Source: a virus (Duplodnaviria > Caudoviricetes). From it: a stretch of 64,000 nucleotides of DNA. The translations under genes and the position numbers were made by a program. Where the stretch lies: IMG/VR virus record IMGVR_UViG_3300037297_000231, positions 44 through 64,043 of that record, one strand, 5' to 3'. The notes beneath the pieces were generated by a model. The model made no database searches. It had not been told where the DNA came from and saw nothing but the letters and a program-made list of their open reading frames with translations. This document shows, one piece after another, positions 1-64,000 of this stretch (positions are counted from its first letter, which is position 1; each line of letters starts with the position of its first letter).

Positions 1-84
1 ATTTCTTGGTATATTTTTGGACTTATTTATTTTACTATTAAAATTATTAAATTATTTAAAAAATTAAAGTTAAAGGAGAATAAA
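1..84 (+). repeat. 84-bp exact direct repeat, copy 1 (copy 2 at 62256-62339)
   Basis: 1-84 is identical to 62256-62339 (3' end of ORF 62109-62345 through the RBS AAAGGAGAATAAA); the sequences diverge immediately after. Confidence 0.95.
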
Positions 85-225
85 TGAAAAGGTTTATTAT
101 AAATAAATATTATAATTTTTTGATGTTTTTAGAAGATGTTTTTGACGGCATTTCAACTAAAATAAATAATCATCGAAAAAGAATAGACGATAAATATTGG
201 GATAAATATTTAAAGGAGTTAAAAA

Positions 226-735
226 ATGGAAGCTAAAAAAGGTGATATATTATTTTATTCCGAAATAGGGCCTATAGCGAATATAATAAAAAATCGGACT
301 ACTGGGCCTTTCAACCATGTTGAAATCGTTATAGCTGATAATGTTGCATTAGAAATACGTCCAAGAAATATAGGATTAATTGATCTGACATTTAAAGAAC
401 AGGATTTAAAGTTAGGTGAATATATTTTAGTTAAGCGTCCTAAATGGAATAACATGGAAAAAGGAATATATCGTGCATTACAAATATTAAGAGATACAAA
501 AGGTTATAGTTTAGGCAATATTGAAGCCTGGTGGTCCGGGATAGAAAGATTACGAAGAATAAAAGACAACAGATTTGAAAGTGACGAATGGGTTATTTGT
601 AGTGAAGTGGTTGGTGATAGTTTATTGGCAGGCGGTATGAAATGCAAAGTTGACTATGATACCAGTTTGCAATCACCTAATGATATATTCTATAATTTTG
701 AGTTCTATAAAGGATCTATTAAAATTGAGGGGTAA
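226..735 (+). CDS. Permuted papain-like NlpC/P60 (YiiX/YebB-like) amidase
   Basis: GDILF start, FNHVEI His motif preceding a C-terminal CSE Cys motif, late SPND; AAGGAG RBS. Confidence 0.7.
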   Translation: MEAKKGDILFYSEIGPIANIIKNRTTGPFNHVEIVIADNVALEIRPRNIGLIDLTFKEQDLKLGEYILVKRPKWNNMEKGIYRALQILRDTKGYSLGNIEAWWSGIERLRRIKDNRFESDEWVICSEVVGDSLLAGGMKCKVDYDTSLQSPNDIFYNFEFYKGSIKIEG

Positions 736-1075
736 AAAATGAAAGGAAAGGGTAAAATTGTAGTTCAGGTCGAAGTTACTTGTAAAGTCATTGGCGCTAG
801 ATTTAAAAAAGTGCGCTGGTTTATCGCTAAGTGGATATGTATAATCGTAAGTAAGCTTCTTAAAGTCAAATTTAAAATGGATATTAAACAGGTTAGGAAG
901 AAATAAAATGCCAACAATTTGGGATGCATTTTTAAATGATATAAAGAAAAATAAAATCGATTTATCATATTATTCATTAAGGGAAATACTTGAAATATTT
1001 TGGAATTATAATAATAATCCGTTTAAATATGAAAAATGGCTTTCTGAACATAAATAGTTATCAGGAGGAATAATA

Positions 1076-1387
1076 ATGAAATTTAATGAACTCGAAGATA
1101 ATATTATTATCAATAATAGAAAAATTTGTTGTAGATATAATGAGCAGAAAGAAGAGATAATTATTTTCGATGGAATAAAACATATAGATTTTATAAAAGA
1201 ATTATATTATAAACGAGAACCTCTTAAAATATATATTCTAAAGACTGATATAGAAAGGAAAATAATTATAAATGATTTTAATTTTGTTAAGCATCGTATA
1301 GAAGGGTATAATTTCTATATATATGTTAATTTTAGAACATTATCAGATATTAAATTAAGTTTTAATGATTTACCAGCTAAACATTAA
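1076..1387 (+). CDS. Hypothetical protein
   Basis: ORF with AGGAGG RBS. Confidence 0.6.
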   Translation: MKFNELEDNIIINNRKICCRYNEQKEEIIIFDGIKHIDFIKELYYKREPLKIYILKTDIERKIIINDFNFVKHRIEGYNFYIYVNFRTLSDIKLSFNDLPAKH

Positions 1388-1389
1388 GG

Positions 1390-1418
1390 TTGACAAACCA
1401 TAACAAAAGGGCTAATAT
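1390..1418 (+). promoter_or_regulatory. Sigma70-type promoter of the terminase small subunit gene (probably leaderless)
   Basis: TTGACA-17-TAATAT, ATG 6 nt downstream, no SD. Confidence 0.65.
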
Positions 1419-1424
1419 TTAATT

Positions 1425-1871
1425 ATGAGTGATATAATAGAAAAAGCTAAAGTAGGGAAACCATTGGCCTTTAAATCAGTTGAGGAACTTCAATTAAAAA
1501 TAGATGATTATTTTAAACACTGTGATGAAAATGATAAACCTTATACTATATGTGGATTGGCTAATCATTTAGGTGTAACACGTCAAACTTTATTGAATTA
1601 TCAAGGTAAAGAAGAATATTTTGACACAATTAAAAAAAGTAAGAATAGATGTGAACAATATGCAGAAGAATTCTTATTTAGTGGTAGACAGGTGGCAGGT
1701 GCTATATTCAATCTTAAGAATAATTATGGATGGCATGACGAACAAAAACTAAATGTAGTAACCAGGGGAATAAATATAAGTATTAGCAAAATGAATGAAT
1801 TATCTGAAGAAGACGCTGAAAAGATATATAAACAAGTGCAAGCCAATATAAATGATGAAAATAACGTATAA
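1425..1871 (+). CDS. Terminase small subunit (DNA-packaging gp3-like)
   Basis: FKSVEELQ..IDDYF, KPYTI.GLA..LG..RQTL.NY, IFNLKNNYGW.D motifs; directly precedes the large terminase. Confidence 0.85.
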   Translation: MSDIIEKAKVGKPLAFKSVEELQLKIDDYFKHCDENDKPYTICGLANHLGVTRQTLLNYQGKEEYFDTIKKSKNRCEQYAEEFLFSGRQVAGAIFNLKNNYGWHDEQKLNVVTRGINISISKMNELSEEDAEKIYKQVQANINDENNV

Positions 1872-3399
1872 AGAACGGCTTAAGACAATATCCAATCTAG
1901 AACTACTTAAACATTATAAAATGTTATATTCAATAAGATACAATGAGGTTGATTCCTGTATTGATTTTATAAATCGTTTTTGCTTTACCTATGATCCTAG
2001 ACTCCCTGATAGCAAAGTAATACCCTTTGAATTATATCCAAAACAAATAGATTTTATTAAATGGTTATTTACCCGATATCAAAACCAGGAAGACGGATGC
2101 GTTGATAAATGCCGTGATGTAGGAGCTACCTGGTGTTTTATTGCATTTTCTATTTTTTTATTATTATTTAGGAATAATGTATCTATAGCTTTTTTTACAT
2201 ATAAGGCAAGTGAATGTCATACTATTGGGAAGATGGGAACTTTATTTGAAAAAGCTGTTTTTATAATAGATAATCTTCCAAATATGTATAAACAATCAGT
2301 CGAAACTAAATTAATGCTTATAACTAATTATGAAACTAAATCTGTAATCGTAGGGGCATCAGGAGATAACCCATTAAGAGGTGATAGGCAAACAATAATC
2401 TTTAAGGACGAATCGGCTTTTTATGAGCAAGCTGAATCAATAGAAGCTGCAATGTCAAAGTCTAGTGATTGTAAAATAGATATATCAACACATGCAGGAA
2501 CAGCGACATTATTTTATCAAAAAATTGTATCCGGAGAATTACCTATATTTACGTTTGATTGGTGGGAGAATCCTAGACATACTCAGGAATGGTTTGAGTC
2601 TGAACGGAAAAAGTATTATGCAAGTGGGCTTATTCATATTTTTAGAAGAGAGATAGAAAGAAATCCTTTGGCCAGTGTTGAGAATATATTGATACCTGCG
2701 GAATGGACGCATTCAGCAAAAGTTTGTAATGTGGGTATAACAGGTAAAAGGATTGCTAGCCTTGATGTCGCAGATGAAGGGACTGATACTAACGCTTTAT
2801 GTATTATGAATGGCAATACTTTATTGCATTTAGAAGAATGGTCTAGTCCAGATCCTAATGAAACGGCACGTAAGGCTTTCTATAGAGCAATAGAATTTGA
2901 TTGTGATGAATTCCGTTATGATAATATAGGCGTGGGGACCGGGATAAAAGCCGGATTAAATGTAATTTTAGATGAATTAAGGAAAGATGAACTAAATAAC
3001 AAAAAAGCTTTAAGTATAAGGATTATTGGCTGGGCTGCGTCTGGAAAAGTTATTAGGCCTGACGATTATGATTTTGATGAGAAAAGGCCAAATAAAGACT
3101 TTTTCGAAAACGCTAAGTCTCAAGCTTATTATAAAATAAGAGACGAATTTCTTCAAACATATCATTATATGAACAAAGAACAACATGATGCTACGAAATT
3201 AATAGATTTTAGTCAAATGATTGACCATCCACTATTTAATAAATTTATGAGTGAATTATCTCAGCCTTTACAAAAATTAACAGCAAGTGGAAAGATAATT
3301 ATTGATAAAAAAGCTAAAAGTAAATCTCCAAATATAGCTGAAGCTTATATGATAGGCAGGGCTGAGGTTAATCTTAATTTATCTATCTGGGATGTTTAA
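1852..3399 (+). CDS. Terminase large subunit
   Basis: PFELYPKQ adenine-binding motif, KCRDVGAT Walker A variant, FKDE Walker B, LDVADEG.D nuclease motif, C-terminal SPN.AEA. Confidence 0.92.
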   Translation: MMKITYKERLKTISNLELLKHYKMLYSIRYNEVDSCIDFINRFCFTYDPRLPDSKVIPFELYPKQIDFIKWLFTRYQNQEDGCVDKCRDVGATWCFIAFSIFLLLFRNNVSIAFFTYKASECHTIGKMGTLFEKAVFIIDNLPNMYKQSVETKLMLITNYETKSVIVGASGDNPLRGDRQTIIFKDESAFYEQAESIEAAMSKSSDCKIDISTHAGTATLFYQKIVSGELPIFTFDWWENPRHTQEWFESERKKYYASGLIHIFRREIERNPLASVENILIPAEWTHSAKVCNVGITGKRIASLDVADEGTDTNALCIMNGNTLLHLEEWSSPDPNETARKAFYRAIEFDCDEFRYDNIGVGTGIKAGLNVILDELRKDELNNKKALSIRIIGWAASGKVIRPDDYDFDEKRPNKDFFENAKSQAYYKIRDEFLQTYHYMNKEQHDATKLIDFSQMIDHPLFNKFMSELSQPLQKLTASGKIIIDKKAKSKSPNIAEAYMIGRAEVNLNLSIWDV

Positions 3400-3440
3400 A
3401 TTTTATTGACAAATAATCCTTAATTATTGTATAGTGAATT

Positions 3441-3656
3441 ATGGCAAAAAAGAAAAAAGCACCAAAAAAGACTAAAAGAATAAGAAAGAAAAGAAAAAAG
3501 ATTGAAGAAAAAGTCATAACATATCCATTAATATGTGAAGCATGTGGAAAAGAAAAGAAATCATTTCGTAAAATAGTAGCAAGTCATATTTATTGTTCTA
3601 TATGCATTAACAAAAATAATCGGAGAAATCAGAAAAACGTTTTATATTTTAGATAA
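3441..3656 (+). CDS. Small basic Zn-finger-like protein
   Basis: Lys-rich N-terminus, two CxxC; preceded by TTGACA-18-TATAGT at 3406-3435. Confidence 0.5.
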   Translation: MAKKKKAPKKTKRIRKKRKKIEEKVITYPLICEACGKEKKSFRKIVASHIYCSICINKNNRRNQKNVLYFR

Positions 3657-3665
3657 GGGGATTAT

Positions 3666-5117
3666 ATGTCTAAAAATAGATCAACCAGTAAAATTATAGC
3701 CAACAGTTTAGCTGACCTGGCTACTACAATAAATCAGTGGCAATCATTCACAGGTGGCGGATCGACTTTGTCAACATATGCAACAATTCAAGGTGATAAT
3801 AATTATGCATTACTTACTTTAAATTGGATAGTATTGTCTTATTTATTTGCAGGTAACGGTATATTCCAGAGAGTTATTAGATTACCAGTTTGTGATGCAT
3901 TGTCAAAGGGTTTTGAAATAGATTCTGATGAAGCATCGAAAGAAGATATTGATAAAGTATTCAAATGGTTTAGAAAGTATAAGTTATTTTTTAATACCAG
4001 ACAGTTTTTAATTTGGAAGCGATTATTCGGTGGGAGTGCTTTGATAATAAATACAAATCAGAATCCTGAAGAAGAATTAAATATAAAAGAGCTTAAGAAT
4101 GGGCCATTAAGATTTTATGCAGTTGACAGATGGCAGTTATCTTCAACAAAGATGCCCTTTGATTATCTTGATAATATTTCTTATGATGTTGGAGATTTGG
4201 AACATTTCTTTATATTTGGAAGAAAAATACATAAATCAAGGGTATTAATAGGCAGAGGAGAAGAAGCCCCTCATTATCTTGCAAGACAACTTAGAGGATG
4301 GGGAATGTCTGAAGGTGAAAGGATTATAAGAGATCTTAACTTATATCTTAAGACTCAGGATGTTTTATATGAAATATTAGACGAGAGTAAAATTGATGTT
4401 TATTATATCCAGGGGCTTGCAAATAAACTTGCTACTGTCGGTGGGACCAGAAATATACAAACAAGAATACAGGCGGTTAATGAAATCAAGAGTTATCTTA
4501 ATGCTTTATTATTAGATGCTCAGGATAAATTTGATCAAAAGAGTTTGTCTTTTGCCGGGTTAGCTGAAGTAATGAATCAAAATAGAATGGGTATAGCAGC
4601 TGCAATAAATTTCCCTATGACTAAATTATTTGGTATGTCGGCAGCTGGGTTTAATTCGGGTGAAGATGATCTTGAAAATTACAACAGTATGGTTGAAAGT
4701 GAAATCAGAGAACCGTTAAAATATGATACTTTGCCTATATTGATTGATATGGCATTTCAGATAGTTCATGGTGATGTACCTCAATATGAGATTACTTTTC
4801 CACCTTTAAGGATAATGTCGGCAGAACAGGAAGAACAGATTGCCACCAGTAAAACTCAAAGAATTTGGGGGTGGTATGATAGAGGCGCTATTGGTATGGA
4901 TAAAGCGGTTTCATGGGGACAGAAAGAAGGTATAATAGGAATAGATGTCGGATATGTACCAGAGAAGCCAGAGCCTAATTTTCAGGAAGGTGTTGATCAG
5001 GAACAACAGAATACAGTCAGTGTTTATCGAAAAAAGCAGCAAACACCTGAAGTTCCAGATATGCCTAATTCAAAGGTAAAGAAGTTTTTTAATAATATTT
5101 TTAATAAGGAGAAATAA
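3666..5117 (+). CDS. Portal protein (DUF1073 type)
   Basis: Position after terminase; RLFGG, IHKSRV, P.TKLFG.S..GFNSGEDDL.NY motifs. Confidence 0.9.
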   Translation: MSKNRSTSKIIANSLADLATTINQWQSFTGGGSTLSTYATIQGDNNYALLTLNWIVLSYLFAGNGIFQRVIRLPVCDALSKGFEIDSDEASKEDIDKVFKWFRKYKLFFNTRQFLIWKRLFGGSALIINTNQNPEEELNIKELKNGPLRFYAVDRWQLSSTKMPFDYLDNISYDVGDLEHFFIFGRKIHKSRVLIGRGEEAPHYLARQLRGWGMSEGERIIRDLNLYLKTQDVLYEILDESKIDVYYIQGLANKLATVGGTRNIQTRIQAVNEIKSYLNALLLDAQDKFDQKSLSFAGLAEVMNQNRMGIAAAINFPMTKLFGMSAAGFNSGEDDLENYNSMVESEIREPLKYDTLPILIDMAFQIVHGDVPQYEITFPPLRIMSAEQEEQIATSKTQRIWGWYDRGAIGMDKAVSWGQKEGIIGIDVGYVPEKPEPNFQEGVDQEQQNTVSVYRKKQQTPEVPDMPNSKVKKFFNNIFNKEK

Positions 5118-5594
5118 AATGAAACTAATTTTAGACGATGGACAAGAGATAGACTTAGATTCTGTTAAAGTTACAGAGGTTTATCCTCATTCTACGGTTA
5201 TATTAAAGGTTGAAAGATTATCCGAGATTAAAAGGGAGAATTTAGAAATGATAAGATCTAATTTAAAGATGATATTCTTTCCAGCCAGGATATTAATATT
5301 TGATAAAACCGCAGATATAGAGATAACCGAAATGACAAAACCAGAGGAAGAGAAAAAGATTGTTCATTAAAAGGAGTTAATTTTGGCACAATCTATTGTA
5401 GTTGAGAATGATATGCAGACAACAGTTGATTTTTCTACTGTTGAAAAAGGGGTTTTTATTTATAATGGTAACATCTGTGTAAGGATTGATAAAAATAATC
5501 CTAATTATGTTGTTTTGCAGACAGGGGTAAATGGAAAATTAGATGATAATGATCAAGTCTTAATTCCAAATTCAGTTTTAGTGAAGGTAGAATA

Positions 5595-7406
5595 ATGAGC
5601 ATACCGATAGTTTTAAATTATAATGATGAAAATGATTACTATTTTGAAAACACTGATATCGAAGTTACTGGCGGAAAAGGACAACTAAAACTTCAGCAAA
5701 GTGATATCGATTTTATAGAAGATTTTGCAGATGATACTGATTTTACTTATGATTCAGATTTAGTAGAATTTATTAGCAGTATGGTAAGGCAAATTGATAA
5801 ACGACCTGCTAATACTATTTTTTATGCAAGCTATACAAATAATGAAAATGGAAGTTGGGGCAATGGTACGTTAACTGGAACTTTAGGTGGAAGTGCAAGT
5901 GTGCATGATGGTTATTTAGATGCATTAGACGGATATGTTGAATACCCTATTGATAATTTTTCTTCTATGAGTAATAATGCAGGATGTATAAGAAAAAGAA
6001 TATCTTTTAATTATACAGGTGCAGCATCTAATGTTCAATATATAATCCAAACAAGTCCAAATACAGCAAGTAGAGTTTATCTAGTTCACAATGATGTATA
6101 TATACAATGTTATATTTTTAATAATGTAGGAGCATTAATTTATAATATGACTTTTGGTTGGACACCATCATCTACGTCAACTATTTATGAATTTGAGATA
6201 AACTGGAATTCAACAAACGGATATATTTTTATCAATGGTAATTTAGAGGACTCTGATATAGGTTCTTTAACAATAGGAACACCATCATTATTTAGAATAG
6301 GTGGAGGTACAAATACTGCTTTTAAAATATATGATATTGCAGTTTTTAACACATTACAGCATTCATCAAATTATACGCCTGATTGGTCTAATTTTTATGA
6401 AAGTGCATATTTAGGAAGTTCAATTATTTTACCTGAAATGGAACATACAGGCGATGGGAGTATAAAATTATTTAATTCATTGACTATGATTTATTCAGGT
6501 TTGCCAAGAATATTATTGGAGATTGGAAGATCAGGAGATAAATTATATTGGGATGGTGATTCATGGGAAGTTTCAGATGAAACCTATGATCAGGCTACGG
6601 ATCCGGTAACATTTAATACTAATTGTGGAAGTTTAGAAGTAGATGGAGAAAAATATGGCCAATTTACTTTGATCTTTCCTGATTCAAATATAATAAGTTT
6701 TGTAAGCAATTTAACAGTTAATATGAATGTTGACATAGGATATCTGACAACTAATCCAAAAATAAGGCCCAAACTAGCAACAAAAATAGATGGATTGGAA
6801 AATTGGTTGGAAATAGTTGAAAAATCAGGCAGTGATGATGTAAAAGCAACATGTGAATTAAATAGTATAGAATATTATTATAATGGGTCAGCATGGGCCG
6901 TAAGCAGTGGATATTCTCAATCTAATACAATAGCTGAGATATTGGCACAAAAAGAAAGTTTATTGACAGAAGGAGATGGCAAATATTTTAGGCCAGTTCG
7001 ATATTTACATAGTGCTGATGGGTCAACCACTCCTAAAATAGATACAGATACATTAAGTGTCAATTTTTCAGGAATAGCGCCAACAATAAAAGAAATATTT
7101 ATTTATGGTAATTTAAGAGATTCCCTTGAGGGAATAGATGATGATATAATCTATTATAGGGAAACATGGACACATGGATTAAAAACTATAATTGTTGAGG
7201 AATATGAGGAATATACTGTTTTAACTGATGGATATATTGAAATACCTTTGAGATATGAAGAAGGATATAAACCAAGTTACATTGAAATGAAAATTAAAAA
7301 TAAATATATTAAATTTAATTTCCCTTCTGATGAATTGCTAGAAAGTGGTGATTATATTGAGATAGGAAATTTAGAAATCGCAGTTATTCAAAATATAAAT
7401 TTATAA
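5595..7406 (+). CDS. Large acidic beta-rich virion-associated protein with a LamG/concanavalin-like domain
   Basis: IFINGNL...FRIGG...IYDIAVFN LamG-like pattern; internal duplicated segments. Confidence 0.5.
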   Translation: MSIPIVLNYNDENDYYFENTDIEVTGGKGQLKLQQSDIDFIEDFADDTDFTYDSDLVEFISSMVRQIDKRPANTIFYASYTNNENGSWGNGTLTGTLGGSASVHDGYLDALDGYVEYPIDNFSSMSNNAGCIRKRISFNYTGAASNVQYIIQTSPNTASRVYLVHNDVYIQCYIFNNVGALIYNMTFGWTPSSTSTIYEFEINWNSTNGYIFINGNLEDSDIGSLTIGTPSLFRIGGGTNTAFKIYDIAVFNTLQHSSNYTPDWSNFYESAYLGSSIILPEMEHTGDGSIKLFNSLTMIYSGLPRILLEIGRSGDKLYWDGDSWEVSDETYDQATDPVTFNTNCGSLEVDGEKYGQFTLIFPDSNIISFVSNLTVNMNVDIGYLTTNPKIRPKLATKIDGLENWLEIVEKSGSDDVKATCELNSIEYYYNGSAWAVSSGYSQSNTIAEILAQKESLLTEGDGKYFRPVRYLHSADGSTTPKIDTDTLSVNFSGIAPTIKEIFIYGNLRDSLEGIDDDIIYYRETWTHGLKTIIVEEYEEYTVLTDGYIEIPLRYEEGYKPSYIEMKIKNKYIKFNFPSDELLESGDYIEIGNLEIAVIQNINL

Positions 7407-7416
7407 AGGGGTTGTT

Positions 7417-7995
7417 ATGCCAAAGGTGAAACCAGGAGAAAGTAAAGAAGATTATGTATCAAGAGCAATACCTATTTTAAAGAAAGAAGGGCTAACAGAT
7501 AAACAGGCTCAGGGTAAGGCTTTTGGTATGTTTGAAACACAGACTAAAAAAAATGAAGTGACAGTCTATAGACATAAGAAAACTATTTATAGGTATGCGG
7601 ATAATGCTAAAACAGTGAAAGGTTTTGAGAGTCCAGAACCAGGGGATCTTCCAAAAGAAAAAGCTGATTTATTGGCTGATGTTTATGCCCAATATCGTAA
7701 GAAGGGAATGAGTAAAGAAGAAGCAGTCAAAAGAGCTTGGGGTGCGGTTAATAAACAAAATCAAGAAATTGATTATAAAAAATTCTATGATACTATTATG
7801 CAGGGTGGTTTGTCTGTTGGGAAAGAGGATTTTCCTGAAGATCAATTACGTAAGGGTGTAGAAATAGAGAAAGAACACATTGACGTTAACAGTCCTTATG
7901 CTGATATGATTGCAGAGAAAATCGCAAAGGATCATTTGTCGGAAATGTCCGATTATTATGATAAGCTAGAAATGATAGAAAAAGGAGGGAAATAA
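7417..7995 (+). CDS. Mosaic head-associated protein (ChaB-like + DUF5661-like domains)
   Basis: LP....L...Y.......EEA...AWGAV (ChaB-like) and G.EIEKEH...AEKIAKDHL.E..DYY.KL (DUF5661-like). Confidence 0.55.
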   Translation: MPKVKPGESKEDYVSRAIPILKKEGLTDKQAQGKAFGMFETQTKKNEVTVYRHKKTIYRYADNAKTVKGFESPEPGDLPKEKADLLADVYAQYRKKGMSKEEAVKRAWGAVNKQNQEIDYKKFYDTIMQGGLSVGKEDFPEDQLRKGVEIEKEHIDVNSPYADMIAEKIAKDHLSEMSDYYDKLEMIEKGGK

Positions 7996-8393
7996 TGAAA
8001 AAATGTAAATTTAATTTATGTCAAGCATGTATTATAAAAGAATACAATATTGAAGGTATTGTTTCAAGAATTCTTTTCGATTCCAGAAATATAAATATTC
8101 AAATTGAAGTTGAATATCTTGATAATACAGGAGTAATTAGGAAAGAATGGGTAAATGAATGTGAATTAGATTTTATAACTTTACCAACTACTGAAGATCA
8201 AGATGTGCCTTCGGCTGAAGATATCCCAACTACTGAGGATAAAGATTGTTTACTGACAAAAAAAGAAATGGATGATATTTTAAACATGGAAGAAATATAA
8301 TGGCAATAAAAAAACGAATATTAGTTTATCGGAAGAAAAAACCGAAAGTGAATTCTGATTCAAATAAGATGAAATTGACAGATGCAAAAAACT

Positions 8394-8422
8394 TTGACAA
8401 AGAAAGTGATAATATTTATAAT
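8394..8422 (+). promoter_or_regulatory. Perfect consensus sigma70 promoter, leaderless start of the MuF gene
   Basis: TTGACA-17-TATAAT, ATG at 8428. Confidence 0.75.
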
Positions 8423-8427
8423 AAGAA

Positions 8428-9450
8428 ATGCGAATAAAACAATCATGGTATTCAGATATTGAAGAACAACTTAAGGATTATTTTTATAAAACATACTTTG
8501 AACCAATCTTAGAACTATTCAAAGAACCGCTTTATAATTCCACTAATGATGTAATAAATGCTATTAATAAAGGACGTGTAGTATTTCAGGGTGATGAAAT
8601 ATACGGCGTCTTTAATATGAAGGTATCTAATGAGTTAAGAAAGTTTGCTAAGTTTAATAAATATACTAAACGATGGAAGATCAAGGATAAGACATTAATC
8701 CCAAAAGATATATTATCAGCTTCTATTATTGCTAATGAAAAAGCCAGGCAATTACATTCTAGGATGAAAACTGTTATCGATAATATTGCGAATACATCAA
8801 AAGATAAAATAGGAAGTATCGATTTTAATATTGATGGCGTATCAAAAGAAATGGATGCAGCTTTAAATAAAGAACGAATTGATCTAGGAGTTCGATATAC
8901 TCCTAATGATTATGTCAGGCAGCAAATGGTTGATCAATATAACGAGAATATGAAATTATCAATTGTTAATGAATTAGATCCGGGTTGTTGGGATACCAAG
9001 CAGGTTGAGAGGCTGAGAGAAATGGTGTCTAAAATGACATATGAGGGCTATAATAGACAAAAGATGATTGAAGCTATACAGACAGAGTTTGAGACGAGTA
9101 AGTCAAAGGCTAGATTCTTGGCCAGGCAGGAAACAACGCTTTTCTATTCTGATTTATCGACTTCCAGATTTACAGATGCAGGTATTCATGTTTATCAGTG
9201 GCTGACAATGGATGATTACCGTGTAGTGGGTGATCCATCCGGGAAATATCCTGATCCAAGCAAGGGGCATGGGAATCATTACGTGCTTCATAAGAAGTTT
9301 TGTAAGTTTAATGATGATTCGGTTTATGCCGACACTTTGGAAGATGTTAAGAATAATAAATGGAAAAGTAGGGCTGCTATAGGTGCGCCAGTGACAAAAC
9401 CAGGATTAGAGTTTTTTTGCAGGTGTGTTAAAAAACCGATTATTTTATAA
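8428..9450 (+). CDS. Minor head morphogenesis protein (Mu gpF-like)
   Basis: ARFLARQET, YQW.T..D.RV, H..LH, PG..F.CRC motifs. Confidence 0.85.
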   Translation: MRIKQSWYSDIEEQLKDYFYKTYFEPILELFKEPLYNSTNDVINAINKGRVVFQGDEIYGVFNMKVSNELRKFAKFNKYTKRWKIKDKTLIPKDILSASIIANEKARQLHSRMKTVIDNIANTSKDKIGSIDFNIDGVSKEMDAALNKERIDLGVRYTPNDYVRQQMVDQYNENMKLSIVNELDPGCWDTKQVERLREMVSKMTYEGYNRQKMIEAIQTEFETSKSKARFLARQETTLFYSDLSTSRFTDAGIHVYQWLTMDDYRVVGDPSGKYPDPSKGHGNHYVLHKKFCKFNDDSVYADTLEDVKNNKWKSRAAIGAPVTKPGLEFFCRCVKKPIIL

Positions 9451-9457
9451 AAAATAT

Positions 9458-9566
9458 TTGACAAATAAAAATATTGCAGTATAATCTATATTAACTGCGA
9501 GAAAAAGACTTTTTGACAGGGTTAAATGGGCAGCTCGCAGTTCCCATCCTTCAGAAAGTCTTTTTT
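9458..9566 (+). ncRNA. Leader RNA element E1 (5' segment pairs with terminator loop) with its promoter
   Basis: TTGACA-16-TATAAT; AACTGCGAG 9493-9501 is complementary to CTCGCAGTT 9534-9542 inside hairpin 9502-9565, which ends in a T-run. Confidence 0.7.
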
Positions 9567-9571
9567 ATTAT

Positions 9572-9673
9572 GGGCTTTTAGTAATAATGGTCGAACGCTT
9601 TATAAAACATGAAGGGTGATTCATGATAAACCTGTTATATAAAGAGATGTGGGTTCGATTCCCACGGAGCCCG
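9572..9673 (+). ncRNA. tRNA-like RNA with expanded anticodon arm
   Basis: GGGCTTT/GGAGCCC acceptor, D-loop TGG, T-arm GTGGG-TTCGATT-CCCAC; stem CTTTATA/TATAAAG encloses about 33 nt instead of 7. Confidence 0.7.
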
Positions 9674-9691
9674 ATTTTAAGGAGAGGTAGA

Positions 9692-10108
9692 ATGGAAAGG
9701 GAGATTAAATTTAAATATTATTATAAACTCTGCCATCCCCATACAGGATGGGGAGATATTCATATTGCAATAATAACATTAGAAGATTTAGAAAAAGGTA
9801 AATATAAAGATATTATAGGAAAATTAGAAGAATCTTTTGTGGTTGAAATTATAGGTAAATGTCAATATACAGGATTAAAAGATGAAAATAAAAAAGAAGT
9901 ATTTGCAGGAGATATAATTGAATTTATAACTGAGGATGAAGGATATGAAGAAAATATAAAAAGATTTAATGGATGGTTTATAGATTATGATATTCATGAA
10001 AAATGCTTAGTATTGAGAGATAGAAAAGAAAATGATTTAATTCCTTTATCTCATTTTGACTATCATGCAAATTTTAATGTCATAGGCAATATATCTGAGA
10101 GTTTATAA
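9692..10108 (+). CDS. YopX family protein
   Basis: MEREIKF..., QYTGLKD.N.KEVF.GDII, VIGNI; real start at 9692 after a GGAGAGG RBS. Confidence 0.8.
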   Translation: MEREIKFKYYYKLCHPHTGWGDIHIAIITLEDLEKGKYKDIIGKLEESFVVEIIGKCQYTGLKDENKKEVFAGDIIEFITEDEGYEENIKRFNGWFIDYDIHEKCLVLRDRKENDLIPLSHFDYHANFNVIGNISESL

Positions 10109-11166
10109 TTAAGGAGAAATAAAATGGATCATGAACAAATAAGTGAAGAAGAAATAAGAGATAAATTAGAAGTAAATGAAAATTGTATAACTAAACTTTT
10201 AAATGAATTAATAATATGTTTTGAAAAAAATAAAGAATTAAGAGAAGAGCTTATTGAAATATTAGATAACAAGGAGAAATAAAATGAGTAAATGGTACAC
10301 TGCACAAAAAGATTTTATTGAACTTAATGATGATAATATAGATATATATGTTTGTAATGACTATGATGGAAGCATATATATACAAGTGCCAATGAAAATA
10401 TTAAAAGAAGTTTTGCAAGAAAGAAATAAAATAACAAAAGAACTTTTAGAGGAGTTAAAAAAATGAAATCACAAAAACAAATATTTGACGAGCTTAATAA
10501 AGACTGGGAAGATGCGAAAGAAAAAAATAGACAGCTTAAATCTATTATGCTATTTAATTCACCCTTTGAAGAAATATTAAAGGAACATCGGAAAGTGTTA
10601 TCTGTTTATTTGGCAGAGATACATAAGGATATCACAGCTTTAAGAAAAAGAATTGAGGGCATTAATAATGAATAATGTTAAAGGCAATGAATATCAATGT
10701 CAGATGTGCGAAGTTATATTCAAAAAAGATCGATTAACTAAAAATAATTATTTACCATCAACAGGTAATAAAATAATAATATGCGATGGTTGTCATGATA
10801 TGATTTCAGGTGGGCTATGAATAAAAAGGGGAAAAAGGATGAAAGAAGACAAAGAACAAACAAGTGAAGAGTTTGCAGATAAATTATTAGAAGAAAATTA
10901 TTTTGATTCAAAAGCATGGGCAAATTATTTGATGCCTTCTCAAAATGAAATAGGCATATCAAAGATGAATCCGATTGTACAAAAAGACATATCAGAATAT
11001 ATTCAAAAAACATATATAAAGAATGACAAGGGCTTTATTAGGATACCAAATTATAATAAAATACCTTGCGATGATAAACAGGCAACGATTGATTTTGCTA
11101 TTGAAAATATAAACCGTAGTCAATTATGTTTATTTGTAAATTTAAAACAAAAGGTAGTACAATAAG

Positions 11167-12186
11167 ATGCAAATATATAAAATTACTAATTTAATTAATA
11201 ATAAAATATATATAGGTCAAGATGCTTATGATAATAAAAATTATTATGGTTCAGGAAGAATAATTAAACGTGCAATTAAGAAATATGGAAAACATAATTT
11301 TATAAAAGACATATTAAATCAATGTAATTCTAAACAAGAGATGAATGAATTAGAAATCTATTGGATCAAATATTTTAAAGATTGTGGGTATATACTTTAT
11401 AATTTAACAAAAGGCGGTGGAGGAAGTTTAGGATATAGACATTTAAATGAATCAAAACAAAAGATGAAAGGAAGAAAAGCATGGAACAAAGGTTTAACGA
11501 AAGATATAGATAATAGGGTAAAAAAAATAAGTTTATCTATGAAAGGTAAAATTTTTTCTGATAGCCATAAGAAAAAAATAAGCATGTCAAAAAAAGGTAG
11601 AAATTATGAAGAAAAATATGGAATTTATAGGGCTATAGAAATTAAAAATAAAATACGATTAAAGACAAAATTAACTTTTAATCAAAAAACAATAAAAGAA
11701 AAAAGAAGTAAAGATAAAAAAGGTAAAAGTTATGAAGAAATATATAAAATAGAAAATATAGAAAGAATGAAAAATATGGCAAGAAAAAGAATGTTAGGAG
11801 AAAATAATCCTGCTAAGAGACCTGAAGTAAGAGAAAAAATGAGTAAAATGCGTAAAGGCATACCAAATAAATATAAAGGTACAAATAAAGAAAATAATGA
11901 AATTTATAGGAGATTAAGTGATTCTAAGAAAGGTAAAAAATTTACAGAGGGACATAAAAGAAATTTAAGTATTGCTAAAAAAGGATTATATACTGAAGAT
12001 AAAAGTCATTCGGCAAAGACATTTATATTCTATTCACCTTGTGGAATAAGAAATGTTGTAAAAGGGATATATTATAAATTTTGTGAAGAAAACAATTTAT
12101 GTGGAAAAACGATAAGAGAACATTTAAATAAAAACAATCATAATTATAAAGGATGGGCTATTTATAGATATGAAAATAATAGATAA
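11167..12186 (+). CDS. Free-standing GIY-YIG homing endonuclease with NUMOD3 repeats
   Basis: IYKITNLINNKIYIGQ...YYGSG, E..WI, YNLTKGG, repeated HKKKIS.SKKG motifs. Confidence 0.88.
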   Translation: MQIYKITNLINNKIYIGQDAYDNKNYYGSGRIIKRAIKKYGKHNFIKDILNQCNSKQEMNELEIYWIKYFKDCGYILYNLTKGGGGSLGYRHLNESKQKMKGRKAWNKGLTKDIDNRVKKISLSMKGKIFSDSHKKKISMSKKGRNYEEKYGIYRAIEIKNKIRLKTKLTFNQKTIKEKRSKDKKGKSYEEIYKIENIERMKNMARKRMLGENNPAKRPEVREKMSKMRKGIPNKYKGTNKENNEIYRRLSDSKKGKKFTEGHKRNLSIAKKGLYTEDKSHSAKTFIFYSPCGIRNVVKGIYYKFCEENNLCGKTIREHLNKNNHNYKGWAIYRYENNR

Positions 12187-12877
12187 TATTTCTCTTATAA
12201 TTTTAAGTTGCAAACGATTTTCACTTTTTAAAAGGACGATAGAATCTCTTCAAAAAAACTGCCTCGACTTAGATTTAATTAGCCAAATAATCTTAGTTGA
12301 CGATAATAGCGAATTACATGATTTAATCTTAATGCAGGATTTAGCAAAAAAACTCGGTAAGCCTTTATTGTTGGTAAGCAAGCATCAAAATAAAGGACAC
12401 GCAATTTCAATGAATATTGCATGGGATCTGGTTAAGACTGAATATTGCCTATTATTAGAGGACGATTGGGAGTGCGTTAAGTCTGATAATTTCATTAAAA
12501 CTGCGTTTCAGATATTTAATAAGCATGATAATGTTGTCCAGGTCCAATACCACCGTAAAGCTGATATAACAGCAATAGGGCAAAAGACTTTAAAATTAGG
12601 CAATAAAAAATATATAAAATATGACTATAATGTCAAATCAGTTGATAGTCTAGGCAGACCAGCATTTCCAGGGTTCACTTTGAATCCTAGCTTAATCAAT
12701 GTCAAAAAGCTAAAAGAAAATAATTTGCGCTTTAGAGAGGATATATTCGGCTTTGAGTTTAATTATGCTTGTCAGGTTGCAGGAAAAGGACTTAAGATTG
12801 CTTATTTTACCGATAATTATTTTCAGCATATAGGCAAGAATAATTCGGCGTATAAGTTGAATGAAACTCAGAGGTAA
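12170..12877 (+). CDS. Glycosyltransferase family 2-like
   Basis: ILVDDNS, N.AW, LLEDDW (DxD), HIG motifs. Confidence 0.8.
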   Translation: MKIIDNISLIILSCKRFSLFKRTIESLQKNCLDLDLISQIILVDDNSELHDLILMQDLAKKLGKPLLLVSKHQNKGHAISMNIAWDLVKTEYCLLLEDDWECVKSDNFIKTAFQIFNKHDNVVQVQYHRKADITAIGQKTLKLGNKKYIKYDYNVKSVDSLGRPAFPGFTLNPSLINVKKLKENNLRFREDIFGFEFNYACQVAGKGLKIAYFTDNYFQHIGKNNSAYKLNETQR

Positions 12878-13020
12878 TATGTGTTTGCATGTTTGGAGTA
12901 AAAAGATTAACGAGATCAAATATTTTTCGAAAGATATTATAGGTATAGAAGAATCTAAGATATGTAAAAATTGTGGACGGCTTAAATATATTAAGTTTAA
13001 ATCAATACGGAGAAAAAAGA

Positions 13021-13656
13021 ATGTTCAATTTTAATCAATTATTTCCAGTTGTATATTTGATCAATCTCCCTGAACATGCTGAACGCCTTGAACATGCAAA
13101 AAAACAACTTGCTAAAATTGGGATATCCGATTATATTATATTTGAAGGCATTAAAGTAAATAACGGTCAAACATTACAAGATCGTGAGGCTGGATGTAAA
13201 TTATCACATTTGGCTATTATTGAACAATGCAAAGAGAACGGCATTGATAGAGTATGTATATTTGAAGATGATATAAATATAAAAGATACTTTTTTAGAAA
13301 AATTGGGAATGGTAAAAGATTTTATATTGAATGAAGATTGGCATTTATTTTATTTTGGTGGCAACTTAAATGTTAATTCAGGGCATCATTACGATATTTT
13401 TAACAAAGATATAATGCGTGTTTATAGATGCTATACTACACATGCTTATTGTGTTAATTCTAGCATTTATAATCAGATATTGCAGTTTAAGGAGGTTAAT
13501 ACTCAATATGATATATTATTGAGCTTTTTAATCCAGGAACAATATAAAAAGAGTTTTTGCATGAATCCTCGTCAAATAACACAGAGGACAGGCTTTTCTT
13601 ATATAATGCAAAAGAGCCTTGATTATTCTATAGTCTTAGAAGATAGAAAAATATAA
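13021..13656 (+). CDS. Glycosyltransferase family 25
   Basis: YLINL....ER, GC.LSH, IFEDD, THAY motifs; start at 13021 after GGAG. Confidence 0.85.
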   Translation: MFNFNQLFPVVYLINLPEHAERLEHAKKQLAKIGISDYIIFEGIKVNNGQTLQDREAGCKLSHLAIIEQCKENGIDRVCIFEDDINIKDTFLEKLGMVKDFILNEDWHLFYFGGNLNVNSGHHYDIFNKDIMRVYRCYTTHAYCVNSSIYNQILQFKEVNTQYDILLSFLIQEQYKKSFCMNPRQITQRTGFSYIMQKSLDYSIVLEDRKI

Positions 13657-13660
13657 TTTT

Positions 13661-13710
13661 GTCGACTTACTTTATATTAAATTATATTGTGTTAAATTAA
13701 ATTATTTTTT
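13661..13710 (+). repeat. 5-nt periodic tract A0 (NTT-NN units)
   Basis: gtc-ga ctt-ac ttt-at att-aa att-at att-gt gtt-aa att-aa att-at, then a T-run. Confidence 0.8.
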
Positions 13711-13723
13711 TAGGAGAAAAAAA

Positions 13724-14311
13724 ATGAAACAAGAGCAAAAAGAAGAAAAAATCGTGATTCCAACAATAAATATGGAATCATACATCATTACTATTGAAGG
13801 CGAATCTCCATTAATCACAGGTCGATTTTCTTCAGACTTATCAAACAATCCAAAAGATAATTCACCTGCCCAACAGATAAAAAATTCTATTCATTATTTA
13901 TCTGATGGGAGTTATGGGTATCCAGCAAGAGCAATACAAAAAGCAATCATAAATGCTTGTCGTATAAAACAGAAAGATGTAAAGACTTATAAAATGACAG
14001 AATTACGTGGTGTTTTTTCTGTTATTGCCGAAGATGAAACTGGATTATTGAAGCTAGATTGTAAAGATCATACTACTTTTGAAAGGATAGTATATAATAA
14101 AAATAATGCAATAAAAAGCCATTATGCTAAGTATGATAAATGGAAATTAACTTTTGAATTGATATTTAATCCATCCGTTAAATCATTGAAAGATTTTTTA
14201 TATTTATTGACTTTAGCAGGGCAATTTGTAGGGCTTGGAGTTTTAAGGCCTCAAGCGCAGGATTCAGGGGAATATGGAAGATTTAAAATAATTAAAGTTG
14301 AACATAAATAA
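13724..14311 (+). CDS. Stand-alone RAMP / Cas7(Csm3)-like RNA-binding protein
   Basis: N-terminal ITIEGESPL strand, YPARAIQKAI helix (equivalent of IPGSSLKGA), C-terminal Gly-rich loop GLGVLRP..SGEYGRF. Confidence 0.75.
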   Translation: MKQEQKEEKIVIPTINMESYIITIEGESPLITGRFSSDLSNNPKDNSPAQQIKNSIHYLSDGSYGYPARAIQKAIINACRIKQKDVKTYKMTELRGVFSVIAEDETGLLKLDCKDHTTFERIVYNKNNAIKSHYAKYDKWKLTFELIFNPSVKSLKDFLYLLTLAGQFVGLGVLRPQAQDSGEYGRFKIIKVEHK

Positions 14312-14321
14312 TTTGTTTTTT

Positions 14322-14381
14322 GTTCGTTTGATTTGGATTAATATGGATTACTTTTGATTGATTTACTTTAAATTAAATTTT
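14322..14381 (+). repeat. 5-nt periodic tract A1
   Basis: gtt-cg ttt-ga ttt-gg att-aa tat-gg att-ac ttt-tg att-ga ttt-ac ttt-aa att-aa att-tt. Confidence 0.8.
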
Positions 14382-14423
14382 TTATTGATATTTGAAAAAA
14401 ATGAGTTAAAATATAATATATAG

Positions 14424-14473
14424 GTTTTATTATATTACCTTTGATTAGGTTTCGTTTAATTGCATTAAATTAT
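14424..14473 (+). repeat. 5-nt periodic tract A2 (just downstream of a promoter-like sequence at 14392-14419)
   Basis: gtt-tt att-at att-ac ctt-tg att-ag gtt-tc gtt-ta att-gc att-aa att-at: 10/10 units have TT in register. Confidence 0.85.
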
Positions 14474-14538
14474 TTATAGGGGAGAATTGAAATAGGTAAT
14501 TATGGATTGTAATTATTCTTTGTATTGTATTTTTTTAT

Positions 14539-14613
14539 GTTTGATTAAGGTTAATTACGATTTAATCATTTAAATTAAATTGCCTTCGTTTTAGTTTTGT
14601 TGCATTAAATTTA
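14539..14613 (+). repeat. 5-nt periodic tract A3
   Basis: gtt-tg att-aa ggt-ta att-ac gat-tt aat-ca ttt-aa att-aa att-gc ctt-cg ttt-ta gtt-tt gtt-gc att-aa att-ta: third base is T in all 15 units. Confidence 0.8.
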
Positions 14614-14629
14614 TTTTTAAGGATTATTT

Positions 14630-15136
14630 ATGGAAAAAAAGATTATTTTTTATAGCAAGAAAAGTTTTTTGCCTAATACTTCATTACAAAAGATAGGGGA
14701 AGAAATATATAATCTGAAAGATAGAAGTATATCTAATATCTATGATACTGTTGCCAAAAATGAGAAATCAGAGCTTCATAAACATTTGACATGGGATAAT
14801 AAAATTGCGGGTAAAAACTGGCGTAAATATGAAATTAAAAAAATAGTTTCGACAATTGTATATAAAATTATAGAAATAGATAAAGACAAAAAAGAAGATA
14901 TACTTATTGAAGATCAAAGGGCTTTTGACACTATAGGAAAAGACGACAAGAAAAAAGAAGTTATATTCGTTGTAGAAGATATCAAAAAGAAAGACAAAAG
15001 AACTATATTATTTGAAAAACTTCAGGAGGAATTCGAAAGTATTCAAAATAGAATTAAAGAGTATAATAGAATCGTTGATTTTATTCTGGATTTAAATAAT
15101 AAATGGAATGATTTAAATAATAAATTAAATAAATAA
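14630..15136 (+). CDS. Uncharacterised phage protein partnered with the RAMP gene
   Basis: SELHKHLTWDNKIAGKNWR resembles the phage motif (S/P)LHxxFxWDDxxAxxxYR; embedded between periodic tracts. Confidence 0.55.
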   Translation: MEKKIIFYSKKSFLPNTSLQKIGEEIYNLKDRSISNIYDTVAKNEKSELHKHLTWDNKIAGKNWRKYEIKKIVSTIVYKIIEIDKDKKEDILIEDQRAFDTIGKDDKKKEVIFVVEDIKKKDKRTILFEKLQEEFESIQNRIKEYNRIVDFILDLNNKWNDLNNKLNK

Positions 15137-15189
15137 TCGTTTTTATTACATTAAGATCGTTTAAATTGAATTTTATTAAATTAAATTTT
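15135..15189 (+). repeat. 5-nt periodic tract A4
   Basis: aat-cg ttt-tt att-ac att-aa gat-cg ttt-aa att-ga att-tt att-aa att-aa att-tt. Confidence 0.8.
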
Positions 15190-15203
15190 TTTGGAGTTGT
15201 ATA

Positions 15204-16019
15204 ATGAATAAAGCAAATATAATAATTTTTAGTTTTAATAGGCCTTGTCAATTAGAATTGTTATTAAGATCCATGAAAATGCATTGGAATGATTTTGATA
15301 ACCAGGAGATTAAGGTTATTTATACTTATTCTAATGATAGTTTTGAAGCTGGATATAATAAGCTTAAAAATGAATGTAAGGGTAATATTGAGTTTGTCAA
15401 ACAAGTGACATTTAGACAGAATGTTATTAATTGCATAGATACAAGTAAAGAACTTGTTATATTTGGGACTGATGATGATGTTTTTATTCGTGATTTTGAT
15501 TTGCAATGTAAAGAGGTTGATTTCTTTAAGCAACGCCCTGAGATAATTACTTTGTCATTAAGGCTCGGTAAGAATATTTCTTATTGTTATACACAGAATA
15601 GATTTATATCCCGGCCGCTTTTAATCAAGGGTGCGGATTATAATTTGTGGAATTGGACTGAGGGAGAAGAAGGGGACTGGACTTATCCATTCAGTTTAGA
15701 TTTTAATTTATATGAGACGGACTTTATTTTGCCTTATATTAAGAAGTTTGAGTTTAGATCACCGAATACACTTGAGGGCTTTTTTGCTCGTATAATGCCT
15801 TATGCTAGATATTTAATGATGGGTTTTGATGAACCTAAAATTGTAAATTTGCCTATAAATCGGGTGCAAATGGATAATAAGAATAGGCACGGAAGAATAC
15901 CTGCGGAGTTTTTAAATAATAAGTATTTAGATGGCTATGTTATTGATTATAGTAAACTTGAAATATTCAACGGCAACTCTTGCCATATTGAGAGTAAAGT
16001 TGAGTTTATTGAGGGATAA
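15204..16019 (+). CDS. Glycosyltransferase-like (GT-A fold)
   Basis: IIFSFNRP.QL..LL.S, TDDD motif, YP.SLD, PNTLE. Confidence 0.7.
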   Translation: MNKANIIIFSFNRPCQLELLLRSMKMHWNDFDNQEIKVIYTYSNDSFEAGYNKLKNECKGNIEFVKQVTFRQNVINCIDTSKELVIFGTDDDVFIRDFDLQCKEVDFFKQRPEIITLSLRLGKNISYCYTQNRFISRPLLIKGADYNLWNWTEGEEGDWTYPFSLDFNLYETDFILPYIKKFEFRSPNTLEGFFARIMPYARYLMMGFDEPKIVNLPINRVQMDNKNRHGRIPAEFLNNKYLDGYVIDYSKLEIFNGNSCHIESKVEFIEG

Positions 16020-16356
16020 ACCATTGTTAATGGTTAAAAATATATTTTTTTTAGGAGATTAAATATGTATGAGTTAGAAAAAACTGATGAGAAAGAACGA
16101 ATAGAATATGAAATAGGGCGTGAGGTGCGTTTAATTGGTGAGCATTTAGAAAAATTGGATCATGCTATTAATTCTTTAAGAAAACGATGTGCTGATATTA
16201 TTGAAGAATATCCAACTGAAAAATTAGACTCCAAATTATCAGAAGGATGTGGAACTGTTTTAGGTGACAAATTAAAGAATTTTAACGGATCGTTAGAGTC
16301 TTGTATTAATAATTTGAATAACTTAAAAGAAAATATAAGGCTATAGGCAATTTAAG

Positions 16357-16962
16357 ATGTGCAATAAAGATACTAAAAAATGCGATATACAGAAAGGATT
16401 CCCATTAAATGAATGCTGCAAAAACAATCTTATGAAACTATTATCTGTTATAGATATCATGTTTAAAAAGCATAATATATTATATTGGATTGATTATGGT
16501 ACGTTGCTTGGGAGTGTAAGGCAAGGGCAAATAATACCCTATGACGATGATTGCGATATTGGTATACTAAGGCAGGATTTAGATAAACTATTATGCTTAA
16601 GCGATGAATTTCGTTTGATGGGATTCCATCTAGTAAGTTGGTTCTATCCTAATTTTTTAAGATTAGATTATAGCAGAATAAATGAACTTCATGTGGATAT
16701 CTTTGCATGGGATGTTCAAATAATGCCATTTAAAGAGATCTGGCAAGAGGATAGATGGCAATATAATACAGCTTGTTTATACCGGAAACAATATATTCAG
16801 GGCAAAGATGAAAATAAAGGAAAGCATTTTCCAGTTGAATATTTATTCCCTCTGAATAAATCTAAAATAGGCAATTTGTCTTTACCGTGTCCGCACAAAC
16901 CAGATCGATTTTGTGGGTTTAGATATGGGCATGATTGGAGAATTGAGAAAAAGGAAAATTAA
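16357..16962 (+). CDS. licD: LicD family phosphotransferase
   Basis: YWIDYGTLLGSVR...IIPYDDDCDIG, VDIF, YG.DW motifs. Confidence 0.85.
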   Translation: MCNKDTKKCDIQKGFPLNECCKNNLMKLLSVIDIMFKKHNILYWIDYGTLLGSVRQGQIIPYDDDCDIGILRQDLDKLLCLSDEFRLMGFHLVSWFYPNFLRLDYSRINELHVDIFAWDVQIMPFKEIWQEDRWQYNTACLYRKQYIQGKDENKGKHFPVEYLFPLNKSKIGNLSLPCPHKPDRFCGFRYGHDWRIEKKEN

Positions 16963-16964
16963 TA

Positions 16965-17357
16965 ATGAATAAGGAAAAAATTAATATAGGGTTTACAGTT
17001 GGCATTTGGGATTGTTTTCATGAAGCACATATTATTTTTTTAAAGAAATGCCATAAATATTGTGATTATTTAATAGTTGGTATCATGACAGATTATTGGT
17101 GTAAAGTCCAAAAAGGTAAAACTAGACCTGAAGATGGGTTACAAACCAGACATGCTAATTTACAAAATAGTAACCTTTGTGATAAGATCGTCATACTTGA
17201 TACTTTAGATATGACAGAATATTTGAAAATTGCTGATATATGGATTAAGGGAGTTGGGCAAAATAAAATGAAGCCAGAATTTTTTAAAAATACTGTTTTC
17301 ATACCTAGAACACCTGATATATCAACGACAAAAATTTTAGAGGAGAAAAAATGGTAA
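16965..17357 (+). CDS. Cytidylyltransferase (TagD/RfaE-like HxGH family)
   Basis: G.WD.FHEAH, LIVG, PRTPDISTT motifs. Confidence 0.8.
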   Translation: MNKEKINIGFTVGIWDCFHEAHIIFLKKCHKYCDYLIVGIMTDYWCKVQKGKTRPEDGLQTRHANLQNSNLCDKIVILDTLDMTEYLKIADIWIKGVGQNKMKPEFFKNTVFIPRTPDISTTKILEEKKW

Positions 17358-17724
17358 AATTTTTAAAAAAAATCATTAAAAAATTATTTTTTAAATATTT
17401 TGATATAAAAATAAATAACATTGAGGTTTATACTTTTTGTAAAGATGAAATTTTATCTAATAATTTTAATGAAAAATTTAATTCAAAATTCTGCACTATA
17501 TATAATATAGCATATTTTGTATTGGTTCAATATTGGTTTGATTCAATAACTATTGTTGTCAATAGGGATACATCTACTATTTTTTTAATACTAGAAGATA
17601 TAAATTTTGAATTAGAAAAAGAAATTATTGGATATTTAAAAGATAAATTACCGGCTAATGTATTAATTAAAATATCTGAAAATATAGTAGAAAATATTAT
17701 TGGCTATGAAATAAAAGAAAAATA

Positions 17725-18372
17725 ATGGATAATAGACAAAAATATATTAATATAAACCCAAAATATTTTGAATTATTATCATTAAGCTATTTTGATAAAT
17801 ATATGCATGATGCTTTAATATATAGGGATTTCATGGGATGTGAAGGCTTTAAAGAGGATTATTTGGCTTTACATGGAATAATTAGGGAAGTAAATCCTCA
17901 GTCATTTTGTGAGATTGGAACTCACTTAGGAGAGGGGACTAGAATTATTTGTAATGCTATGCAAGGTAAACAAGTATATTCACTTGATTTACCGGTCAGA
18001 TATGATGAAACTAAAGATGTCTATTTAAATTGGAATAGTGAAAAACCAGAAGGAAAAGTAGGTGAACGATGCGAATTTACTTATACTCAATTATTTGGAA
18101 ACTCAAAATATTTTGACTTTTCACCATATTACCCAATTGATGCCTGGTATATTGACGGTAGGCATAATTATGAGTTTTGTTATGCGGATTCTATAAACGC
18201 CTTAAAATCTAACCCAAAAGTCATTATATGGCATGATACATTGATGGATGGTGTTCAAAAAGCTATTTATCAGATAATAGAAGAAAACAAGGCTTTATAT
18301 GAGGCTTATTATATAAGAGGTACGAGAGTATCATTTATTTTAAGAAAGGAGAAAAATAATGCCAATAAATAG
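17725..18372 (+). CDS. Class I SAM-dependent methyltransferase (Methyltransf_24-like)
   Basis: EIGT..G.G, YIDG.H.Y...D, IIWHD motifs. Confidence 0.8.
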   Translation: MDNRQKYININPKYFELLSLSYFDKYMHDALIYRDFMGCEGFKEDYLALHGIIREVNPQSFCEIGTHLGEGTRIICNAMQGKQVYSLDLPVRYDETKDVYLNWNSEKPEGKVGERCEFTYTQLFGNSKYFDFSPYYPIDAWYIDGRHNYEFCYADSINALKSNPKVIIWHDTLMDGVQKAIYQIIEENKALYEAYYIRGTRVSFILRKEKNNANK

Positions 18373-18898
18373 TGAAATATTAAGTAAGTATAAAAATGAT
18401 GTGTTTGTGGAGACTGGAACACATATTGGGCGTGGTATAGATGCAGCTTTGAAAGCTGGTTTCAAGGAAATCCACTCTGTTGAATTATCAGCAAAACATT
18501 ATATTTTTTGTATGAAAAAGTACAAAGATAATAAAAATGTATTTCTTTATCATGGAGATTCAGGAAAATTGCTTAGTGTTATTTTAGGAAAAGTAAAACG
18601 TAGAAATAAAACTGTGTGGTTGGATTCACATTTTTCAGGAGGCGATACAGCTTGCGGAGAGAAATATTCACCGCTTATGGAAGAACTAAGTGTAATTAAA
18701 TATTTCTATGGTAAAAGGGATGTAATTTTAATTGATGATATTCGGGATTATAAGGTTAAATCAGAGCATTATGATTTTGACCTGGAAGATATTAAGGATA
18801 AACTTTTAGAGATTAATGCTGATTTTACTTTTAGCTATGAGGACTCATATCAGGGTGATACTTTTATGTTTCCAAAAGATATTTTAGTGGCTAAATAG
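18359..18898 (+). CDS. SAM-dependent methyltransferase-like protein
   Basis: FVETGT..G.G, SVEL, GDS, WLDSH, ILIDD.R motifs. Confidence 0.75.
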   Translation: MPINSEILSKYKNDVFVETGTHIGRGIDAALKAGFKEIHSVELSAKHYIFCMKKYKDNKNVFLYHGDSGKLLSVILGKVKRRNKTVWLDSHFSGGDTACGEKYSPLMEELSVIKYFYGKRDVILIDDIRDYKVKSEHYDFDLEDIKDKLLEINADFTFSYEDSYQGDTFMFPKDILVAK

Positions 18899-19286
18899 GA
18901 GTAAGCATGATTGATATTAAGAAAAAACCAAATAAAATATATATTGAAATATATAATTATAAAACCAAAAAAAAGATAGTCACATTAGCTTTTTCGAAAG
19001 AATCATTAAAATTTGCTAATCATATACATAAATATTTTAAACATATAATAAAAACTTCAATAGAATCAGGATGGATAAATAGATCAGATTGGACAAACGC
19101 AGAAATAAAATTAAGATTTCCTGGAATAAATAAAGTTGAAATTATATTGCCTTCGGTAATACATAATGTAAATATCAATATTAAACCCTCAAAATTGAGC
19201 ATACAAGCAAATAAAATATTTAGAAGAATATTTAAAAATAATATTAATTATGTAAAAGATATAAAAGTTATTCCAAAATATAAAAA

Positions 19287-20003
19287 ATGATACCAATACT
19301 TTATGCTATAAACTTTAAAATAGATTCTCTTCCTAATGCAATGAGACGCTTCAATTGCTCATTAAATTCTATTTTATTGCAAGCTGATAAGATATTTATT
19401 TTAAATGCATCGAAAGAAGATATTGATATTATTGATCATGATAAGATTGTTTATATTCATAAGCCTTATAATAAGTACTTTAATAAATCACTTTTAATGA
19501 ACTATATGGTGAAGCATTTTTTAAAGGATTATGACTATTTTTGTTTTTCAGATATAGACCTCGTTTATCCAAAGGATTATATTAAACGAATTACTTCACA
19601 TATACAGAATAAACCAGTTCGGGTGATTCCTCGCAATATAGCAATGCCTATGGAATATTACTCAGGTAATTATGATGATTTGTTAATCATTGCTGATAAG
19701 TTTAAACAGCATCCAACAGGTGAAGCTCATGGAATAGGTTTATTTCATACTCAGTCTGTTATTGATATAAAAGGATGGAATGAATATTATTTGGGGTATG
19801 CTGCGGAAGATAAAAGTATAAATTTGAGATTGGAAAAATATGGCAATAAGATTATATTTGATCGTTCAATAAATCATATTCATTTGTGGCATTATCCAAT
19901 AAATCGGGAATATCATGCACAAAATAAGTTTTTATGGAATCAAGAGCAAGAATTTATCAGGAAAGGGAAACTTATATTTAATGATAAGTGGGGTGAATAT
20001 TAA
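19287..20003 (+). CDS. Glycosyltransferase (GT2 / galactosyltransferase C-terminal-like)
   Basis: FNKS..MN, DID, GWNE.Y.GY..ED, HLWH motifs. Confidence 0.8.
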   Translation: MIPILYAINFKIDSLPNAMRRFNCSLNSILLQADKIFILNASKEDIDIIDHDKIVYIHKPYNKYFNKSLLMNYMVKHFLKDYDYFCFSDIDLVYPKDYIKRITSHIQNKPVRVIPRNIAMPMEYYSGNYDDLLIIADKFKQHPTGEAHGIGLFHTQSVIDIKGWNEYYLGYAAEDKSINLRLEKYGNKIIFDRSINHIHLWHYPINREYHAQNKFLWNQEQEFIRKGKLIFNDKWGEY

Positions 20004-20806
20004 TGGGCAAATTTTATATATGGAATGATATTTTTGATGGAAATAACACATTAAGACTTGATTATCCATTGAATGAAGATTCCATTGTTTTTGATGTAGG
20101 GGCGTATAAAGGTGAATTTATTGAAAAAATATATAGTAAATATAAATGTAATATTTATGCTTTTGAGCCTATTCCAGATTTTTTTAACTTATTATGTGAT
20201 AAGTTTGCAGAGAATAATAAAATCCATTTATATAATTTTGGATTACATAATAAAGAAGAGTTGACACCTATACAATTAAAAGATGATTCTTCATCAATCT
20301 TTCGAGTAGACTTAGAGAGTGCTTCCTATGTGGAAATGAAAAAATTAAGTGGATTCTTTAAAGAAAATGAGATTACAAAAATAGATCTGCTTAAACTTAA
20401 TGTGGAAGGGGCTGAATATTATATTTTAGACGATATAATTAAAAATAACTTACAGTTAGTAATTGATAATATCCAGGTTCAATTCCATCATATTGATAAA
20501 AAGTTTGATAAATATAAGGATAAATTCTGTAATGTTTTAAGTGAAACACATCAACTTACTTATAAGATAGATTGGATTTGGGAGAATTGGCAAATTAAGA
20601 CAATCCCATTTTACCATGATTTTGAGTTACTCAATAAACTGATAGATGATTATTTATGTTTAGAAAAAAAGCATGAAATACTTTCTCAGGATTTCAGAAA
20701 TTTTAGAGAAAAGCAGCATAATTTAAAACATGCAGTTGATACTTATATTTCAACTGAAGGCACAAATATATCAAATCTTAAGCACCAAATGGAGTTAAAT
20801 AAATGA
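20003..20806 (+). CDS. FkbM family methyltransferase
   Basis: FDVGAY.G, AFEP, IDLLKLNVEGAEY, QVQFH motifs. Confidence 0.88.
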   Translation: MGKFYIWNDIFDGNNTLRLDYPLNEDSIVFDVGAYKGEFIEKIYSKYKCNIYAFEPIPDFFNLLCDKFAENNKIHLYNFGLHNKEELTPIQLKDDSSSIFRVDLESASYVEMKKLSGFFKENEITKIDLLKLNVEGAEYYILDDIIKNNLQLVIDNIQVQFHHIDKKFDKYKDKFCNVLSETHQLTYKIDWIWENWQIKTIPFYHDFELLNKLIDDYLCLEKKHEILSQDFRNFREKQHNLKHAVDTYISTEGTNISNLKHQMELNK

Positions 20807-21492
20807 AATTATCAGATTTTGGATTTAATGTTTATTCTCAATTCGGGGAAGATGGCATAATCGCCAAGATATTTCAAATTATAAAAATAAGGCATAATGT
20901 ATGTATTGATCTTGGTTCATGGGATGGCGTTCATTATTCTAATGTTTGTAATTTATATCGTAATGGATGGAAAGCCATTCTGATAGAAGGCAATAAAAAA
21001 AAGTTTGACGAATTGGAACGTAATATTAGATGGTATGATTGTATTGCTATTAATGAATGGGTCAAGAATGCGGATATTATCAACAGATACACTAAAATTG
21101 ACCTTCTAAGCGTTGATATAGACGGAAATGATTATTTTATACTAAAGGACTTAAAATCACGCCCCAGAGTGCTTATTTGTGAATATAACCCTACAATTCC
21201 ACCCTTCATGAACATGATAGCCAAGAAAAATAGTAATTTTGGTTGCTCTGCTTTGGCATTAAAAACCATGGCTAAATCTAAAGGGTATACTTTAATCGCA
21301 ATGACTGAGAGTAATTGCATATTCGTATTAGATGAATTAGTTCATAAGTTTAATGATTTTGATATAGAATATGAGTCTATTTTTTGCTATAAGAATCTTT
21401 CTTATGTGATTACAGATTATTCAGGGAATTATATGTTTTCTAGAAGGCCAGTCTATGGATTTGAAAAACCTTTGAAAGTTAGATTTATTTAA
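20803..21492 (+). CDS. FkbM-like methyltransferase
   Basis: YSQFGEDGII, G.WDG..SN, DLLSVDIDGNDY, PRV..CEYN motifs. Confidence 0.8.
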   Translation: MKLSDFGFNVYSQFGEDGIIAKIFQIIKIRHNVCIDLGSWDGVHYSNVCNLYRNGWKAILIEGNKKKFDELERNIRWYDCIAINEWVKNADIINRYTKIDLLSVDIDGNDYFILKDLKSRPRVLICEYNPTIPPFMNMIAKKNSNFGCSALALKTMAKSKGYTLIAMTESNCIFVLDELVHKFNDFDIEYESIFCYKNLSYVITDYSGNYMFSRRPVYGFEKPLKVRFI

Positions 21493-21790
21493 TATTAATA
21501 TCTTTAGTTGATAAGCCTTTTTCTAATTTTTCAGCTAATTTCAATTCTGAATCATTATTAATTACTTGTCCAGATTTTGTAAATTTTAGATTAGAAGTAT
21601 CAACTCTATTGACATTATGATAAATATTTGTTTTTTTAGGTTTTGCCTTATGTTCTTTAGCATCTAAAAGATTATAAATGCCGGCGATACGTAATTTTAC
21701 GGCTAGCCAAAATGTTAACTTTACATTAAGTTTTATTGAATATTCCAAATCACCTACTTTTTGATATTTATCAATTTTGATTGCTTTCAT
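21485..21790 (-). CDS. Hypothetical protein (leftward mini-operon)
   Basis: ORF with RBS, last of the small leftward ORFs at 21485-22392. Confidence 0.55.
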   Translation of the reverse strand: MKAIKIDKYQKVGDLEYSIKLNVKLTFWLAVKLRIAGIYNLLDAKEHKAKPKKTNIYHNVNRVDTSNLKFTKSGQVINNDSELKLAEKLEKGLSTKDINIK

Positions 21791-22055
21791 GTTTTTTCCT
21801 TAAAATAATATTTTTGCTAAAAATAATAATAAAACAGCTATGATAAACATAACTATAATAAAAATTGCAAAGGCGGTGTTATCTTTCATTTTTTAATTTC
21901 CTTTGCCTGACCTGATATATTTTGGTCTCTATCATGAAAGCTATGTAATATCATGTTGCCAACATAATATCCAGCTTGTTTTTGATGATGAAGATATTCA
22001 GATCTGGCAACTTCCTTAAATTCAGGATCGTTTTGCCTTTTTAAAAAATATTTGA

Positions 22056-22244
22056 TCATTTTCTTATCATTCCTTTTTTATATCTTAACATGGCATTTTC
22101 TTGAGATAGTCGGATTATTACTCTTATAAGTTGATTTTTGGAAAATCCTTTATAAATCTCTTTTACTTCTTTGACAGATACTAATTTTTTTTTAGATTTT
22201 GGAGTAGTTATTTTTTTAATAAATGTTTTAATTTTATTTATCAT
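22056..22244 (-). CDS. Hypothetical protein (leftward mini-operon)
   Basis: GGAGAGG RBS on the minus strand. Confidence 0.6.
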   Translation of the reverse strand: MINKIKTFIKKITTPKSKKKLVSVKEVKEIYKGFSKNQLIRVIIRLSQENAMLRYKKGMIRK

Positions 22245-22392
22245 TTAATCCTCTCCATAAAAGTCTTTCTACTAAAGATTTTAATGTAGTTTTTAATCCT
22301 TGCTCTTTTTCTTCAATAACTTTTTTCTTTAGCGCTATATATAATTTTTCATCTTCAGTAGCATAAGTAATAGGAACTTTGTTTTCTGGCAT
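22234..22392 (-). CDS. Small ribbon-helix-helix-like DNA-binding protein (52 aa, not in the ORF track)
   Basis: Hand translation MPENKVPITYATEDEKLYIALKKKVIEEKEQGLKTTLKSLVERLLWRGLNDK; strand-helix-helix pattern; first gene after the promoter. Confidence 0.5.
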   Translation of the reverse strand: MPENKVPITYATEDEKLYIALKKKVIEEKEQGLKTTLKSLVERLLWRGLNDK

Positions 22393-22424
22393 AATTTTTC
22401 CTTATAAAAATATTTATTTATAAA

Positions 22425-22453
22425 AGTATAAATCTATAAAAATGTTTTGTCAA
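22425..22453 (-). promoter_or_regulatory. Leftward sigma70 promoter divergent from the capsid operon
   Basis: TTGACA-17-TATACT on the minus strand. Confidence 0.7.
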
Positions 22454-22518
22454 TAGTTTTGTTTTATTAAGCGTAAAATATATTATATATTGAAATTATA
22501 AAATAAAGAGAGGCGAAA

Positions 22519-23586
22519 ATGCCAGATTTAGACAAATACCCCAATAGATATAGGATTGAATTTATTGAGCCAGGTATAATTAGTTATGAGGACGTTGATC
22601 AAGGCACGGTGTTTGTGTCAAGAGACGCATTAGATCGAATGATGTCTTCTTTCATTGGTAAACCTGTTATTAACAGGTTGCACAAAGATTTAGAGCCTGA
22701 AGAAGCTTTTAAATTGTCCGATGCAGAGAAGCAAGCCTTAGCAGACGGCGTTGTTTATAACTATGGATGGCTAGATAATGGAAGGGGTTATGCAGATGTT
22801 ATTATTTGGGATTTAGACACAAAAAAGAATATCAAACAAGGTTATTCTGCTTCATGTGCATACATGCCAACAAAGACTGATAGGGGCGATGTATGGCATG
22901 GAATACCCTACGATGAAGAAGTTATTGATGGCGTATATACACATATGGCAATTGTTGAAAAACCTAGATATGAGTTTGCAAAAATCTATGAATTAGATTC
23001 CAGCTTCCATAATTCTATGTCAGAGAAGGTATTGAGTATTTATCAGAATTCAAAGGAGGATTCGATGAAAAAAAAGAAAAAGATCTTTCACCTTTTTAAA
23101 AACAATATAGACGCTGAAACTGGAAAAAAGCCTGAAGATGAAATCGTTGAGGAAGAAAAAGTAAATATGGATGATGCTATTCTTGAAATAGAAGGCGAGC
23201 AAGTTCCTCTTTCTGAAGTCATTACTGCTTATAAAGAGGAAAAAGTTAAAGATGAAACAGGCGAAGAAGGCAATAATGTGATTAATCCTGAAGATGAAAT
23301 TGATATTGGCGATGGTGAAAAAGTTCTAGCAAGTGAATTGATTGCGTCTTATCAAAGACGAGCATCAAAGGCTAATGCTGAGCTTCCAACAGATACAACA
23401 ATGGAAGAGACTGTTGATGAAAAGGCACAGAAAGAAAATTCAAAAAAACCTAATGATAATTTTAAAGCTTTGAATAACTCTATTAAAGAATCCTTTGCAA
23501 ATGTGAAGTTAATAGTAAATTCAAAAGTTGACAGAATTAACAAAGGTAAACAAAAATACGGATCAGGCAAGGAGGTAAAAGAATGA
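22519..23586 (+). CDS. Prohead protease/scaffold (DUF2213-like)
   Basis: SF.GKPV...H, S..Y, H.AIVE.PRY motifs; acidic scaffold-like C-terminal half. Confidence 0.82.
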   Translation: MPDLDKYPNRYRIEFIEPGIISYEDVDQGTVFVSRDALDRMMSSFIGKPVINRLHKDLEPEEAFKLSDAEKQALADGVVYNYGWLDNGRGYADVIIWDLDTKKNIKQGYSASCAYMPTKTDRGDVWHGIPYDEEVIDGVYTHMAIVEKPRYEFAKIYELDSSFHNSMSEKVLSIYQNSKEDSMKKKKKIFHLFKNNIDAETGKKPEDEIVEEEKVNMDDAILEIEGEQVPLSEVITAYKEEKVKDETGEEGNNVINPEDEIDIGDGEKVLASELIASYQRRASKANAELPTDTTMEETVDEKAQKENSKKPNDNFKALNNSIKESFANVKLIVNSKVDRINKGKQKYGSGKEVKE

Positions 23587-24065
23587 GTTTATACACAAAT
23601 CAATTCAGTCCAACCGCTTATCCTGGTCAATTAGACCTTCAAACAAATCCTAACCCATTTGTATTATCTTGTAGGTATGATCCACAGGACACCGAAGGGA
23701 ATACATTACTGGCAGGTGAAGGTGTATTATTAAAAGACTTGGGTGCGAATGATGCAGCTGGTTTACCTATCATAGGTAAAAGAATTGGAAATAACGATAT
23801 TATTTTTGGTGCTAAGGTTGCAAGAACAAAAAACAATACCTCAGCCGTTGGTGATGTTGTTGAGATAGCAGGTGAAGGAGCAGTCATATATATGGAATGC
23901 TCTGGTGCGGTATTAAGAGGTGCAAGAGTAGCTCTTGTATTAGCGACACCTGGACAGGTAATGACAAAGGTTGATGGTTATCAAGAATTCGGATTTGCTC
24001 TCGATAAGGGATCTAATGGACAGCTTATCCGTGTAAGAATCACAGATGCAGGTACAGGAACTTAA
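23583..24065 (+). CDS. Capsid decoration/cement protein
   Basis: Lies between scaffold and major capsid; Gly-rich beta pattern. Confidence 0.7.
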   Translation: MSLYTNQFSPTAYPGQLDLQTNPNPFVLSCRYDPQDTEGNTLLAGEGVLLKDLGANDAAGLPIIGKRIGNNDIIFGAKVARTKNNTSAVGDVVEIAGEGAVIYMECSGAVLRGARVALVLATPGQVMTKVDGYQEFGFALDKGSNGQLIRVRITDAGTGT

Positions 24066-24076
24066 GGAGGTAAGAT

Positions 24077-25069
24077 ATGAGTAAAACTATTTTAGACAGC
24101 ATACTTTATAATGCGAACGGTGCAGTAGATCCTAATAGCACTGGTTTCAAAATTATAATTGATACTCTGACTTATCTTAGAGATAAGGTTCTTGAGCAAA
24201 AATTCTATAAGATTGCCCCTGCGGATTATGTTCCAGTTGATGTTGGGGATGCTGCATATGCAGACGAGATCGTTCAGAATTTAACTTTCACCACAGATGG
24301 TGGATTTTTTCAGGGTGATATCAATAATGCAAATGCTAACACAAAAATCTCTAATGTTGACACAGCTTTAAGTCCATTAAGAATGCCAACACAATTTTGG
24401 GCTAAATCTACAAACTGGACAATTCTTGAAATTAAACAGGCAGCAATGCTTAATAAATGGGATGTAGTTGAGTCAAAACTTAAATCACTTAAGGAAGTTT
24501 GGGATATTGGTATTCAGGAAGTCTGCTTTTTAGGACATCCGATTATAAGTACAATGACAGGATTACTTAATGATAGTGAAATTACTAATAATGAAACTTT
24601 AATCACAAAGGCGATTAATACAATGAGTGCTTCAGAATTTGCAACTTTTGTTGGTGGAATACTGGCAGCTTATAATACTAATTGTAATGAAACCGCAGTT
24701 CCAGACACTTTTGTAATGCCAACAAGTGATTATTTAGGTCTTGTTGTTCCTGTAAGTTCAACTTATCCTAATATTTCTCAAATAGAGTATTTACTTAATG
24801 CTTTTAAGAAAGCTACCAGAAATGAGAACTTTAAAATATTGCCTTTAGCATATTGTGAGGCTGCTAGAAATACAGCAAGAGGTATAAACAAACAGAGATA
24901 TATTCTTTATAGAAATGATCCTGATACTTTAAGTATGTCAATTCCAGTTGATTTGACTATGCTTAGACCTCAAACTATGAATGAACTTCAGTGGTCTCAG
25001 GCTGCTTATGGACAATATTCAGGTGTTCTTATTAGTAGAAAGCCAGAAGTATTATATTTCTCGTATTAA
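24077..25069 (+). CDS. Major capsid protein (DUF2184-like)
   Basis: 330 aa, GLLN motif, PDT.VMP, position; followed by a terminator. Confidence 0.88.
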   Translation: MSKTILDSILYNANGAVDPNSTGFKIIIDTLTYLRDKVLEQKFYKIAPADYVPVDVGDAAYADEIVQNLTFTTDGGFFQGDINNANANTKISNVDTALSPLRMPTQFWAKSTNWTILEIKQAAMLNKWDVVESKLKSLKEVWDIGIQEVCFLGHPIISTMTGLLNDSEITNNETLITKAINTMSASEFATFVGGILAAYNTNCNETAVPDTFVMPTSDYLGLVVPVSSTYPNISQIEYLLNAFKKATRNENFKILPLAYCEAARNTARGINKQRYILYRNDPDTLSMSIPVDLTMLRPQTMNELQWSQAAYGQYSGVLISRKPEVLYFSY

Positions 25070-25090
25070 ATGAGATAAATATTTTTATAC

Positions 25091-25116
25091 AAGAGGGGAC
25101 AAAATCCCCTCTTTTT
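25091..25116 (+). terminator. Intrinsic terminator after the major capsid gene
   Basis: AAGAGGGGA-caaaa-TCCCCTCTT followed by Ts. Confidence 0.8.
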
Positions 25117-25134
25117 GAAATAAGGAGATATTAA

Positions 25135-25563
25135 GTGACTACCATAACTGTTGAAGAATTCAAAACCAGATTTACAAAAAACTTCATATTTGGCAATGAA
25201 ACTGACCAGGTATCAGATACAGATGTTCAAAATGCCATAAATGACGCACTTACAGTTTTTAATCAAGACTTACTTCCTACAGATGAAAATGGCATTAATC
25301 CTTCAGAAATAGCATTTTATTATCTGTCCGCACATTTTTGTCAACTTAATTATGATGAACAGGGAATGGGACCACAGGCGAATTTTATTCAAAGTAGTAG
25401 ATCTGTTGGTGGAATGAGTGAAAGCCTACAAATTCCAGATTGGGTGAGCAACTCGGAATTGTCTATATATGCTACTACTTCCTTTGGATTAAAATATCTT
25501 CAAATGATTAAACCATATTGTATAGGCGCTGCTTATGCAGTTGAGGGGAAAACTACTCCATGA
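25135..25563 (+). CDS. Head-tail adaptor (DUF4054-like)
   Basis: F...F, L.AH, S.SVG..S.S, T.FG..YL motifs. Confidence 0.75.
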   Translation: MTTITVEEFKTRFTKNFIFGNETDQVSDTDVQNAINDALTVFNQDLLPTDENGINPSEIAFYYLSAHFCQLNYDEQGMGPQANFIQSSRSVGGMSESLQIPDWVSNSELSIYATTSFGLKYLQMIKPYCIGAAYAVEGKTTP

Positions 25564-26114
25564 AAAATGTTAATATTAAAGCTGATTTTACAAAATTAGA
25601 AAATCTGATTAAATGTTTAAATAGTAAACTTTTTTGTGATGTAGGCATTTTAGGTGATGAAAAAGGAGAAAAAACAACAGAGGGCAAAAGTAAAGATATA
25701 TCTATTGCATCTATAGGGGCAGTTCATGAATTCGGTGCGGATATAGAAGTAACTCCAAAAATGAGATCATTTTTGCATTATATAGGAATAAATTTAAACC
25801 CAAAAACAAAATATGTGCATATACCACAAAGAAGTTTTATTTTGATGCCTATTGAGGTAAATGAGAAAAAGATTACTAAACAGTTAAAGGCTAGATTTCC
25901 TTTACTTGTTAATGAAAAAACGGCAGTTAAGTTTATGCAGGAAGTAGGGATTACGTGTGAAGGGGTTATTCAAGAGGCTTTTGATACCGCAGGTTTTGGA
26001 AACTGGCAACCTTTACATCCTGCAACAATTGCTAATAAAGAAGGTGAAGGGATACTTAAAGATCAGGGTGATTTGAGGCGAGCGATAACTTCAAAAGTAG
26101 GAGGAAAATATTAA
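25560..26114 (+). CDS. Neck / virion morphogenesis protein
   Basis: VHEFG, IPQRSF, W.PL.P.TI..K, L.D.G.L...IT motifs. Confidence 0.75.
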   Translation: MKNVNIKADFTKLENLIKCLNSKLFCDVGILGDEKGEKTTEGKSKDISIASIGAVHEFGADIEVTPKMRSFLHYIGINLNPKTKYVHIPQRSFILMPIEVNEKKITKQLKARFPLLVNEKTAVKFMQEVGITCEGVIQEAFDTAGFGNWQPLHPATIANKEGEGILKDQGDLRRAITSKVGGKY

Positions 26115-26461
26115 TGTTTCCTCAAATGGCGGGGGTTTTGCGTGGCTGGACACGTAAAAAAACAGTTATTTCTTATTCGGAAACAATTGTTGATTTTGAA
26201 ACTGTTTTGACTGCTAATGATCCGGTAACAGCCAGAGTAAATTATCAACCGACTCCGCCTCAGAGAGTTGATAAAAAACCAGAAGAAGATAGGCAATGGA
26301 TATGGTGGGATATATGGGTTGATAGTTCCTTGAAATTAAAAATAAAAGATTGGATTGTTATTGATGATAAAAATTTTCAGGTTATGGTTATACATGATTG
26401 GAAAGTATCAGGTTTTTATCATTATGAGTGCGTTGAGGCTTTTATGCCTTCAACTGCTTAA
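26114..26461 (+). CDS. Head-tail joining protein
   Basis: Synteny within the neck module. Confidence 0.6.
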   Translation: MFPQMAGVLRGWTRKKTVISYSETIVDFETVLTANDPVTARVNYQPTPPQRVDKKPEEDRQWIWWDIWVDSSLKLKIKDWIVIDDKNFQVMVIHDWKVSGFYHYECVEAFMPSTA

Positions 26462-26470
26462 AGAGGTTAT

Positions 26471-26956
26471 ATGGAAGTAGATAAATTAGTTTGTAATGTG
26501 ATACAGCATGAAATGGGTACTCCAAATGGTCGTATGGTGGTTGGAAATCAAAACTGGACACCACCTTCAGATAGCAGTTATTATATTACTGTTAGAATAA
26601 GAAGTCCAAAAATAGTGGCAAGTACAAACAAATTTGATCATGAAAACGATGTTGAAATAAAAAGAGTTGTTACTCATACTACTGTTGATATAAATATAAC
26701 ATCTAAAAATAGAGAGGCGGTTGAAAGGAAAGAAGAAGTTGTAATGGCTTTAACTTCAACTTATTCAATTCAACAACAGGAATTATATCAAATGAAGATA
26801 TTTAGAATGACTGATATCCTGGATTTAAGCCTGGTTGAGGCGAGTTCAGGTTTAAATAGATTTAGAATTTCTTGTGTTGTTTCGAGCATACGTGAAAAAC
26901 AGACAAGTATAGATTATTACGATAAATTCAGACGGCAGGAGGTTATAGAACAATGA
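26471..26956 (+). CDS. Tail terminator/completion protein
   Basis: Directly upstream of the sheath gene. Confidence 0.6.
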   Translation: MEVDKLVCNVIQHEMGTPNGRMVVGNQNWTPPSDSSYYITVRIRSPKIVASTNKFDHENDVEIKRVVTHTTVDINITSKNREAVERKEEVVMALTSTYSIQQQELYQMKIFRMTDILDLSLVEASSGLNRFRISCVVSSIREKQTSIDYYDKFRRQEVIEQ

Positions 26957-28443
26957 GTTTAAGTATTGCAAATGTAATTAGAGTTTTTATTTTAGCAGCC
27001 TTAAGAGGTCTTGCAAATGCTAATACATCCGCTTTGGCATTATTTACAGATGAAGAGCCTTTATCTGCTACATATGGGGATTATGGGATATATCTTGATC
27101 CTACAGGTGTAGCAAGTGATTTTGGGAGTACTTCAAAGACTTATAGGCTGGCAGTAAAGGTATTTCAGCAAGTACCTAATATTCTTACAGGTAGTGGTTT
27201 CCTTGTAATCATACCTAGAAATCAAACAGCGGCAGCTCAACCAGCAACTATTGTTGGTACAAGTGTTGTTAATTTTACTTCTTTAACTGCGGATGATTAT
27301 TATATTAAAGTAGCAGTTGACGGAGGGGCAGTTACTAGTCTTGATATTGGTGAAATTGATACTACTGATATGACAACTATTTTAACGAGCCTTAATAGTA
27401 CGGCAGTTACAGCAGCAGGATTGGTTTTTACCATAAGTGGTGATAAATCTTCAGCAGTTGTCACATTAAAAACTATTGCAACAGGTGCAAGTAAAAGTAT
27501 TGCGATTGATTCAGGTGTAAGCACATATGATGGAACAGAATTAAGTCCACTGGTATTTATATCAGGAAGTGCGACAGGTTCGGATGCAGGTGTTGAAAGG
27601 GTAAAAGATGCAGTTTTAAGAACTGTAAATTTTTTAGAATATTTTGGAATTATCCTTAATAAAAAACAGACAGATGATAATTTAACAGAATTGGCAGCAT
27701 TAATACAATGTTATGACAAAATGCTTTTTGTAGGATCTAATTTAACTGCGGATATTACAGGGATTTTTTCTACTCTTATGGGTTCAGGTTATACTCATAC
27801 CAGATGTTTATTTTATAGTAACTCTGAAAATGATGCGCTAGATTTTGCAGCTGCTTATGCATCAAGAGGATTAAGCATAAACTTTGATGCATCGAATTCA
27901 GTTCATACCATGCATCTTAAAGATATCACAGGGTTAGATGCTGATCCTATATTTGCAGGAAGTACAGGACAGACTTATCTTGATTCTGCAAAAAATAACG
28001 GTGTTGATGTATTAGCTGATTTTGGAATTGCTAAGGTTTTTACATCCGGGCAGAATGGTTATTTTGACGCTATTTATATTCAGCTTGCATTAAGATTAAG
28101 ATTACAGGTGGCAGGGTTTAATTATCTTGCACAGACTAATACTAAAATACCACAAACTGAAGAAGGTATGGACGGATTAAAAGGTGCTTATCGAAAGGTT
28201 ATGGGATTATTTGTGACTAATGGTGCTTTCGCACCTGGTACATGGAATAGCTCTACAACTTTTGGAGATCCTGAGGACCATATAAGAAATATTTCAGATT
28301 ATGGATATTTTATATATTCAAGTCCAGTAGCATTACAGAGTCAAACTGTAAGAGAAGCCAGGGTAGCCCCTATAGCTCAAATAGCAGCGAAATCAAGCGG
28401 TGCTATTCATTCTTCAGATGTTATAGTACTAATTGAAGCGTAA
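26953..28443 (+). CDS. Tail sheath protein (DUF3383-like)
   Basis: L.I.NVI.V start, KIPQT..G, GAIH C-terminal motif. Confidence 0.88.
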   Translation: MSLSIANVIRVFILAALRGLANANTSALALFTDEEPLSATYGDYGIYLDPTGVASDFGSTSKTYRLAVKVFQQVPNILTGSGFLVIIPRNQTAAAQPATIVGTSVVNFTSLTADDYYIKVAVDGGAVTSLDIGEIDTTDMTTILTSLNSTAVTAAGLVFTISGDKSSAVVTLKTIATGASKSIAIDSGVSTYDGTELSPLVFISGSATGSDAGVERVKDAVLRTVNFLEYFGIILNKKQTDDNLTELAALIQCYDKMLFVGSNLTADITGIFSTLMGSGYTHTRCLFYSNSENDALDFAAAYASRGLSINFDASNSVHTMHLKDITGLDADPIFAGSTGQTYLDSAKNNGVDVLADFGIAKVFTSGQNGYFDAIYIQLALRLRLQVAGFNYLAQTNTKIPQTEEGMDGLKGAYRKVMGLFVTNGAFAPGTWNSSTTFGDPEDHIRNISDYGYFIYSSPVALQSQTVREARVAPIAQIAAKSSGAIHSSDVIVLIEA

Positions 28444-28455
28444 GGAGGTAATTAA

Positions 28456-28908
28456 ATGAGTGTTGTTTTAACAGGTAAAGATACCAGCATAATTGATGAT
28501 AGAGTTTTAAAAGATTTAGGGGATGGTGATGTTGTAAGCATTGACTTTCCTAATAATCTAGTAGAAGGAAAAGTCGGTAAAAATGGCAATGTGCTATATG
28601 CATATAATTCAACTGGAAGTCAGGCAATCGCTACTGTAAGAGTCTTAAGGGGATCGCCTGATGATAAGTTTTTTAATTCAAAACTTATTTTGTATAAACA
28701 AGATCCAGCATCTTTTGTCCTAATGGAATCTGAATTCATTAAAAATGTCGGTGATGGGAAAGGGAACGTCACCAAAGATATTTATAAATTTAATGGTGGA
28801 ATAATTCAAAAATATCCAGTTGTAACTGAAAATGTAGAAGGAAATATAGATCAGGCGATATGCGTGTGGACAATATTATTTGCTAATACTGACAGGATAG
28901 AATCATAA
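28456..28908 (+). CDS. Tail tube protein
   Basis: 150 aa, directly after the sheath gene. Confidence 0.75.
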   Translation: MSVVLTGKDTSIIDDRVLKDLGDGDVVSIDFPNNLVEGKVGKNGNVLYAYNSTGSQAIATVRVLRGSPDDKFFNSKLILYKQDPASFVLMESEFIKNVGDGKGNVTKDIYKFNGGIIQKYPVVTENVEGNIDQAICVWTILFANTDRIES

Positions 28909-28929
28909 TTATTTTAGAGGAGAATAAAA

Positions 28930-29352
28930 ATGAATATTGCAGGTAAAGAGTTAAAAATAACTCCGGCATCTTTTGATGAGGCTATGGATTTGAAAGATGC
29001 CATCGAGATAGCGGTAAGAGAGGGTAAAATAAGCCTATCCGGAGAACTATTGGAAGGGGATGTGTTTAAAAAAGAACTGGCAAGTGAAGACTTAACAGGT
29101 GTTTTAAATGCAATTTTGTCAATTGATAGTTCAAAGGATATAAGGAATTGTCTTTTTATATGTGCGGAAAGGGCAGTTTTGGGAACGGATAAAATTAATA
29201 GAGATTTTTTTGATGATGTTAATAATAGACAATATTATTATCCTATTATGTTTGAAGTCTTAAGGGTTAATCTTACCCCTTTTTTCGCAAAAGTCTTTTC
29301 CTCGTTCATGGGAATCGGGGAGAAGATAGAAAACTTCCTAAAGTCGAAATAA
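28930..29352 (+). CDS. Tail assembly chaperone (G), with a predicted -1 frameshift extension (GT) to 29528
   Basis: Precedes the tape measure; in-frame slippery C CCT TTT / T TTT TTC at 29277-29286; -1 frame open to TGA at 29526-29528. Confidence 0.8.
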   Translation: MNIAGKELKITPASFDEAMDLKDAIEIAVREGKISLSGELLEGDVFKKELASEDLTGVLNAILSIDSSKDIRNCLFICAERAVLGTDKINRDFFDDVNNRQYYYPIMFEVLRVNLTPFFAKVFSSFMGIGEKIENFLKSK

Positions 29353-29524
29353 ATGCCAGTGATAGAATGGTAGTTGCTTTAAGAGTATCAAAAACCGGCT
29401 TTTATGAAGGCAATCCCGAAAAAGTCCTGAAAGGACGTGTTGACTATGTATTAGCAGCACTTGAATATAATAAGTTCTTAATCGATTATGAGGACGTTTA
29501 TATAGAAATAAACAGGAAAACAAA

Positions 29525-30934
29525 GTGAATATAGCGACATTATTTGCCAGAATAGGCTTAGATACTGGTGGTAGTTCAAAAAAAGCTCAATCTTTTCTAG
29601 ACCAATTAAAAGGCATTAAAATAGGTTTAGGTGTCGCTTCTATCGGAGTGGCAGCTTTTTCTTATGGCATTAAAAAACTTATGGATAGTGCTATTCAAAC
29701 CTCGTTTGCCTTAAAACAATTTAATACTGAGACTGGGTTATCTATTGAAAAACTTCAAAGATGGCAAAGTGTAGCGGACGAAACTAATAATTCAGGTAAA
29801 GCAGTCGCAGAGTCTATAAAGGCCATTGTAAGCAATCAGGAAAAACTTAAACTTGGTCAAGGCAATATTTCAGGTTATCAATTATTAGGGATAGATCCAA
29901 GACAAAATGCTTTTGATATTCTAGAACAGTTAAGAGAGAAAACAAAAGGTTTATCTCAAGGGATGAAAAAAAATGTCCTTGAGCAAATGGGTGTAAGTAA
30001 AGATTTAATCCAGGTATTAGAGTTATCCAAAACAAAATTCGATGCCCTTGCAAAAGGGGCGTTTATTATTCCAAAAGGTGCAGTTGATATGATTGATAAA
30101 GCCAGAGCTTCGTCAAAACAATTGGGAAGTGCGATTAATTATCTTAAAGGCATGATTGCTGCTAATTTAGCACCAAGTATAATCAAGATTAATAAACAGA
30201 TAATGATATGGATACGGCAAAATAAACAGGGATTAATTGAAGGTATAAAAAAACTATTTGATTGGGTGACAAGAATTATAAGAGCAATAATAAGAACTGC
30301 GGAAGCAATTGATAAGATTGTGAGATCTACTATTGGATGGAAAAATGCAATGTTAATATTATTAGGTGTTTTTACTTTGATGAATTTGCCTCTTATGACA
30401 ATAGTTGCAGGAGTTATTTTACTTATAGCGGTTATTGAGGACTTATATAGATTTTCCCAAGGGAAAAAATCTTTATTTGGAATTATGTTAAAACAATTTC
30501 CTGAATTAGAAAAATTAATGAAAAAATTTACCAGTGGCATATATGAGGGATTTAATGACCTTAAAACTTTATTTGAGCTTATAAGGGATGCGATTGATGC
30601 TATTATTAAATTAACAAAACATGATTTTAAAGGTGCTTTTAAATCTATGAAGGAAGGATTAAAAGATTTTTTTGGAAGTGACCCTAAAGAAATATTTGAA
30701 AATTATATAAAATGGATGAAAAAGAATCCTTTTATGCTTAGTTTACAGGGTATTGAAGGATTAGGAAATTTATTAATAGAAAAAAAGCAGAAAGGAAATA
30801 TAGAAAATAATTATAATACAAAAGTTGATGTATATACTAATGAGAAAATGGATGAAGAAAAATTAGCCAAGAAAATAACAGAAAAACAACAAAAAGCTAT
30901 TAATCAGGCAGATGATGAATTAGGAGGTGAATAA
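29525..30934 (+). CDS. Tape measure protein (short)
   Basis: Helical Ala/Lys-rich with hydrophobic segments; synteny. Confidence 0.75.
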   Translation: MNIATLFARIGLDTGGSSKKAQSFLDQLKGIKIGLGVASIGVAAFSYGIKKLMDSAIQTSFALKQFNTETGLSIEKLQRWQSVADETNNSGKAVAESIKAIVSNQEKLKLGQGNISGYQLLGIDPRQNAFDILEQLREKTKGLSQGMKKNVLEQMGVSKDLIQVLELSKTKFDALAKGAFIIPKGAVDMIDKARASSKQLGSAINYLKGMIAANLAPSIIKINKQIMIWIRQNKQGLIEGIKKLFDWVTRIIRAIIRTAEAIDKIVRSTIGWKNAMLILLGVFTLMNLPLMTIVAGVILLIAVIEDLYRFSQGKKSLFGIMLKQFPELEKLMKKFTSGIYEGFNDLKTLFELIRDAIDAIIKLTKHDFKGAFKSMKEGLKDFFGSDPKEIFENYIKWMKKNPFMLSLQGIEGLGNLLIEKKQKGNIENNYNTKVDVYTNEKMDEEKLAKKITEKQQKAINQADDELGGE

Positions 30935-31750
30935 TTGAGTCTTGGATTGATAACACCTGAAAGAGTTCAAATGTCACTTAATGCAGGATCATACCTTAAT
31001 AGCAAGGTTGCTGCAATTGTATCACCTAAACATGCTGAGGGAATAAATGGATGGGTTTTTGATATACCTAAAAGCGAACAGGTAAGATTATCAAGTGATA
31101 TTACAGATCATTATATGGAGAATAATTCTTTTGTCAATGATCATATTGTTGATAGACCTATTGAAATTACTTTAAGTGGTTTTGTAGGTGAATTAGTATG
31201 GAAAAAACCTACAGGATTTGGAGCAGATCTAAACTTTTTTTCAGGTTCTTTATCAGTCGTTGATGCTTATTTAGGAGATTATTCACCACAGGAATTACAA
31301 AAACAACAGAACTTATTAGGAGAGATACAGAAAAATAATAATTTTGTTAAACAGATAGTTCAAAAGACTACTAATATTGTGAAGTCATTTTCAGGGGATG
31401 GACAATCAAAGACTTTACAGCAAGTGGCATATAATGAATTAAAAGCATTGAAAGACAATAGAAGTTTGTTAAAAGTGCAAACGCCTTTTGCATATTTTGA
31501 GAATATGCTTATCCAGGAAATTACATTTGTTCAGGGTGAGGATTCTAATTCTTATTGTGATATTTCTATAACTTTGAAAGAAGCCAGATTTGCTGAAATT
31601 TCAGTTGTAAGTTTTGATGAAGATTTATTGCCATCAAGAAATCAGCAACAGGATACAGAGGAATCTGATAATGGAACAATTAAAGGCACAGATGATGATG
31701 ATGATTTATTAATAAATCTTTATGAAGGCGTTACAGGAACAAATTTATGA
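30935..31750 (+). CDS. Tail tube initiator / baseplate protein
   Basis: ITDH..E....DH....P..ITLSG motif. Confidence 0.7.
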   Translation: MSLGLITPERVQMSLNAGSYLNSKVAAIVSPKHAEGINGWVFDIPKSEQVRLSSDITDHYMENNSFVNDHIVDRPIEITLSGFVGELVWKKPTGFGADLNFFSGSLSVVDAYLGDYSPQELQKQQNLLGEIQKNNNFVKQIVQKTTNIVKSFSGDGQSKTLQQVAYNELKALKDNRSLLKVQTPFAYFENMLIQEITFVQGEDSNSYCDISITLKEARFAEISVVSFDEDLLPSRNQQQDTEESDNGTIKGTDDDDDLLINLYEGVTGTNL

Positions 31751-32109
31751 AAAAGATTAGTGGATTACAAAAAATTGCTTCTCAAAAATGGAGAACTCCA
31801 ATTAATGATGGCATAATTGAATTCCGGTTAATCTATAGGCCGGCAATACAAATGTGGTTCATTGACATTACTTTTAATAATTTTACCGTCAAAGGAATGA
31901 GAGTTTGCCAGAGTTTAAATTTGTTGCATCAATATAAAAAACTTTTGCCTTTTGGGTTATTTATTTATATTGCAGATGGTGTTGAGCCATTTCTAATAAG
32001 TGATTTTTCATCAGAAAGAGTAATTATATATATTCTTGATGATACTGAAAAAGATTCGATAGATAGTTATTATCAGGATAGAAAAGAATTTTTAGAATTG
32101 GGAGAATAA
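31747..32109 (+). CDS. Baseplate protein
   Basis: Synteny. Confidence 0.6.
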   Translation: MKKISGLQKIASQKWRTPINDGIIEFRLIYRPAIQMWFIDITFNNFTVKGMRVCQSLNLLHQYKKLLPFGLFIYIADGVEPFLISDFSSERVIIYILDDTEKDSIDSYYQDRKEFLELGE

Positions 32110-32110
32110 A

Positions 32111-32956
32111 TTGGCAAGATTCATGAGAAATTATGAGATACAAATATTAACTCCTCAGAATGAATTGATCACAATAAAACCGCCTTTTAGTATGAGGTGT
32201 AATATAAAAAGGAATACTCTGGCTTCGACTAACACTACAAGTTTAACTTTAATAAATTTATCAGAACTAAATAGAGCAAAATTATATAAAGATAGATATA
32301 CTTTTACTGAATATTGGCAAATGACCATAAAAGCAGGTTATGAAAAAATGATAACTTTATTTCAGGGAAACTTGTATGAAGTTTATAGTTATAAAGAAGG
32401 CACAGAATGGTACACACAAATTGAAGCATATGACGGCCAATATGCTATTCAAAATGGGTTTATTTCGGAAACTGTCCAGAAGGAAACACCTCAAGAAAAT
32501 GTGATTAATACTGTAATAAAAGCATTCCCACAGATGATTAAAGGTAAAATAGGCATACCGGGTGAAGGTGAAAATAAAAGAGGAAAGGTTTTGTTTGGAC
32601 CGGTTAAGGGAGTCATGGATCAGGAAACTAATGGTAAATGGTTTATTGATAAAGAGACTATACATGCAATAGATAATGATGAAGTTATTTCAAATGAGGT
32701 AGTAGTTTTGGATTCTCAATTACTGAAAACTACACCAAAAAGAAGGGATACTTTTCTTGATTGTGATTGTTTATTTTTTCCTGAAGCTGAAATAGGTTAT
32801 TATTGTCAATTAGAAAGTAAATTTACTATTTATAATGGGCAGTATAAGATAATTGGATTTGAACATGATATTAATATTTCAGGGGCAGAATGTGGGGAGT
32901 CTAATACTAAAATTAGCCTTTATGCAGGGGCTAGAAATTTACAGGTGGTACAATGA
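32111..32956 (+). CDS. Baseplate hub protein
   Basis: I.NLSE, AGY...LF.G, NG.YK motifs; synteny. Confidence 0.7.
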   Translation: MARFMRNYEIQILTPQNELITIKPPFSMRCNIKRNTLASTNTTSLTLINLSELNRAKLYKDRYTFTEYWQMTIKAGYEKMITLFQGNLYEVYSYKEGTEWYTQIEAYDGQYAIQNGFISETVQKETPQENVINTVIKAFPQMIKGKIGIPGEGENKRGKVLFGPVKGVMDQETNGKWFIDKETIHAIDNDEVISNEVVVLDSQLLKTTPKRRDTFLDCDCLFFPEAEIGYYCQLESKFTIYNGQYKIIGFEHDINISGAECGESNTKISLYAGARNLQVVQ

Positions 32957-33756
32957 GTGATACAACAATAAAAAAAACAGTGTCGCCTCCTAATTTAAGT
33001 ACATTGTTATCAAATTTGAAAAAAGATATATTTTCCAATATAAATTGTATCCAGGTAGGAAAAATTGATAGTTATGATACAGCCAGCCAGAGTTGTACTA
33101 TTAAGATCCAGATGAAAAGGAAAATAAGTGATACTGAATCAAAGGAATATCCGTTATTAATTGATTGCCCGGTTTTTGTTTTACAGGGCGGAGGTGCTTA
33201 TATTGATTTTCCTATACAACAAGATGATTATTGCCTGGTATTATTTAATGATAGGGATATAGATACATGGTGGGATTCTGAGAATTTAGCCGAGCCGAAT
33301 ACTACTAGAAAACATTCATTGTCAGATGGCTTTGCATTGGTAGGGATTAATCCGAAAAATAGTGTTTTAGATTTGGATGGTGATAAAGTAAGAATTATCA
33401 CAAATGATTATCCTTTTGAATTATATACTAAAAGTAAAGAGTCTAAAATTTATAATGATAATGCTTCAGTAATAATGAAAGATACAGGAGAATTCTTGAT
33501 AGAAAATAATTCAGGTAAATTTAAGATAGATGCATCCGGAAATATTACATTTAATGATGGGACAGAGGCTTATGTATTAGGCACAAGCCTTGAAACAGCA
33601 ATGGGAGTTCTTTTGGCATTAATTAAGGCTCATACTCATGATGTTGCAGGGGTTCAGGCAGGAAGTAGCACAATAACATCTTCAACATCAACATCATTGC
33701 AAAGTGCTAGTAATCCGGTTACAAATAACTTAAGTACGCAAATAAAGGGTAAATGA
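32953..33756 (+). CDS. Baseplate spike (Gp138-like N-terminus)
   Basis: L.DCPV...GG, F.DRDID.W, R.HSLSDG, HTH tip motif. Confidence 0.8.
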   Translation: MSDTTIKKTVSPPNLSTLLSNLKKDIFSNINCIQVGKIDSYDTASQSCTIKIQMKRKISDTESKEYPLLIDCPVFVLQGGGAYIDFPIQQDDYCLVLFNDRDIDTWWDSENLAEPNTTRKHSLSDGFALVGINPKNSVLDLDGDKVRIITNDYPFELYTKSKESKIYNDNASVIMKDTGEFLIENNSGKFKIDASGNITFNDGTEAYVLGTSLETAMGVLLALIKAHTHDVAGVQAGSSTITSSTSTSLQSASNPVTNNLSTQIKGK

Positions 33757-34091
33757 TGATAATTAGAAGAAATGATGATAATGGAGATTGGCAATATGGA
33801 AGAGGTAAAGCTGATTATCTAAAAGACGAAGACGCTTTAAAGCAAAATCTAAAAACCAGATTGGCTTCATGGCTAAGAGATTGTTTTTTTGATTTAAATG
33901 CAGGTGTTGATTATAATAATTATTTAGATATAGGATCTAAAAGCTTTTTAGATCTAAATGTAAAACAAGTTATTTTGCAGACTGCGGATGTTATTAAAAT
34001 AAATACTTATGAAAGCACTATTGAAGAAAGAGAGCTTACAATAACAGCTAATATTTATACTATATATGGAAATATAGATTTTATTTATTAA
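33753..34091 (+). CDS. Baseplate wedge (gp25-like)
   Basis: D.NGDW..G, TRL...DCFFD...GVD, TIYG motifs. Confidence 0.75.
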   Translation: MMIIRRNDDNGDWQYGRGKADYLKDEDALKQNLKTRLASWLRDCFFDLNAGVDYNNYLDIGSKSFLDLNVKQVILQTADVIKINTYESTIEERELTITANIYTIYGNIDFIY

Positions 34092-34102
34092 GGAGATACA
34101 AA

Positions 34103-35293
34103 ATGTCAGATGTTTTAGATGCTACCGGATTAACCTTAAAAACATTAAGCGAATTAAGGGAAGAATTAGTAGGTGATTTAAAGGACATCTATGGTGATGA
34201 TATAAATGTTGATCAGAATTCTCAAGATGGACAGTCTATAAATATATATTGCCAGGGTGGTATAGATATTAGAGAAGTAGTTCAGAAAGTATATACTTCT
34301 TTTGATCCAGACGAAGCAGAAGGAAGAATTTTAGACCAAAGAGTAGGTATAAATGGAATTGAAAGAAATTCAGGTACTTATACTTATGTTGATATTACAT
34401 TTACAATAGATAGATCATTAAATTTGGTGGGGCTTGACGATCAGGCAGACGAACTTGAACCTACTGTAACAAATTTATACACAGCAAAAGATGATGCAGG
34501 GAATGAATTTTATTTGCTTGAGAGTCAAAATATTATTTATCCTACAACTGAGGAGTTGACTTTTACATTTAGAGCAAAAGAAATCGGAATTATTGAGGTT
34601 ACTCCTTTAACTATTACAACGCCAGTAACAATAGTTGCAGGAGTATTATCAATAACCAATACAAGCTCAGCTAATAGTGTTGGAGTCGATGAAGAAAGCG
34701 ATTTTGATTTAAAACGCCGCAGGAGAGGCTCGGTTGCATTGTCAGCATCAGGATATCTGGATTCTATTGAAGCAGCGATTCTCAATGTCGATGATGTGAC
34801 AGATGCAGTGGTTCATGAAAATGATACAGATTCAGTTGATGGCGATGGAATTCCAGCACACTCTATATGGTGTATTGTCGAAGGTGGAGACGATGACGAA
34901 GTGGCCTTAGCAATTTATAAGAAAAAATCTAGTGGATCTGGAATGAAAGGAGACGAAGAAATTTATGTCCCTAGAACCAGAAATAGAACATTTTTGATTA
35001 AATTTGATAGAGTTGTAAGCCAGGATCTATATATTAGATTTTCTATCTCGTATGTAGGTGGTGTTTATGACGCTACTTATATAAAACAACAAATAGTACA
35101 ATATGTATTATGGGAAATGGGTAAAGATGCATCCAGTGATGCCGTTACTTGTTTTGTAAAATCTTTAAATTCAGAATACATAATTACTGGGTGCCAGGTA
35201 TCAGATGATGGGGTAAGCTGGGCCGAAACTGTTAGTACAACAGATAAAAAAAGCAAGTTTCAAAATGATGTAACACGGATTACGATTACTTAA
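34103..35293 (+). CDS. Baseplate J-like wedge protein
   Basis: G.DEESD..L..R, END..D.DGIPAHSI..IVEGG motifs. Confidence 0.88.
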   Translation: MSDVLDATGLTLKTLSELREELVGDLKDIYGDDINVDQNSQDGQSINIYCQGGIDIREVVQKVYTSFDPDEAEGRILDQRVGINGIERNSGTYTYVDITFTIDRSLNLVGLDDQADELEPTVTNLYTAKDDAGNEFYLLESQNIIYPTTEELTFTFRAKEIGIIEVTPLTITTPVTIVAGVLSITNTSSANSVGVDEESDFDLKRRRRGSVALSASGYLDSIEAAILNVDDVTDAVVHENDTDSVDGDGIPAHSIWCIVEGGDDDEVALAIYKKKSSGSGMKGDEEIYVPRTRNRTFLIKFDRVVSQDLYIRFSISYVGGVYDATYIKQQIVQYVLWEMGKDASSDAVTCFVKSLNSEYIITGCQVSDDGVSWAETVSTTDKKSKFQNDVTRITIT

Positions 35294-35301
35294 GAGGGAA
35301 T

Positions 35302-36045
35302 ATGACAAACGAAGAGTTGATTTTATATTATGCTAACCGTTTAATTTTACAGTATCGCAATCAGGAAAAAGCACCTGAACATATAAAGGCTTTATTAAAA
35401 ATAGTTGTTTTATTAGAGCTTTTAGTTGATATTGAAAATGGTTTTAGCATATATAATTCGGAAGGATTTCAACAGGATATCGTTGGGAAATATCTTGGTG
35501 TTGATAGAATCATTAAAGCCACAGCATTTACAAGGGATTATTGGGGTTATTGTGAATATGGCGATACAAGTCCTTTTGATTTTTTCCCTTATTGTAAATA
35601 TGGCCAGATTGCACCTGATGTTCAGATTAGATCTTATAAGGAATCTCAGCAGTCATTATACGAATTAACGGATGAAGAATTCAGATTTGTAATGAAAATG
35701 AAGATTATACAAAATAATTCTAATCATTCAGCATATGAAATAGATCGGTTTATTTATAGATATTTTCCTTCAGAGGCAATTTTTAGTGATTTTATTGATC
35801 GTGGGAATATGTCTATAGCATATATTTTTAATGAGTCTTCAGAGAGAATGGTAACTATCTTAGTCTCTGAGAATTTATTACCGAAACCGGCCGGCGTTGC
35901 CGTCACTGTTAGTTTTGTACCAGATATAAATCATTTATTTGGTTATGCAACATATAGCGGTGTTTATCCGGATTTCATTTATGGTTATATAAAATATGGG
36001 GATGTTCCCCAGGGAGGTTGGTTACAATATGGCACAATTATCTAG
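35302..36045 (+). CDS. Baseplate wedge subunit (DUF2612-like)
   Basis: LI.QY, G.Q.D..G..G..R, LPKPAGV motifs. Confidence 0.8.
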   Translation: MTNEELILYYANRLILQYRNQEKAPEHIKALLKIVVLLELLVDIENGFSIYNSEGFQQDIVGKYLGVDRIIKATAFTRDYWGYCEYGDTSPFDFFPYCKYGQIAPDVQIRSYKESQQSLYELTDEEFRFVMKMKIIQNNSNHSAYEIDRFIYRYFPSEAIFSDFIDRGNMSIAYIFNESSERMVTILVSENLLPKPAGVAVTVSFVPDINHLFGYATYSGVYPDFIYGYIKYGDVPQGGWLQYGTII

Positions 36046-37489
36046 AGCTTTACAAAAAATTTTTGGTAATACAGGGGGAACTAGTGAATTCGGTAAAATA
36101 GGATCTGAGGCAGCCGGTTCTCCGTCGACTACTAAAGATTTGGATCTAATTCAAAGTTTATCGCAATATTTACAAGGGTTATATGCTATCACGGCATCGG
36201 CAAATGAGCCGCCTAGAATAGAGGATATTAACGCTTTATATTTTTTAATTACAAGTCAATTAAGTTATATTTTTCAGAATGGTATTGCAAAATATCTTTC
36301 AACCGAAGAATATTATGTGGGATCTGTAATTGTTGATTTTAATAATGATTTGTATATCTCAATCTATGGGACGGATGGGGATCCTAATCAGGGAAATACT
36401 CCTTCATCAAGTCCGACTTATTGGCGGTTATTAGTTGATTATGCAGGAGCTCTGAATAAAGCAGTTGCAGCTGAAATAAATGCAATGAGTGAAAAGACGA
36501 CGCTGGTAAGTGATGATGAATTTGTTATTGAAGATTCGGCTGCTAGTTATGGGAAGAAAAAAACTAAATATTCAAGCTTATTAAGTGGAATTCAGTCAGG
36601 CGTATCTCATTCTTCAAGTGCAGATTATACTATTCAAGATACAGATTTATATAGTAGGTATAATATAGTACATTCAGATACCACACCTTTGATAAATAGG
36701 AATCTTCCTACATTGGCGGATAATATTGGAAAAGAATTTGTTCTTCAAAATATAGGGTATTCTGGATTAACATATATTAATTCAGAAGAAGGAGCAAATA
36801 TATATTTTGGAGAAAATACTTTATCAATATTAAAATTATTTATGCAGGGTGATTATGCTATATTAAGAGCAGAAAGTTCAGGGTGGATAGTAACCCATTG
36901 TCATATTTCTATGCTAACAGGATGGATGAATCGAGCAGATTGGACAAATGTTAATATTAGTTCTGCGTTCACTTACGATAATAAGAGTGCTGCGGTTGAT
37001 CTTACAGGGCAAAAATTTACGGAAGCTGATACAGGAAACACGGGATTAATAATTTACGATAGCGGTGGAACGGGCGCAAGTGGAATTGTCTATATTGCAA
37101 ATTGGACAGGTACAGGATATGCAACAAATAATAAAGTATGTACTTGTGGAAGTGGTGGATATACATTTGATGTGGATGAAGGGACTGGAAGTTCAAAAAA
37201 TGTTGATTATAATTTCTATCATAATATTGGATTAAATTTAGATTATTTTCAAACAAATATATTTATCAATTCCTCTGCATCTTTTACGGACGCAATAAGG
37301 CCATTGTTAAATCAAACAGTCGCAGGAGCTCAATACGGGTGGAATTTTATTCAAAAAAGTACTTCTTATATAGAATTAAGAACAGCAATACAAGGACTGT
37401 GTGGTTATGTCCCAAGTGGAGGAGGCGCGGTAGTTGGTATTGATACAAATGATTGGTACATAAATATAAATTTAGTGATAATAGGTTAA
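36029..37489 (+). CDS. Tail fibre / receptor-binding protein
   Basis: Start at 36029 after GGGAGG; P..ED.N.L...L.Y.FQ.GI...EYY.GS N-terminal anchor; beta-rich C-terminus. Confidence 0.75.
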   Translation: MAQLSRALQKIFGNTGGTSEFGKIGSEAAGSPSTTKDLDLIQSLSQYLQGLYAITASANEPPRIEDINALYFLITSQLSYIFQNGIAKYLSTEEYYVGSVIVDFNNDLYISIYGTDGDPNQGNTPSSSPTYWRLLVDYAGALNKAVAAEINAMSEKTTLVSDDEFVIEDSAASYGKKKTKYSSLLSGIQSGVSHSSSADYTIQDTDLYSRYNIVHSDTTPLINRNLPTLADNIGKEFVLQNIGYSGLTYINSEEGANIYFGENTLSILKLFMQGDYAILRAESSGWIVTHCHISMLTGWMNRADWTNVNISSAFTYDNKSAAVDLTGQKFTEADTGNTGLIIYDSGGTGASGIVYIANWTGTGYATNNKVCTCGSGGYTFDVDEGTGSSKNVDYNFYHNIGLNLDYFQTNIFINSSASFTDAIRPLLNQTVAGAQYGWNFIQKSTSYIELRTAIQGLCGYVPSGGGAVVGIDTNDWYININLVIIG

Positions 37490-37500
37490 GGAGTAAAATT

Positions 37501-38001
37501 ATGATAAAAGAAAAAATAAAAAATGGTGAAGGGTTTATAGAAGTTGAGGGAGTTATTTATACTGCTAAAGAATGGGATGAAATGACAGACCCTAAATGGA
37601 ATAAAACTGCGAAAGATTATCAGAAAAAATCTGATCAAGCAAAAATTGATTTTGCTGATAACCCAGTAGGATTAGAGGAAAGAATGCAAGAACTTAGTAA
37701 TAATTTGAAGAAAACAAGAAAAGCTATGAATCCGGATTATTTAGAAAATCAAAAGAAGAAAATAACTAAGATATTTTCACAGCATGATTACAAAATTGTT
37801 GACAATAAACTTGTCTTGTTGACAGAACCAGAAAAACTTGATATTGCAAAAGAAAGAAAGAAAAAAGATATTGCTTTACAGTTAACACAGCTATATCCAG
37901 AAAAGGTAATAGATGGTACTCTGAAAGTTTTAAGCGAAGAAAAAAATGCTGAAATTGATCTACTTAAAGAAATAAAATATGTTGAAGAATATAGAATATA
38001 A
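37501..38001 (+). CDS. Hypothetical, possible fibre assembly protein
   Basis: Follows the fibre gene; AAGGAG RBS. Confidence 0.45.
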   Translation: MIKEKIKNGEGFIEVEGVIYTAKEWDEMTDPKWNKTAKDYQKKSDQAKIDFADNPVGLEERMQELSNNLKKTRKAMNPDYLENQKKKITKIFSQHDYKIVDNKLVLLTEPEKLDIAKERKKKDIALQLTQLYPEKVIDGTLKVLSEEKNAEIDLLKEIKYVEEYRI

Positions 38002-38022
38002 TAAGAAAAAAGAGGTAAAAGA

Positions 38023-38631
38023 ATGTTAAAAATTATAAAAAATATCGAAACCTGGAAAATTATATTGATGGGAATAATAATTTTATCAGTTGCATTTAGT
38101 GGGATTAATGTAAAAACAAAATGGATATCATTTTCAAGGGCGAATAAGGAAATGACAAAAGTTAAAGCACAGACTAATAATGCAATTGACATGAAGAATG
38201 CAATGGTAGTAGAACTATGTAATTTATATGAAATTGTATTAAGAGAATTTATTAAAGATAAAAATTTAGATATTCCCTATTCTAAAATAAAATCTGATGT
38301 GAAATACTATAAACTGATTGCAATTGCTATGAGTGATGCATGTGAAGATATAACCATTGATCGATATATTCATAATAATGATTTATACCGATATCAAAAT
38401 CAAAATGATTGGATAGCGTTCAAGCAAAATGTTGTTAATGTGTATATGCGAAAAGGAACAGAGATAATAGAGAACCTATATGATAATTCAAAAGTTATTC
38501 TCCCATTAAATGAATGGCATCAACGAGGAGGCTTGAGAATATATAATACATTATCAAAAAATTCTAATGAAATGCTGGAATTCCTTAAAAAAGAAAGTTG
38601 TATTTTTCACAAACAAGGTAATGGAGGATAA
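38023..38631 (+). CDS. Membrane-anchored hypothetical protein (lysis region)
   Basis: N-terminal TM segment. Confidence 0.45.
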   Translation: MLKIIKNIETWKIILMGIIILSVAFSGINVKTKWISFSRANKEMTKVKAQTNNAIDMKNAMVVELCNLYEIVLREFIKDKNLDIPYSKIKSDVKYYKLIAIAMSDACEDITIDRYIHNNDLYRYQNQNDWIAFKQNVVNVYMRKGTEIIENLYDNSKVILPLNEWHQRGGLRIYNTLSKNSNEMLEFLKKESCIFHKQGNGG

Positions 38632-38765
38632 GATGAAATGCCCTGACTGTAAGATAGGTGATATTAATACTGAAATTGAGTTAATAGATGAAAAAAAATA
38701 TCTTATAGAATCTTGCAGTAATTGTGATAAATATGATAAAATATATTTACATAAGGAGATAGAAG

Positions 38766-39245
38766 ATGAAATTATTGAAACAAAGATTGACTAGCCCTTT
38801 TGGTCCAAGACTACATCCTAAATATGGAGGTAAAGAATTTCATACTGGTGTTGATTTAGTTGATGATAAATCACATCATGTATATTGTGCATATGAAGGA
38901 ATTATACGAAGATCTAAATTTGGGAATTTTGGCGAAGGGAATTATATTCAAATGGTGTCTAATATAAAAGGTATTTCTTTATATCATAATTATTTTCATA
39001 ATGAAGAAAATTTGGTTAAGGGATATGAAGATATAAAAAGAGATCAATTAATTGCTATCCAGGGAATGACTGGAACTGCAACTGGGATACATACTCATTA
39101 TGAAATTTTTATGATGGATAATCAGCTTAATGAAGATTTTGCAAAAGATTTAATCAAGTTCGTGAAAAATGAAAAAGTAGGGCATCGTATATTTTTTGAA
39201 CCTTTCATGTTAGATAGATATTTTGAAAAGAGAGGGATAGTATGA
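38766..39245 (+). CDS. M23 family peptidase, probable endolysin
   Basis: TSPFGPR.HP, FHTGVD, Y.H, G.TG.ATG.H.HYE motifs. Confidence 0.85.
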   Translation: MKLLKQRLTSPFGPRLHPKYGGKEFHTGVDLVDDKSHHVYCAYEGIIRRSKFGNFGEGNYIQMVSNIKGISLYHNYFHNEENLVKGYEDIKRDQLIAIQGMTGTATGIHTHYEIFMMDNQLNEDFAKDLIKFVKNEKVGHRIFFEPFMLDRYFEKRGIV

Positions 39246-39685
39246 TAATTATTTTATTTATTATTTATGGACTTTTGGGTTATTGCTTAGAAGGTATATT
39301 TAATCGCATTACAATGGGAGCTATAGTTGAAAATGAACTAAATAAACCAAGTAAAGCAATGTTTTGTTATAGCTCAATTTATATGATTCCTATTTTCGGA
39401 ATATCTGGAGTTTGTATTTCTTTGATATATAATTATGTACCTTTTTTTCAAAGATATATAGCAATACCTATTATGATGTTAATAGGTGCAATTATAATAG
39501 ATTTAATTGAATTAGGCAGCGGGATGTTATTGAATAAAGTCTTAAAACTAAGTATTTGGGATTATTCTAATAGTAAGCTTAATTTGTTTGGACAAATAGA
39601 CTTACTGCATTCAATCGGATGGGCAGCGATAACAATTCCAATATGTTTTAAAAATGATTTAATTCGCTTATTAGCGAAAATGTAA
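39242..39685 (+). CDS. Multi-pass membrane protein (DUF1113 / putative ABC permease-like)
   Basis: G...E, IEL.SG.LLN, WDYS....NL.GQI motifs. Confidence 0.7.
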   Translation: MIIILFIIYGLLGYCLEGIFNRITMGAIVENELNKPSKAMFCYSSIYMIPIFGISGVCISLIYNYVPFFQRYIAIPIMMLIGAIIIDLIELGSGMLLNKVLKLSIWDYSNSKLNLFGQIDLLHSIGWAAITIPICFKNDLIRLLAKM

Positions 39686-39696
39686 GGAGTAAAGTA

Positions 39697-40131
39697 ATGA
39701 AAAAATTTTTAGCAATTTGCAGTATTTTATTTATGTTATTAACACCGCTTTTTAGCGGGCTTAATCAACATACTTATCCAATATTCAATGATTGGGTATA
39801 TGATGGGTATAATAATGAGGGAGACTGGGTTGCCTTTGATCTTGGAACTCTTGACGGCCAATTAAATAATAAGCAATCTTTTGTAAGAATAACACTTGAA
39901 GTAACTGAAATAGATACTGATGGGTCAGAATATGTTCATCTATATCTTCGAGAACATGGTGGAGGATATTCAACTGTTAGACAAGTATCGGTTAATTACA
40001 ATAATGGGCTTAAAGGTGAAATTGAATGCTGGACAGATTCTGAGGGATGGATTGATTATAAAATAGATTATGGATGGTGGGAATCTAAAAAAGTCAAAGT
40101 AATGATAAGGATAGTAAATAGTATAAACTGA
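39697..40131 (+). CDS. Secreted beta-rich protein
   Basis: Signal peptide; similarity to the C-terminus of 58543-59232. Confidence 0.5.
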   Translation: MKKFLAICSILFMLLTPLFSGLNQHTYPIFNDWVYDGYNNEGDWVAFDLGTLDGQLNNKQSFVRITLEVTEIDTDGSEYVHLYLREHGGGYSTVRQVSVNYNNGLKGEIECWTDSEGWIDYKIDYGWWESKKVKVMIRIVNSIN

Positions 40132-40460
40132 TGGAAAAAATACGAATTATTATATCTATAATATTCACAATGGCAAGTGTAACAATTATAAAACTTATTG
40201 TTATATGGATAGAAGCACAGATAAAAGAACAATTTGAAAATCACGAAAAAATAATTAAAATTGTAAATAATTTTTATCCATTATTAACCATAGGCTTTTC
40301 TATCTTATTGGCTTTTACTTATCCTGCTATTCTTTTAGATAAATATAGTTTTGTATTGAATTTTATACTCTATTGCGGTGGTATATTGCTTGTTTATCAT
40401 TGGCTGTTTAAAACAATTGTGGATAGAATAATTAAATATATCCAGAATAAAACACTATAA
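40131..40460 (+). CDS. Putative holin (3 TM)
   Basis: 109 aa, three hydrophobic segments, lysis region. Confidence 0.45.
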   Translation: MEKIRIIISIIFTMASVTIIKLIVIWIEAQIKEQFENHEKIIKIVNNFYPLLTIGFSILLAFTYPAILLDKYSFVLNFILYCGGILLVYHWLFKTIVDRIIKYIQNKTL

Positions 40461-40742
40461 GGAGAATAAACATGGTTCAATTTTTAATTTTTTCAGGGAT
40501 TTTTTTAATTTGTTTTATAGGTGGTTGTTTTGTAGGTTATAAATTTAAAGATAAAATAAAAGGATTTATATCAAAATTTAAATAATGAATATCCCTCTTT
40601 TATGAGGGTAAAGATATGAAAACCTTGAAAATTATCAGGGATTTATTTTTTACAACTATTATTCTTTTTGCTTGTATGGCAATATTATTCTTCAGGTTGA
40701 ACTTAACTGAAGAACAAACTGATGATATTATAAGGAAATATT

Positions 40743-41345
40743 TTGAGAAAAATAATATTAAGAAGTAGTATCGTAGTAATTATTATTATTTTTATTATTC
40801 TTGTTTATAGCCTCATTACAGGCAAAATACAACAATGTAAAGCCAGATATTTGTTGAAGGCTAATTCTCAATTGTTAATGGGGATTGATTATAAAAAACG
40901 TATTGAAAAAGCAATGGAAGAACGTCAAAAACAAGTTGAAATTATAAATGAAACTATAAAATTGATAGAAAATAAAGAACTTGCAAAGAAATTGCAAAAA
41001 CAGTTTAATGATTTAGAAAATAAAACAAATGAAATATTTCAAGAGAAAGATCATAGAATAACAGTACTTGAAAATCAACTTACAAAAACCAGTAAAATGC
41101 TAAATGAAATTAATAGGCCTTTCGGGTTTGGCATTTATGCAATGGGTGGGTTTACAGATATATTATCTTATAATACTTTTGAGGATATATCTTTTGATCT
41201 TGTTATTGGTATGGATGTAGCATTAAGTTTTTTTAACAATAGGATAATATTTTTGGTCGGTCCTTATATAAAGCCATTTGAGGATCTGGGAATTGGCGTA
41301 AAAGCCGAAATGATATTTATGTTTGGTAAAAGAAAAATTCTTTAA
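40743..41345 (+). CDS. Spanin-like membrane protein
   Basis: N-terminal TM, coiled coil, C-terminal amphipathic beta segment. Confidence 0.4.
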   Translation: MRKIILRSSIVVIIIIFIILVYSLITGKIQQCKARYLLKANSQLLMGIDYKKRIEKAMEERQKQVEIINETIKLIENKELAKKLQKQFNDLENKTNEIFQEKDHRITVLENQLTKTSKMLNEINRPFGFGIYAMGGFTDILSYNTFEDISFDLVIGMDVALSFFNNRIIFLVGPYIKPFEDLGIGVKAEMIFMFGKRKIL

Positions 41346-41411
41346 AAAAATGAGATAGTCACTTAAATGTCAAGTTATTGGCATTCATGTTTTTCATTTT
41401 TTATTTCTCCG

Positions 41412-41444
41412 AGCGTCTTTGTTAATTCAAGGACGCTTTTTTTT
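41412..41444 (+). terminator. Intrinsic terminator ending the late operon
   Basis: AGCGTCTTTG/CAAGGACGCT stem followed by a T-run. Confidence 0.8.
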
Positions 41445-41611
41445 ATCCCAGCTATCTTTTTAAAATGCTCTCAGCGTTAAATTTTAGGGGTCATTTTAAA
41501 CGAAATATATGTTTATATAGAATGAAAGGTAAAACAATATTTTGGACGCTTAGAATGTTCATTTTAAGCAAATTTATTTTTTATTAAAATTTTTAAAAAA
41601 TATTAAAAAAA

Positions 41612-41662
41612 TTGACAAAATATATAAAAAAACATTGACAAAATAAAAAAGTGTGTTATAAT
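41612..41662 (+). promoter_or_regulatory. Early promoter with tandem TTGACAAAATA
   Basis: TTGACA at 41612 and 41635; TG-extended TATAAT at 41657; AGGAGG RBS follows. Confidence 0.75.
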
Positions 41663-43285
41663 TAATAACAGTTAGGAGGTCGAAGATGCTAACAAGACAA
41701 CATATTGCAAAACGTTATATTGAACATCTTAAGGATGCTTTTTATAACAACTTACCTTTAAAATTCAAATTATTTATAAGTGATGAAATCAAAAATCCTG
41801 TTTTTTATGAAGTTGAAAAAGATAAAGTTCTATTAGATGATTTTATGTTTTTCGTAAGTGAAGGCATAAAAAAATTTAATTTAGGTGTAAAATAAGGAGG
41901 CTATTTATGTCAAACCAAACATTAAATCGTAAATGGGTTATTAAAGGGAAAGAGTTCGAAAAAGACGAGCTCATAGTAATATATGCACAAAGAAAAATGT
42001 ATGCACTTTAGGGAGTGCAAAATGAATGAAAAGAAATAAAGAATAATTTTGTAATTAAGGAGGATTGATTATGAAAACAATAGACATACTACATTGTAGT
42101 ATAGGGCATTTTAATTGGGCTAATAGTTCAGAAAAAAGTTTACATTTTAGTTTGGGTATAAAAGAAAATAATAAAATTATTGAAAGGGATGGGATCAAAT
42201 GTATTTTATACATTATTAAATATGATGATTTAGAATATTATAGAGATTATTTTCAGGAGCTAGTAACAACGGAAGAATATTTGGATTTGATAAATTTGGG
42301 GTTAGAATATGGCAATAGTGTTTTAAGTTCAACAGATTATATTGCGCAATGCTTTGCCTTTGCTGGGGAATATATTAATTCATTTGAAGAAATAGAAAAG
42401 AGCATGATAAAGCGGAATGAAGACGATTTGAAAAAAGAAATAAAACAATTAGAAGATAGGCTAGTGCAATTAAGAAAAACAAAAATATATTTTACTGACT
42501 TACGAGAAGATATAAAAGACGGCATAGAAGAAGGATTAAAAAAATATAAAAATTGGATTGAACTAAACAATGAAGAAATTAAACAATTAAAGAAAGATTC
42601 AGATAAAAGAAAGTTATTAGAGGATGATAACAAAAAATATAAAGATAAAATAAAAGGATATTTATCTTTATTAAATTAAGGAGGGTTATTATGAAAAAAA
42701 TGACTTTTACTGTTGGAGAAAAAGATTTTGAATTAAATGATCAAATGTCAGAAGTGGAAAAAACTCATATTTATGATGAAGCCATGAAAGAACATCCCCG
42801 AAATAAAAAAGATTATAAAGTAATTGATGTTGTAACAGAAGTCAAAAGAATACTTGTAAAAGATCAGAAGGTAAAAGAAAAAATAAAAAAACTTAAAAGA
42901 GAAATTTATGTTATGGACCAGGAAATAGTCGCATTAGAACATTTAATTGCAAAAAGAGATCAGTTAGTCGGTGAGTTGAAAAAACTTGAAGAAGATAAAT
43001 GTCTAATTGACGATAGACAACTTTCGGAATACGAAGGCAAAAGAACTTTAGGCGAAGGTTTGTTAAACCTGCCTTAAGTCATAGAGTCTTGTTAGTCCCT
43101 TGCACTCTTGAAAGAGAGTGCTTGGGAATAAGGAGAACATTTTTGTTTTTGCAGACTTTTAAAACTATTTGTTGGTATATTGAGCATGCCTTTGAAGGAC
43201 ATAATAAACATGATATTTTAACAATAATCGATAGACTTATTGATTATTTGAAAAATAAAAAAAAAGAAATAAGGAGAGATAAAAA

Positions 43286-44152
43286 ATGGACGAGCAAAAA
43301 AACATTGTTAAAGAAATGAATTTGCCACCCATACCAAAGAATCTTTGGGATATGTATAAAGAAAGATTAGATCTGTATAATAAGCAACGGCAAGAAATTC
43401 AAACTTTTATCAAAGACAATTTAAAAAAGGACTATGACTTTGGTAAAAGTTATGCAGATTCGAAAAGGGATACTCTTTTAAAACCAGGTGCGGAAAAAAT
43501 TGCCAGCTTAATTGAATGCCGTATTAAACTCTATCCGGATTATGATTCATGGAATATGTTAGGCAAAAAGCCTTCAGTTTGTTATGTTGGCTATTTAATT
43601 AATCAGGAATTATTGAAGATGATACTTCAATATTTAATGAAAGTTGGCATGCAATATGAGCAACAGGTGGTAAAATTATTTGCATGGGGAGAAGGTCGAG
43701 GTGCTTATGAATTTGACGAAAAAACTTATAGCACAACTAATAAACCACTTAAAGGAAGTGCAAATCGTGCGGTAAAAATGGCAGAGAAAAGATGTAAAAT
43801 CGATTTGATTATTGGAACATTAGGACTTGACTTTTCAAATGATGGTGAAGAATATGGTAAAGATGGGCAACTAAGGGGAGATCAAAAATATGAAGATGAT
43901 AAAAAGTCTAATATGGAAGATATAACCAAATTGCCTGAAGCAAATAAAGCTATCTATCAACAAATTATGATGGTCCTTAATAATAGGCATAATAAGGTCA
44001 GTTTATTTGAAGAAAAAGAAAAAGTTGATTATGTTAAAAATGCTAATATCATTAAAAATGATTTACCTAAATTACAAGACTTTCATGAAACTTTACATAG
44101 CCTGGCTATGCAGAGAATAAAAAAATTAGAAGATGGAGGACAAAATGAATAA
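43286..44152 (+). CDS. Putative single-strand annealing/recombination protein
   Basis: LLKPGAEKI and KMAEKR motifs; near an exonuclease gene. Confidence 0.5.
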   Translation: MDEQKNIVKEMNLPPIPKNLWDMYKERLDLYNKQRQEIQTFIKDNLKKDYDFGKSYADSKRDTLLKPGAEKIASLIECRIKLYPDYDSWNMLGKKPSVCYVGYLINQELLKMILQYLMKVGMQYEQQVVKLFAWGEGRGAYEFDEKTYSTTNKPLKGSANRAVKMAEKRCKIDLIIGTLGLDFSNDGEEYGKDGQLRGDQKYEDDKKSNMEDITKLPEANKAIYQQIMMVLNNRHNKVSLFEEKEKVDYVKNANIIKNDLPKLQDFHETLHSLAMQRIKKLEDGGQNE

Positions 44153-44578
44153 CATTAGATTTGATGATTTATTTAAAGAAATTAAAGAGGCTAAAGGAAA
44201 ATTAGATTGTTTGGAATCTATTGTAGAAAAAATAGAAAATTATACTACTGAGAATGAATTAAAATTCTCAGTGTATTTTTTGAGTAAAAGACAACTAGAA
44301 ATTTGTAGTCATAATCCAAAAAATTTGACAAAAATAAGAAAAATGCTGCGAGAAATCTTTGGAGAATGGAAAGATCACATTACTTATATTGGATCATATT
44401 TTGAAGGTGCTATAATTAAATATAGATCTAAAAGTATTGATATAAGGGATTTAATTGTTATCAGTGTTGTTTATTCTAAGATAGAAGATCTCCCTAAAAG
44501 CATTACAAAAGATGGTCAATGTGGTTTCCAGGAGGAAACATTTACAATTAAAAATTTTGTTTGTAAGGAGATAAAAAA

Positions 44579-45544
44579 ATGATAAAATGGTTTTTGCATC
44601 CGAAAACAAAAGAAAAATTATTAGTTAAAGATTGTCTTGATAAAGGCTTACTTTCTGATTTTTTTCCATTAGCTTATCTGCATATATGCGCTGAAGAAAG
44701 GGAATGGAAAGGAAAGGCGTCTACCACACAGTTATTAGATGGCTCAAGAATGAGTTATTTAAAATTATTGACTCCTTATGCAATCGATCCAAATGATTCA
44801 GCTTTTAGAGTTCTTGGTACTAAGAGTCATGCAAAATTAGAAAAATTAACTCCCAAGAAATCATTTACAGAATTGAGTATTCCTGAAACCGATATATCAG
44901 GTATTGCAGATCTGTTGGAACAACAATCTAACGGCGAATGGTGGTTGACAGATTATAAAACATCGGGGGCATATGTGGTAAGAAAGGCTTTGGGACTTGT
45001 TAAAAAGAAAAGACCGGCTTTTGATGAAAACGGCAATCCGATTTTATATGTTAAAGGCGGTAAATGGGGAAAAGTCGGTGATCAAAAGTTAGAAGACTAC
45101 TGGGAAGTAGACGAGAATCAGAAAGACATTAAGAATTATAAATTACAACTTAATAAATATCGAAAAGAGATAGAGGAATATTTCGGTATAATTATTTCAG
45201 GACTAAAGATATTCTTTATCGTTAGGGACGGTGGCATCAAAGCTTCTCTTGATAACGGCATTAGCCAAAAGACTTATTTTATTGACATCTCTTTTATGGA
45301 TAACGAGGAAGTTGACAAATATTTTAATACGAAAAACGACTTATTATTAAAAGCATTAGATAATTATAATAATGCTGAAGAGGAAATTAACCCTGAGCTT
45401 GAATATAAAGAAAAAGCTTTATTTAAATTCATGCCGGATCCATGCAACGCTGAAGAATCATGGCAAGGCAGACGATGTAATGGTTATTGTCCAGTATCAG
45501 AAGTTTGTCAGAAAACCGGGTGTCCATATTTGAAGGGGGATTAA
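44579..45544 (+). CDS. PD-(D/E)XK Cas4-like exonuclease
   Basis: G...H..LE, SG.ADL, DYKT, QLN.Y, C-terminal Cys cluster (RC.GYCPV..VC). Confidence 0.8.
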   Translation: MIKWFLHPKTKEKLLVKDCLDKGLLSDFFPLAYLHICAEEREWKGKASTTQLLDGSRMSYLKLLTPYAIDPNDSAFRVLGTKSHAKLEKLTPKKSFTELSIPETDISGIADLLEQQSNGEWWLTDYKTSGAYVVRKALGLVKKKRPAFDENGNPILYVKGGKWGKVGDQKLEDYWEVDENQKDIKNYKLQLNKYRKEIEEYFGIIISGLKIFFIVRDGGIKASLDNGISQKTYFIDISFMDNEEVDKYFNTKNDLLLKALDNYNNAEEEINPELEYKEKALFKFMPDPCNAEESWQGRRCNGYCPVSEVCQKTGCPYLKGD

Positions 45545-45546
45545 TT

Positions 45547-46221
45547 ATGAACATAAACGAAGCCTTAAATTGTGATGTTATTGCCGAAACTGAAAAGATT
45601 TTTAATAAATCATGGAAAGATTTTAACGAATTAGAACAAGCTGTTTGTATTTTAAATGCAAGTAGATTAAGTAATGAGAAAAAAGAAATTTTAAAAAATG
45701 CAGCAGATACTTATCATTCTATGAAATGGAAAGATTTTAAGGAATTGTTATTTTCAAATGGTTTTGTAAGAGCTTATTCGTATAAATTTAATAGTGAAGA
45801 CAGAAAAGAAGAGGCTATTATCTTATATAAAAAAGAAAAAGGATTAATTGTTTTTGCGACTTCTTTTTGGAATATGGATGTTGTTAATGATGGTCATCTA
45901 TATGGAGAGATAAAGGAAAAATATAAAAAAGTTCATGGAAATTTGTTTAGGCATATATCAACCGGTGGATGTATAGATTCAGAAAAAAGGATTTACTCAA
46001 CTCAACAAGATGTAAGAGAGGGCTTGTTTTATAAATTAGCGATGTTAGAATGTTATGGAGATTTCTTGCCCTATTGGATTGAGAAAAATAAATTTTTATG
46101 GTTTTTAGATTACACAGAAACAGAAGACGATAAATACGATTATAAAAAAATAACAAAAAGAAAAATTGATAAATGTCCTCAAGAATTTAAAGATATAATT
46201 TATAAAAATAAGGGGGATTAA
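45547..46221 (+). CDS. Hypothetical protein
   Basis: ORF with GGGGG RBS. Confidence 0.6.
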   Translation: MNINEALNCDVIAETEKIFNKSWKDFNELEQAVCILNASRLSNEKKEILKNAADTYHSMKWKDFKELLFSNGFVRAYSYKFNSEDRKEEAIILYKKEKGLIVFATSFWNMDVVNDGHLYGEIKEKYKKVHGNLFRHISTGGCIDSEKRIYSTQQDVREGLFYKLAMLECYGDFLPYWIEKNKFLWFLDYTETEDDKYDYKKITKRKIDKCPQEFKDIIYKNKGD

Positions 46222-46565
46222 ATTATATTCAAAGGAGTAATATCATGATAGACTTAAAAACATTAACTGATAATGATGTGGGTAAATTTGTTTTATATAA
46301 AACTCCTTTCAAAAGGGAAAGGGGAAGAATTAAATCATGGAATGATAAATGGGTATTTGTCGTCTATAAATGCGGAGGTGAATGGCATAATTATAAAAGC
46401 TATACCGCAGCTGCAACAGACCCTAAAGATCTATCTTTTTTATAGGAGGCATGTTATGAAAGATAAAAATAAAATATTATTGTTTATTTTTTTATCATCA
46501 GTAATATATTATATTTTTGGTGTCGTCACTGGTTTTATTTGTGCCTGGATAATTTTGGGGGCATT

Positions 46566-47531
46566 ATGGCATTAATTAAATTTGTTGCAAATTGGTCGAA
46601 GGACTGGCAATCCAATATACCAAAAGGATATTTACTATTAAAACCAAAAGAAAGCTACTATAAAAAGATGGCTATTGTATTAAATAAATTAGACCAGATA
46701 CAGAATAAAAAAGAAGAATTAAAAGATATCGATGTTTCAATAGAAATACATTATAAAAAACGAACACTTGATCAAAATAATCTTATGTGGGCATTATACG
46801 AGATAGAATCAAATGAGCTAAATGCTGGTATGAAAGGGAGTAAGGAGCATATGTTTACCAGTCAGGAACTTTACGAAAATGATCTAGAAAGTGAAGCACC
46901 TAGGTTTGAAATGAGAATTAAAAGTGAGCTTCTTAATATGTTTAAGTCGGAATATAGAGTAATAGATGTCAAGGATTATAAAGAAGGCGAAAAAATAATT
47001 ACGTGTATTTTAACTACCAGTAAGTTTAATACAAAACAAATGGCAGAATGGGTTGATATGATATTTAACCGGATGTCAGTCAATGGTGTTACAGTTACAA
47101 ATCCAGGTGAAATACATGATTATTGGCTAAAGTGGAAACAATCATTAAATGATAATAAGATTATATTACATGATGATGTTCTTACAGGGGCAGAATATAA
47201 ATCATTAAATCCTATTTGTGAAGCTACTGGCGATTTTATAGGTGATGGATCTGGACAACTGTGTCATATTAAGGCACGTGGCATGGGTGGCAATCCTGAA
47301 GAAGAAAAAGACTATGCATCTAATTGGTTGCACTTGACTAATGAAGCTCATATTGAAACACAACACCAAAAGGGTTGGCAGCATTTTTTAAAGATTTATC
47401 CACATTTACGCTATAAAGTTGAAACAGCTTTAAGACGTGAATATCCAGAGATTAAAGATGATAACAAGACTATTGATACAATAAAAAACATGTTTGAAGG
47501 TGAAGAAGTTAAGGAGGAAGTTAATGGATAA
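46566..47531 (+). CDS. NinB-like / HNH-type putative nuclease
   Basis: RTLDQN..MWAL, TS.FNTKQM..W.D (NinB-like), C-terminal H..ARGMGG...H....H. Confidence 0.6.
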   Translation: MALIKFVANWSKDWQSNIPKGYLLLKPKESYYKKMAIVLNKLDQIQNKKEELKDIDVSIEIHYKKRTLDQNNLMWALYEIESNELNAGMKGSKEHMFTSQELYENDLESEAPRFEMRIKSELLNMFKSEYRVIDVKDYKEGEKIITCILTTSKFNTKQMAEWVDMIFNRMSVNGVTVTNPGEIHDYWLKWKQSLNDNKIILHDDVLTGAEYKSLNPICEATGDFIGDGSGQLCHIKARGMGGNPEEEKDYASNWLHLTNEAHIETQHQKGWQHFLKIYPHLRYKVETALRREYPEIKDDNKTIDTIKNMFEGEEVKEEVNG

Positions 47532-48347
47532 TAATATAAATCAACCTAGAGGTATTTTATTACGAAAAAAACCTTATGTCATTTCTCAGGACGGCATAAG
47601 GGGAAAGAAAGTTCACATAAATGAAATGTCGGGTTTCGAAATTGGAGATAAAGTTTTCCAGATCAGGCGTGATGATGGGATTCTAATGTTGGTCCCTGAA
47701 GATATTTATAACGAATCATAAGGAGGTATTTTATGCCAACAGCATATACAAATTTTATTAAAGATAAGAATTGTACTTTTCAGAAATTTGCTCTATTATG
47801 TGCTAGAAATTTTGGTGCAACTATTTCAATGAGGGATGAAAGTCTTTCGTCCCCAATTCCAGATAAATTTGAACCATCTTCATATCACAAAGATAGAATT
47901 AAGGAGATAGAAAAATCAATAAAAAATTTAAAGAATACATCTAATAGAGAACTTCAAAAAGAAATAGATCAAGAATATGAAAATGCTACTAAATATAATA
48001 AAAAAATTATAGAAAAATGTTTAAAATTAAAAAAAAGATATGAAAATATGTTAAAGCAAGTTGAAAAATGGAATCCGCCATCCAAAAACCATCAGGGATT
48101 AAAAGATTTTATGATTCAACAAATAACTAGCTCTATCGAATTTGATTGTGATATATCTTATTATGAAAATAACATCCCAATAAAACTACCATTAGATTTA
48201 TATAAGAATAAAAAATTCAAAGAACTTGAGAAAGATTATAAATATCATATGTTAAAATGGGAAGAAGAAATTAAGCGTGTTAATGATAGAAATTATTGGA
48301 TTTTTCAATTAAAAGAGAGTTTAGGTATAAAAAATTTAAAAAAATAG

Positions 48348-48377
48348 TTGACAAATATTCAACGGTTTTAGTATGAT
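48348..48377 (+). promoter_or_regulatory. Promoter of the tRNA cluster
   Basis: TTGACA-18-TATGAT directly before tRNA-Met. Confidence 0.65.
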
Positions 48378-48383
48378 GTCATT

Positions 48384-48456
48384 TGTAGGTGAGTGAAACG
48401 GTTTACACGCTAGTCTCATAAGCTAGAAATATTGGGTTCGACTCCCATACCCGCAA
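48384..48456 (+). tRNA. tRNA-Met (CAT)
   Basis: Anticodon arm CTAGT-CTCATAA-GCTAG, T-arm TGGG-TTCGACT-CCCA; one acceptor mismatch; no encoded CCA. Confidence 0.8.
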
Positions 48457-48461
48457 ATAAA

Positions 48462-48542
48462 GATCGGCAGGATAAGGCTTTTATTAATTTGTGTGTAAGT
48501 TTTCTGCCGATCACTTATACCTTTTTGATAAAAGCCTTTTTT
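48462..48542 (+). ncRNA. Leader RNA element E2 between tRNAs
   Basis: GATCGGCAG 48462-48470 is complementary to CTGCCGATC 48504-48512 in the loop of hairpin 48474-48538, followed by a T-run. Confidence 0.7.
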
Positions 48543-48544
48543 AT

Positions 48545-48617
48545 GCTCGAGTAATCCAACGGCAGAGATAGTGGACTTAAAATCCATCAAGTGTGAGTTC
48601 GAATCTCACCTCGAGTA
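48545..48617 (+). tRNA. tRNA-Leu (TAA), short variable loop
   Basis: GCTCGAG/CTCGAGT acceptor, GTGGA-CTTAAAA-TCCAT, GTGAG-TTCGAAT-CTCAC. Confidence 0.88.
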
Positions 48618-48619
48618 AT

Positions 48620-48693
48620 GGCTCTCTGGGCTAACTGGCAAAGCCGTGAGTTTTAGAAATTCATGAATCTCAGTTCGAATCTGAGGGGGGCTA
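48620..48693 (+). tRNA. tRNA-Leu (TAG), short variable loop
   Basis: GGCTCTC/GGGGGCT acceptor, TGAGT-TTTAGAA-ATTCA, CTCAG-TTCGAAT-CTGAG. Confidence 0.85.
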
Positions 48694-48710
48694 ATTTATT
48701 TTAAGGAGAA

Positions 48711-49142
48711 ATGATGCAGATATTTTGTCCAAATAAAAATACTATATATATTGCGGATATACTTGATAAAAAAAGGAGGAATAAACAAATATTAGAAATA
48801 TGTCAATTATTATCAACTATATTAAATATAGATATAGGCTGGAAAATACCTAAATACATTAAAAACCATCCTACAACTAAATTATATAATAGTAGCGAAG
48901 GTATTATGTATTTAGTTGATTTTTTATTTTATTTATTATATGCATATAAAAAAAATAATAAAAAATATAGAAGTCATAAATGTGAAAAAATATTTATAAA
49001 ATATTTTAATAAATATCATGTATTATTCATATCTTTTGAAAATGATTGGAGACCTAAACATTTAAATAATAATTTTTATAAAAAACATCAACAACTATTA
49101 CTAGAAAAAGATTACGAATATTACAGTAAATATTTTTGTTGA
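48711..49142 (+). CDS. Pyrimidine-dimer DNA glycosylase (DenV/endonuclease V-like)
   Basis: MQIF.P....A..LD.KR..KQ.LE..Q, HP, H...LL.KD..YY motifs. Confidence 0.75.
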   Translation: MMQIFCPNKNTIYIADILDKKRRNKQILEICQLLSTILNIDIGWKIPKYIKNHPTTKLYNSSEGIMYLVDFLFYLLYAYKKNNKKYRSHKCEKIFIKYFNKYHVLFISFENDWRPKHLNNNFYKKHQQLLLEKDYEYYSKYFC

Positions 49143-49256
49143 CAAATTGAAAAAATATTATAATATGTTTGGTATCGGACAGAATGAAAAGCCTCTTATT
49201 AGGGGGTGTTAGGTCTCTGTCCGAGCCTTTCATCTCTCTAATAAGGGGCTTTTTTT
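49139..49256 (+). ncRNA. Leader RNA element E3 with promoter, upstream of the replication initiator
   Basis: TTGACA promoter; TCGGACAGA 49175-49183 is complementary to TCTGTCCGA 49216-49224 in the loop of hairpin 49187-49253, followed by a T-run. Confidence 0.72.
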
Positions 49257-49275
49257 ATTTTTAAGGAGTTAAAAA

Positions 49276-50145
49276 GTGGAAGTAAATAAACAAACTGAAT
49301 TTCAGAAAACAAATAATGAAACATTCAAAATTGAGACTTATGAGCCAATTAAACAAGAAATAGATCAATTTGATTTTTTAGAGAATCAATTAGTTATATT
49401 AAGTAAGGAAACAATAGAAAAGTTTTTACAATATAGCAATGCTTCAGATTTGATAGGTCTTTATACTTTTTATTATTATACTGCAAAATGGCAAAAAACA
49501 AATCAACCTAAATGTACGGATACTTATTGTGTGAAAGGCTTAAAATGGAGTAAAACAAAATTTTATAAAGCAAAAAAAATTTTAAAAGATATAGGTCTTA
49601 TACAAAATATTAAACGGATAAATAAAGAAAATAAAGTTGTTGGTTGGTATGTAAGAATTAATTATATATGGTCAAAAAATAAAACAGATATTATCCAGAG
49701 TCCCAAAATCAAGACAGTGGAAAATCAAGACAGTGGAAAATTAGACACAAATGCTTTAAGTGTTAATACTATAAATGCTTTAAGTGTTAATAAAAAAACA
49801 ATTAAAAATAATTATAATGATTATAAAATTATTTATAATAATGTTTTATTAAAAATTTATACACAAGAACAAATAAATAACTTGATATATAAATCAAATA
49901 AACAACTTAAACAGCTATCTTTATTGTTAAATAAATTTAAATCTATTGAAGAATGTAAATTATTTTTTTATATTGCATTTAAAAATAAATGGTTAAAAGA
50001 TAATGGTTTTTTACCTGCTTTAATAAATGGGAGTTATGATAACATAAAAGCACAACAAATTTTAAATAAAAAAAATATCAATAGTTATGAAAAAGTTATT
50101 ATCCCTGACGAAGTTAAAAAATCATTCCAGGAGTCATGGCTTTGA
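49276..50145 (+). CDS. Replication initiator protein (lambda O-like organisation)
   Basis: N-terminal HTH-like region, central iteron repeats, directly upstream of DnaB. Confidence 0.7.
   Translation: MEVNKQTEFQKTNNETFKIETYEPIKQEIDQFDFLENQLVILSKETIEKFLQYSNASDLIGLYTFYYYTAKWQKTNQPKCTDTYCVKGLKWSKTKFYKAKKILKDIGLIQNIKRINKENKVVGWYVRINYIWSKNKTDIIQSPKIKTVENQDSGKLDTNALSVNTINALSVNKKTIKNNYNDYKIIYNNVLLKIYTQEQINNLIYKSNKQLKQLSLLLNKFKSIEECKLFFYIAFKNKWLKDNGFLPALINGSYDNIKAQQILNKKNINSYEKVIIPDEVKKSFQESWL
49705..49792 (+). repeat. Iteron-like repeats / putative replication origin
   Basis: AAAATCAAGACAGTGG x2 plus a partial third; AAATGCTTTAAGTGTTAATA x2 (24-nt period); AT-rich tract follows. Confidence 0.7.
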
Positions 50146-51368
50146 ATAGTGAATATTGTTTATTAGGTATAGTTTTAAACAATCAAGAATTATTTCCAAA
50201 GATAATAAAAAATATATTTCTTAATACCAAATGTAACGAACTTTATAATATTTTGAGTATGGAATGGAAACGGTCAAAAGGTTTTACAAAAGAGAACGTA
50301 TTAGAATTAATTAAAAATAATACAAAGATTAATGAAGATGATTTTTATGAAATTTATGACAGTGCTTTATATTATGATCAATTTGATCAATATTATAATT
50401 TTGTAATGTCTAATTGGGCAGTTATATATTCGGACAAAAAGATAAAAGAATTAAGATTATCTAAATATACATCTATTGTGGATGTTAAGATAGAATTACA
50501 AAAAATTATACATGATCTTTCTATCGATGATGAAAAAGAGATTAAACATAGCCAAGATACAGCGTTGAAAATAATAACAGATATTGGCCAAGGGAAACAG
50601 ATAAAATTAATAAAAAGCCATATCAAATATATAGATAATTATGGAGGGCTAGAAAATGGAGATTTAATTATAATTGCCGCTAGGCCTGCAATTGGTAAAA
50701 GTAGCAGAATATATAATATGATGATTAAGGATATTAATTTTAATATTTTTTCAGTATTATTCACATTAGAAGCATCAAAAGAAAAGGTTTTACGATTGAT
50801 GGGGTGTATTGCAAGTGGTGTTGATAGTACAAAATTAAGATTAAATAAATTGAATGATCAAGAAAAAAAAACATATATTGAAGGATATAATAAAATATAT
50901 GATAATCTCCCAATTATTGATGATAGTGTTACAATGTTAGAAAGCATTAAAATAAGATCAAAAATAATGAAAGATAAATATGATATTAAAAAAATATATA
51001 TAGATTATCTAGGTCTTATTGAAACTAATGAAGGCAGAAATAGGTATGAGAAAGTATCATTTATAAGCCGGGAATTGAAAAAACTTGCAATGGATTTAGG
51101 AATTCCGATTATAGCGTTACATCAGCTTAACAGGGCTTCAGAATCAAGATCAGATAATAGACCTCGCATGTCAGATTTAAGAGATAGTGGAAGTATAGAG
51201 CAAGACGCAGACGGAATTATTTTATTAAATCAAATTATTAATGATATGAATACTAAAGACGAAGTTGTTTTAGAACATATTATTGAGAAATTCAGAGAAG
51301 GGGCAACAGGGATCTCTAAAAGTATTTTTCAAAAAAATACACGGAGGATTAAAGATTGGACAGACTAA
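50136..51368 (+). CDS. dnaB: Replicative DnaB-like helicase
   Basis: IAARPAIGKS, IDYL.L, SRELK.LA, QLNR, P.MSDLRDSGSIEQDAD, K.REG motifs. Confidence 0.93.
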   Translation: MALNSEYCLLGIVLNNQELFPKIIKNIFLNTKCNELYNILSMEWKRSKGFTKENVLELIKNNTKINEDDFYEIYDSALYYDQFDQYYNFVMSNWAVIYSDKKIKELRLSKYTSIVDVKIELQKIIHDLSIDDEKEIKHSQDTALKIITDIGQGKQIKLIKSHIKYIDNYGGLENGDLIIIAARPAIGKSSRIYNMMIKDINFNIFSVLFTLEASKEKVLRLMGCIASGVDSTKLRLNKLNDQEKKTYIEGYNKIYDNLPIIDDSVTMLESIKIRSKIMKDKYDIKKIYIDYLGLIETNEGRNRYEKVSFISRELKKLAMDLGIPIIALHQLNRASESRSDNRPRMSDLRDSGSIEQDADGIILLNQIINDMNTKDEVVLEHIIEKFREGATGISKSIFQKNTRRIKDWTD

Positions 51369-51956
51369 CATATTTAAAAAATAAAGTTATATATTATGGT
51401 TCATTAATGAAATTAGAATGTCCCTATTGCAAAAAGAAATATTTAGTAGAAAATAAAACACAAAATATGATTTGTGGAAGATGTAAAAAAAAGATATATT
51501 TTTATAAAAAGACTATTTCAGGATATGGTAACAGTATTGCCGGAATGGTTATGAATTGCAATGATGAAATGATACATGTACGAGCAATTAAATTGATAAA
51601 AAAAATGAAATTGATGAATGATAAAGAAAGGCAAGATTTTTTTAGTAGTTAATAAATAGATATAGCAGGTTTCCTCCTCAAAGATTTAACTGCTATTATC
51701 TAATTTTATAAGTGAGGGGGTTTTTTAAAGACTTTCCCCCTCACAATTTTAATTAAGGATTCCAGCTAGGCATTTAACAAAAGGGATAAGTTGAAAAATA
51801 AAAAAAGTGTATTATAATATTATATAAGGAGTGATATATGAAAAACAGAAAAATATATTATAAAGGTATTTGGATGGATGAATTTCCTTCATTAAAAGTA
51901 ATGAAATTATTTAACAAGATAATAAAAAAATATTTTAAAAATAAATTATAATTAAA

Positions 51957-52111
51957 TAGGCAGAGTGGCGGAATAGGTAGACGCTTAGTTGGGAACTGCA
52001 TATGATTGGCTATCTTTAAATGCAAGTGTCATGCAAGGTGACTATACGAATTACAGGAAACGCCACGCTATCGTGGAGCAGTTACTTTCGGCAAATCCTT
52101 GCCTCTGCCTA
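51957..52111 (+). ncRNA. tRNA-like RNA with non-canonical anticodon region and an insertion of about 50 nt in the T-loop
   Basis: TAGGCAGAG/CTCTGCCTA acceptor, D-arm TGGCGGAATAGGTAGACGC, T-stem GCAAGG/CCTTGC split by the insert. Confidence 0.65.
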
Positions 52112-53145
52112 TTATATAAAAAGGATATAGTATGTTAAGATGGGTAAAAATATTTTTTAGAAGATTATTTAAAAGGCTTATAAATGCATTTAATTTAAAA
52201 GAAATTTGGACTTGGGAATATGAATCTTGTGTTGATTGTGGAAAATGTTATAGATTATTTTATCATTTACAGAATGAAATATGGAATAAAATAGCTCCAG
52301 ATAACATATGTTTATGCATAGACTGCTTAATAAAGAGAGCTAATAAAAGTAAAATAATACTTAAGTTAGAATATTTTGAAAGTATAGATATTTTGTATAT
52401 TAAGGAGTAATAGTATGTTAAAAAATATAATCGAAAAAAGGATAGATCATTTAAGGAATTTATTTTATAAAAATGAAGAATTAAGTGATTATGAAGTAAG
52501 AAAAAATGAAGAAATAGACATTAGAATAAATGAATGTCAGCAATTATGGTTAATGCTCAAAAAAGAAGCAGAATTACAGGAAGAAATGGCTGAGGCTTTG
52601 ATTTTTTTTATTAATTCAGCTTGTTTTGAATGCCCAAAAGAAGAAGACAATGAAGGTAATGAAATTAAAAATTGTAAAGATTGCAATATATTAAAGTATA
52701 TTGATTTAATCGAAAAATATTACAATAAAAAATGGGAAGAAATAATAAAGGATGGTGAATAATATGGAAATAAAGATCAATTATAAATATAAAATAGGAC
52801 AAGTAATTTTTTTTATGTATGAAAATGAAATTAGAAGGGGAATTATATCGCAGAGAAATATATGGGTCAATTCTAAACAATTAGAAACACATCTTACTAG
52901 AAAAATAATAAATAAACTTATAAAGATATTTGATAAAGATTATCCGAATGACATTTCTATTAAGTATGAGGTTGATTTGGTGTCAAGAGGAGGAGATTTT
53001 GAATCTTCTCCACATATATTGAAAGAATATGAAATATTTTCAGATATGGAATCTATTTTAGAATTTTTGAGAAATAATTAAATGAAAGAAAAAGAAGGTC
53101 ATTATTATATATGTGCAAAATGCGAGTGTTATTTGGAGAGAAAAA

Positions 53146-54006
53146 ATGGGTAGAGATTATATGGCTAGAAAATCAAAAGATGATATGTATGAGACTCCTT
53201 ATATTTTAACTAGAAAATTGATGGAATTAGAAATATTTAATCTTGATAAATATGTAGGCGAGGTCGCATGTGGCAAGGGTGCTATAGTTGATATTTTGAA
53301 AGAATATTTTTCTGTTGTTGATTTCTATGATAAATATATTTCATTCTCGGATGGCATAACAAAAGATTTTTTAAAAGAAAATAAAAAATATGATATAATA
53401 ATTACAAATCCACCCTTCAGTTTATTTGATGCTTTCGTAATGAAAGCAAAGGAAGTAGTAAAAGATAAATTCGCCTTTATTGCAAGAACTAATTATTTCG
53501 GGGCCTACAAAAGAAATAAAAACGGAATATGGAAGCATTTAAGAGAAATACATATTTTTAACAGAATGGTTGATTATAGATATCCTTTACGAGAGGACGG
53601 AAAGTTTTATTGCGGTGGGATTGTAACTGGGTGGTTTATATGGGATATGTCCTGGAATAAAAATTATTGGAAAACTTATATTATGGATGTCCAGGAATAT
53701 GCAATAAGTGGGAAACAGGAAAAAATTATGGAGGATGAAATGAAAATTAATTACGATAAAATAAACATAGAAGCTCATAGAATGGGTATATCACCTTTTT
53801 TACTGGTAAAAAGAAAATATCATTATCGATTAGCAAAAAATGAAAATAAATGCTATAATTGCGTTAATATGCAACATATGAACTTTCATGATGGAGAGAA
53901 AGTAAAAATGCAATGTGCTTTTATTGGTGAAAGTAAAACAGATAGGCATGCAGATATAGATTATAATCATACCTGTGATGCCTTTAAAAAGCAATTAACC
54001 GAATAA
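53146..54006 (+). CDS. DNA N6-adenine methyltransferase with a fused Cys-rich C-terminal domain
   Basis: D.YETP, E.ACG.G, DFL, IITNPPF, WF.W motifs. Confidence 0.75.
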   Translation: MGRDYMARKSKDDMYETPYILTRKLMELEIFNLDKYVGEVACGKGAIVDILKEYFSVVDFYDKYISFSDGITKDFLKENKKYDIIITNPPFSLFDAFVMKAKEVVKDKFAFIARTNYFGAYKRNKNGIWKHLREIHIFNRMVDYRYPLREDGKFYCGGIVTGWFIWDMSWNKNYWKTYIMDVQEYAISGKQEKIMEDEMKINYDKINIEAHRMGISPFLLVKRKYHYRLAKNENKCYNCVNMQHMNFHDGEKVKMQCAFIGESKTDRHADIDYNHTCDAFKKQLTE

Positions 54007-54033
54007 GGTTAAAATAAATAAACGGAGGAATAT

Positions 54034-54357
54034 ATGAAATATTTTTTAATGGGATTGGGAATTTTAATATTTTTGATTATTTTAGGTTTTGGATTAGATT
54101 TATTAGGGTTACATTGGTATAAATTTATTCAACCTAAAAAAGAAGCTGCAAGGCGTGAAGTATTTTTAAATACCAGATCATATAATGAAGGCATGATTCA
54201 AAATTTAATAAAATATAAACATGAATATGATTTAGGTAATGATGATGAAAAAAAGATTATAACAAATACTATACGTCATATGTATGCAGAGTTTGATGAA
54301 AGTAAATTAAATCCTGAGTTGAGGGATTTTTTAAAAAAAATAAAATATGGAGAATAA
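54034..54357 (+). CDS. Membrane-anchored conserved phage protein
   Basis: N-terminal TM; RREVF.NT.SY.EG motif; paired with the following lipoprotein. Confidence 0.6.
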   Translation: MKYFLMGLGILIFLIILGFGLDLLGLHWYKFIQPKKEAARREVFLNTRSYNEGMIQNLIKYKHEYDLGNDDEKKIITNTIRHMYAEFDESKLNPELRDFLKKIKYGE

Positions 54358-54358
54358 A

Positions 54359-54868
54359 ATGAAAAAGATTTTATTTTTATTAGTTATTATTGGAGTTTTA
54401 TTATTTAGTTTTAATTGTAAAGAGAGCACTCCTGACGCAGAGAAAGATCAACAAGATAAAACAAAAGACCTTTTAAAAGAAGCGAATGCTCAATTAGGGT
54501 TACCAGCGATTAAAAATTTTCAGGAGAAAAAATTAGCAAAAATGATATTTGAATTAAGAGATCAAGAAGATTTGATATGTTATGCTTATCTTGTAAATAA
54601 AATGACAGGAAGATTAGTATTTTTAGGAAAATGTGTTGGTTTTGGATTGCCTTATAGTGTGCAATATACAAATCCAGAACAACAAATAGATGATCCTAAT
54701 GGTAATTATGAAGCTGGAAGTAATGTTTTACCTCAAGCAGATCCAAATGGTTTATATATGCCAGAAGGTTTAAGTGCTACATGGTTAATGATGATTGATT
54801 CTAGAGGAGAAGCAAGACCCGTTTATGTAGAACCAGAAATTGTTGTTTCTCCATTTCCATTACATTAA
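54359..54868 (+). CDS. Lipoprotein
   Basis: Lipobox LFSFNC; G.GLPY..Q.TNP, PQADPNGLY.P, P.YVEP...VSPF.L motifs. Confidence 0.65.
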   Translation: MKKILFLLVIIGVLLFSFNCKESTPDAEKDQQDKTKDLLKEANAQLGLPAIKNFQEKKLAKMIFELRDQEDLICYAYLVNKMTGRLVFLGKCVGFGLPYSVQYTNPEQQIDDPNGNYEAGSNVLPQADPNGLYMPEGLSATWLMMIDSRGEARPVYVEPEIVVSPFPLH

Positions 54869-55329
54869 TTAACTTTTTAAGTTAAAATAAATTTAAGGAG
54901 AAAAAAAATGAATACATTTGATGGAGTTTTTGAATTATTTGATTTATCTGTAAGACGGCTTGCAAATGGGAATAAATTAAGAGTAGTCTTAGAATGCCAG
55001 GAAGACTTAGACGTTGAAAGAGAGTTGATTGAATTTAGGGGTGACAATGTAAAAGTTAAGATTACACAAAAAATACCACCAGAAAATCAAAAAGATATAA
55101 TAGTTGTAGATAGTGTGTTTGAAGTATTTGATATTAAATTCAGACGCTTAAGAAATGGCGATAAGTTAAGTTTGATCTTGGAACAATTGTATGATAAAGA
55201 AAAAGAAATTGATTTAGTTAAACTTAGATATAATGATGTAAGTCTTTTCATGGAAAAAATCAATGAAGAATTATTTGATGGTAAAGATGATGTCGGGCCA
55301 GAAATTGAAGATCCTGAAGGAGAAAAATA

Positions 55330-55719
55330 ATGGCTAAAGATTTGAATCATGTTGTTTTAATCGGAAGATTAGTTAAACCACCAGAAATTAAGTACACCAG
55401 CTCAGGTAAGGCAGTTGCAAAGTTTTCTATAGCAAATAATGACAGTTATACTCAAGGGGATGAAAGAAAAGAATATGCTAACTTTTTTGATATTACTGTA
55501 TGGAATAATCAAGCAATCAATTGTGAGAAATACCTTAAAAAAGGTAGCCAGGTTGCTATTAATGGAGTTCTAAGACAAAATAGATGGCAGGATAAAACAT
55601 CCGGGCAGACAAGATCAAAGATTGAAATAACAGCAAATTCAGTGCAATTTTTATCGTCAGCATCTAAAAGCAAAGATGTGGAAGATTCATCTTCAAATGA
55701 TGATGATGTCCCATTTTAA
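55330..55719 (+). CDS. ssb: Single-stranded DNA-binding protein
   Basis: N.V.LIGRL, YT.SG.AVA.F, KGSQV...G.L, acidic DDVPF tail. Confidence 0.95.
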   Translation: MAKDLNHVVLIGRLVKPPEIKYTSSGKAVAKFSIANNDSYTQGDERKEYANFFDITVWNNQAINCEKYLKKGSQVAINGVLRQNRWQDKTSGQTRSKIEITANSVQFLSSASKSKDVEDSSSNDDDVPF

Positions 55720-55731
55720 TAGGAGGCAACT

Positions 55732-56253
55732 TTGAATATAATAAGCATTGATAGTGCGAAGGCACATATAGGCATTTATATTAAGACTAATAAAGAATAT
55801 CATGAGACGATTACAACTACAAAATTGAATAATGATAATGAGAAGTATCAACATATTTATATTAGAATAACTGATTTATGCTTGGACAATAAAATTGAAG
55901 TTGCCTTTTTAGAGGATTATCCTTTTTCAATTGGTAATTCCAGATCAATAACTGCATTGGCTGAAGTAAAAGGAATTATATTGTTAGCTTTATATAATCA
56001 GAATATTAAAATCATTAAGGTTAATCCTTCGACCTGGCAGGCAATGGTTAAATTAGAACTGCCAAAAAAACAAAAGGCGAAGGTCTACATTGAAGCAGTT
56101 AATAAGTTCTATAATAAATCTTTTGAATCGACCGATGAATGCGATGCCTATATGATGTTAATATCAATGTATTATATTTATAAAGGAGTTGTTAAAACCG
56201 ATAGCCATTTGAAACTTCAAAAGAAAATGATGGCTGTCGGTGATATTTTTTAG
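55732..56253 (+). CDS. RuvC-like Holliday junction resolvase
   Basis: ISID, LED, L.EVKG, P..W, DE.DA catalytic pattern. Confidence 0.75.
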   Translation: MNIISIDSAKAHIGIYIKTNKEYHETITTTKLNNDNEKYQHIYIRITDLCLDNKIEVAFLEDYPFSIGNSRSITALAEVKGIILLALYNQNIKIIKVNPSTWQAMVKLELPKKQKAKVYIEAVNKFYNKSFESTDECDAYMMLISMYYIYKGVVKTDSHLKLQKKMMAVGDIF

Positions 56254-56404
56254 AAGATGGAATGAATGATATGAAACTTAATTTAGTGAAATGCAAAGAG
56301 TGTTCAAAGGAAATTCCAGATACTTTTATAAAAGATACTGATGGTTTATGTTTTGAATGTATCAGAAAAAAATTTGAAAAAAATGAAAAAAAAGAAGAAA
56401 ATAA

Positions 56405-56520
56405 TTGAAAAATTTGAAAATTGAGTTATACTTATTAATAGATCGAAGATAAGGAAGGCTTTAGTAAAAGAGTTTAAACCGGCTTACTTCGATCGGCCGG
56501 CTCTTTTATTAAAGCCTTTC
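56405..56520 (+). ncRNA. Leader RNA element E4 with promoter
   Basis: TTGAAA-16-TATACT; GATCGAAG 56441-56448 is complementary to CTTCGATC 56487-56494 in the loop of hairpin 56454-56519. Confidence 0.65.
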
Positions 56521-58542
56521 ATTGTCTGTAATGGACGGCAGGGGGATATTAAGAAAGAGGAGTAATTATGAATATTAATTTGCAAGAAATAAAAGAAAAA
56601 TATCCAAAATGTTATAATAAATTATTAAATGAGATAAATCAAGACAAGGTAGGTTGTAAGAATGGCGTAAAATATATTTTTGATACTATTTGCTATTGTG
56701 ATCTTGAAAAGTTCTTTGATGATAATGGGTATAGAATATATTATACCTCAGATAATCGATACGATATATCAAAATATAATGAGTATGATATATTAAAAAG
56801 TATTTTTATAAGTGAAGTAATAGACAAGTTAATTATAAAACAACAAGCAATTCTAAAAGCCTTTGAAATATTAGAACAACAAATTAAGGAGTAATTATGA
56901 CATTAAAAGAAAAAATTGAAGAAGAAATAAAAAAAATAAATAAGCCTCATATTGATGGTGGTTATATTCAGGGTAAAGTTGATGCTTTACGATGGGTATT
57001 ATCCGAACTTAAAAATATGACCTGTGAGAATTGTAAAGATAATAATATTTGCGGAAGATATATTAGACAAAAATATGGAACTTGTAAAGTGACCTATTGT
57101 AGTGAATGGGAAGAGAAATGATAAACTTAGAAGTAAAGAATATCATGTTTTTTATTGATGAAGTATTAGATCATCACTATAAGCATACAAAAATAGAAAT
57201 AATAGACAAGGTAATTATAACCCTTAGCAATATAAAGGGGGAAGAAATGAAATTAAATGAAGAAATGGGGAAAGAATTTAATAGAATAGATAATTATATA
57301 TTTAACTGTAATCAAGCGATTGAATATAAAATTTTTTGTGAAAAATATATTCCTAAAGTCGAGATATTAGAAAAACAAAACAAAAACACAACAGAAAATC
57401 TTATAAGAGCCAAACAAATATTATCAGAGTTAAGAGAACAACTGGAGTATGAACAAAAACAAAACGAACAATTACAAAAAGAGAAAAATAGATATAAAGA
57501 AGGCATGTTAAATTATAAGTCAATAGGGAAAGATTATATTAAGCAAAATAAAAAGCTCCACCAAGAAAAAAAGGAATTGATACTATATAAGAAGATAGTA
57601 ACTATTTTAGAAGGAAGTTATTATAATTGTCAGGGTTGTAGTATAAATACACCAGATATATTATTAAAAGATTTAATTTTAGATATTAAAAAACAATTAT
57701 TATCAAAAATTAAGGAGTAAATAAATGATAGAAAAATTAGAAATAAATATATGGGATAACAATGATTATAAAATTACAAAACAAAGAATAAACAAAATAA
57801 TAGACTGGATACAAGAACATAATTTAGATAATTGCCATGTAAATAATGGAGTAATATTAGGAGAATTCTCTGGTTTTAATAATGAACAGCAAGATTCGAA
57901 ACTTAAAGAATGCTTAGATTGCAATAACCATAATACTATAATTTGCGAGTCTTGTCAGAATAATGCAATGTTCAAGAAAATTCAAAAACCAAAAGTAGAA
58001 AACATAAACGTTGATGACATGTATATTGCAGAAAAGAAAATTGATAAGTTGAAAGAGGCTTACGCTTATCAATATATAGTTTATAAAGCAAAAGCTTTAC
58101 CTCTTAATGAAGAAGTTGTATTATTTGAAAAATATAAAGAAGAAATTGATTTATTTAAACAGGCAATCGAACAAGTAATAAAAGAGAAAGAAAAGGAAAT
58201 TGAAGACTATAAACAACAAAAATATGATTTAATTGATGATAATTATGAATTGAATAGAAAAAATATTGAATTGAAACAATTAAAACAAAAAAAGCCACCT
58301 AGAAAATGTATTGAATGGCTAAAAAGATATGATTGCAGCGAATGTGCAAATGAATTACTTAATTTTTTTGGAGAAAATTAAATGAAAAAAATTGTAATAT
58401 GTTTGATTTTATTGCTTATTTTTTGTATAATTATATTAGGAATGTATTTAAAACATGATTTTAAAGTTATATTGGGATGTTTAATTATTGGCAATATTTT
58501 AATTGCTGGTATATATTTATATAGAATAATAGGAGGTACAAA

Positions 58543-59232
58543 ATGAGAAAACTTTTTATTCTATTAGTTATTATTTTTACTGTGTTTTCATGCACAGAAA
58601 ACGGAACTTCAGGTGGTGGGACTGGTAGTTCTGGAAGTTCAAAAAGTAGTGAAGTTATTGATGAAAATATAGTTTGTGATAAGTCTTTGAAAGTATTGCC
58701 TATCGACAAGCCAATAGCAATGATTATCAAAGAACACTTATCATTCGGAAGAAAACTTTACGCTGTATATCCAGCAAGGGTTGATCCTGTAACTGCATTA
58801 GAAAATTATACTTACGATGGTGTTTATTACGCACAGAATACACATGATTATGAAACATCAGTTAAGTATGATGTAATTGAAACATTTGATACTATTACAG
58901 AAATGGCAAAGAAAGGCGTAATTGTTGCGCCTCAAATACTAACAGCAAAATTTAGAGTAACTCTTACTCATTATTCAGAAAATAGTAATGCACTGTATGT
59001 TTATGTGAGAGCAAAAGGAAGCTCTGATGAATGGAAAACTATAATCTTAGGCGGTGTTGGTACTAATTACGTGTATGTTGAAACTAATGCAACTGGTGAA
59101 CTTGAGTATTATGTAGAGGAAAGTTCGTTCAGAGATTGGATAGATGACGAAACAGCAGAGCCGGGAGTTCATGTGTGGGGGTTCGTAGAAGCTAATATTG
59201 AAATCGAACAAGTATATTTACCTTTTAAATAA
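58543..59232 (+). CDS. Lipoprotein with a Gly/Ser linker and beta-rich domain
   Basis: Lipobox TVFSC, AGGAGG RBS, own terminator. Confidence 0.7.
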   Translation: MRKLFILLVIIFTVFSCTENGTSGGGTGSSGSSKSSEVIDENIVCDKSLKVLPIDKPIAMIIKEHLSFGRKLYAVYPARVDPVTALENYTYDGVYYAQNTHDYETSVKYDVIETFDTITEMAKKGVIVAPQILTAKFRVTLTHYSENSNALYVYVRAKGSSDEWKTIILGGVGTNYVYVETNATGELEYYVEESSFRDWIDDETAEPGVHVWGFVEANIEIEQVYLPFK

Positions 59233-59244
59233 TAATTAAATTTT

Positions 59245-59269
59245 AGCCTGTTGAAAGATACAGGCTTTT
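59245..59269 (+). terminator. Intrinsic terminator
   Basis: AGCCTGT/ACAGGCT followed by Ts. Confidence 0.65.
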
Positions 59270-59284
59270 ATTGAAGGATTATTT

Positions 59285-59839
59285 ATGGAAGCATGGAAAG
59301 ATATTGATTTAACTAATTTTGGTGGTGAAGATTATACTGGATTATATGAATTAAGTAATTCTGGTAAAATTAGAAGCTTAGAAAGAATGCAATGGAATGA
59401 ATTAACAAAAAGAGTTATTGTTTTGAAAGAAAGAATATTAAAAAATAAATTATCACATGAATATCATAGAATTCAATTATGTAAGAATGGGGATATAAAA
59501 AACTATCAGGTTCATAGATTAGTAGGGTTTTTATTTGTGCCTAATCTAGAAAATAAACCTCAAATAAATCATAAAGATGGCGTTAAGTTAAATAATTGGG
59601 ATTGGAATCTTGAATGGTCTACGGGTAGTGAAAATCAAAAACATGCTTTTAAAACAGGGTTACGAAATAATAGAGGTGAAAATCATTCACAGCATAAATT
59701 AAAAGAAAAGGATATTTTAAAAATTAGGGAATTATATAAAACTGGTAAATATAGATATATAGATTTAGCAGATATATTTAAAATTAGTTGGGCTAATATC
59801 GCTTGTATTGTTACTAAGCGATCTTGGAAACATATTTAA
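59285..59839 (+). CDS. NUMOD4-HNH homing endonuclease
   Basis: E.WKDI...Y.GLYE.SN.G.IRS, VHRLV...F.PN.ENKPQINHKDG.K.NN...NLEW.T.SEN.KHA. Confidence 0.9.
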   Translation: MEAWKDIDLTNFGGEDYTGLYELSNSGKIRSLERMQWNELTKRVIVLKERILKNKLSHEYHRIQLCKNGDIKNYQVHRLVGFLFVPNLENKPQINHKDGVKLNNWDWNLEWSTGSENQKHAFKTGLRNNRGENHSQHKLKEKDILKIRELYKTGKYRYIDLADIFKISWANIACIVTKRSWKHI

Positions 59840-59943
59840 AAACAAGGGATAAGGAGTTCCAAGATGGCATTTATTTTATTACTTATTTTTAGCAATTTTT
59901 TTATGATAATTCCTTTTAATAATTTTTCTCCTTATCCCTTTTG

Positions 59944-60095
59944 TTATACAAGCAGAATGGCGGTGATGGCGATGTTAATTCCGTTATATTATGATATCTA
60001 ATTATAAACATGCTAAATGACATCCAAAATTATATGTTGAGTCGACTAGGCATATATAGAGCTATAAGTCTTCGGGCTTATATCTGCTTGTATAA
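59944..60095 (+). ncRNA. Unassigned multi-stem structured RNA
   Basis: 13-bp closing stem TTATACAAGCAGA/TCTGCTTGTATAA, internal stems, C(UUCG)G tetraloop hairpin. Confidence 0.5.
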
Positions 60096-60927
60096 TTTAT
60101 ATAAGGAGTTGAATTATGAAGGCAAAATATGAAGAAAAATTTATTGTTATAAATAAAAAAATATTTGAGGAGATTAACTCTAGTAATGGCAATAATCCTA
60201 AGAATATATTTGATGAAGATTTTTTATCAGTAAAACTTTTTAAAATTGCTTTAGAAAATTTAGTGGATGATTATGAAAGAAGAATGAAAAAGCCCTTATT
60301 AAATAAATATTATGTATGTAATCAAGATGAGCCGTATGCAAAAAAAGTTATTGATATTATTTTAAAGGGTGAAGCTGAAAAGCAAAAATAAAACTTGTAA
60401 TAAAAACAAAATTAACGTATAATAAACAACAATGTTAGAACAACTAGCACATATCAAACAAAATAATCAAATCACAAATATAAGTAAAGAAGTTTGTTTC
60501 AATTGCTATAAAGATATTTTATCTTTTTATAGTATTCTTTTAAAAAGAATGAGTAAAGGTGAAAGTGTTTATAATAATTGCCACAAATGTGGTAAATATG
60601 AAAAAACAATTATTGAGGATTAAAATGGAAATAAAAGATTTATATCCTGGTAAAGAAGTTATGGTAAGAAGGCATGAAAATGAAACATGGTTTTTACATT
60701 GGTATAAATATACATCAAAAAAGGGTTTTCATACAGAAGAATACGGGAAAATACCTTTTAGATATATTGCAGATAAAGATAAATATAAAAATTGGGGAAA
60801 GTTAGGGCATGTTGAAGGCGAAATAGATTTTAAAAGTAAGGAATGTAAGAATCAAATAAAAGAATTAAAAAAGGCATTTAAAGATTTATGGTAAAATTAA
60901 ATCACAATACATTTTTAGAGGGAATAA

Positions 60928-61299
60928 ATGAGAGAAATTAAATTTAGATGTTGGCATAAATCAACAAAAGATATGATATATCCTGATAGATTGAGAGAAT
61001 TAACAATGAATATGATGTCAGAAGATGACGAAGATATTTTAATGCAATACATTGATTTAAAAGATAAAAACGGCAAAGAAATATATGAAGGCGATATTAT
61101 AAAATATTATAATTCAATTGGAGAATATGGTATAGGAATAATTGAATCATTTTTTGATACTGTAAATTTACATTGCAGGTGGATTGAACAAAAAACAGAA
61201 AATCCCAGTCTTTTTACTTCTATTGATTATTTAGGCTGTTCTGAAGAAATTGAATTAATCGGCAATATATATGAAAATTCAGAATTATTAAGGAGTTAA
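60928..61299 (+). CDS. YopX family protein
   Basis: MREIKFR.W, LMQY..LKDKNGKEIYEGDI, IGNIYEN motifs. Confidence 0.9.
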   Translation: MREIKFRCWHKSTKDMIYPDRLRELTMNMMSEDDEDILMQYIDLKDKNGKEIYEGDIIKYYNSIGEYGIGIIESFFDTVNLHCRWIEQKTENPSLFTSIDYLGCSEEIELIGNIYENSELLRS

Positions 61300-61302
61300 G
61301 CC

Positions 61303-62073
61303 ATGACATTAAAGTATTATTTAACGTTAAGTAAAATGTTATTTATGATATTTGTACTTGTATTGATCTTTCAGTTTGATGTAAGCGTTGGGAATTATAA
61401 GTATAGATTAACGCAAGTGCAGAAAGAGAATAGGAAAATGCGAGAAGAAATACTTGTAATAGGCGGACAGGGTTTGAAAATGACTGAGGAAGAACGCCTA
61501 AATATAAATGAATTAGTTGAAAAATATCAGAAAAAAAGGGCATTAAATCAATATGACTGGCGATATAAAGAAATTGGTTATCCAGTAATTGATCCTAAAT
61601 TAGCTTATATTACATGTGAGGCAGGATGGAGAAAGATAAATAATGAATGGGAAAACGTAAAAAGCATTGATATAAAACAGGTGAATACCTTAAAAATTCC
61701 AGCTTCTATTAGTGGCTTTGCAAGAGTAAGCAAACATAAAGTATATGGTTATAATGTCCTTATTGAAGGCTTAGTTATAATGGCTAATGAACTTAATAAA
61801 AAAGAGATAAAAAGAGTGAAAATTAGAGTCTCTCATTTAAGTAAAATATATATAAATGATGGCCAGTGGATAAAAAAGGGTGATATTGTTGGATTACAGG
61901 GTTGTTCTGGAAGGGTGGCTATATATGATTATAGAAAAGATTGTTATAGAGAGATAACAGAATATGAAAGAAATATTGGGATGGGAATTCATCTTGATTT
62001 TGAATTATATATTGATGGATATTTAAGGAATCCTTTGGCTTCTAGCAAGAGAGGGCAATCAGTACCATTATAA
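61303..62073 (+). CDS. Membrane-anchored M23-like protein (degenerate active site)
   Basis: YG..V, SHLS.I.I..GQ.IKKGD.VG..G.SG, HLDFE, NP; HxxxD replaced by VKSID. Confidence 0.65.
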   Translation: MTLKYYLTLSKMLFMIFVLVLIFQFDVSVGNYKYRLTQVQKENRKMREEILVIGGQGLKMTEEERLNINELVEKYQKKRALNQYDWRYKEIGYPVIDPKLAYITCEAGWRKINNEWENVKSIDIKQVNTLKIPASISGFARVSKHKVYGYNVLIEGLVIMANELNKKEIKRVKIRVSHLSKIYINDGQWIKKGDIVGLQGCSGRVAIYDYRKDCYREITEYERNIGMGIHLDFELYIDGYLRNPLASSKRGQSVPL

Positions 62074-62255
62074 TTTTATAAAACAATTAAAGTATTAAAG
62101 GAGAATAAATGAAGAAAAAGGATTTTATGATTATTTGTATTCTTTATGTTTTAGTAGGAATAGCATATTTAATTCTTTTATTCATGTTTATGTGGATTCT
62201 CAAGATTACTATTGATGCTGGTGAGATAGGGCGAACATTATTCATTAGTTTTACA

Positions 62256-62339
62256 ATTTCTTGGTATATTTTTGGACTTATTTATTTTACTATTAAAATT
62301 ATTAAATTATTTAAAAAATTAAAGTTAAAGGAGAATAAA
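62256..62339 (+). repeat. 84-bp exact direct repeat, copy 2
   Basis: Identical to 1-84. Confidence 0.95.
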
Positions 62340-62529
62340 GAATGAAAGTATATGATATAGAAACTATATATACTTATGGCCAAAGACATAGTGTAGTCGC
62401 TGAAAATATGGCAGAAGCCGAAAGAATATTTTTAGCTAAATATTGGCCTACTGAAATTAAAAGTATTGCGTTGCATAGTTCTTATGTTCAAATACAAAAA
62501 TATGATGAACAGGCAAAGGAGAAGGATAA

Positions 62530-62928
62530 ATGAAGTATTTTATTTTAATTTTACTAAGTATTATGTTAATAAGTTGCCCTTTACAGCAAAGTGAGGACGG
62601 TGACGATGGCAAAGATGGTAAAACAATTATTCAAGAGAAAGAATTAACAACAGTATTGATTTATGAAGGTGAAGTACCTGCAGAAGAGCAAATTATTGAT
62701 TTATCTCAATATATATCAGAAGATCAAGAAATTTATTTAATTGTATACAACTTAGATGAAAAGAAATTATGCTGTTGCCCATTTGTATTTAATTTCCAGG
62801 TGGACAATTTCGACAAAGAGAGCTTTAAAATTAAGAATAGTCAACAGTTTAATCGAATAGTTACAAAGGATTCTAAAATTGGTTGGTCGGCATATGGACA
62901 AAGAATAAAAATTGAATTAAAATATTAA
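62530..62928 (+). CDS. Putative lipoprotein
   Basis: Lipobox MLISC, short DGKDG collagen-like linker. Confidence 0.55.
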   Translation: MKYFILILLSIMLISCPLQQSEDGDDGKDGKTIIQEKELTTVLIYEGEVPAEEQIIDLSQYISEDQEIYLIVYNLDEKKLCCCPFVFNFQVDNFDKESFKIKNSQQFNRIVTKDSKIGWSAYGQRIKIELKY

Positions 62929-62931
62929 ATA

Positions 62932-63052
62932 AATAGTTGCTATGTGGTGGAATAGAGACACACTTTAATTAAATTTTCGAATACGAAAACGGGGGCTGAT
63001 GGGTGGAGACTAATCAGCCGTGCAAGTATCGAATCTTGCCATAGCAACTATT
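62932..63052 (+). ncRNA. tRNA-like RNA lacking a canonical anticodon arm
   Basis: 13-bp AATAGTTGCTATG/CATAGCAACTATT acceptor, D-arm TGGTGGAATAGAGACAC, long GGCTGAT/ATCAGCC arm, T-arm GCAAG-TATCGAAT-CTTGC. Confidence 0.65.
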
Positions 63053-63293
63053 ATTATATATGAGGTGAAAGAATGAATGATAAAAAATATAATTTATTAA
63101 AAGAAAAATTTAATAATGCTAAAACTTCTAATGAATTATCTTTTGAAGAATTATTACAATATAATATTGAATATAATAAAAGAAATAAAAAGGTTATAAA
63201 AAAAGAAATTTTAGAGAATAAACCATTAATGAAGAAGATAAATAAAGCATGTAAAGAGTATATAAATATGTTGTATATTATATGAGGTGATAT

Positions 63294-63584
63294 ATGGATA
63301 TAAGCATTAAATTTAGGATAGAAGAAGACGAAAATATACCTGCATTTGCTGGTTTTGTAAAAGACTCTGTAAATAAAGGTGAAGCTATTTTTAAGGTTGC
63401 AATAAAGGCAACTTTATTAGCATGTGCAGAGCATGATATTGATTTCTACGAAATATTATCTGAAAATTGTGTACATGAATTATTACATGCTTTTCAAGAA
63501 TATTTTCATAAAACTTTTAATGAAAAAGAAATAGAAAATGCTATTTTACAAGCAAGGGAATTCTTAAAAGATGAATCAAATTAA
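63294..63584 (+). CDS. Small HExxH metallopeptidase-like protein
   Basis: VHELLHA motif. Confidence 0.45.
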   Translation: MDISIKFRIEEDENIPAFAGFVKDSVNKGEAIFKVAIKATLLACAEHDIDFYEILSENCVHELLHAFQEYFHKTFNEKEIENAILQAREFLKDESN

Positions 63585-64000
63585 ATGATAAGGATTAAAT
63601 AATGATAAGAGATATACAAATAATAGGTAAAAATGGCCATGTAACAAAGATGTTCTATTCAGAAGAAAATAAGAAATGGGCTTGTAATTTAGCAGAATGT
63701 TTTGATAAAGTTGTTTTTATTACTATTTCAACTGGATGGGTAAATAGAAGCGATTGGAGAAAATAATGTCAGATGATAGTTATTTGACTAAAGAAGTTTT
63801 AAAGGAGTTAAAATCAATGGAAAAAAGAAAAGAGCTTGAAATTAATTCTCAAGACGAGAAAATAATAAATAATTTTAAGGAAAATATAAATTTTGTATTA
63901 ATAGAGAGGGATTTAAAAAAAATAGCATCCTTGACAAATAGCTTTGCATTGTATATAAATACTATATTAGATATTAAGGAAAATAAGCTAAAATGAATGA

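What the first reader, a model, noticed from the sequence alone, without database searches (positions are those of the whole stretch)
9493..9566. Four sequence-divergent copies of one RNA fold: 5' segment pairs with the loop of a long terminator-like hairpin
Seen: E1 (9493-9566), E2 (48462-48542), E3 (49175-49256) and E4 (56441-56520) share the order A - short linker - B - C - A' - C' - B' - U-run. A/A' pairs are AACTGCGAG/CTCGCAGTT, GATCGGCAG/CTGCCGATC, TCGGACAGA/TCTGTCCGA and GATCGAAG/CTTCGATC. B/B' is a 13-22 bp stem and C/C' a 4-8 bp inner stem abutting A'. The sequences differ yet every pairing is kept, which amounts to covariation inside one genome. Three copies start right after a sigma70 promoter. 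Inference: a family of pseudoknotted attenuators/switches or stable small RNAs that gate read-through, possibly relieved by a phage factor. I cannot assign it to a known family.
Basis: partly seen in the sequence, partly recalled or inferred. Interest (0 to 1): 0.72.

Follow-up and report, generated by a model that had tools for sequence, protein, structure and literature searches.

The report
Phage leader RNAs: 5' end pairs terminator loop
Four short leader RNAs in an uncultured 64-kb phage each have a 5' end that matches the loop of their own terminator hairpin, and the same kind of pairing sits in front of a replication gene in other phages, so it looks like a new, still unexplained RNA control element.

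Summary
E1-E4 each have an 8-9 nt 5' segment (A), a 2-5 nt linker and a 22-27 bp hairpin whose 10-12 nt apical loop carries the perfect complement (A'). My scan finds exactly these four in the 64-kb phage genome and none in 355 kb of low-GC control DNA.

New evidence: the gene after E3 has homologues in IMG/VR phages. Seventeen of 76 such loci carry a terminator-like hairpin just upstream of that gene whose loop complements an upstream segment. The sequences differ in every lineage. One complete phage has two paralogous copies with compensating changes. So the pairing appears to be under selection.

No Rfam family matches.

In the window phage the linker is too short for A:A' and the closed hairpin to coexist in one molecule.

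My best reading (about 0.4): a leader attenuator in which A:A' forms first during transcription and weakens the terminator, letting promoter-less downstream genes be transcribed.

Rivals: stable small RNAs that dock in trans as dimers, a pro-termination folding guide, and 5'-end protection or processing signals.

No transcript data could be obtained.

The parts
9458..9485 (+). E1 promoter, TTGACA-16-TATAAT (12 of 12 consensus matches)
9493..9501 (+). E1 segment A (AACTGCGAG), at about +1 of the transcript
9502..9566 (+). E1 long hairpin (22 pairs with A' unpaired) ending in UUUUUU. The inner stem is ATGGG/CCCAT.
9534..9542 (+). E1 segment A' (CTCGCAGTT) in the 12-nt apical loop, with a 3-nt spacer on its 5' side and 0 nt on its 3' side
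48462..48470 (+). E2 segment A (GATCGGCAG), 5 nt after the 3' end of the tRNA at 48384-48456
48475..48542 (+). E2 long hairpin (23 pairs) plus U-run. tRNA-Leu starts 2 nt later.
48504..48512 (+). E2 segment A' (CTGCCGATC) in the apical loop
49139..49166 (+). E3 promoter, TTGACA-16-TAATAT (10 of 12). It overlaps the stop codon of the upstream ORF 48711-49142.
49175..49183 (+). E3 segment A (TCGGACAGA)
49186..49256 (+). E3 long hairpin (27 pairs, -35 to -39 kcal/mol) plus UUUUUUU, 20 nt before the GTG of the 289-aa gene
49216..49224 (+). E3 segment A' (TCTGTCCGA) in the 10-nt apical loop
56405..56432 (+). E4 promoter, TTGAAA-16-TATACT (10 of 12)
56441..56448 (+). E4 segment A (GATCGAAG)
56453..56520 (+). 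E4 long hairpin (26 pairs). It has no proper U-run. It lies 47 nt before the ATG at 56568.
56487..56494 (+). E4 segment A' (CTTCGATC) in the 10-nt apical loop

Best explanation
E1-E4 are four copies of a leader-RNA module. Each transcript starts with an 8-9 nt segment that pairs with the apical loop of a strong terminator-type hairpin. The hairpin lies directly in front of the first gene of a transcription unit.

Shown:
- The pairing is kept by compensating changes among the four copies, in two paralogous copies in another complete phage, and in the leaders of the homologous replication-module gene in at least 12 further phage lineages.

Inferred for this phage:
- The linker is only 2-5 nt, so docking of the 5' end on the loop and closure of the lower hairpin stem exclude each other within one molecule.
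- A:A' forms as soon as A' leaves the polymerase and holds the 5' arm of the terminator in a closed loop.
- A:A' must then be pulled apart before the base of the hairpin next to the U-run can close.
- The expected result is a leaky or conditional terminator. This would let the tRNA, replication and other downstream genes, which have no promoter of their own, be transcribed.

Speculative:
- Whatever occupies A or A', including the terminated RNA itself acting in trans, would restore termination.
For: 1. The pairing is real. See the observation check.

2. Cross-phage covariation.
- A descriptor for the relatives' hairpin (lower stem, NAGUA / GAAA internal loop, 3-5 bp upper stem, 6-11 nt loop, T-rich tail) contains no term for A/A'.
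- It found 18 hits in the 76 loci (1,015,965 bases) that encode a homologue of the gene after E3.
- Fourteen of the 18 are strong. All 14 lie on the gene's strand just upstream of the gene, and all 14 have a 6-8 nt perfect complement of the loop 44-78 nt upstream.
- The 4 weak hits have complements of 0-5 nt.
- Control sets gave 2 weak hits in 825,192 bases and 6 weak hits in 749,791 bases.

3. Self against cross comparison.
- Each of 16 loops against its own upstream 120 nt gives complements of 6-9 nt (mean 7.4).
- Against the 240 foreign upstream regions the mean is 3.85. A complement of 7 nt or more occurs in 2 of 240, and of 6 nt or more in 11 of 240.

4. A complete 35.8-kb phage (G002) has two paralogous leaders.
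- They share a near-identical promoter, and A starts at about +1 in both.
- The compensated pairs are TGCAACAA..GAGACTTAATA with TATTAAGTCTC..TTGTTGCA, and TGCCGTGAA..ATAATTC with GAATTAT..TTTACGGCA.
- The downstream proteins are 76% identical over 106 aa.

5. Context in the window.
- There is no room for a promoter between hairpin and gene. The gaps are 2 nt (E2 to tRNA-Leu), 20 nt (E3), 47 nt (E4) and 57 nt (E1 to the ATG).
- The DnaB-type helicase gene lies behind E3.
- The other clear terminator-like hairpins that I looked at (25092, 41412, 59245) show no A/A' in the printed sequences and did not appear in the A/A' scan. In the sequences inspected I saw no promoter just upstream of them.

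6. Folding.
- The growing chain has A:A' in its minimum-energy fold from the moment A' is complete.
- A:A' leaves the minimum-energy fold only when 2-11 nt of the modelled transcript remain to be made. It is lost at 67 of 75, 80 of 85, 73 of 84 and 73 of 82 nt.
- The A:A' duplexes are worth -13.0, -15.1, -14.2 and -9.6 kcal/mol.

7. RNA structure that shares no nucleotides with a terminator can suppress termination. This is reported for 'tug-of-war' riboswitches in bioRxiv 10.64898/2026.06.17.733018. I read only its abstract and outline.
Against: - No transcript data exist for this phage, so start sites, 3' ends and termination efficiency are all unmeasured.
- In the relatives the linker is 24-78 nt. 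Docking and the full hairpin can coexist there, so steric antitermination cannot be the shared mechanism. The common function may therefore be something else.
- The 19-25 kcal/mol refolding barriers come from a model without pseudoknots and are overestimates. A stepwise exchange of A:A' pairs for lower-stem pairs could be fast.
- With usual pseudoknot penalties, the full hairpin with a free A tail is probably the most stable monomer. This is my estimate and was not computed.
- E4 lacks a U-run.
- 59 of the 76 homologue loci show no such leader by my scans.
- A generic scan for 8-bp pairings abutting the 3' strand gave 24 raw hits, against 29 for the wrong-side control. The signal is confined to these leaders and is not a general property of hairpins.
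Confidence: 0.4

Rival explanations
1. The functional products are the short terminated or processed RNAs of about 75-90 nt. They would be four stable small RNAs with strong promoters. The short linker forbids docking in cis, so the 5' tail of one molecule docks on the loop of another. This would give antiparallel, domain-swapped homodimers or chains. Each species keeps its own A/A' code, which avoids cross-pairing. What the dimers would do (for example timing or replication control) is unknown.
For: - The layout is that of a small-RNA gene: promoter, about 75 nt, then a terminator. E1 has a 12 of 12 consensus promoter.
- E2 lies between tRNA genes, where tRNA processing would release it.
- A' has 0 nt on its 3' side and 1-3 nt on its 5' side in 4 of 4 copies. 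This is the geometry expected for a loop that stacks a helix with an incoming strand, so A:A' probably coexists with the inner stem.
- In relatives with long linkers the docked fold can form in one molecule. The docked fold may therefore be the conserved state, and in the window phage only a dimer can reach it without opening the stem.
- Two hairpins of equal length laid antiparallel close such a dimer for any stem length (inference).
- A and A' have no other partner in the phage genome.
Against: - There is no evidence that these RNAs accumulate or dimerise.
- Downstream genes still need read-through of the hairpins.
- ViennaRNA cannot score such a complex, so no energy was computed.
- No function is proposed for the dimer.
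Confidence: 0.22
2. The pairing helps the terminator instead of hindering it. A:A' would clamp the nascent 5' arm and pre-organise the loop, so that the hairpin folds correctly whatever RNA lies upstream. Alternatively the docked fold would bind a protein that enforces termination.
For: - In G002 the loop is 31-32 nt, and 16-19 of its nucleotides pair with the 5' end. This would shorten an otherwise floppy loop.
- In the relatives the docking module sits on top of a normal GC-rich lower stem followed by a U-run. It also carries a conserved AGUA/GAA-type internal loop, a motif that often binds proteins (the motif name is recalled).
Against: - The hairpins in the window phage are already very stable (-28 to -39 kcal/mol) and have small loops, so they need no help.
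- Stronger termination would silence the replication genes behind E3.
- In the window phage docking cannot coexist with the closed base of the hairpin.
Confidence: 0.12
3. The fold is a stability or processing signal. In one version the 5'-terminal nucleotides are hidden in a helix and so protected from 5'-end-dependent RNases. In another version a quasi-continuous helix of 30-39 bp (stem plus A:A') serves as an RNase III site that matures the leader.
For: - A starts at about +1 in E1, E3, E4 and in both G002 copies.
- The stacked length is similar in the three architectures. By my count it is about 30-36 bp in the window phage, 37-39 bp in G002 and about 28-34 bp in the kissing type.
- 5' stabilisers and RNase III sites are known from phages SP82, T7 and lambda (recalled).
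Against: - A simple 5' hairpin would protect the end equally well.
- In the kissing-type relatives A lies in an internal hairpin loop, not at the 5' end.
- The long stems are RNase III-sized without A:A'.
Confidence: 0.12
4. The complementarity is a by-product at the DNA level, for example template-switch correction of overlapping quasi-palindromes, or chance. In this case it has no RNA function.
For: A...A' and B...B' are overlapping inverted repeats.
Against: - Chance is excluded.
- The constant geometry points to RNA. A' abuts the 3' strand, A lies at the transcript start or in a hairpin loop, the copies are always on the coding strand, and they always lie before a gene.
Confidence: 0.03

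Closest known systems
Long-range pseudoknot in rep mRNA leaders of IncI-alpha / IncB / IncL/M plasmids (ColIb-P9 repZ, pMU720 repA).
   Same: The loop of an upstream hairpin pairs with a distant segment next to the start of a replication gene. The leader is short and regulatory. The pairing sequences differ between replicons.
   Different: - In the plasmids the distal partner lies next to the ribosome-binding site and activates translation. Here it is the apical loop of a terminator-type hairpin.
- The plasmid systems need a leader peptide and an antisense RNA from the opposite strand. Here leader ORFs are inconsistent (an ORF covers A in 7 of 10 leaders), and no antisense promoter was established.
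- In the window phage the module also precedes tRNA genes and non-replication genes.
Countertranscript-driven transcription attenuation of rep mRNAs (pT181, pIP501, pAM-beta-1). Recalled.
   Same: A promoter-proximal intrinsic terminator stands before a replication gene. A 5' segment decides whether it forms, and loops act as specificity determinants.
   Different: - In these plasmids the 5' segment pairs with the 5' arm of the terminator stem, so the two structures share nucleotides. Here A' lies in the loop and shares none.
- The plasmid regulator is an antisense RNA from the other strand.
Phage P4 CI RNA and P1/P7 C4 RNA (Rfam RF01695). The mechanism is recalled.
   Same: Complementary segments lie on the same strand of one leader transcript, and one of them is shown in the loop of a stable hairpin RNA. 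The pairing controls premature termination.
   Different: - No Rfam match at the gathering threshold, nor at E up to 5, for any of E1-E4.
- In P4 and P1 the partners lie hundreds of nucleotides apart, and the RNA is cut out by RNase P and acts in trans.
- Here the partners are 32-38 nt apart and there are four different specificities.
Promoter-proximal terminated transcripts of lambdoid late operons (PR'-tR' 6S RNA with Q antitermination). Recalled.
   Same: A strong promoter is followed at once by a strong terminator, and all downstream genes depend on read-through.
   Different: Q systems rely on a protein loaded at the promoter and have no pairing between the 5' end and the terminator loop. 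No Q-like gene or binding site was identified here, and I did not search for one.
'Tug-of-war' transcriptional riboswitches (bioRxiv 10.64898/2026.06.17.733018; abstract and outline read).
   Same: Termination is suppressed by an RNA structure that shares no nucleotides with the terminator.
   Different: In those riboswitches a ligand-stabilised aptamer sits immediately upstream of the terminator and competes for the exit channel. Here the competing helix uses the terminator's own loop, and no ligand pocket is conserved.
Loop-loop (kissing) tertiary contacts, such as L2-L3 of purine riboswitches or the intermolecular loops of phi29 pRNA. Recalled.
   Same: In the relatives, two hairpin loops of 6-9 nt pair completely. 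In phi29-like pRNAs the loop sequences also vary while the complementarity is kept.
   Different: There is no three-way junction and no conserved ligand core. The phi29-type pRNA is a single packaging RNA of small podoviruses, whereas here the element is a gene leader and is present in 2-4 copies.

Membership tests
Any Rfam 15 family (including C4 antisense RNA, the riboswitch classes and the small ribozymes) | Score at or above the family's gathering threshold with its covariance model | tested here: not met
   - In the window only 3 tRNA matches reach the gathering threshold.
- At E up to 5 around E1-E4 there are only weak chance-level matches, for example PyrR at 18.8 bits against a threshold of 54, and Phe_leader at 20.4 against 55.
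- There are 0 matches in 7 relatives' loci, 94,246 bases.
Intrinsic (Rho-independent) terminator | Stable GC-containing hairpin followed directly by a U-tract | tested here: met
   - E1, E2 and E3 have hairpins of -22 to -39 kcal/mol followed by 6, 6 and 7 U.
- This is not met for E4, which has UUU only.
- Function as a terminator was not measured.
Classical terminator/antiterminator attenuator | The antiterminator helix shares nucleotides with the 5' arm of the terminator stem | tested here: not met
   A' lies wholly in the apical loop. The flanks of A and A' are not complementary, so the helix cannot spread into the stem.
Classical terminator/antiterminator attenuator | Mutually exclusive folds, with the early fold formed first during transcription | tested here: met
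   - In a nested folding model A:A' is the minimum-energy fold of the growing chain until 2-11 nt of the modelled transcript remain.
- The exclusion in three dimensions is inferred from the linker length.
Ligand-binding pseudoknot riboswitches (preQ1, SAM-II, fluoride, guanidine-III) | Conserved ligand-contacting nucleotides | tested here: not met
   The four copies share no conserved core, and there are no Rfam matches.
Replication-gene leader with loop docking (the family defined here from IMG/VR relatives) | Lies directly upstream of a homologue of the 289-aa gene, on its strand | tested here: met
   E3 ends 20 nt before the GTG at 49276. The relatives' hairpins lie directly upstream of, and close to, the gene start. 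E1, E2 and E4 precede other genes.
Replication-gene leader with loop docking (the family defined here from IMG/VR relatives) | Terminator-type hairpin whose apical loop complements an upstream segment of the same leader | tested here: met
Replication-gene leader with loop docking (the family defined here from IMG/VR relatives) | NAGUA / GAAA(C) internal loop under a 3-5 bp upper stem, and A presented in the loop of a small 5' hairpin | tested here: not met
   The descriptor finds 0 hits in the window. In E1-E4 A is a free 5' tail and the internal loops differ. The window copies are therefore a variant and not typical members.
IncI-alpha/IncB-type rep leader | Leader peptide translationally coupled to rep, plus an antisense RNA | tested here: inconclusive
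   - An ORF covers A in 7 of 10 relatives' leaders.
- Its stop lies 7-9 nt before the hairpin in 4 of 10.
- An overlapping ATGA stop/start with the rep gene occurs for leader ORFs of 2 of 10 (L153, L192); these ORFs do not cover A.
- Antisense promoters were not tested.

The most novel reading that the evidence does not exclude
The four elements would be orthogonal, self-addressed RNA timers.
- Early in infection each nascent leader docks its own 5' end on its own terminator loop and reads through.
- The fraction that terminates accumulates as a stable RNA. Because the short linker forbids self-docking, its A and A' stay free.
- This RNA then captures the A or A' of later nascent leaders in trans, or forms domain-swapped dimers, and switches that transcription unit off.
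- One phage would thus run four independent sense-RNA feedback loops, each with a private 8-9 nt code and without any antisense gene.
Probability: 0.12. Interest if true: 0.85.

Novelty: new variant of a known kind. Interest (0 to 1): 0.62.

Why it matters
If the pairing controls read-through, this would be a form of attenuation in which the terminator's own loop is the control point, not its stem. It would need no shared nucleotides, no ligand pocket and no antisense gene.

The code is only 8-9 nt long and freely re-writable. One phage already carries four different versions, which would make it a natural set of orthogonal RNA parts.

The related leaders give a testable handle on how uncultured phages regulate a replication-module gene that has no known protein family.

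The short-linker and long-linker versions form a natural experiment on whether docking helps or hinders termination.

Tried and rejected
Ideas rejected
- Insulator idea. An upstream 'anti-A' would sequester A only in transcripts arriving from upstream. Only E1 has such a segment (UUGCAGU in the promoter spacer, -9.2 kcal/mol). E2-E4 have none (-6.0, -5.3 and -2.7), and A:A' still wins once A' is made.
- Trans targets in the phage. A and A' have no other exact copy in the genome.
- Fold-back hinge. An asymmetric internal loop that could bend the stem back is present in E1 and E4. It is absent in E2 (UUU/UUU) and E3 (UU/UU).

Searches for relatives that gave little
- blastn and tblastn against isolated phages gave only tRNA or YopX fragments and distant proteins. 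The best are portal 38% and sheath 34% to Bdellovibrio phage phi1422.
- IMG/VR scans with DnaB, the MuF-like protein and the large ORF 1852-3399 (taken to be the large terminase) gave 1, 0 and 0 useful loci. The DnaB alignment gave 9 loci at 25-27% identity.
- The single metagenome scan was swamped by bacterial DnaB at 29-40% identity and missed the 54%-identical relatives seen.
- 59 loci from these scans (the 49 portal relatives among them, 749,791 bases in all) hold no element except one doubtful hit.
- Homologues of the gene after E4 were found in 4 loci. Two of them (L217, L218) have a hairpin with only a 5-6 bp complement, which is too weak to count.
- A short-linker candidate at L178:10157 lies antisense inside a 531-aa ORF and is taken as chance.

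Scripts that failed or gave noise
- timed out.
- Scanner version 2 was too noisy and was dropped.
- The first scan without a stem-quality filter passed 59 irregular hairpins, nearly all in GC-rich loci.

Other
- The leader-peptide idea remains inconclusive.
- MAFFT did not align the A loops. No covariance model was built. A descriptor search and a self/cross matrix were used instead. RNAalifold on alignment A4 recovered 9 pairs of the second hairpin, 8 of them with compensating changes.
- Four literature searches listed no paper describing pairing between a 5' end and a terminator loop. Only listings were seen, apart from the one preprint outline. Subscription journals are not covered, and supplements were not consulted.
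Full report
**What the window is**

The window is practically a whole virus record of 64,043 bases with 29% G+C. It encodes portal, head-morphogenesis and sheath-like proteins, a DnaB-type helicase, a RuvC-like resolvase, YopX, a homing endonuclease and several tRNAs. Nearly all genes lie on the + strand. It uses sigma-70-type promoters and AAGGAG-type ribosome-binding sites.

No isolated phage is close. The best matches are portal 38% and sheath 34% to Bdellovibrio phage phi1422. Public runs that hold the DNA are wetland and marine-sediment metagenomes. Only one run holds most of the sampled words, and it may be the source of the assembly.

**Checking the observation**

Each has:
- a segment A of 8-9 nt;
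- a linker of 2-5 nt;
- a long, nearly perfect hairpin of 22, 23, 27 and 26 pairs when A' is kept unpaired;
- the perfect complement A' inside an apical loop of 10-12 nt.

The hairpins are far more stable than shuffled sequence: -28.1 to -39.1 kcal/mol, z -4.65 to -6.30, and 0 of 200 shuffles as stable for each.

A consistent detail is that A' touches the 3' strand of the inner stem (0 nt in 4 of 4 copies), while 3, 3, 1 and 2 nt separate it from the 5' strand.

Chance is excluded:
- Per loop, a complement of the observed length occurs in about 3-4 of 10,000 random 25-nt genome windows, and part of that count is the true site.
- The A and A' words have no other exact copy in the genome.
- A scan for the whole architecture on both strands gave 8 raw candidates, of which exactly E1-E4 passed.
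- The scan with a stem-quality filter passed nothing in 354,594 bases of low-GC control loci. It passed 6 irregular GC-rich hairpins among the remaining, higher-GC loci of the 985,118-base set.

Three copies follow a promoter so closely that A is at about +1 to +3 of the transcript. A of E2 starts 5 nt after a tRNA. E4 lacks a true U-run.

**Surroundings**

Each element stands directly before genes on the same strand, with no room for another promoter.
- E1 lies 5 nt before a tRNA-like sequence (Rfam tRNA, 29.2 bits against a threshold of 29, with a 36-nt insert) and 57 nt before the YopX ORF. That ORF opens a 12-kb island of accessory genes.
- E2 lies 2 nt before two tRNA-Leu genes.
- E3 lies 20 nt before a 289-aa gene of no known family, which is followed by the DnaB-type helicase gene.
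- E4 lies 47 nt before a 108-aa ORF.

The promoters of E1, E3 and E4 sit between the stop codon of the upstream gene and the hairpin. Their transcripts therefore meet the hairpin after about 10 nt.

The other clear terminator-like hairpins that I looked at (25092, 41412, 59245) show no A/A' in the printed sequences and were not picked up by the A/A' scan. In the sequences inspected I saw no promoter just upstream of them.

**Related sequences**

Most routes to relatives failed; see Tried and rejected.

The productive one was the 289-aa protein behind E3. It has homologues at 27-55% identity over its N-terminal part in 76 IMG/VR loci totalling 1,015,965 bases.

Main group:
- In the leader of that gene many loci carry a hairpin with a GC-rich lower stem, an internal loop NAGUA / GAAA(C), a 3-5 bp upper stem, a 6-10 nt loop and a U-run, ending shortly before the start codon.
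- A descriptor built only from these features, with no term for A/A', found 18 hits in the 76 loci.
- Fourteen hits are strong. All 14 lie on the gene's strand just upstream of the gene, and every one has a 6-8 nt perfect complement of its loop 44-78 nt upstream.
- The 4 weak hits have complements of 0-5 nt.
- Control sets gave 2 and 6 weak hits in 825,192 and 749,791 bases, and the window gave none.
- L190 is a further member that the tail filter missed.
- The loop words differ between lineages: CTGCAC, CCCATCT, CCCCGTTT, CCAGGCT, TCGCCGTATT, CCGTTTC, AGTGCAGA, CTCGCTT, CCGCTA, TGTAGCTT and CCACATT.
- In these leaders the upstream partner sits in the loop of a small hairpin, for example CAUG-loop-CAUG. 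The contact is therefore a kissing of two loops.

Two further architectures:
- L175 (record G001) has an 8-bp hairpin presenting AGUUGCGGU. After 29 nt there is a terminator hairpin whose 9-nt loop is ACCGCAACU, followed by a U-run and AAGGAG.
- G002 is a complete 35.8-kb record. It has two paralogous leaders with nearly the same TTTACA-17-TATAAT promoter and A at about +1.
- In the G002 leaders 16-19 nt of the 5' end pair with the 3' part of a 31-32 nt loop. A' again abuts the 3' strand (0-1 nt), and the two copies differ by compensating changes.
- The genes downstream of the two G002 leaders are 76% identical over 106 aa.

A matrix of each loop against its own and all other upstream regions summarises this. 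Self complements are 6-9 nt (mean 7.4, n = 16). Cross complements average 3.85, with 7 nt or more in 2 of 240.

RNAalifold on a MAFFT alignment of ten leaders recovers 9 pairs of the second hairpin, 8 of them with compensating changes.

Results against a broad claim:
- 59 of the 76 loci show no such leader by my scans. Several have leader hairpins with no complement, for example L199/L200, L163, L167, L207 and L194.
- A generic scan for 8-bp pairings abutting the 3' strand gave 24 raw hits, against 29 for the wrong-side control.
- 59 other IMG/VR loci (the 49 portal relatives among them, 749,791 bases in all) hold none except one doubtful hit.
- No other phage examined has the short-linker form of the window.

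**Geometry (inference from A-form RNA dimensions)**

With 0 nt on the 3' side and 1-3 nt on the 5' side, A' is placed so that an A:A' helix can stack on the inner stem, as in kissing loops. This argues that A:A' and the upper stem coexist.

A's 3' end would then lie on top of a stack of about 30-36 bp (85-100 A). The linker to the base of the hairpin is only 2-5 nt (30 A at most). In the window phage one molecule therefore cannot have both A:A' and a closed lower stem.

In the relatives the linker is 24-78 nt, so both can coexist.

Two ways out remain for the window phage:
- The lower stem, which is the part next to the U-run, stays open while A is docked.
- A docks on the loop of a second molecule. 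Two equal hairpins laid antiparallel would close such a dimer whatever the stem length.

**Folding calculations**

In a nested model, the growing chain pairs A with A' as soon as A' is complete. It keeps this as the minimum-energy fold until 67 of 75, 80 of 85, 73 of 84 and 73 of 82 nt are made.

The A:A' duplexes are worth -13.0, -15.1, -14.2 and -9.6 kcal/mol.

Refolding barriers of 19-25 kcal/mol are upper limits, because the model cannot use pseudoknotted intermediates.

**Most likely mechanism**

I commit to a leader attenuator at about 0.4. In the window phage the docking helix forms first and holds the 5' arm. It competes mechanically with closure of the terminator base, so the terminator is leaky or conditional. 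The promoter-less genes behind it, among them the helicase gene, are then transcribed.
- Shown: the pairing exists and is kept by compensating changes, it lies in leaders, and downstream genes have no promoter of their own.
- Inferred: the steric exclusion, the order of folding and the direction of the effect.

The main weakness is that the long-linker relatives do not have this exclusion, so the shared function may be another one. The rivals are given in the field for them, with their odds.

**Comparison with what is known**

No Rfam family matches the window elements or seven relatives' loci. Four full-text searches listed no description of pairing between a 5' end and a terminator loop. Only listings were seen.

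The closest systems, mostly recalled, are:
- the long-range pseudoknot of IncI-alpha/IncB rep leaders;
- countertranscript attenuation in pT181-type plasmids;
- the same-strand complementarities of P4 CI and P1 C4 RNA;
- promoter-proximal terminators under Q control in lambdoid phages;
- 'tug-of-war' riboswitches, of which I read the abstract and outline.

The present element works somewhat like these, but it fails the defining features that I could test. The helix shares no nucleotides with the terminator stem, no covariance model matches, no ligand core is conserved, and leader peptides are inconsistent.

**Verdict**

This is a real, apparently selected RNA feature. It is a variant of leader or attenuator RNAs that has not been described in the sources searched. 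It is present in four private versions in one phage and in related forms before a replication-module gene in other uncultured phages. Its mechanism remains to be measured.

Noticed in passing
window 9572-9673: A tRNA-like sequence lies 5 nt after E1. It scores 29.2 bits against the Rfam tRNA threshold of 29 and has a perfect T-arm and a 7-bp acceptor stem. It carries a 36-nt insert in the anticodon arm that holds a ribosome-binding site and the ATG (9623) of the YopX ORF. ARAGORN does not call it. It may be a degenerate or interrupted tRNA, or an attachment-site remnant.
   Followed up: partly
window 51958-52112: A stretch of about 155 nt begins like the acceptor and D arms of a long-arm tRNA (GGCAGAGTGGCGGAATAGGTAGACGC) and ends with the complementary CTCTGCC. 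Its fold is -47.6 kcal/mol but z is only -1.95. There is no Rfam match at E up to 5. It could be a tRNA with a large insert.
   Followed up: partly
window 48384-48456: A third tRNA of the cluster is found by Rfam (42.4 bits) but not by ARAGORN. A promoter, TTGACA-18-TATGAT, lies at 48348-48377.
   Followed up: no
window 9474-9480: Inside the spacer of the E1 promoter, TTGCAGT is complementary to E1's segment A (-9.2 kcal/mol). Only E1 has such an upstream partner.
   Followed up: yes
window 9623-21492: A 12-kb block of accessory genes (YopX, homing endonuclease, glucosyltransferase-like and unknowns) lies between the head-morphogenesis gene and the remaining structural genes. E1 opens this block.
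   Followed up: partly
L192 7774-7830: Two direct repeats of about 24 nt (GGTAAAAATGTAGTATATTTGTAT), which look like iterons, lie just upstream of the leader of the replication-module gene.
   Followed up: no
L177 233-289, L183 4599-4655, L185 7854-7922, L209 4678-4752: Short ORFs of 18-24 codons cover segment A and stop 7-9 nt before the terminator hairpin. In L153 and L192 other leader ORFs, which do not cover A, end in an ATGA overlap with the gene start. The pattern is inconsistent: an ORF covers A in 7 of 10 leaders.
   Followed up: partly
L223 923-1849 and L143 3076-3891 (both in record G002): One phage carries two genes with unrelated N-terminal halves and C-terminal halves that are 76% identical over 106 aa. 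Each lies behind its own copy of the leader.
   Followed up: partly
L171 about 1840-2270 (- strand): There is a long tandem array of a unit of about 15 nt (GAGATTTGCTCTAGA-like). It produced false hits in my scans.
   Followed up: no
L169 about 7850-7900 and L155 about 7830-7870: A perfect 18-bp palindrome (TTCCAATTATACAAAAC ... GTTTTGTATAATTGGAA) lies upstream of the homologous gene. It looks more like a protein-binding site or an origin than like the docking leader.
   Followed up: no

What the first reader, a model, noticed from the sequence alone, without database searches (positions are those of the whole stretch)
13661..15189. Stand-alone RAMP/Cas7-like gene with five 5-nt-periodic non-coding tracts: candidate RNA-guided system with a non-contiguous code
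Seen: a 1.5-kb cassette sits between two glycosyltransferase genes, ordered tract A0 - RAMP-like ORF (13724-14311) - tracts A1, A2, A3 - partner ORF (14630-15136) - tract A4. Each tract is 9-15 units of a near-constant triplet (ATT/GTT/TTT/CTT; third base almost always T) plus a variable dinucleotide. The dinucleotide strings differ between tracts. All five tracts end in the same ATTAAATT core followed by a T-rich run. A promoter-like sequence (14392-14419) would start transcription near the first unit of A2. No CRISPR repeats, cas1/cas2 or cas6 are present. Established: RAMP proteins with this Gly-rich loop polymerise along guide RNAs with a fixed nucleotide step. Inference: one subunit binds each pentamer, holding the constant triplet and presenting the variable NN for base pairing, so each tract is a separate guide. 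From memory (unverified), this resembles recently reported phage RAMP systems with GGY/NN repeat RNAs (VIPR); here the constant would be an AT-rich NTT variant.
Basis: partly seen in the sequence, partly recalled or inferred. Interest (0 to 1): 0.93.

Follow-up and report, generated by a model that had tools for sequence, protein, structure and literature searches.

The report
Phage VIPR system with UU-based guides
This phage carries a VIPR system, a CRISPR-related RNA-guided DNA silencer first described in 2026, whose putative guide RNAs keep a constant T-T pair in each five-base step instead of the published G-G.

Summary
In the whole 64-kb window, TT recurs at a 5-nt period only in the intergenic DNA of this cassette. 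Lag-5 autocorrelation beats dinucleotide shuffles in all three intergenic segments.

ORF 13724-14311 is a Vipr homologue. Its family profile hits the solved SUSP1 Vipr protein at E 1.1e-17. The AF2 model (pLDDT 94.4) matches Cas7/Csm3 folds. The locus is therefore a VIPR system, as published in bioRxiv 10.64898/2026.04.26.720920.

What differs is the guide format:
- The units are NNN+TT, not GGY/NN.
- Each tract ends in AAATT(AAATT) rather than a structured tail.
- The protein lacks the residues that hold the two guanines in SUSP1: G33, Y134, V173 and L174 replace H17, R138, D177 and W178.

Four other uncultured phage contigs, with 34-43% GC and very distant Vipr proteins, show the same TT pentamers and the same terminal motif with different variable bases. 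Gordonia phage relatives show GG.

Expression, targets and the pairing rule are untested. No T-T constant is named in the text I read of the four papers that contain the word vrRNA; their figures were not visible. This scan has noted VIPR loci on other DNA before. Verdict: a new variant of a known kind.

The parts
13654..13711 (+). Tract A0. NNNTT units run from the stop codon of the GT25 gene. There are 6 clear variable units (13664-13693) and 2 terminal AAATT units (13694-13703), then ATTTTTTT. The vipr Shine-Dalgarno AGGAG lies at 13712-13716.
13724..14311 (+). vipr, 195 aa. RAMP protein with an RRM core, a beta-hairpin thumb (about residues 117-137) and a glycine-rich loop (G166-G185).
   Evidence: Family profile against PDB 36pp_D 'SUSP1 Vipr protein': E 1.1e-17. 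797 relatives at E<=1e-3. AF2 pLDDT 94.4. Foldseek top matches are Cas7, Csm3 and Cmr4, probability 1.00.
14310..14383 (+). Tract A1. 12 variable units, 2 terminal AAATT units (14370-14379), then TTTT.
14385..14419 (+). Two overlapping sigma-70-like sites: TTGATA-16-TAAAAT at 10 of 12 matches and TTGAAA-16-TAATAT at 9 of 12. This is a consensus match only.
   Evidence: not enriched over shuffles
14422..14471 (+). Tract A2. 9 variable units and 1 terminal AAATT. It is followed by ATTTATAGGGGAG.
14497..14581 (+). Tract A3a, an irregular tract. 8 units are in phase (14517-14556), then two one-base slips, then CATTT AAATT AAATT (14567-14581).
14582..14618 (+). Tract A3b, a short tract directly abutting A3a. 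5 variable units and AAATT (to 14611), then TATTTTT. A Shine-Dalgarno-like AAGGA lies at 14619-14623.
14630..15136 (+). ORF2, 168 aa. It is a candidate vipr-accessory (vap) gene by position only; its fold and function are unknown.
   Evidence: No Pfam family. phrog_15946 at E 1.2e-6. One 97%-identical relative. AF2 from the single sequence gave pLDDT 63 and no Foldseek match at E<=0.001. The atlas gave only viral hypothetical clusters.
15138..15192 (+). Tract A4. 8 variable units, 2 terminal AAATT units (15178-15187), then TTTTT. The Shine-Dalgarno GGAG of the next gene lies at 15193-15196.

Best explanation
The cassette 13654-15192 is a VIPR system (Viral Interference Programmable Repeat) of a complete 64-kb tailed phage. 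The Vipr protein (13724-14311) is a minimal Cas7-like RAMP.

By analogy with the solved SUSP1 complex, one protomer binds each five-base unit of RNAs transcribed from the six plus-strand tracts. It holds the constant part of the unit and exposes variable bases. Those bases pair discontinuously with double-stranded DNA of a competing mobile element and silence it.

Here the constant part is U-U, probably as x-U-U with a relaxed first base, rather than G-G-Y. Each guide ends in a short linear AAAUU(AAAUU)+U-run motif rather than a 40-60-nt pseudoknot tail.

Shown:
- The protein is homologous to Vipr and has the RAMP fold.
- The tracts are real, sit on the vipr strand and sit beside vipr.
- The same format recurs in distant relatives with different variable bases.
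- The residues that contact guanine in SUSP1 are replaced.

Inferred: transcription, RNP formation, which two (or three) bases pair, DNA targeting, silencing, and a role for ORF2.
For: PROTEIN.
- The profile of 80 family members hits 'SUSP1 Vipr protein' (36pp_D) at E 1.1e-17 over residues 2-189 of 202.
- AF2 gives pLDDT 94.4 and pTM 0.88.
- Foldseek top hits are Cas7 of type VII and Csm3/Cmr4 of type III, E about 1e-6, TM about 0.55.
- Relatives in Gordonia phages Ecliptus and Pipp (24-26% identity) sit next to plain GG-period pentamer tracts on the same strand.

TRACTS.

RECURRENCE. Five contigs carry TT-type tracts on the vipr strand beside a Vipr homologue: the window, L072=L124, L125, L126 and L186. 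Tracts lie both up- and downstream of vipr.
- TT is the only dinucleotide with long period-5 runs, although these loci have 34-43% GC.
- Tracts end in AAATT AAATT or AAATC AAATT.
- The variable bases differ completely between L125 and L126, whose Vipr proteins are 81% identical.
- The window's Vipr aligns with L072's only over 33 residues by BLASTP and lies far from it in the family tree.

RESIDUES. SUSP1 H17 and D177 bond G1. R138 and W178 hold G2 (Results section of 10.64898/2026.04.26.720927). The table lists the equivalents of H17, R138, D177, W178 and R179, from MAFFT and hmmalign; the H17 equivalent of L125 is a gap in hmmalign.

| Locus | H17 | R138 | D177 | W178 | R179 |
|---|---|---|---|---|---|
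| Window | G33 | Y134 | V173 | L174 | R175 |
| L124 | N | R | S | R | R |
| L125, L126 | N | R | A | R | R |
| L186 | N | W | D | G | R |
| Ecliptus, Pipp | H | R | E | W | R |

L186 is the only TT-type protein that keeps the acidic residue. It has G at the base before TT in 23 of 43 units, in a locus of 34% GC.

CONTEXT. All 73 ORFs of at least 110 aa lie on the plus strand. Contigs of three other DNA runs (X2-X4) cover the intergenic tract region almost unchanged; A0 and A4 are only partly covered. Record 12 has 3 other letters in 204 bases over the tracts, against 16 in 434 for a vipr-coding piece.
Against: - No RNA data exist for this phage, so no tract is shown to be transcribed or bound.
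- The window protein alone does not reach Vipr in the PDB; phmmer's best hits were noise at E 0.5. Homology rests on the profile.
- No fold beyond shuffles and no Rfam family was found on either strand. The structured tail that published type II vrRNAs need is therefore absent.
- No target was found. Over 0.96 Mb of local DNA, including the phage's own genome, gapped matches under eight register and skip rules were no better than with shuffled unit order.
- In the window itself the base before TT is no more constrained than the genome composition. The register (NN after TT) leans on relatives.
- The DNA around the closest protein relatives (P0002, P0003, P0004) could not be fetched, so tracts in the window's own clade are unseen.
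- ORF2 has no recognisable DNA-binding fold.
Confidence: 0.8

Rival explanations
1. The tracts act in cis as leaders. Vipr coats the 5' untranslated region of its own and neighbouring mRNAs and controls their translation, so the tracts are operators rather than trans-acting guides.
For: Most tract ends lie a few bases before a Shine-Dalgarno sequence and a start codon. In the window, A0 precedes vipr, A3b precedes ORF2 and A4 precedes the next gene. Most tract ends in L124-L126 and L186 do the same. In L124 and L125 the module of tract end, Shine-Dalgarno and ATG is duplicated in front of mini-ORFs of 17 and 1 codons.
Against: A1, A2 and A3a are not followed by a gene. The variable bases differ completely between close relatives, as expected of guides and not of operators. 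The published homologue acts in trans on DNA.
Confidence: 0.08
2. This is a decayed VIPR locus. The tracts are relics of GGY/NN arrays eroded by AT mutation pressure, and the system no longer works.
For: The genome has 29% GC. A3a has phase slips. The guanine-contacting residues are lost.
Against: TT is kept in 45 of 47 units at position 4 and 47 of 47 at position 5 (partly by construction of the caller). The same TT format occurs in phages of 34-43% GC. The protein models at pLDDT 94 with invariant G-loop glycines. Strain variants keep the tracts.
Confidence: 0.05
3. The tracts work as DNA, for example as iteron-like binding sites, promoter or UP elements, or bent DNA. They are unrelated to RNA guidance.
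For: The DNA is AT-rich and intergenic, with promoter-like matches.
Against: The period is 5, not 10-11. The Evo-PIN preprint assigns period-10 A/T runs to curvature (passages). The strand is fixed relative to vipr in 5 of 5 loci. The tracts associate with a RAMP RNA-binding protein. The bases between the TT pairs are hypervariable.
Confidence: 0.05

Closest known systems
VIPR type II, Escherichia phage SUSP1 (bioRxiv 10.64898/2026.04.26.720920; structures in 10.64898/2026.04.26.720927)
   Same: A minimal phage locus of vipr plus one small partner gene. Pentamer-repeat tracts lie up- and downstream in the intergenic DNA on the gene strand, with 6-14 units per clear tract against the published 9-16. 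The protein is homologous to Vipr (E 1.1e-17 by profile), and the Arg equivalent to R179 is kept.
   Different: The constant is TT, not GGY. There is no 40-60-nt pseudoknot tail, only AAATT(AAATT) plus a T-run. H17, R138, D177 and W178 are replaced by G, Y, V and L. The partner gene has no relative in GenBank phages by tblastn at E<=0.01. The 1-nt-skip rule is untested here.
VIPR loci with non-canonical repeats: NNNGG, YNNNG and NNNNG in 10.64898/2026.04.26.720920 (methods); GAC/NN, CAC/NN, WGT/NN and TGH/NN in 21 clusters of 10.64898/2026.10.21.760802 (passages)
   Same: A five-base step, a Vipr-like fold next to the array, and a constant part that departs from GGY.
   Different: None of the motifs named in the text I could read is T-T or lacks both G and C. 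The figures listing all motifs (Fig. S17 and Fig. S10A) were not visible to me, so priority cannot be settled.
Cas7-family backbone subunits of class 1 CRISPR effectors (Csm3, Cmr4, type VII Cas7)
   Same: An RRM core, G-loop and thumb (Foldseek probability 1.00), with one subunit per fixed RNA step.
   Different: The step is 5 nt rather than 6. The phage genome has no CRISPR array, no other cas gene and no second RRM.

Membership tests
VIPR system | Vipr protein: a minimal RAMP (RRM core, G-loop, thumb) homologous to described Vipr proteins | tested here: met
   Profile against 36pp_D SUSP1 Vipr gives E 1.1e-17. AF2 pLDDT is 94.4. Foldseek matches Cas7/Csm3. The single sequence alone does not reach it.
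VIPR system | Minimal locus without a CRISPR array or other cas genes, typically in a virus | tested here: met
   The record is a complete tailed phage by CheckV. The Pfam scans of 74 ORFs named no Cas family. No CRISPR-period repeat was found. PADLOC gave 0 hits for both cassette ORFs.
VIPR system | Tandem pentanucleotide repeat tracts in the intergenic DNA flanking vipr, on its strand | tested here: met
VIPR system | Repeat constant GGY, or the published alternatives NNNGG, YNNNG, NNNNG | tested here: not met
   The constant is TT and positions 1-3 are variable. GG gives no period-5 run here but does in the Gordonia phage controls.
VIPR system | Invariable, structured 3' tail after the repeats (pseudoknot in type II) | tested here: not met
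   Only a 5-10-nt AAATT(AAATT) motif plus a T-run is present. Folding z-scores run from -1.19 to +1.29 on both strands. There is no Rfam hit. A3a abuts A3b with no room for a tail.
VIPR system | Guanine-holding residues of SUSP1 Vipr (H17, R138, D177, W178) and R179 | tested here: not met
   The window has G33, Y134, V173 and L174. Only R175 (=R179) is kept.
VIPR system | vrRNAs are expressed and co-purify with Vipr | not testable with these tools
VIPR system | Gapped (1-nt skip) recognition of double-stranded DNA, with targets in competing mobile elements | tested here: inconclusive
   A local search of 0.96 Mb gave nothing above the shuffled-order control. Public collections were not scanned for targets.
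VIPR system | An accessory vap gene with a DNA-interacting fold | tested here: inconclusive
   ORF2 lies between tracts, but its fold is unknown.
CRISPR-Cas class 1 (Cas7) | A CRISPR array and partner cas genes (Cas5, large subunit, Cas6) | tested here: not met

The most novel reading that the evidence does not exclude
The TT-type loci form a distinct class of VIPR. The protein grips only two uridines per step and needs no structured tail. Three bases per protomer (NNN) are then free to read the target, giving a 3+2 code, possibly codon by codon, instead of the published 2+3 code with one skipped target base. This would also give G-free guides that can be written for AT-rich targets.
Probability: 0.15. 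Interest if true: 0.8.

Novelty: new variant of a known kind. Interest (0 to 1): 0.55.

Why it matters
VIPR was described only in 2026, and its guide grammar is defined around guanines held by four named residues. This locus has a G-free grammar in which those residues are replaced, and it recurs in at least two very distant Vipr lineages with a shared AAAUUAAAUY end motif. That suggests the held motif is an evolvable protein-RNA code rather than a fixed feature.

It also gives natural pairs for testing. Acidic-Trp in the G-loop goes with GG, and Val-Leu, Ala/Ser-Arg and Asp-Gly go with UU. These pairs could be used to work out and re-engineer that code, to test whether a structured tail is dispensable, and to search AT-rich phages for VIPR arrays that G-based screens miss.

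Tried and rejected
NO CLOSE RELATIVES WITH DNA. Searches with the window protein or its four-member alignment found nothing in viral contigs, metagenome contigs or genome contigs. P0005 found none in viral contigs. P0004 found only a distant pair, L127 and L128, whose G-loop is D-Y and which have no dinucleotide period-5 tract within 2 kb. The L124-L126 alignment found no prophage in genome contigs and nothing new in viral contigs. The 80-member alignment was too diverse for the search for related loci.

MOTIF SCANS. Only 1 locus in each set carried a Vipr homologue by hmmsearch: L072 and L186. The rest are chance matches in AT-rich viral DNA, and more TT-type loci may lie beyond the limit.

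EXPRESSION. No RNA holder was listed.

STRAIN VARIANTS. The laid DNA contigs gave too little variation to test variable against constant positions. One change was seen in the tracts, 14317 T>C.

ORF2. Pfam, PADLOC and tblastn against GenBank phages gave nothing. Foldseek on a low-confidence model gave nothing.

FOLDS. Rfam and single-strand folding gave nothing beyond shuffles.

TARGETS. The local target search was negative. A scan of public collections for gapped targets was left out, because it would have needed a typed pattern assembled from the variable bases.

REGISTER. Base composition of positions 1-3 in the window alone does not settle which bases are read.
Full report
WHAT IS THERE. 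The window is nearly the whole of a 64,043-base IMG/VR virus record that CheckV rates complete. It has 29% GC. Pfam finds a small terminase, portal, major capsid, tail and baseplate proteins, a DnaB-like helicase and an SSB. All 73 ORFs of at least 110 aa lie on the plus strand. The cassette sits in a block of sugar-modifying genes: GT2, GT25, LicD, a cytidylyltransferase and methyltransferases. Both cassette ORFs have Shine-Dalgarno sequences.

IS THE PERIODICITY REAL? Yes. Positions where at least 8 of 10 successive period-5 slots hold TT number 27 in 64,000. All lie in five clusters inside the cassette's intergenic DNA. 29 of 30 first-order Markov simulations gave none. Lag-5 identity exceeds dinucleotide-preserving shuffles in all three intergenic segments; 0, 1 and 11 of 500 shuffles reach the observed value.

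Read in register, the units are NNN+TT. I count six 3' ends (13703, 14379, 14471, 14581, 14611, 15187), each with ATTAAATT. A3a has two one-base slips. Over 47 units without the terminal ones, positions 1-3 carry 1.90, 1.99 and 1.76 bits. In this window the constant is therefore TT, not a triplet. The motif AAATTAAATT is not enriched genome-wide (8 found, 6.2 expected). Its four copies outside the cassette have no periodic tract before them.

THE PROTEIN. Pfam gives nothing. PHROGs gives an unnamed family, phrog_4652, at E 5.8e-12. An exhaustive HMMER search finds 797 relatives at E<=1e-3, of which only 2 are at E<=1e-30. A profile of 80 of them hits the PDB chain named 'SUSP1 Vipr protein' (36pp_D) at E 1.1e-17 over almost its whole length. 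The window protein alone does not reach it. The AF2 model has pLDDT 94.4. Its best Foldseek matches are Cas7 of type VII and Csm3/Cmr4 of type III, at probability 1.00 and TM about 0.55.

THE LITERATURE. I read the following:
- 10.64898/2026.04.26.720920: abstract, Results, two methods sections, and the supplement PDF by search.
- 10.64898/2026.04.26.720927: outline and two Results sections.
- 10.64898/2026.10.21.760802: passages and one methods section.
- 10.64898/2026.10.15.759431: outline and passages.

VIPR is described as vipr plus a vap gene with intergenic vrRNAs of 9-16 YNNGG units and an invariable structured tail. One protomer binds per unit. GGY is held, and NN pairs with double-stranded DNA while skipping every third target base. 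The system silences competing satellites and prophages. The named alternative repeats are NNNGG, YNNNG and NNNNG, plus GAC/NN, CAC/NN, WGT/NN and TGH/NN. A search for 'vrRNA' or 'Vipr' listed these four papers as the only ones holding vrRNA among the 15 shown. None of the six T-T motif spellings I searched for occurs in the text of 10.64898/2026.10.21.760802, and none is named in what I read of the other three. Figures were not visible.

RELATIVES.
- GG controls. The nearest GenBank phage relatives, Gordonia phages Ecliptus and Pipp (24-26% identity), have obvious GG-period pentamers just downstream of the gene on its strand.
- TT loci. A motif scan followed by hmmsearch found L072. A protein search then found L125 and L126. 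A second motif scan found L186. All four contigs carry NNNTT tracts on the vipr strand, up- and downstream of vipr, ending in AAATT AAATT or AAATC AAATT. TT is the only dinucleotide with long period-5 runs, at 34-43% GC.
- Variable bases differ completely between L125 and L126, whose proteins are 81% identical.
- These four share a small upstream gene: L125 with L126 at E 1e-21, and L125 with L186 at E 2e-5. L124 shows only its 3' end.
- They form a lineage far from the window's. BLASTP aligns 33 residues between the two, and the tree separates them.
- Limit. The window's own clade (P0002-P0004) could not be seen as DNA.

WHY TT? In SUSP1, H17 and D177 bond G1, R138 and W178 hold G2, and R179 stacks on Y3. 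Two independent alignments (MAFFT; hmmalign) place these residues at those positions:

| Locus | H17 | R138 | D177 | W178 | R179 |
|---|---|---|---|---|---|
| Window | G33 | Y134 | V173 | L174 | R175 |
| L124 | N | R | S | R | R |
| L125, L126 | N | R | A | R | R |
| L186 | N | W | D | G | R |
| Ecliptus, Pipp | H | R | E | W | R |

The H17 equivalent of L125 is a gap in hmmalign. Every TT-type protein lacks the His and the Trp. L186 alone keeps the acidic residue, and it alone has G before TT in 23 of 43 units, with purine in 36 of 43. L125 has A there in 32 of 54. This fits a mapping of x-U-U onto G1-G2-Y3, with the two bases after UU as the read pair. It rests on five TT loci in two lineages, the two Gordonia controls and the published SUSP1 residues. 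In the window itself that base looks like background composition.

WHAT IS MISSING.
- No RNA run was listed.
- Neither strand folds better than shuffles, and Rfam is silent, so a structured tail is absent.
- Gapped target searches over 0.96 Mb of local DNA, including the phage itself, under eight rules matched no better than unit-order shuffles. Public collections were not scanned for targets.
- ORF2 is undefined.
- Contigs from three other DNA runs cover the intergenic tracts nearly unchanged. This shows the cassette is not an assembly artefact but does not test the code.

VERDICT. This is a genuine VIPR-family locus with a guide grammar that is not named in the text available to me. It has a UU constant, a short linear end motif and no structured tail, and the guanine contacts are replaced. 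The same grammar occurs in at least two distant Vipr lineages. It is a new variant of a known kind. This scan has noted VIPR loci on other DNA before: 8 notes, none mentioning a T-T constant in the lines shown.

Noticed in passing
L002 (Gordonia phage Pipp) about 3105-3374; L001 (Ecliptus) 3110-3340: In Pipp the GG-period pentamer tract downstream of the Vipr homologue lies under the annotated CDS gp43 ('hypothetical protein'), which may therefore be a mis-called vrRNA array. In Ecliptus the same tract lies in an unannotated gap.
   Followed up: partly
L124 121-300; L125 483-570; window 14472-14573: The module of tract end, Shine-Dalgarno and ATG is duplicated in relatives in front of mini-ORFs of 17 codons (L124) and 1 codon (L125). 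In the window, A2 is followed by GGGGAG, and a 23-codon ORF (14502-14573) overlaps tract A3a. These may be by-products of tract duplication or part of the RNA's 3' end.
   Followed up: no
L125 224-484, L126 2163-2426, L186 2057-2338 (and the cut 3' end at the start of L124): A conserved gene of 86-93 aa lies upstream of vipr in the second TT-type lineage. In L125 and L126 it is itself preceded by a tract. It is a candidate accessory gene, absent from the window.
   Followed up: partly
window 14582-14611; L186 2528-2557: In both lineages a short tract of 5 units plus AAATT directly abuts a longer tract just before the next gene's Shine-Dalgarno sequence.
   Followed up: no
window 1-84 and 62256-62339: An exact 84-base direct repeat links the start of the window to a site 1.7 kb before its end. 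The match stops after 84 bases, so it is not a simple terminal overlap.
   Followed up: partly
window 12170-21492: A long block of sugar and teichoic-acid-type modification genes (GT2, GT25, LicD, cytidylyltransferase, three methyltransferase-like ORFs) lies between the portal region and the capsid gene. The VIPR cassette is inserted within it.
   Followed up: no
L127 about 504-553: Upstream of a distant Vipr homologue (G-loop D-Y) there is a run of G at period 5 in 10 of 10 slots, about 1.1 kb from the gene. It may be an NNNNG-type tract.
   Followed up: no
window 59285-59839; 9623-10108 and 60928-61299: An HNH/NUMOD4 homing-endonuclease-like ORF and two YopX-domain ORFs.
   Followed up: no

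What the first reader, a model, noticed from the sequence alone, without database searches (positions are those of the whole stretch)
14322..14613. Decoded dinucleotide strings give testable gapped targets, possibly in codon register
Seen: NN strings are A1 CG-GA-GG-AA-GG-AC-TG-GA-AC-AA-AA; A2 TT-AT-AC-TG-AG-TC-TA-GC-AA-AT; A3 TG-AA-TA-AC-TT-CA-AA-AA-GC-CG-TA-TT-GC-AA; A0 GA-AC-AT-AA-AT-GT-AA-AA-AT; A4 CG-TT-AC-AA-CG-AA-GA-TT-AA-AA. The NN positions are visibly richer in G/C than the triplets, as expected if they carry the information. Inference: if one target base is skipped between dinucleotides, recognition would ignore codon wobble positions. A1 would then read R-[DE]-G-[KN]-G-T-[WC]-[DE]-T-[KN]-[KN], making escape by synonymous mutation hard. 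No self-target was spotted by eye, so targets may be competing phages or the host.
Basis: inference. Interest (0 to 1): 0.7.

Follow-up and report, generated by a model that had tools for sequence, protein, structure and literature searches.

The report
VIPR guide-RNA arrays with UU scaffold
The five-base repeats flank a phage gene for a Vipr protein, so they are most likely guide RNAs of the recently described VIPR system, built on a U-U scaffold instead of the usual G-G-pyrimidine one.

Summary
All five dinucleotide strings are read correctly. Period-5 NNNTT arrays occur almost only at 13657-15192: 6 of the 7 such runs in the window, against 0.6 per shuffled window.

They flank ORF 13724-14311. 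Its family profile matches the solved SUSP1 Vipr protein (PDB 36pp, E 1.5e-17). It folds as a Cas7/Csm3-like RAMP. The next gene (14630-15136) belongs to the same PHROG family as the gene that follows canonical GGY/NN arrays in two Gordonia-phage Vipr loci.

So this is a VIPR locus (bioRxiv 10.64898/2026.04.26.720920).

This locus differs in its scaffold. Only T-T is constant, and positions 1-3 match genome composition. There are no GGYNN runs anywhere in the window. The four residues that read the two guanines in SUSP1 Vipr are replaced.

Several things are not shown. No RNA run was found. No target was found in the window or by exact one-skip scans of three collections. The guide register is ambiguous. 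Strain variants are too close to test NN hypervariability.

Verdict: a new variant of a known kind.

The parts
13664..13708 (+). Array A0: 9 NNNTT units directly upstream of the vipr ribosome-binding site. Two looser units lie at 13654-13663.
   Evidence: Lag-5 TT signal in 13657-13723: 9 of 1000 shuffles reach it.
13724..14311 (+). vipr: a 195-aa RAMP protein of the Vipr family (phrog_4652). The residues that read the guanines in SUSP1 Vipr are replaced here.
   Evidence: Family profile against PDB 36pp 'SUSP1 Vipr protein': E 1.5e-17, profile 18-196 to chain 3-188. AF2 model pLDDT 94, pTM 0.87. Foldseek top hits are Csm3/Cas7 subunits. 797 relatives at E<=0.001. PHROG hit. Residue census.
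14315..14379 (+). Array A1: 13 NNNTT units, one degenerate (AATAT). It ends in AAATT AAATT.
   Evidence: Strain variants change two NN bases, at 14331 and 14346.
14380..14421 (+). 42-nt spacer after A1; a possible 3' tail of the first RNA.
   Evidence: Read from the sequence. The length is near the ~40-nt tail described for SUSP1 vrRNAs (paper, methods passage). No significant fold: z -0.70 for the whole 318 nt.
14422..14471 (+). Array A2: 10 perfect NNNTT units.
14472..14516 (+). 45-nt spacer after A2, so A2 and A3 are in the same 5-nt phase; a possible tail.
   Evidence: Coordinates (14517 - 14422 = 95 = 19 x 5).
14517..14616 (+). Array A3: 20 units, 3 of them degenerate. It may be two RNAs, 14517-14581 (ending AAATT AAATT) and 14582-14616. 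It runs up to the ribosome-binding site of the next gene.
14630..15136 (+). vap-like accessory gene, 168 aa (phrog_15946).
   Evidence: PHROG hit E 1.2e-6. Pairwise BLASTP E 2e-9 and 5e-9 to the genes that follow the GGY/NN arrays in Gordonia phages Pipp and Ecliptus; those genes are in phrog_15946 at E 9e-64 and 4e-49.
15138..15187 (+). Array A4: 10 units, one degenerate (AAGAT). It ends in AAATT AAATT, then a T-run and the ribosome-binding site of ORF 15204-16019.
   Evidence: On its own it is not significant by the lag-5 test: 198 of 1000 shuffles reach it.

Best explanation
Region 13657-15192 is a phage VIPR (Viral Interference Programmable Repeat) cassette. It consists of a Vipr RAMP protein, a vap-like accessory protein and five or six arrays of pentanucleotide repeats, all on the sense strand.

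By homology with the SUSP1 system, the arrays would be transcribed as RNAs of about 50-110 nt. One Vipr protomer would bind each 5-nt unit and bury the constant bases, forming a helical filament. The exposed variable bases would pair with double-stranded DNA of a competing mobile element through a gapped code, silencing it.

The scaffold here is non-canonical. The unit is NNNUU: only U-U is constant, there is no G, and the protein has lost the four residues that read the two guanines in SUSP1.

Shown here: the arrays, their restriction to this locus, the Vipr and accessory-gene homology, the lack of any GGY array, and the residue replacements.

Inferred: transcription and strand, binding by this Vipr, guide function, the one-base skip, and which two of the three variable bases form the guide.
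For: 1. Arrays are restricted to the locus. 6 of the 7 period-5 TT runs in 64 kb flank this gene pair. The periodicity beats 2000 of 2000 dinucleotide shuffles of the region.

2. The adjacent ORF is a Vipr-family RAMP. Profile E 1.5e-17 to PDB 36pp SUSP1 Vipr. AF2 pLDDT 94. Foldseek finds Csm3/Cas7 subunits, with 128 matches at E<=0.001.

3. Locus-level homology. vipr (phrog_4652), then arrays, then a phrog_15946 gene is the same order as in Gordonia phages Ecliptus and Pipp. Their arrays are canonical GGYNN, lie on the vipr strand and start just after vipr.

4. Array sizes are 9, 13, 10, 20 and 10 units. The published range is 9-16, up to 30 (papers). One array upstream and several downstream matches the layout described for SUSP1.

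5. There is no alternative cognate RNA. GGYNN runs of 3 or more units: 0 on either strand of the window.

6. The protein change matches the RNA change. Using the alignments: SUSP1 H17, R138, D177 and W178, which read G1 and G2 (paper), are G33, Y134, V173 and L174 here. In 152 family members the R138 position is R in 135, and the D177 position is D or E in 102. R179, which forms the pyrimidine pocket, is R in 151 of 152 and is kept here. The substitutions recur in the relatives at 68%, 68% and 43% identity.

7. T-T scaffolds occur beside other Viprs. In a scan of IMG/VR for ten TT at period 5, 2 of the 118 loci returned carry a Vipr homologue, and in both the arrays (core GTT/NN) flank it on its strand.

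8. No self-target, as reported for VIPR (paper passage).

9. The gene is under purifying selection. 13 of the 15 listed substitutions in one strain contig over vipr fall at third codon positions (phase counted by me).
Against: - No RNA evidence exists for either strand.
- No target was found. There were 0 exact one-skip hits for A1 in viral, metagenome and genome collections, for A2, or for A1 in the second register. A GTT-type array from L023 used as a class control also found nothing. Exact matching is a weak test.
- There is no conserved or significantly folded 3' tail (z -0.70). Rfam found nothing.
- The single protein sequence does not reach the Vipr structure by phmmer; only the 50-sequence profile does.
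- A0, A3 and A4 abut ribosome-binding sites. They could therefore be leader elements rather than free guides.
- This clade lacks about 12 residues of the helical bundle that holds the skipped base in SUSP1 (alignment; role from the paper). The one-base skip may not carry over.
- A2 and A3 are identical in the strain variants that cover them.
- The residue-to-scaffold covariation rests on five loci only. L033 keeps R138 although its second core base is U.
Confidence: 0.75

Rival explanations
1. The arrays are Vipr-binding sites in the mRNA leaders of vipr, the vap-like gene and ORF 15204. They act in cis to control translation or processing, and the variable bases carry no target information.
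For: A0, A3 and A4 end 13-20 nt before start codons, just ahead of AGGAG, AAGGA and GGAG. In L023 the GTT/NN arrays also run up to the ribosome-binding sites of the next genes. No target was found.
Against: A1 and A2 have no downstream gene of 50 aa or more. In the characterised systems the same architecture gives trans-acting guides (papers). Position in a leader does not exclude processing into guides.
Confidence: 0.12
2. The arrays are decayed or non-functional remnants of former vrRNAs, or DNA-level features of AT-rich intergenic DNA (promoter or T-tract phasing) unrelated to Vipr.
For: The region is 51% T. Promoter-like hexamers are present but no more than expected: 11 against 15.5 +/- 3.2. 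Four TAnnTTTG motifs lie in 318 bp. The fold is not significant.
Against: T is kept at 57 of 62 and 62 of 62 units while the other three positions vary freely. 27 of the 30 intergenic regions of at least 40 bp lie outside this cassette, and only one of them holds a weak TT run, at 40490. The arrays are tied to an intact vipr under purifying selection. T-tracts every 5 bp do not add up to curvature (established knowledge). Decay would not keep TT.
Confidence: 0.08
3. Chance low-complexity sequence.
For: The genome is AT-rich (GC 0.25-0.35).
Against: 0 of 2000 dinucleotide-preserving shuffles reach the lag-5 or lag-10 signal. Shuffled windows give 0.6 runs against 7 observed.
Confidence: 0.01

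Closest known systems
Type II VIPR of Escherichia phage SUSP1 (bioRxiv 10.64898/2026.04.26.720920 and 10.64898/2026.04.26.720927; PDB 36pp)
   Same: A small Vipr RAMP protein of about 200 aa with RRM core, G-loop and thumb. Pentanucleotide repeat arrays lie in the intergenic DNA upstream and downstream of vipr. An accessory gene is present. The system is phage-borne. No self-target.
   Different: The constant part is UU, not GGY. The G-reading residues H17, R138, D177 and W178 are G, Y, V and L here. About 12 residues of the helical bundle are missing. There is no conserved pseudoknot tail. Arrays abut ribosome-binding sites. RNA, binding and targets are untested here.
Vipr loci of Gordonia phages Ecliptus (OP820472) and Pipp (MN234179); annotated only as hypothetical proteins
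   Same: Same gene families and order: phrog_4652 vipr, then arrays on the same strand, then a phrog_15946 gene.
   Different: Their arrays are canonical GGYNN and their Viprs keep H, R, E and W at the G-reading positions. Protein identity to ours is 24-26%.
Published non-canonical vrRNA repeats: NNNGG, YNNNG, NNNNG (10.64898/2026.04.26.720920, methods section 20); GAC/NN, CAC/NN, WGT/NN, TGH/NN (10.64898/2026.10.21.760802, passages and section 4.22)
   Same: Period 5, about 10 units, beside a Vipr-like fold. One or more scaffold positions are degenerate or changed.
   Different: Every core named in the text I could read keeps at least one G or C. Here the scaffold is U-U alone. The full lists are in figures I could not see (Fig. 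S17 of the first paper; Fig. S10A of the second).
IMG/VR loci L023 and L033 (found here)
   Same: Vipr homologue flanked on its own strand by arrays whose last two unit positions are TT.
   Different: Their third position is a fixed G (core GTT/NN, two variable bases). The proteins are only 26-27% identical to ours and to each other.
Class 1 CRISPR backbone subunits (Cas7/Csm3)
   Same: Same RAMP fold. Foldseek top hits include 6xn3_F at E 8.6e-7. Filament on a guide RNA with periodic base flipping (papers).
   Different: No CRISPR array, no other cas genes, and a 5-nt rather than 6-nt period. PADLOC found no defence-family match.

Membership tests
VIPR system | Vipr protein: a minimal RAMP with RRM core, glycine-rich loop and thumb | tested here: met
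   Profile E 1.5e-17 to PDB 36pp SUSP1 Vipr over nearly full length. AF2 pLDDT 94. Foldseek gives Csm3/Cas7. G166, G170, G172, G182, G185 and R175 are conserved.
VIPR system | Tandem pentanucleotide repeats (9-16, up to 30 units) in the intergenic DNA flanking vipr, on its strand | tested here: met
   Arrays of 9, 13, 10, 20 and 10 units at 13664-15187. The same strand and position are seen in the Gordonia controls.
VIPR system | Constant GGY motif, or a published G-containing variant (NNNGG, YNNNG, NNNNG) | tested here: not met
   0 GGYNN runs of 3 or more units and 0 NNNNG runs of 8 units in the window. The one NNNGG x4 run is far away, at 44698. The constant bases are T-T.
VIPR system | G-reading residues of SUSP1 Vipr (H17, R138, D177, W178) and the pyrimidine-pocket Arg (R179) | tested here: not met
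   G33, Y134, V173 and L174 here; R175 is kept (alignments; roles from the paper). This fits a changed scaffold rather than arguing against Vipr homology.
VIPR system | Conserved, structured 3' tail of about 40 nt after the repeats | tested here: inconclusive
   Spacers of 42 and 45 nt follow A1 and A2. There is no significant fold (z -0.70), no Rfam hit, and no relatives to test for covariation.
VIPR system | Accessory (vap) gene next to vipr | tested here: met
   ORF 14630-15136 is in phrog_15946, as is the gene after the arrays in two canonical Vipr loci. Whether this family is one of the named vap1-6 could not be checked because the figures were not visible.
VIPR system | vrRNAs are expressed and co-purify with Vipr | not testable with these tools
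   This needs RNA sequencing or a pull-down.
VIPR system | Natural targets in competing mobile elements under the one-base-skip rule | tested here: inconclusive
   0 exact hits for A1, A2 and A1 in the second register.
VIPR system | No self-targeting | tested here: met
   0 of 56 array x register x gap tests exceed all 50 shuffled-order controls on the whole window.
TRAP-type ring-protein RNA sites (triplets spaced by 2-3 nt); considered early, from recall | A TRAP-like ring protein and (G/U)AG triplets | tested here: not met
   No such protein is present: the neighbour is a RAMP. The constant bases are UU, not GAG or UAG.

The most novel reading that the evidence does not exclude
This is a natural, orthogonal VIPR lineage. 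Its scaffold has shrunk to two uridines and its skip-base pocket (the helical bundle) is truncated. If so, three bases per unit may be exposed and the decoding rule may differ from the published two-bases-plus-one-skip rule. One example would be three guide bases reading three contiguous target bases.
Probability: 0.2. Interest if true: 0.8.

Novelty: new variant of a known kind. Interest (0 to 1): 0.55.

Why it matters
VIPR was described only in 2026, and its callers look for GGY or at least G-anchored repeats. A locus with an intact Vipr, a conserved accessory gene and arrays anchored by U-U alone has three consequences.

1. The scaffold-reading pocket can be rebuilt without guanine.
2. G-based callers would miss VIPR in AT-rich phages, so its spread is probably underestimated.
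3. Nature may offer orthogonal Vipr-RNA pairs that could be used side by side as programmable DNA binders.

The three variable bases per unit and the shortened bundle also give a concrete case in which the decoding rule itself can be tested for change.

Tried and rejected
**Early ideas dropped**
- TRAP-like ring-protein sites (from recall). Dropped once the neighbour proved to be a RAMP.
- Bacteroidota-type promoters. TAnnTTTG occurs 71 times on the + strand against about 46 expected, 4 of them in the region. Dropped because the genes here have clear AGGAG-type ribosome-binding sites.
- Sigma-70 promoters and terminators: 11 sites against 15.5 expected, and 0 terminators.
- Rfam: 0 matches.
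- RNA fold of the 318 nt: z -0.70.

**Relatives sought without success**
- blastn against phages: none.
- Single protein in viral contigs: none.
- The 4-sequence alignment found none in viral, metagenome or genome collections.
- The MuF-like head protein found none in viral contigs.
- tblastn with P0060 and P0005 returned only actinophage loci and one cyanophage.

**RNA and strain data**
- No RNA holder listed.
- Laying contigs of four DNA runs gave only strain-level variants. I considered arguing that the arrays are constrained, but the contigs may come from different strains, so I dropped it.

**Target scans**
- All exact scans returned 0.
- The self-target scans covered only the first 62,315 bases. 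I had wrongly taken an 83-bp repeat for a terminal redundancy (corrected). One search repeated them on the whole window with the same result.

**Accessory gene**
- Pfam, NCBIfam and PADLOC found nothing useful.
- The Atlas gave only viral hypothetical proteins.
- The single-sequence AF2 model was poor (pLDDT 63), so I did not search with it.

**Not available or not used**
- Earlier findings were not open.

Full report
**1. Observation**

The intergenic DNA at 14312-14629 and the two neighbouring 67-bp intergenic regions are built of 5-nt units ending in TT.

Seven period-5 TT runs of at least 7 units lie on the + strand of the 64-kb window. Six of them fall at 13657-15192. Thirty block-shuffled windows gave a mean of 0.6 and at most 3. 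Within 14312-14629 the TT autocorrelation at lags 5 and 10 is 41, against about 25.5 +/- 4.1 in dinucleotide-preserving shuffles, and 0 of 2000 shuffles reach it. A0 is supported on its own (9 of 1000 shuffles reach it). A4 is not (198 of 1000).

Over 62 units, position 5 is T in 62 and position 4 is T in 57. Positions 1, 2 and 3 have the genome's composition (KL 0.02, 0.04 and 0.06). The unit is therefore NNNTT. The 'triplet' has only two constant bases, and the higher G/C of NN simply reflects that.

**2. What lies around it**

All long ORFs are on the + strand. The arrays bracket two genes: A0, ORF 13724-14311, A1-A2-A3, ORF 14630-15136, A4. This cassette sits inside a run of glycosyltransferase-like genes.

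*The first ORF.* It has no Pfam family, falls in phrog_4652, and has 797 relatives at E<=0.001 in the representative library. A profile of 50 of them matches one solved structure, PDB 36pp 'SUSP1 Vipr protein'. The match has E 1.5e-17 and runs over profile positions 18-196 and chain residues 3-188. The single sequence alone does not reach it. The AF2 model is confident (pLDDT 94, pTM 0.87). Its best Foldseek matches are Csm3/Cas7 backbone subunits of type III and VII CRISPR complexes, with 128 matches at E<=0.001. That library stops at April 2026 and listed no Vipr entry.

*The second ORF.* It is in phrog_15946 (E 1.2e-6).

**3. The known system**

A literature search on the PDB name led to the VIPR papers.

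- 10.64898/2026.04.26.720920. I read the Results, the Discussion, methods sections 18, 20 and 26, and passages including supplementary figure legends.
  - Vipr is a minimal, mostly phage-borne RAMP.
  - vrRNAs consist of 9-16 YNNGG units followed by a ~40-nt tail.
  - The GGY bases are scaffold and the NN bases are guide.
  - The target is read with one skipped base, usually the codon wobble position.
  - Natural targets are satellites and rival prophages. No self-targets are seen.
  - Alternative repeats NNNGG, YNNNG and NNNNG exist.
- 10.64898/2026.04.26.720927. I read Results part 1 and the Discussion.
  - One protomer binds per unit.
  - G1 is read by H17 and D177.
  - G2 is read by R138 and W178.
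  - Y3 sits in a pocket with R179.
  - The skipped target base sits between the thumb and the helical bundle.
- 10.64898/2026.10.21.760802. I read passages and section 4.22. It reports 21 of 99 period-5 clusters with other cores, naming GAC, CAC, WGT and TGH.
- 10.64898/2026.10.15.759431. I read the abstract and methods section 17. It gives the target-scoring scheme with shuffled-guide nulls, which my scans follow.

**4. Is this locus a VIPR?**

*Positive controls.* The only phage-collection hits to our protein are five records of four Gordonia phages. In Ecliptus and Pipp my array detector finds canonical GGYNN arrays. They start immediately after vipr and lie on its strand. The next gene in both is phrog_15946, with pairwise E 2e-9 and 5e-9 to our ORF 14630-15136. 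The gene order vipr, arrays, accessory gene is therefore conserved between canonical loci and this one.

*No canonical arrays here.* The window holds no GGYNN run of even three units on either strand. If this Vipr has a cognate RNA nearby, it is the NNNTT arrays.

*Sizes and layout.* Array sizes (9-20 units) fit the published range. So does the layout of one array upstream and several downstream. The 42- and 45-nt spacers after A1 and A2 are close to the published tail length. They are neither similar to each other nor significantly folded.

**5. Protein and RNA change together**

I counted along the HMMER alignment and the MAFFT alignments.

| SUSP1 residue | Role (paper) | Here | Among 152 family members |
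|---|---|---|---|
| H17 | reads G1 | G33 | H 75, N 54 |
| R138 | reads G2 | Y134 | R 135 |
| D177 | reads G1 | V173 | D or E 102 |
| W178 | reads G2 | L174 | W 82 |
| R179 | pyrimidine pocket | R175 | R 151 |

- The closest relatives (68%, 68% and 43% identity) share the changes.
- The Gordonia Viprs, which have GGY arrays, keep H, R, E and W.
Most hits are simple repeats.
- Two of these loci, L023 and L033, carry a Vipr homologue. In both, arrays with core GTT/NN flank it on its strand.
- L033 keeps H and E, the G1 readers, and its first core base is G. It has L at the W178 position, and its second core base is U. It also keeps R138, so the correspondence is imperfect.
- The three T-T-type Viprs are only 26-27% identical to one another.

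This rests on five loci and is suggestive, not proof. This clade also lacks about 12 residues of the bundle helix.

**6. Register**

With three variable positions there are two ways to map the unit onto G1-G2-Y3-N-N:

- R1: xUU is the core and unit positions 1-2 are the guide. It is analogous to the published YNNNG type and to the GTT/NN loci.
- R2: UU plus the next base is the core and positions 2-3 are the guide. This is analogous to NNNGG.

The sequence cannot decide between them. I favour R1 weakly, because the pyrimidine-pocket Arg is kept and because of the GTT/NN loci.

**7. Targets**

*Own genome.* For seven array definitions, both registers and gaps 0-3, the best match never exceeded all 50 shuffled-order controls (0 of 56 tests). 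Earlier partial runs were.

*Public collections.* Only exact patterns can be scanned.

| Pattern | Collection | Hits |
|---|---|---|
| A1, 11 units, one skip | viral | 0 |
| A1, 11 units, one skip | metagenome | 0 |
| A1, 11 units, one skip | genome | 0 |
| A2, 10 units | viral | 0 |
| A1 in register R2 | viral | 0 |
| Array of L023 (class control) | viral | 0 |

The papers accept matches at 80% or more, so these blanks are weak.

**8. Variation**

No relatives beyond strain level could be fetched. Contigs of four DNA runs, 96-100% alike, show three substitutions in 14312-14629:

- 14317, at unit position 3;
- 14331 and 14346, both at position 2 of A1 units.

None is in TT, and A2 and A3 are unchanged where covered. 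In one contig over vipr, 13 of the 15 listed substitutions are at third codon positions.

**9. Verdict**

This is a VIPR locus whose repeat scaffold is U-U rather than GGY, with a matching rebuild of the guanine pockets. That the arrays are the cognate Vipr-bound RNAs is well supported by context. That they guide gapped DNA recognition is inferred by homology.

The searches, and the texts I read, name no G-free core. The full lists are in figures I could not see. I rate it a new variant of a known kind.

Noticed in passing
window 1-83 and 62256-62338: An 83-bp stretch including a ribosome-binding site is repeated exactly ahead of two different genes. Identity falls to background after about 90 bp, so it is not a terminal redundancy.
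   Followed up: partly
window 48544-48694: Two adjacent tRNA-Leu genes, anticodons TAA and TAG.
   Followed up: no
window 12170-21492: A long run of glycosyltransferase- and methyltransferase-like genes (GT2 at 12170-12877, GT25 at 12973-13656). The VIPR cassette sits inside it.
   Followed up: no
window 11167-12186: GIY-YIG homing-endonuclease-like ORF (phrog_314, E 6e-34).
   Followed up: no
window 49705-49741: A perfect 16-nt tandem repeat, 2.3 copies.
   Followed up: no
window 14325-14369 (run X3, record 13): A 114-nt contig at higher depth (28 against 4-6) matches A1 with 7 differences and has unlike flanks. Another element in that sample seems to carry a similar array.
   Followed up: no
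L004 2605-2874 (Gordonia phage Pipp gene 43): An annotated hypothetical CDS lies over the GGYNN arrays downstream of the Vipr homologue. It is probably not a gene.
   Followed up: no
L023 956-3198 and L033 (reverse strand) 2001-3247: Two IMG/VR contigs with Vipr homologues flanked by arrays of core GTT/NN. L033 arrays end in a shared GGAGTTGGAGAAAGTTT element.
   Followed up: partly
window 14502-14573: A 23-codon ORF with a weak ribosome-binding site overlaps the first part of array A3 (read).
   Followed up: no
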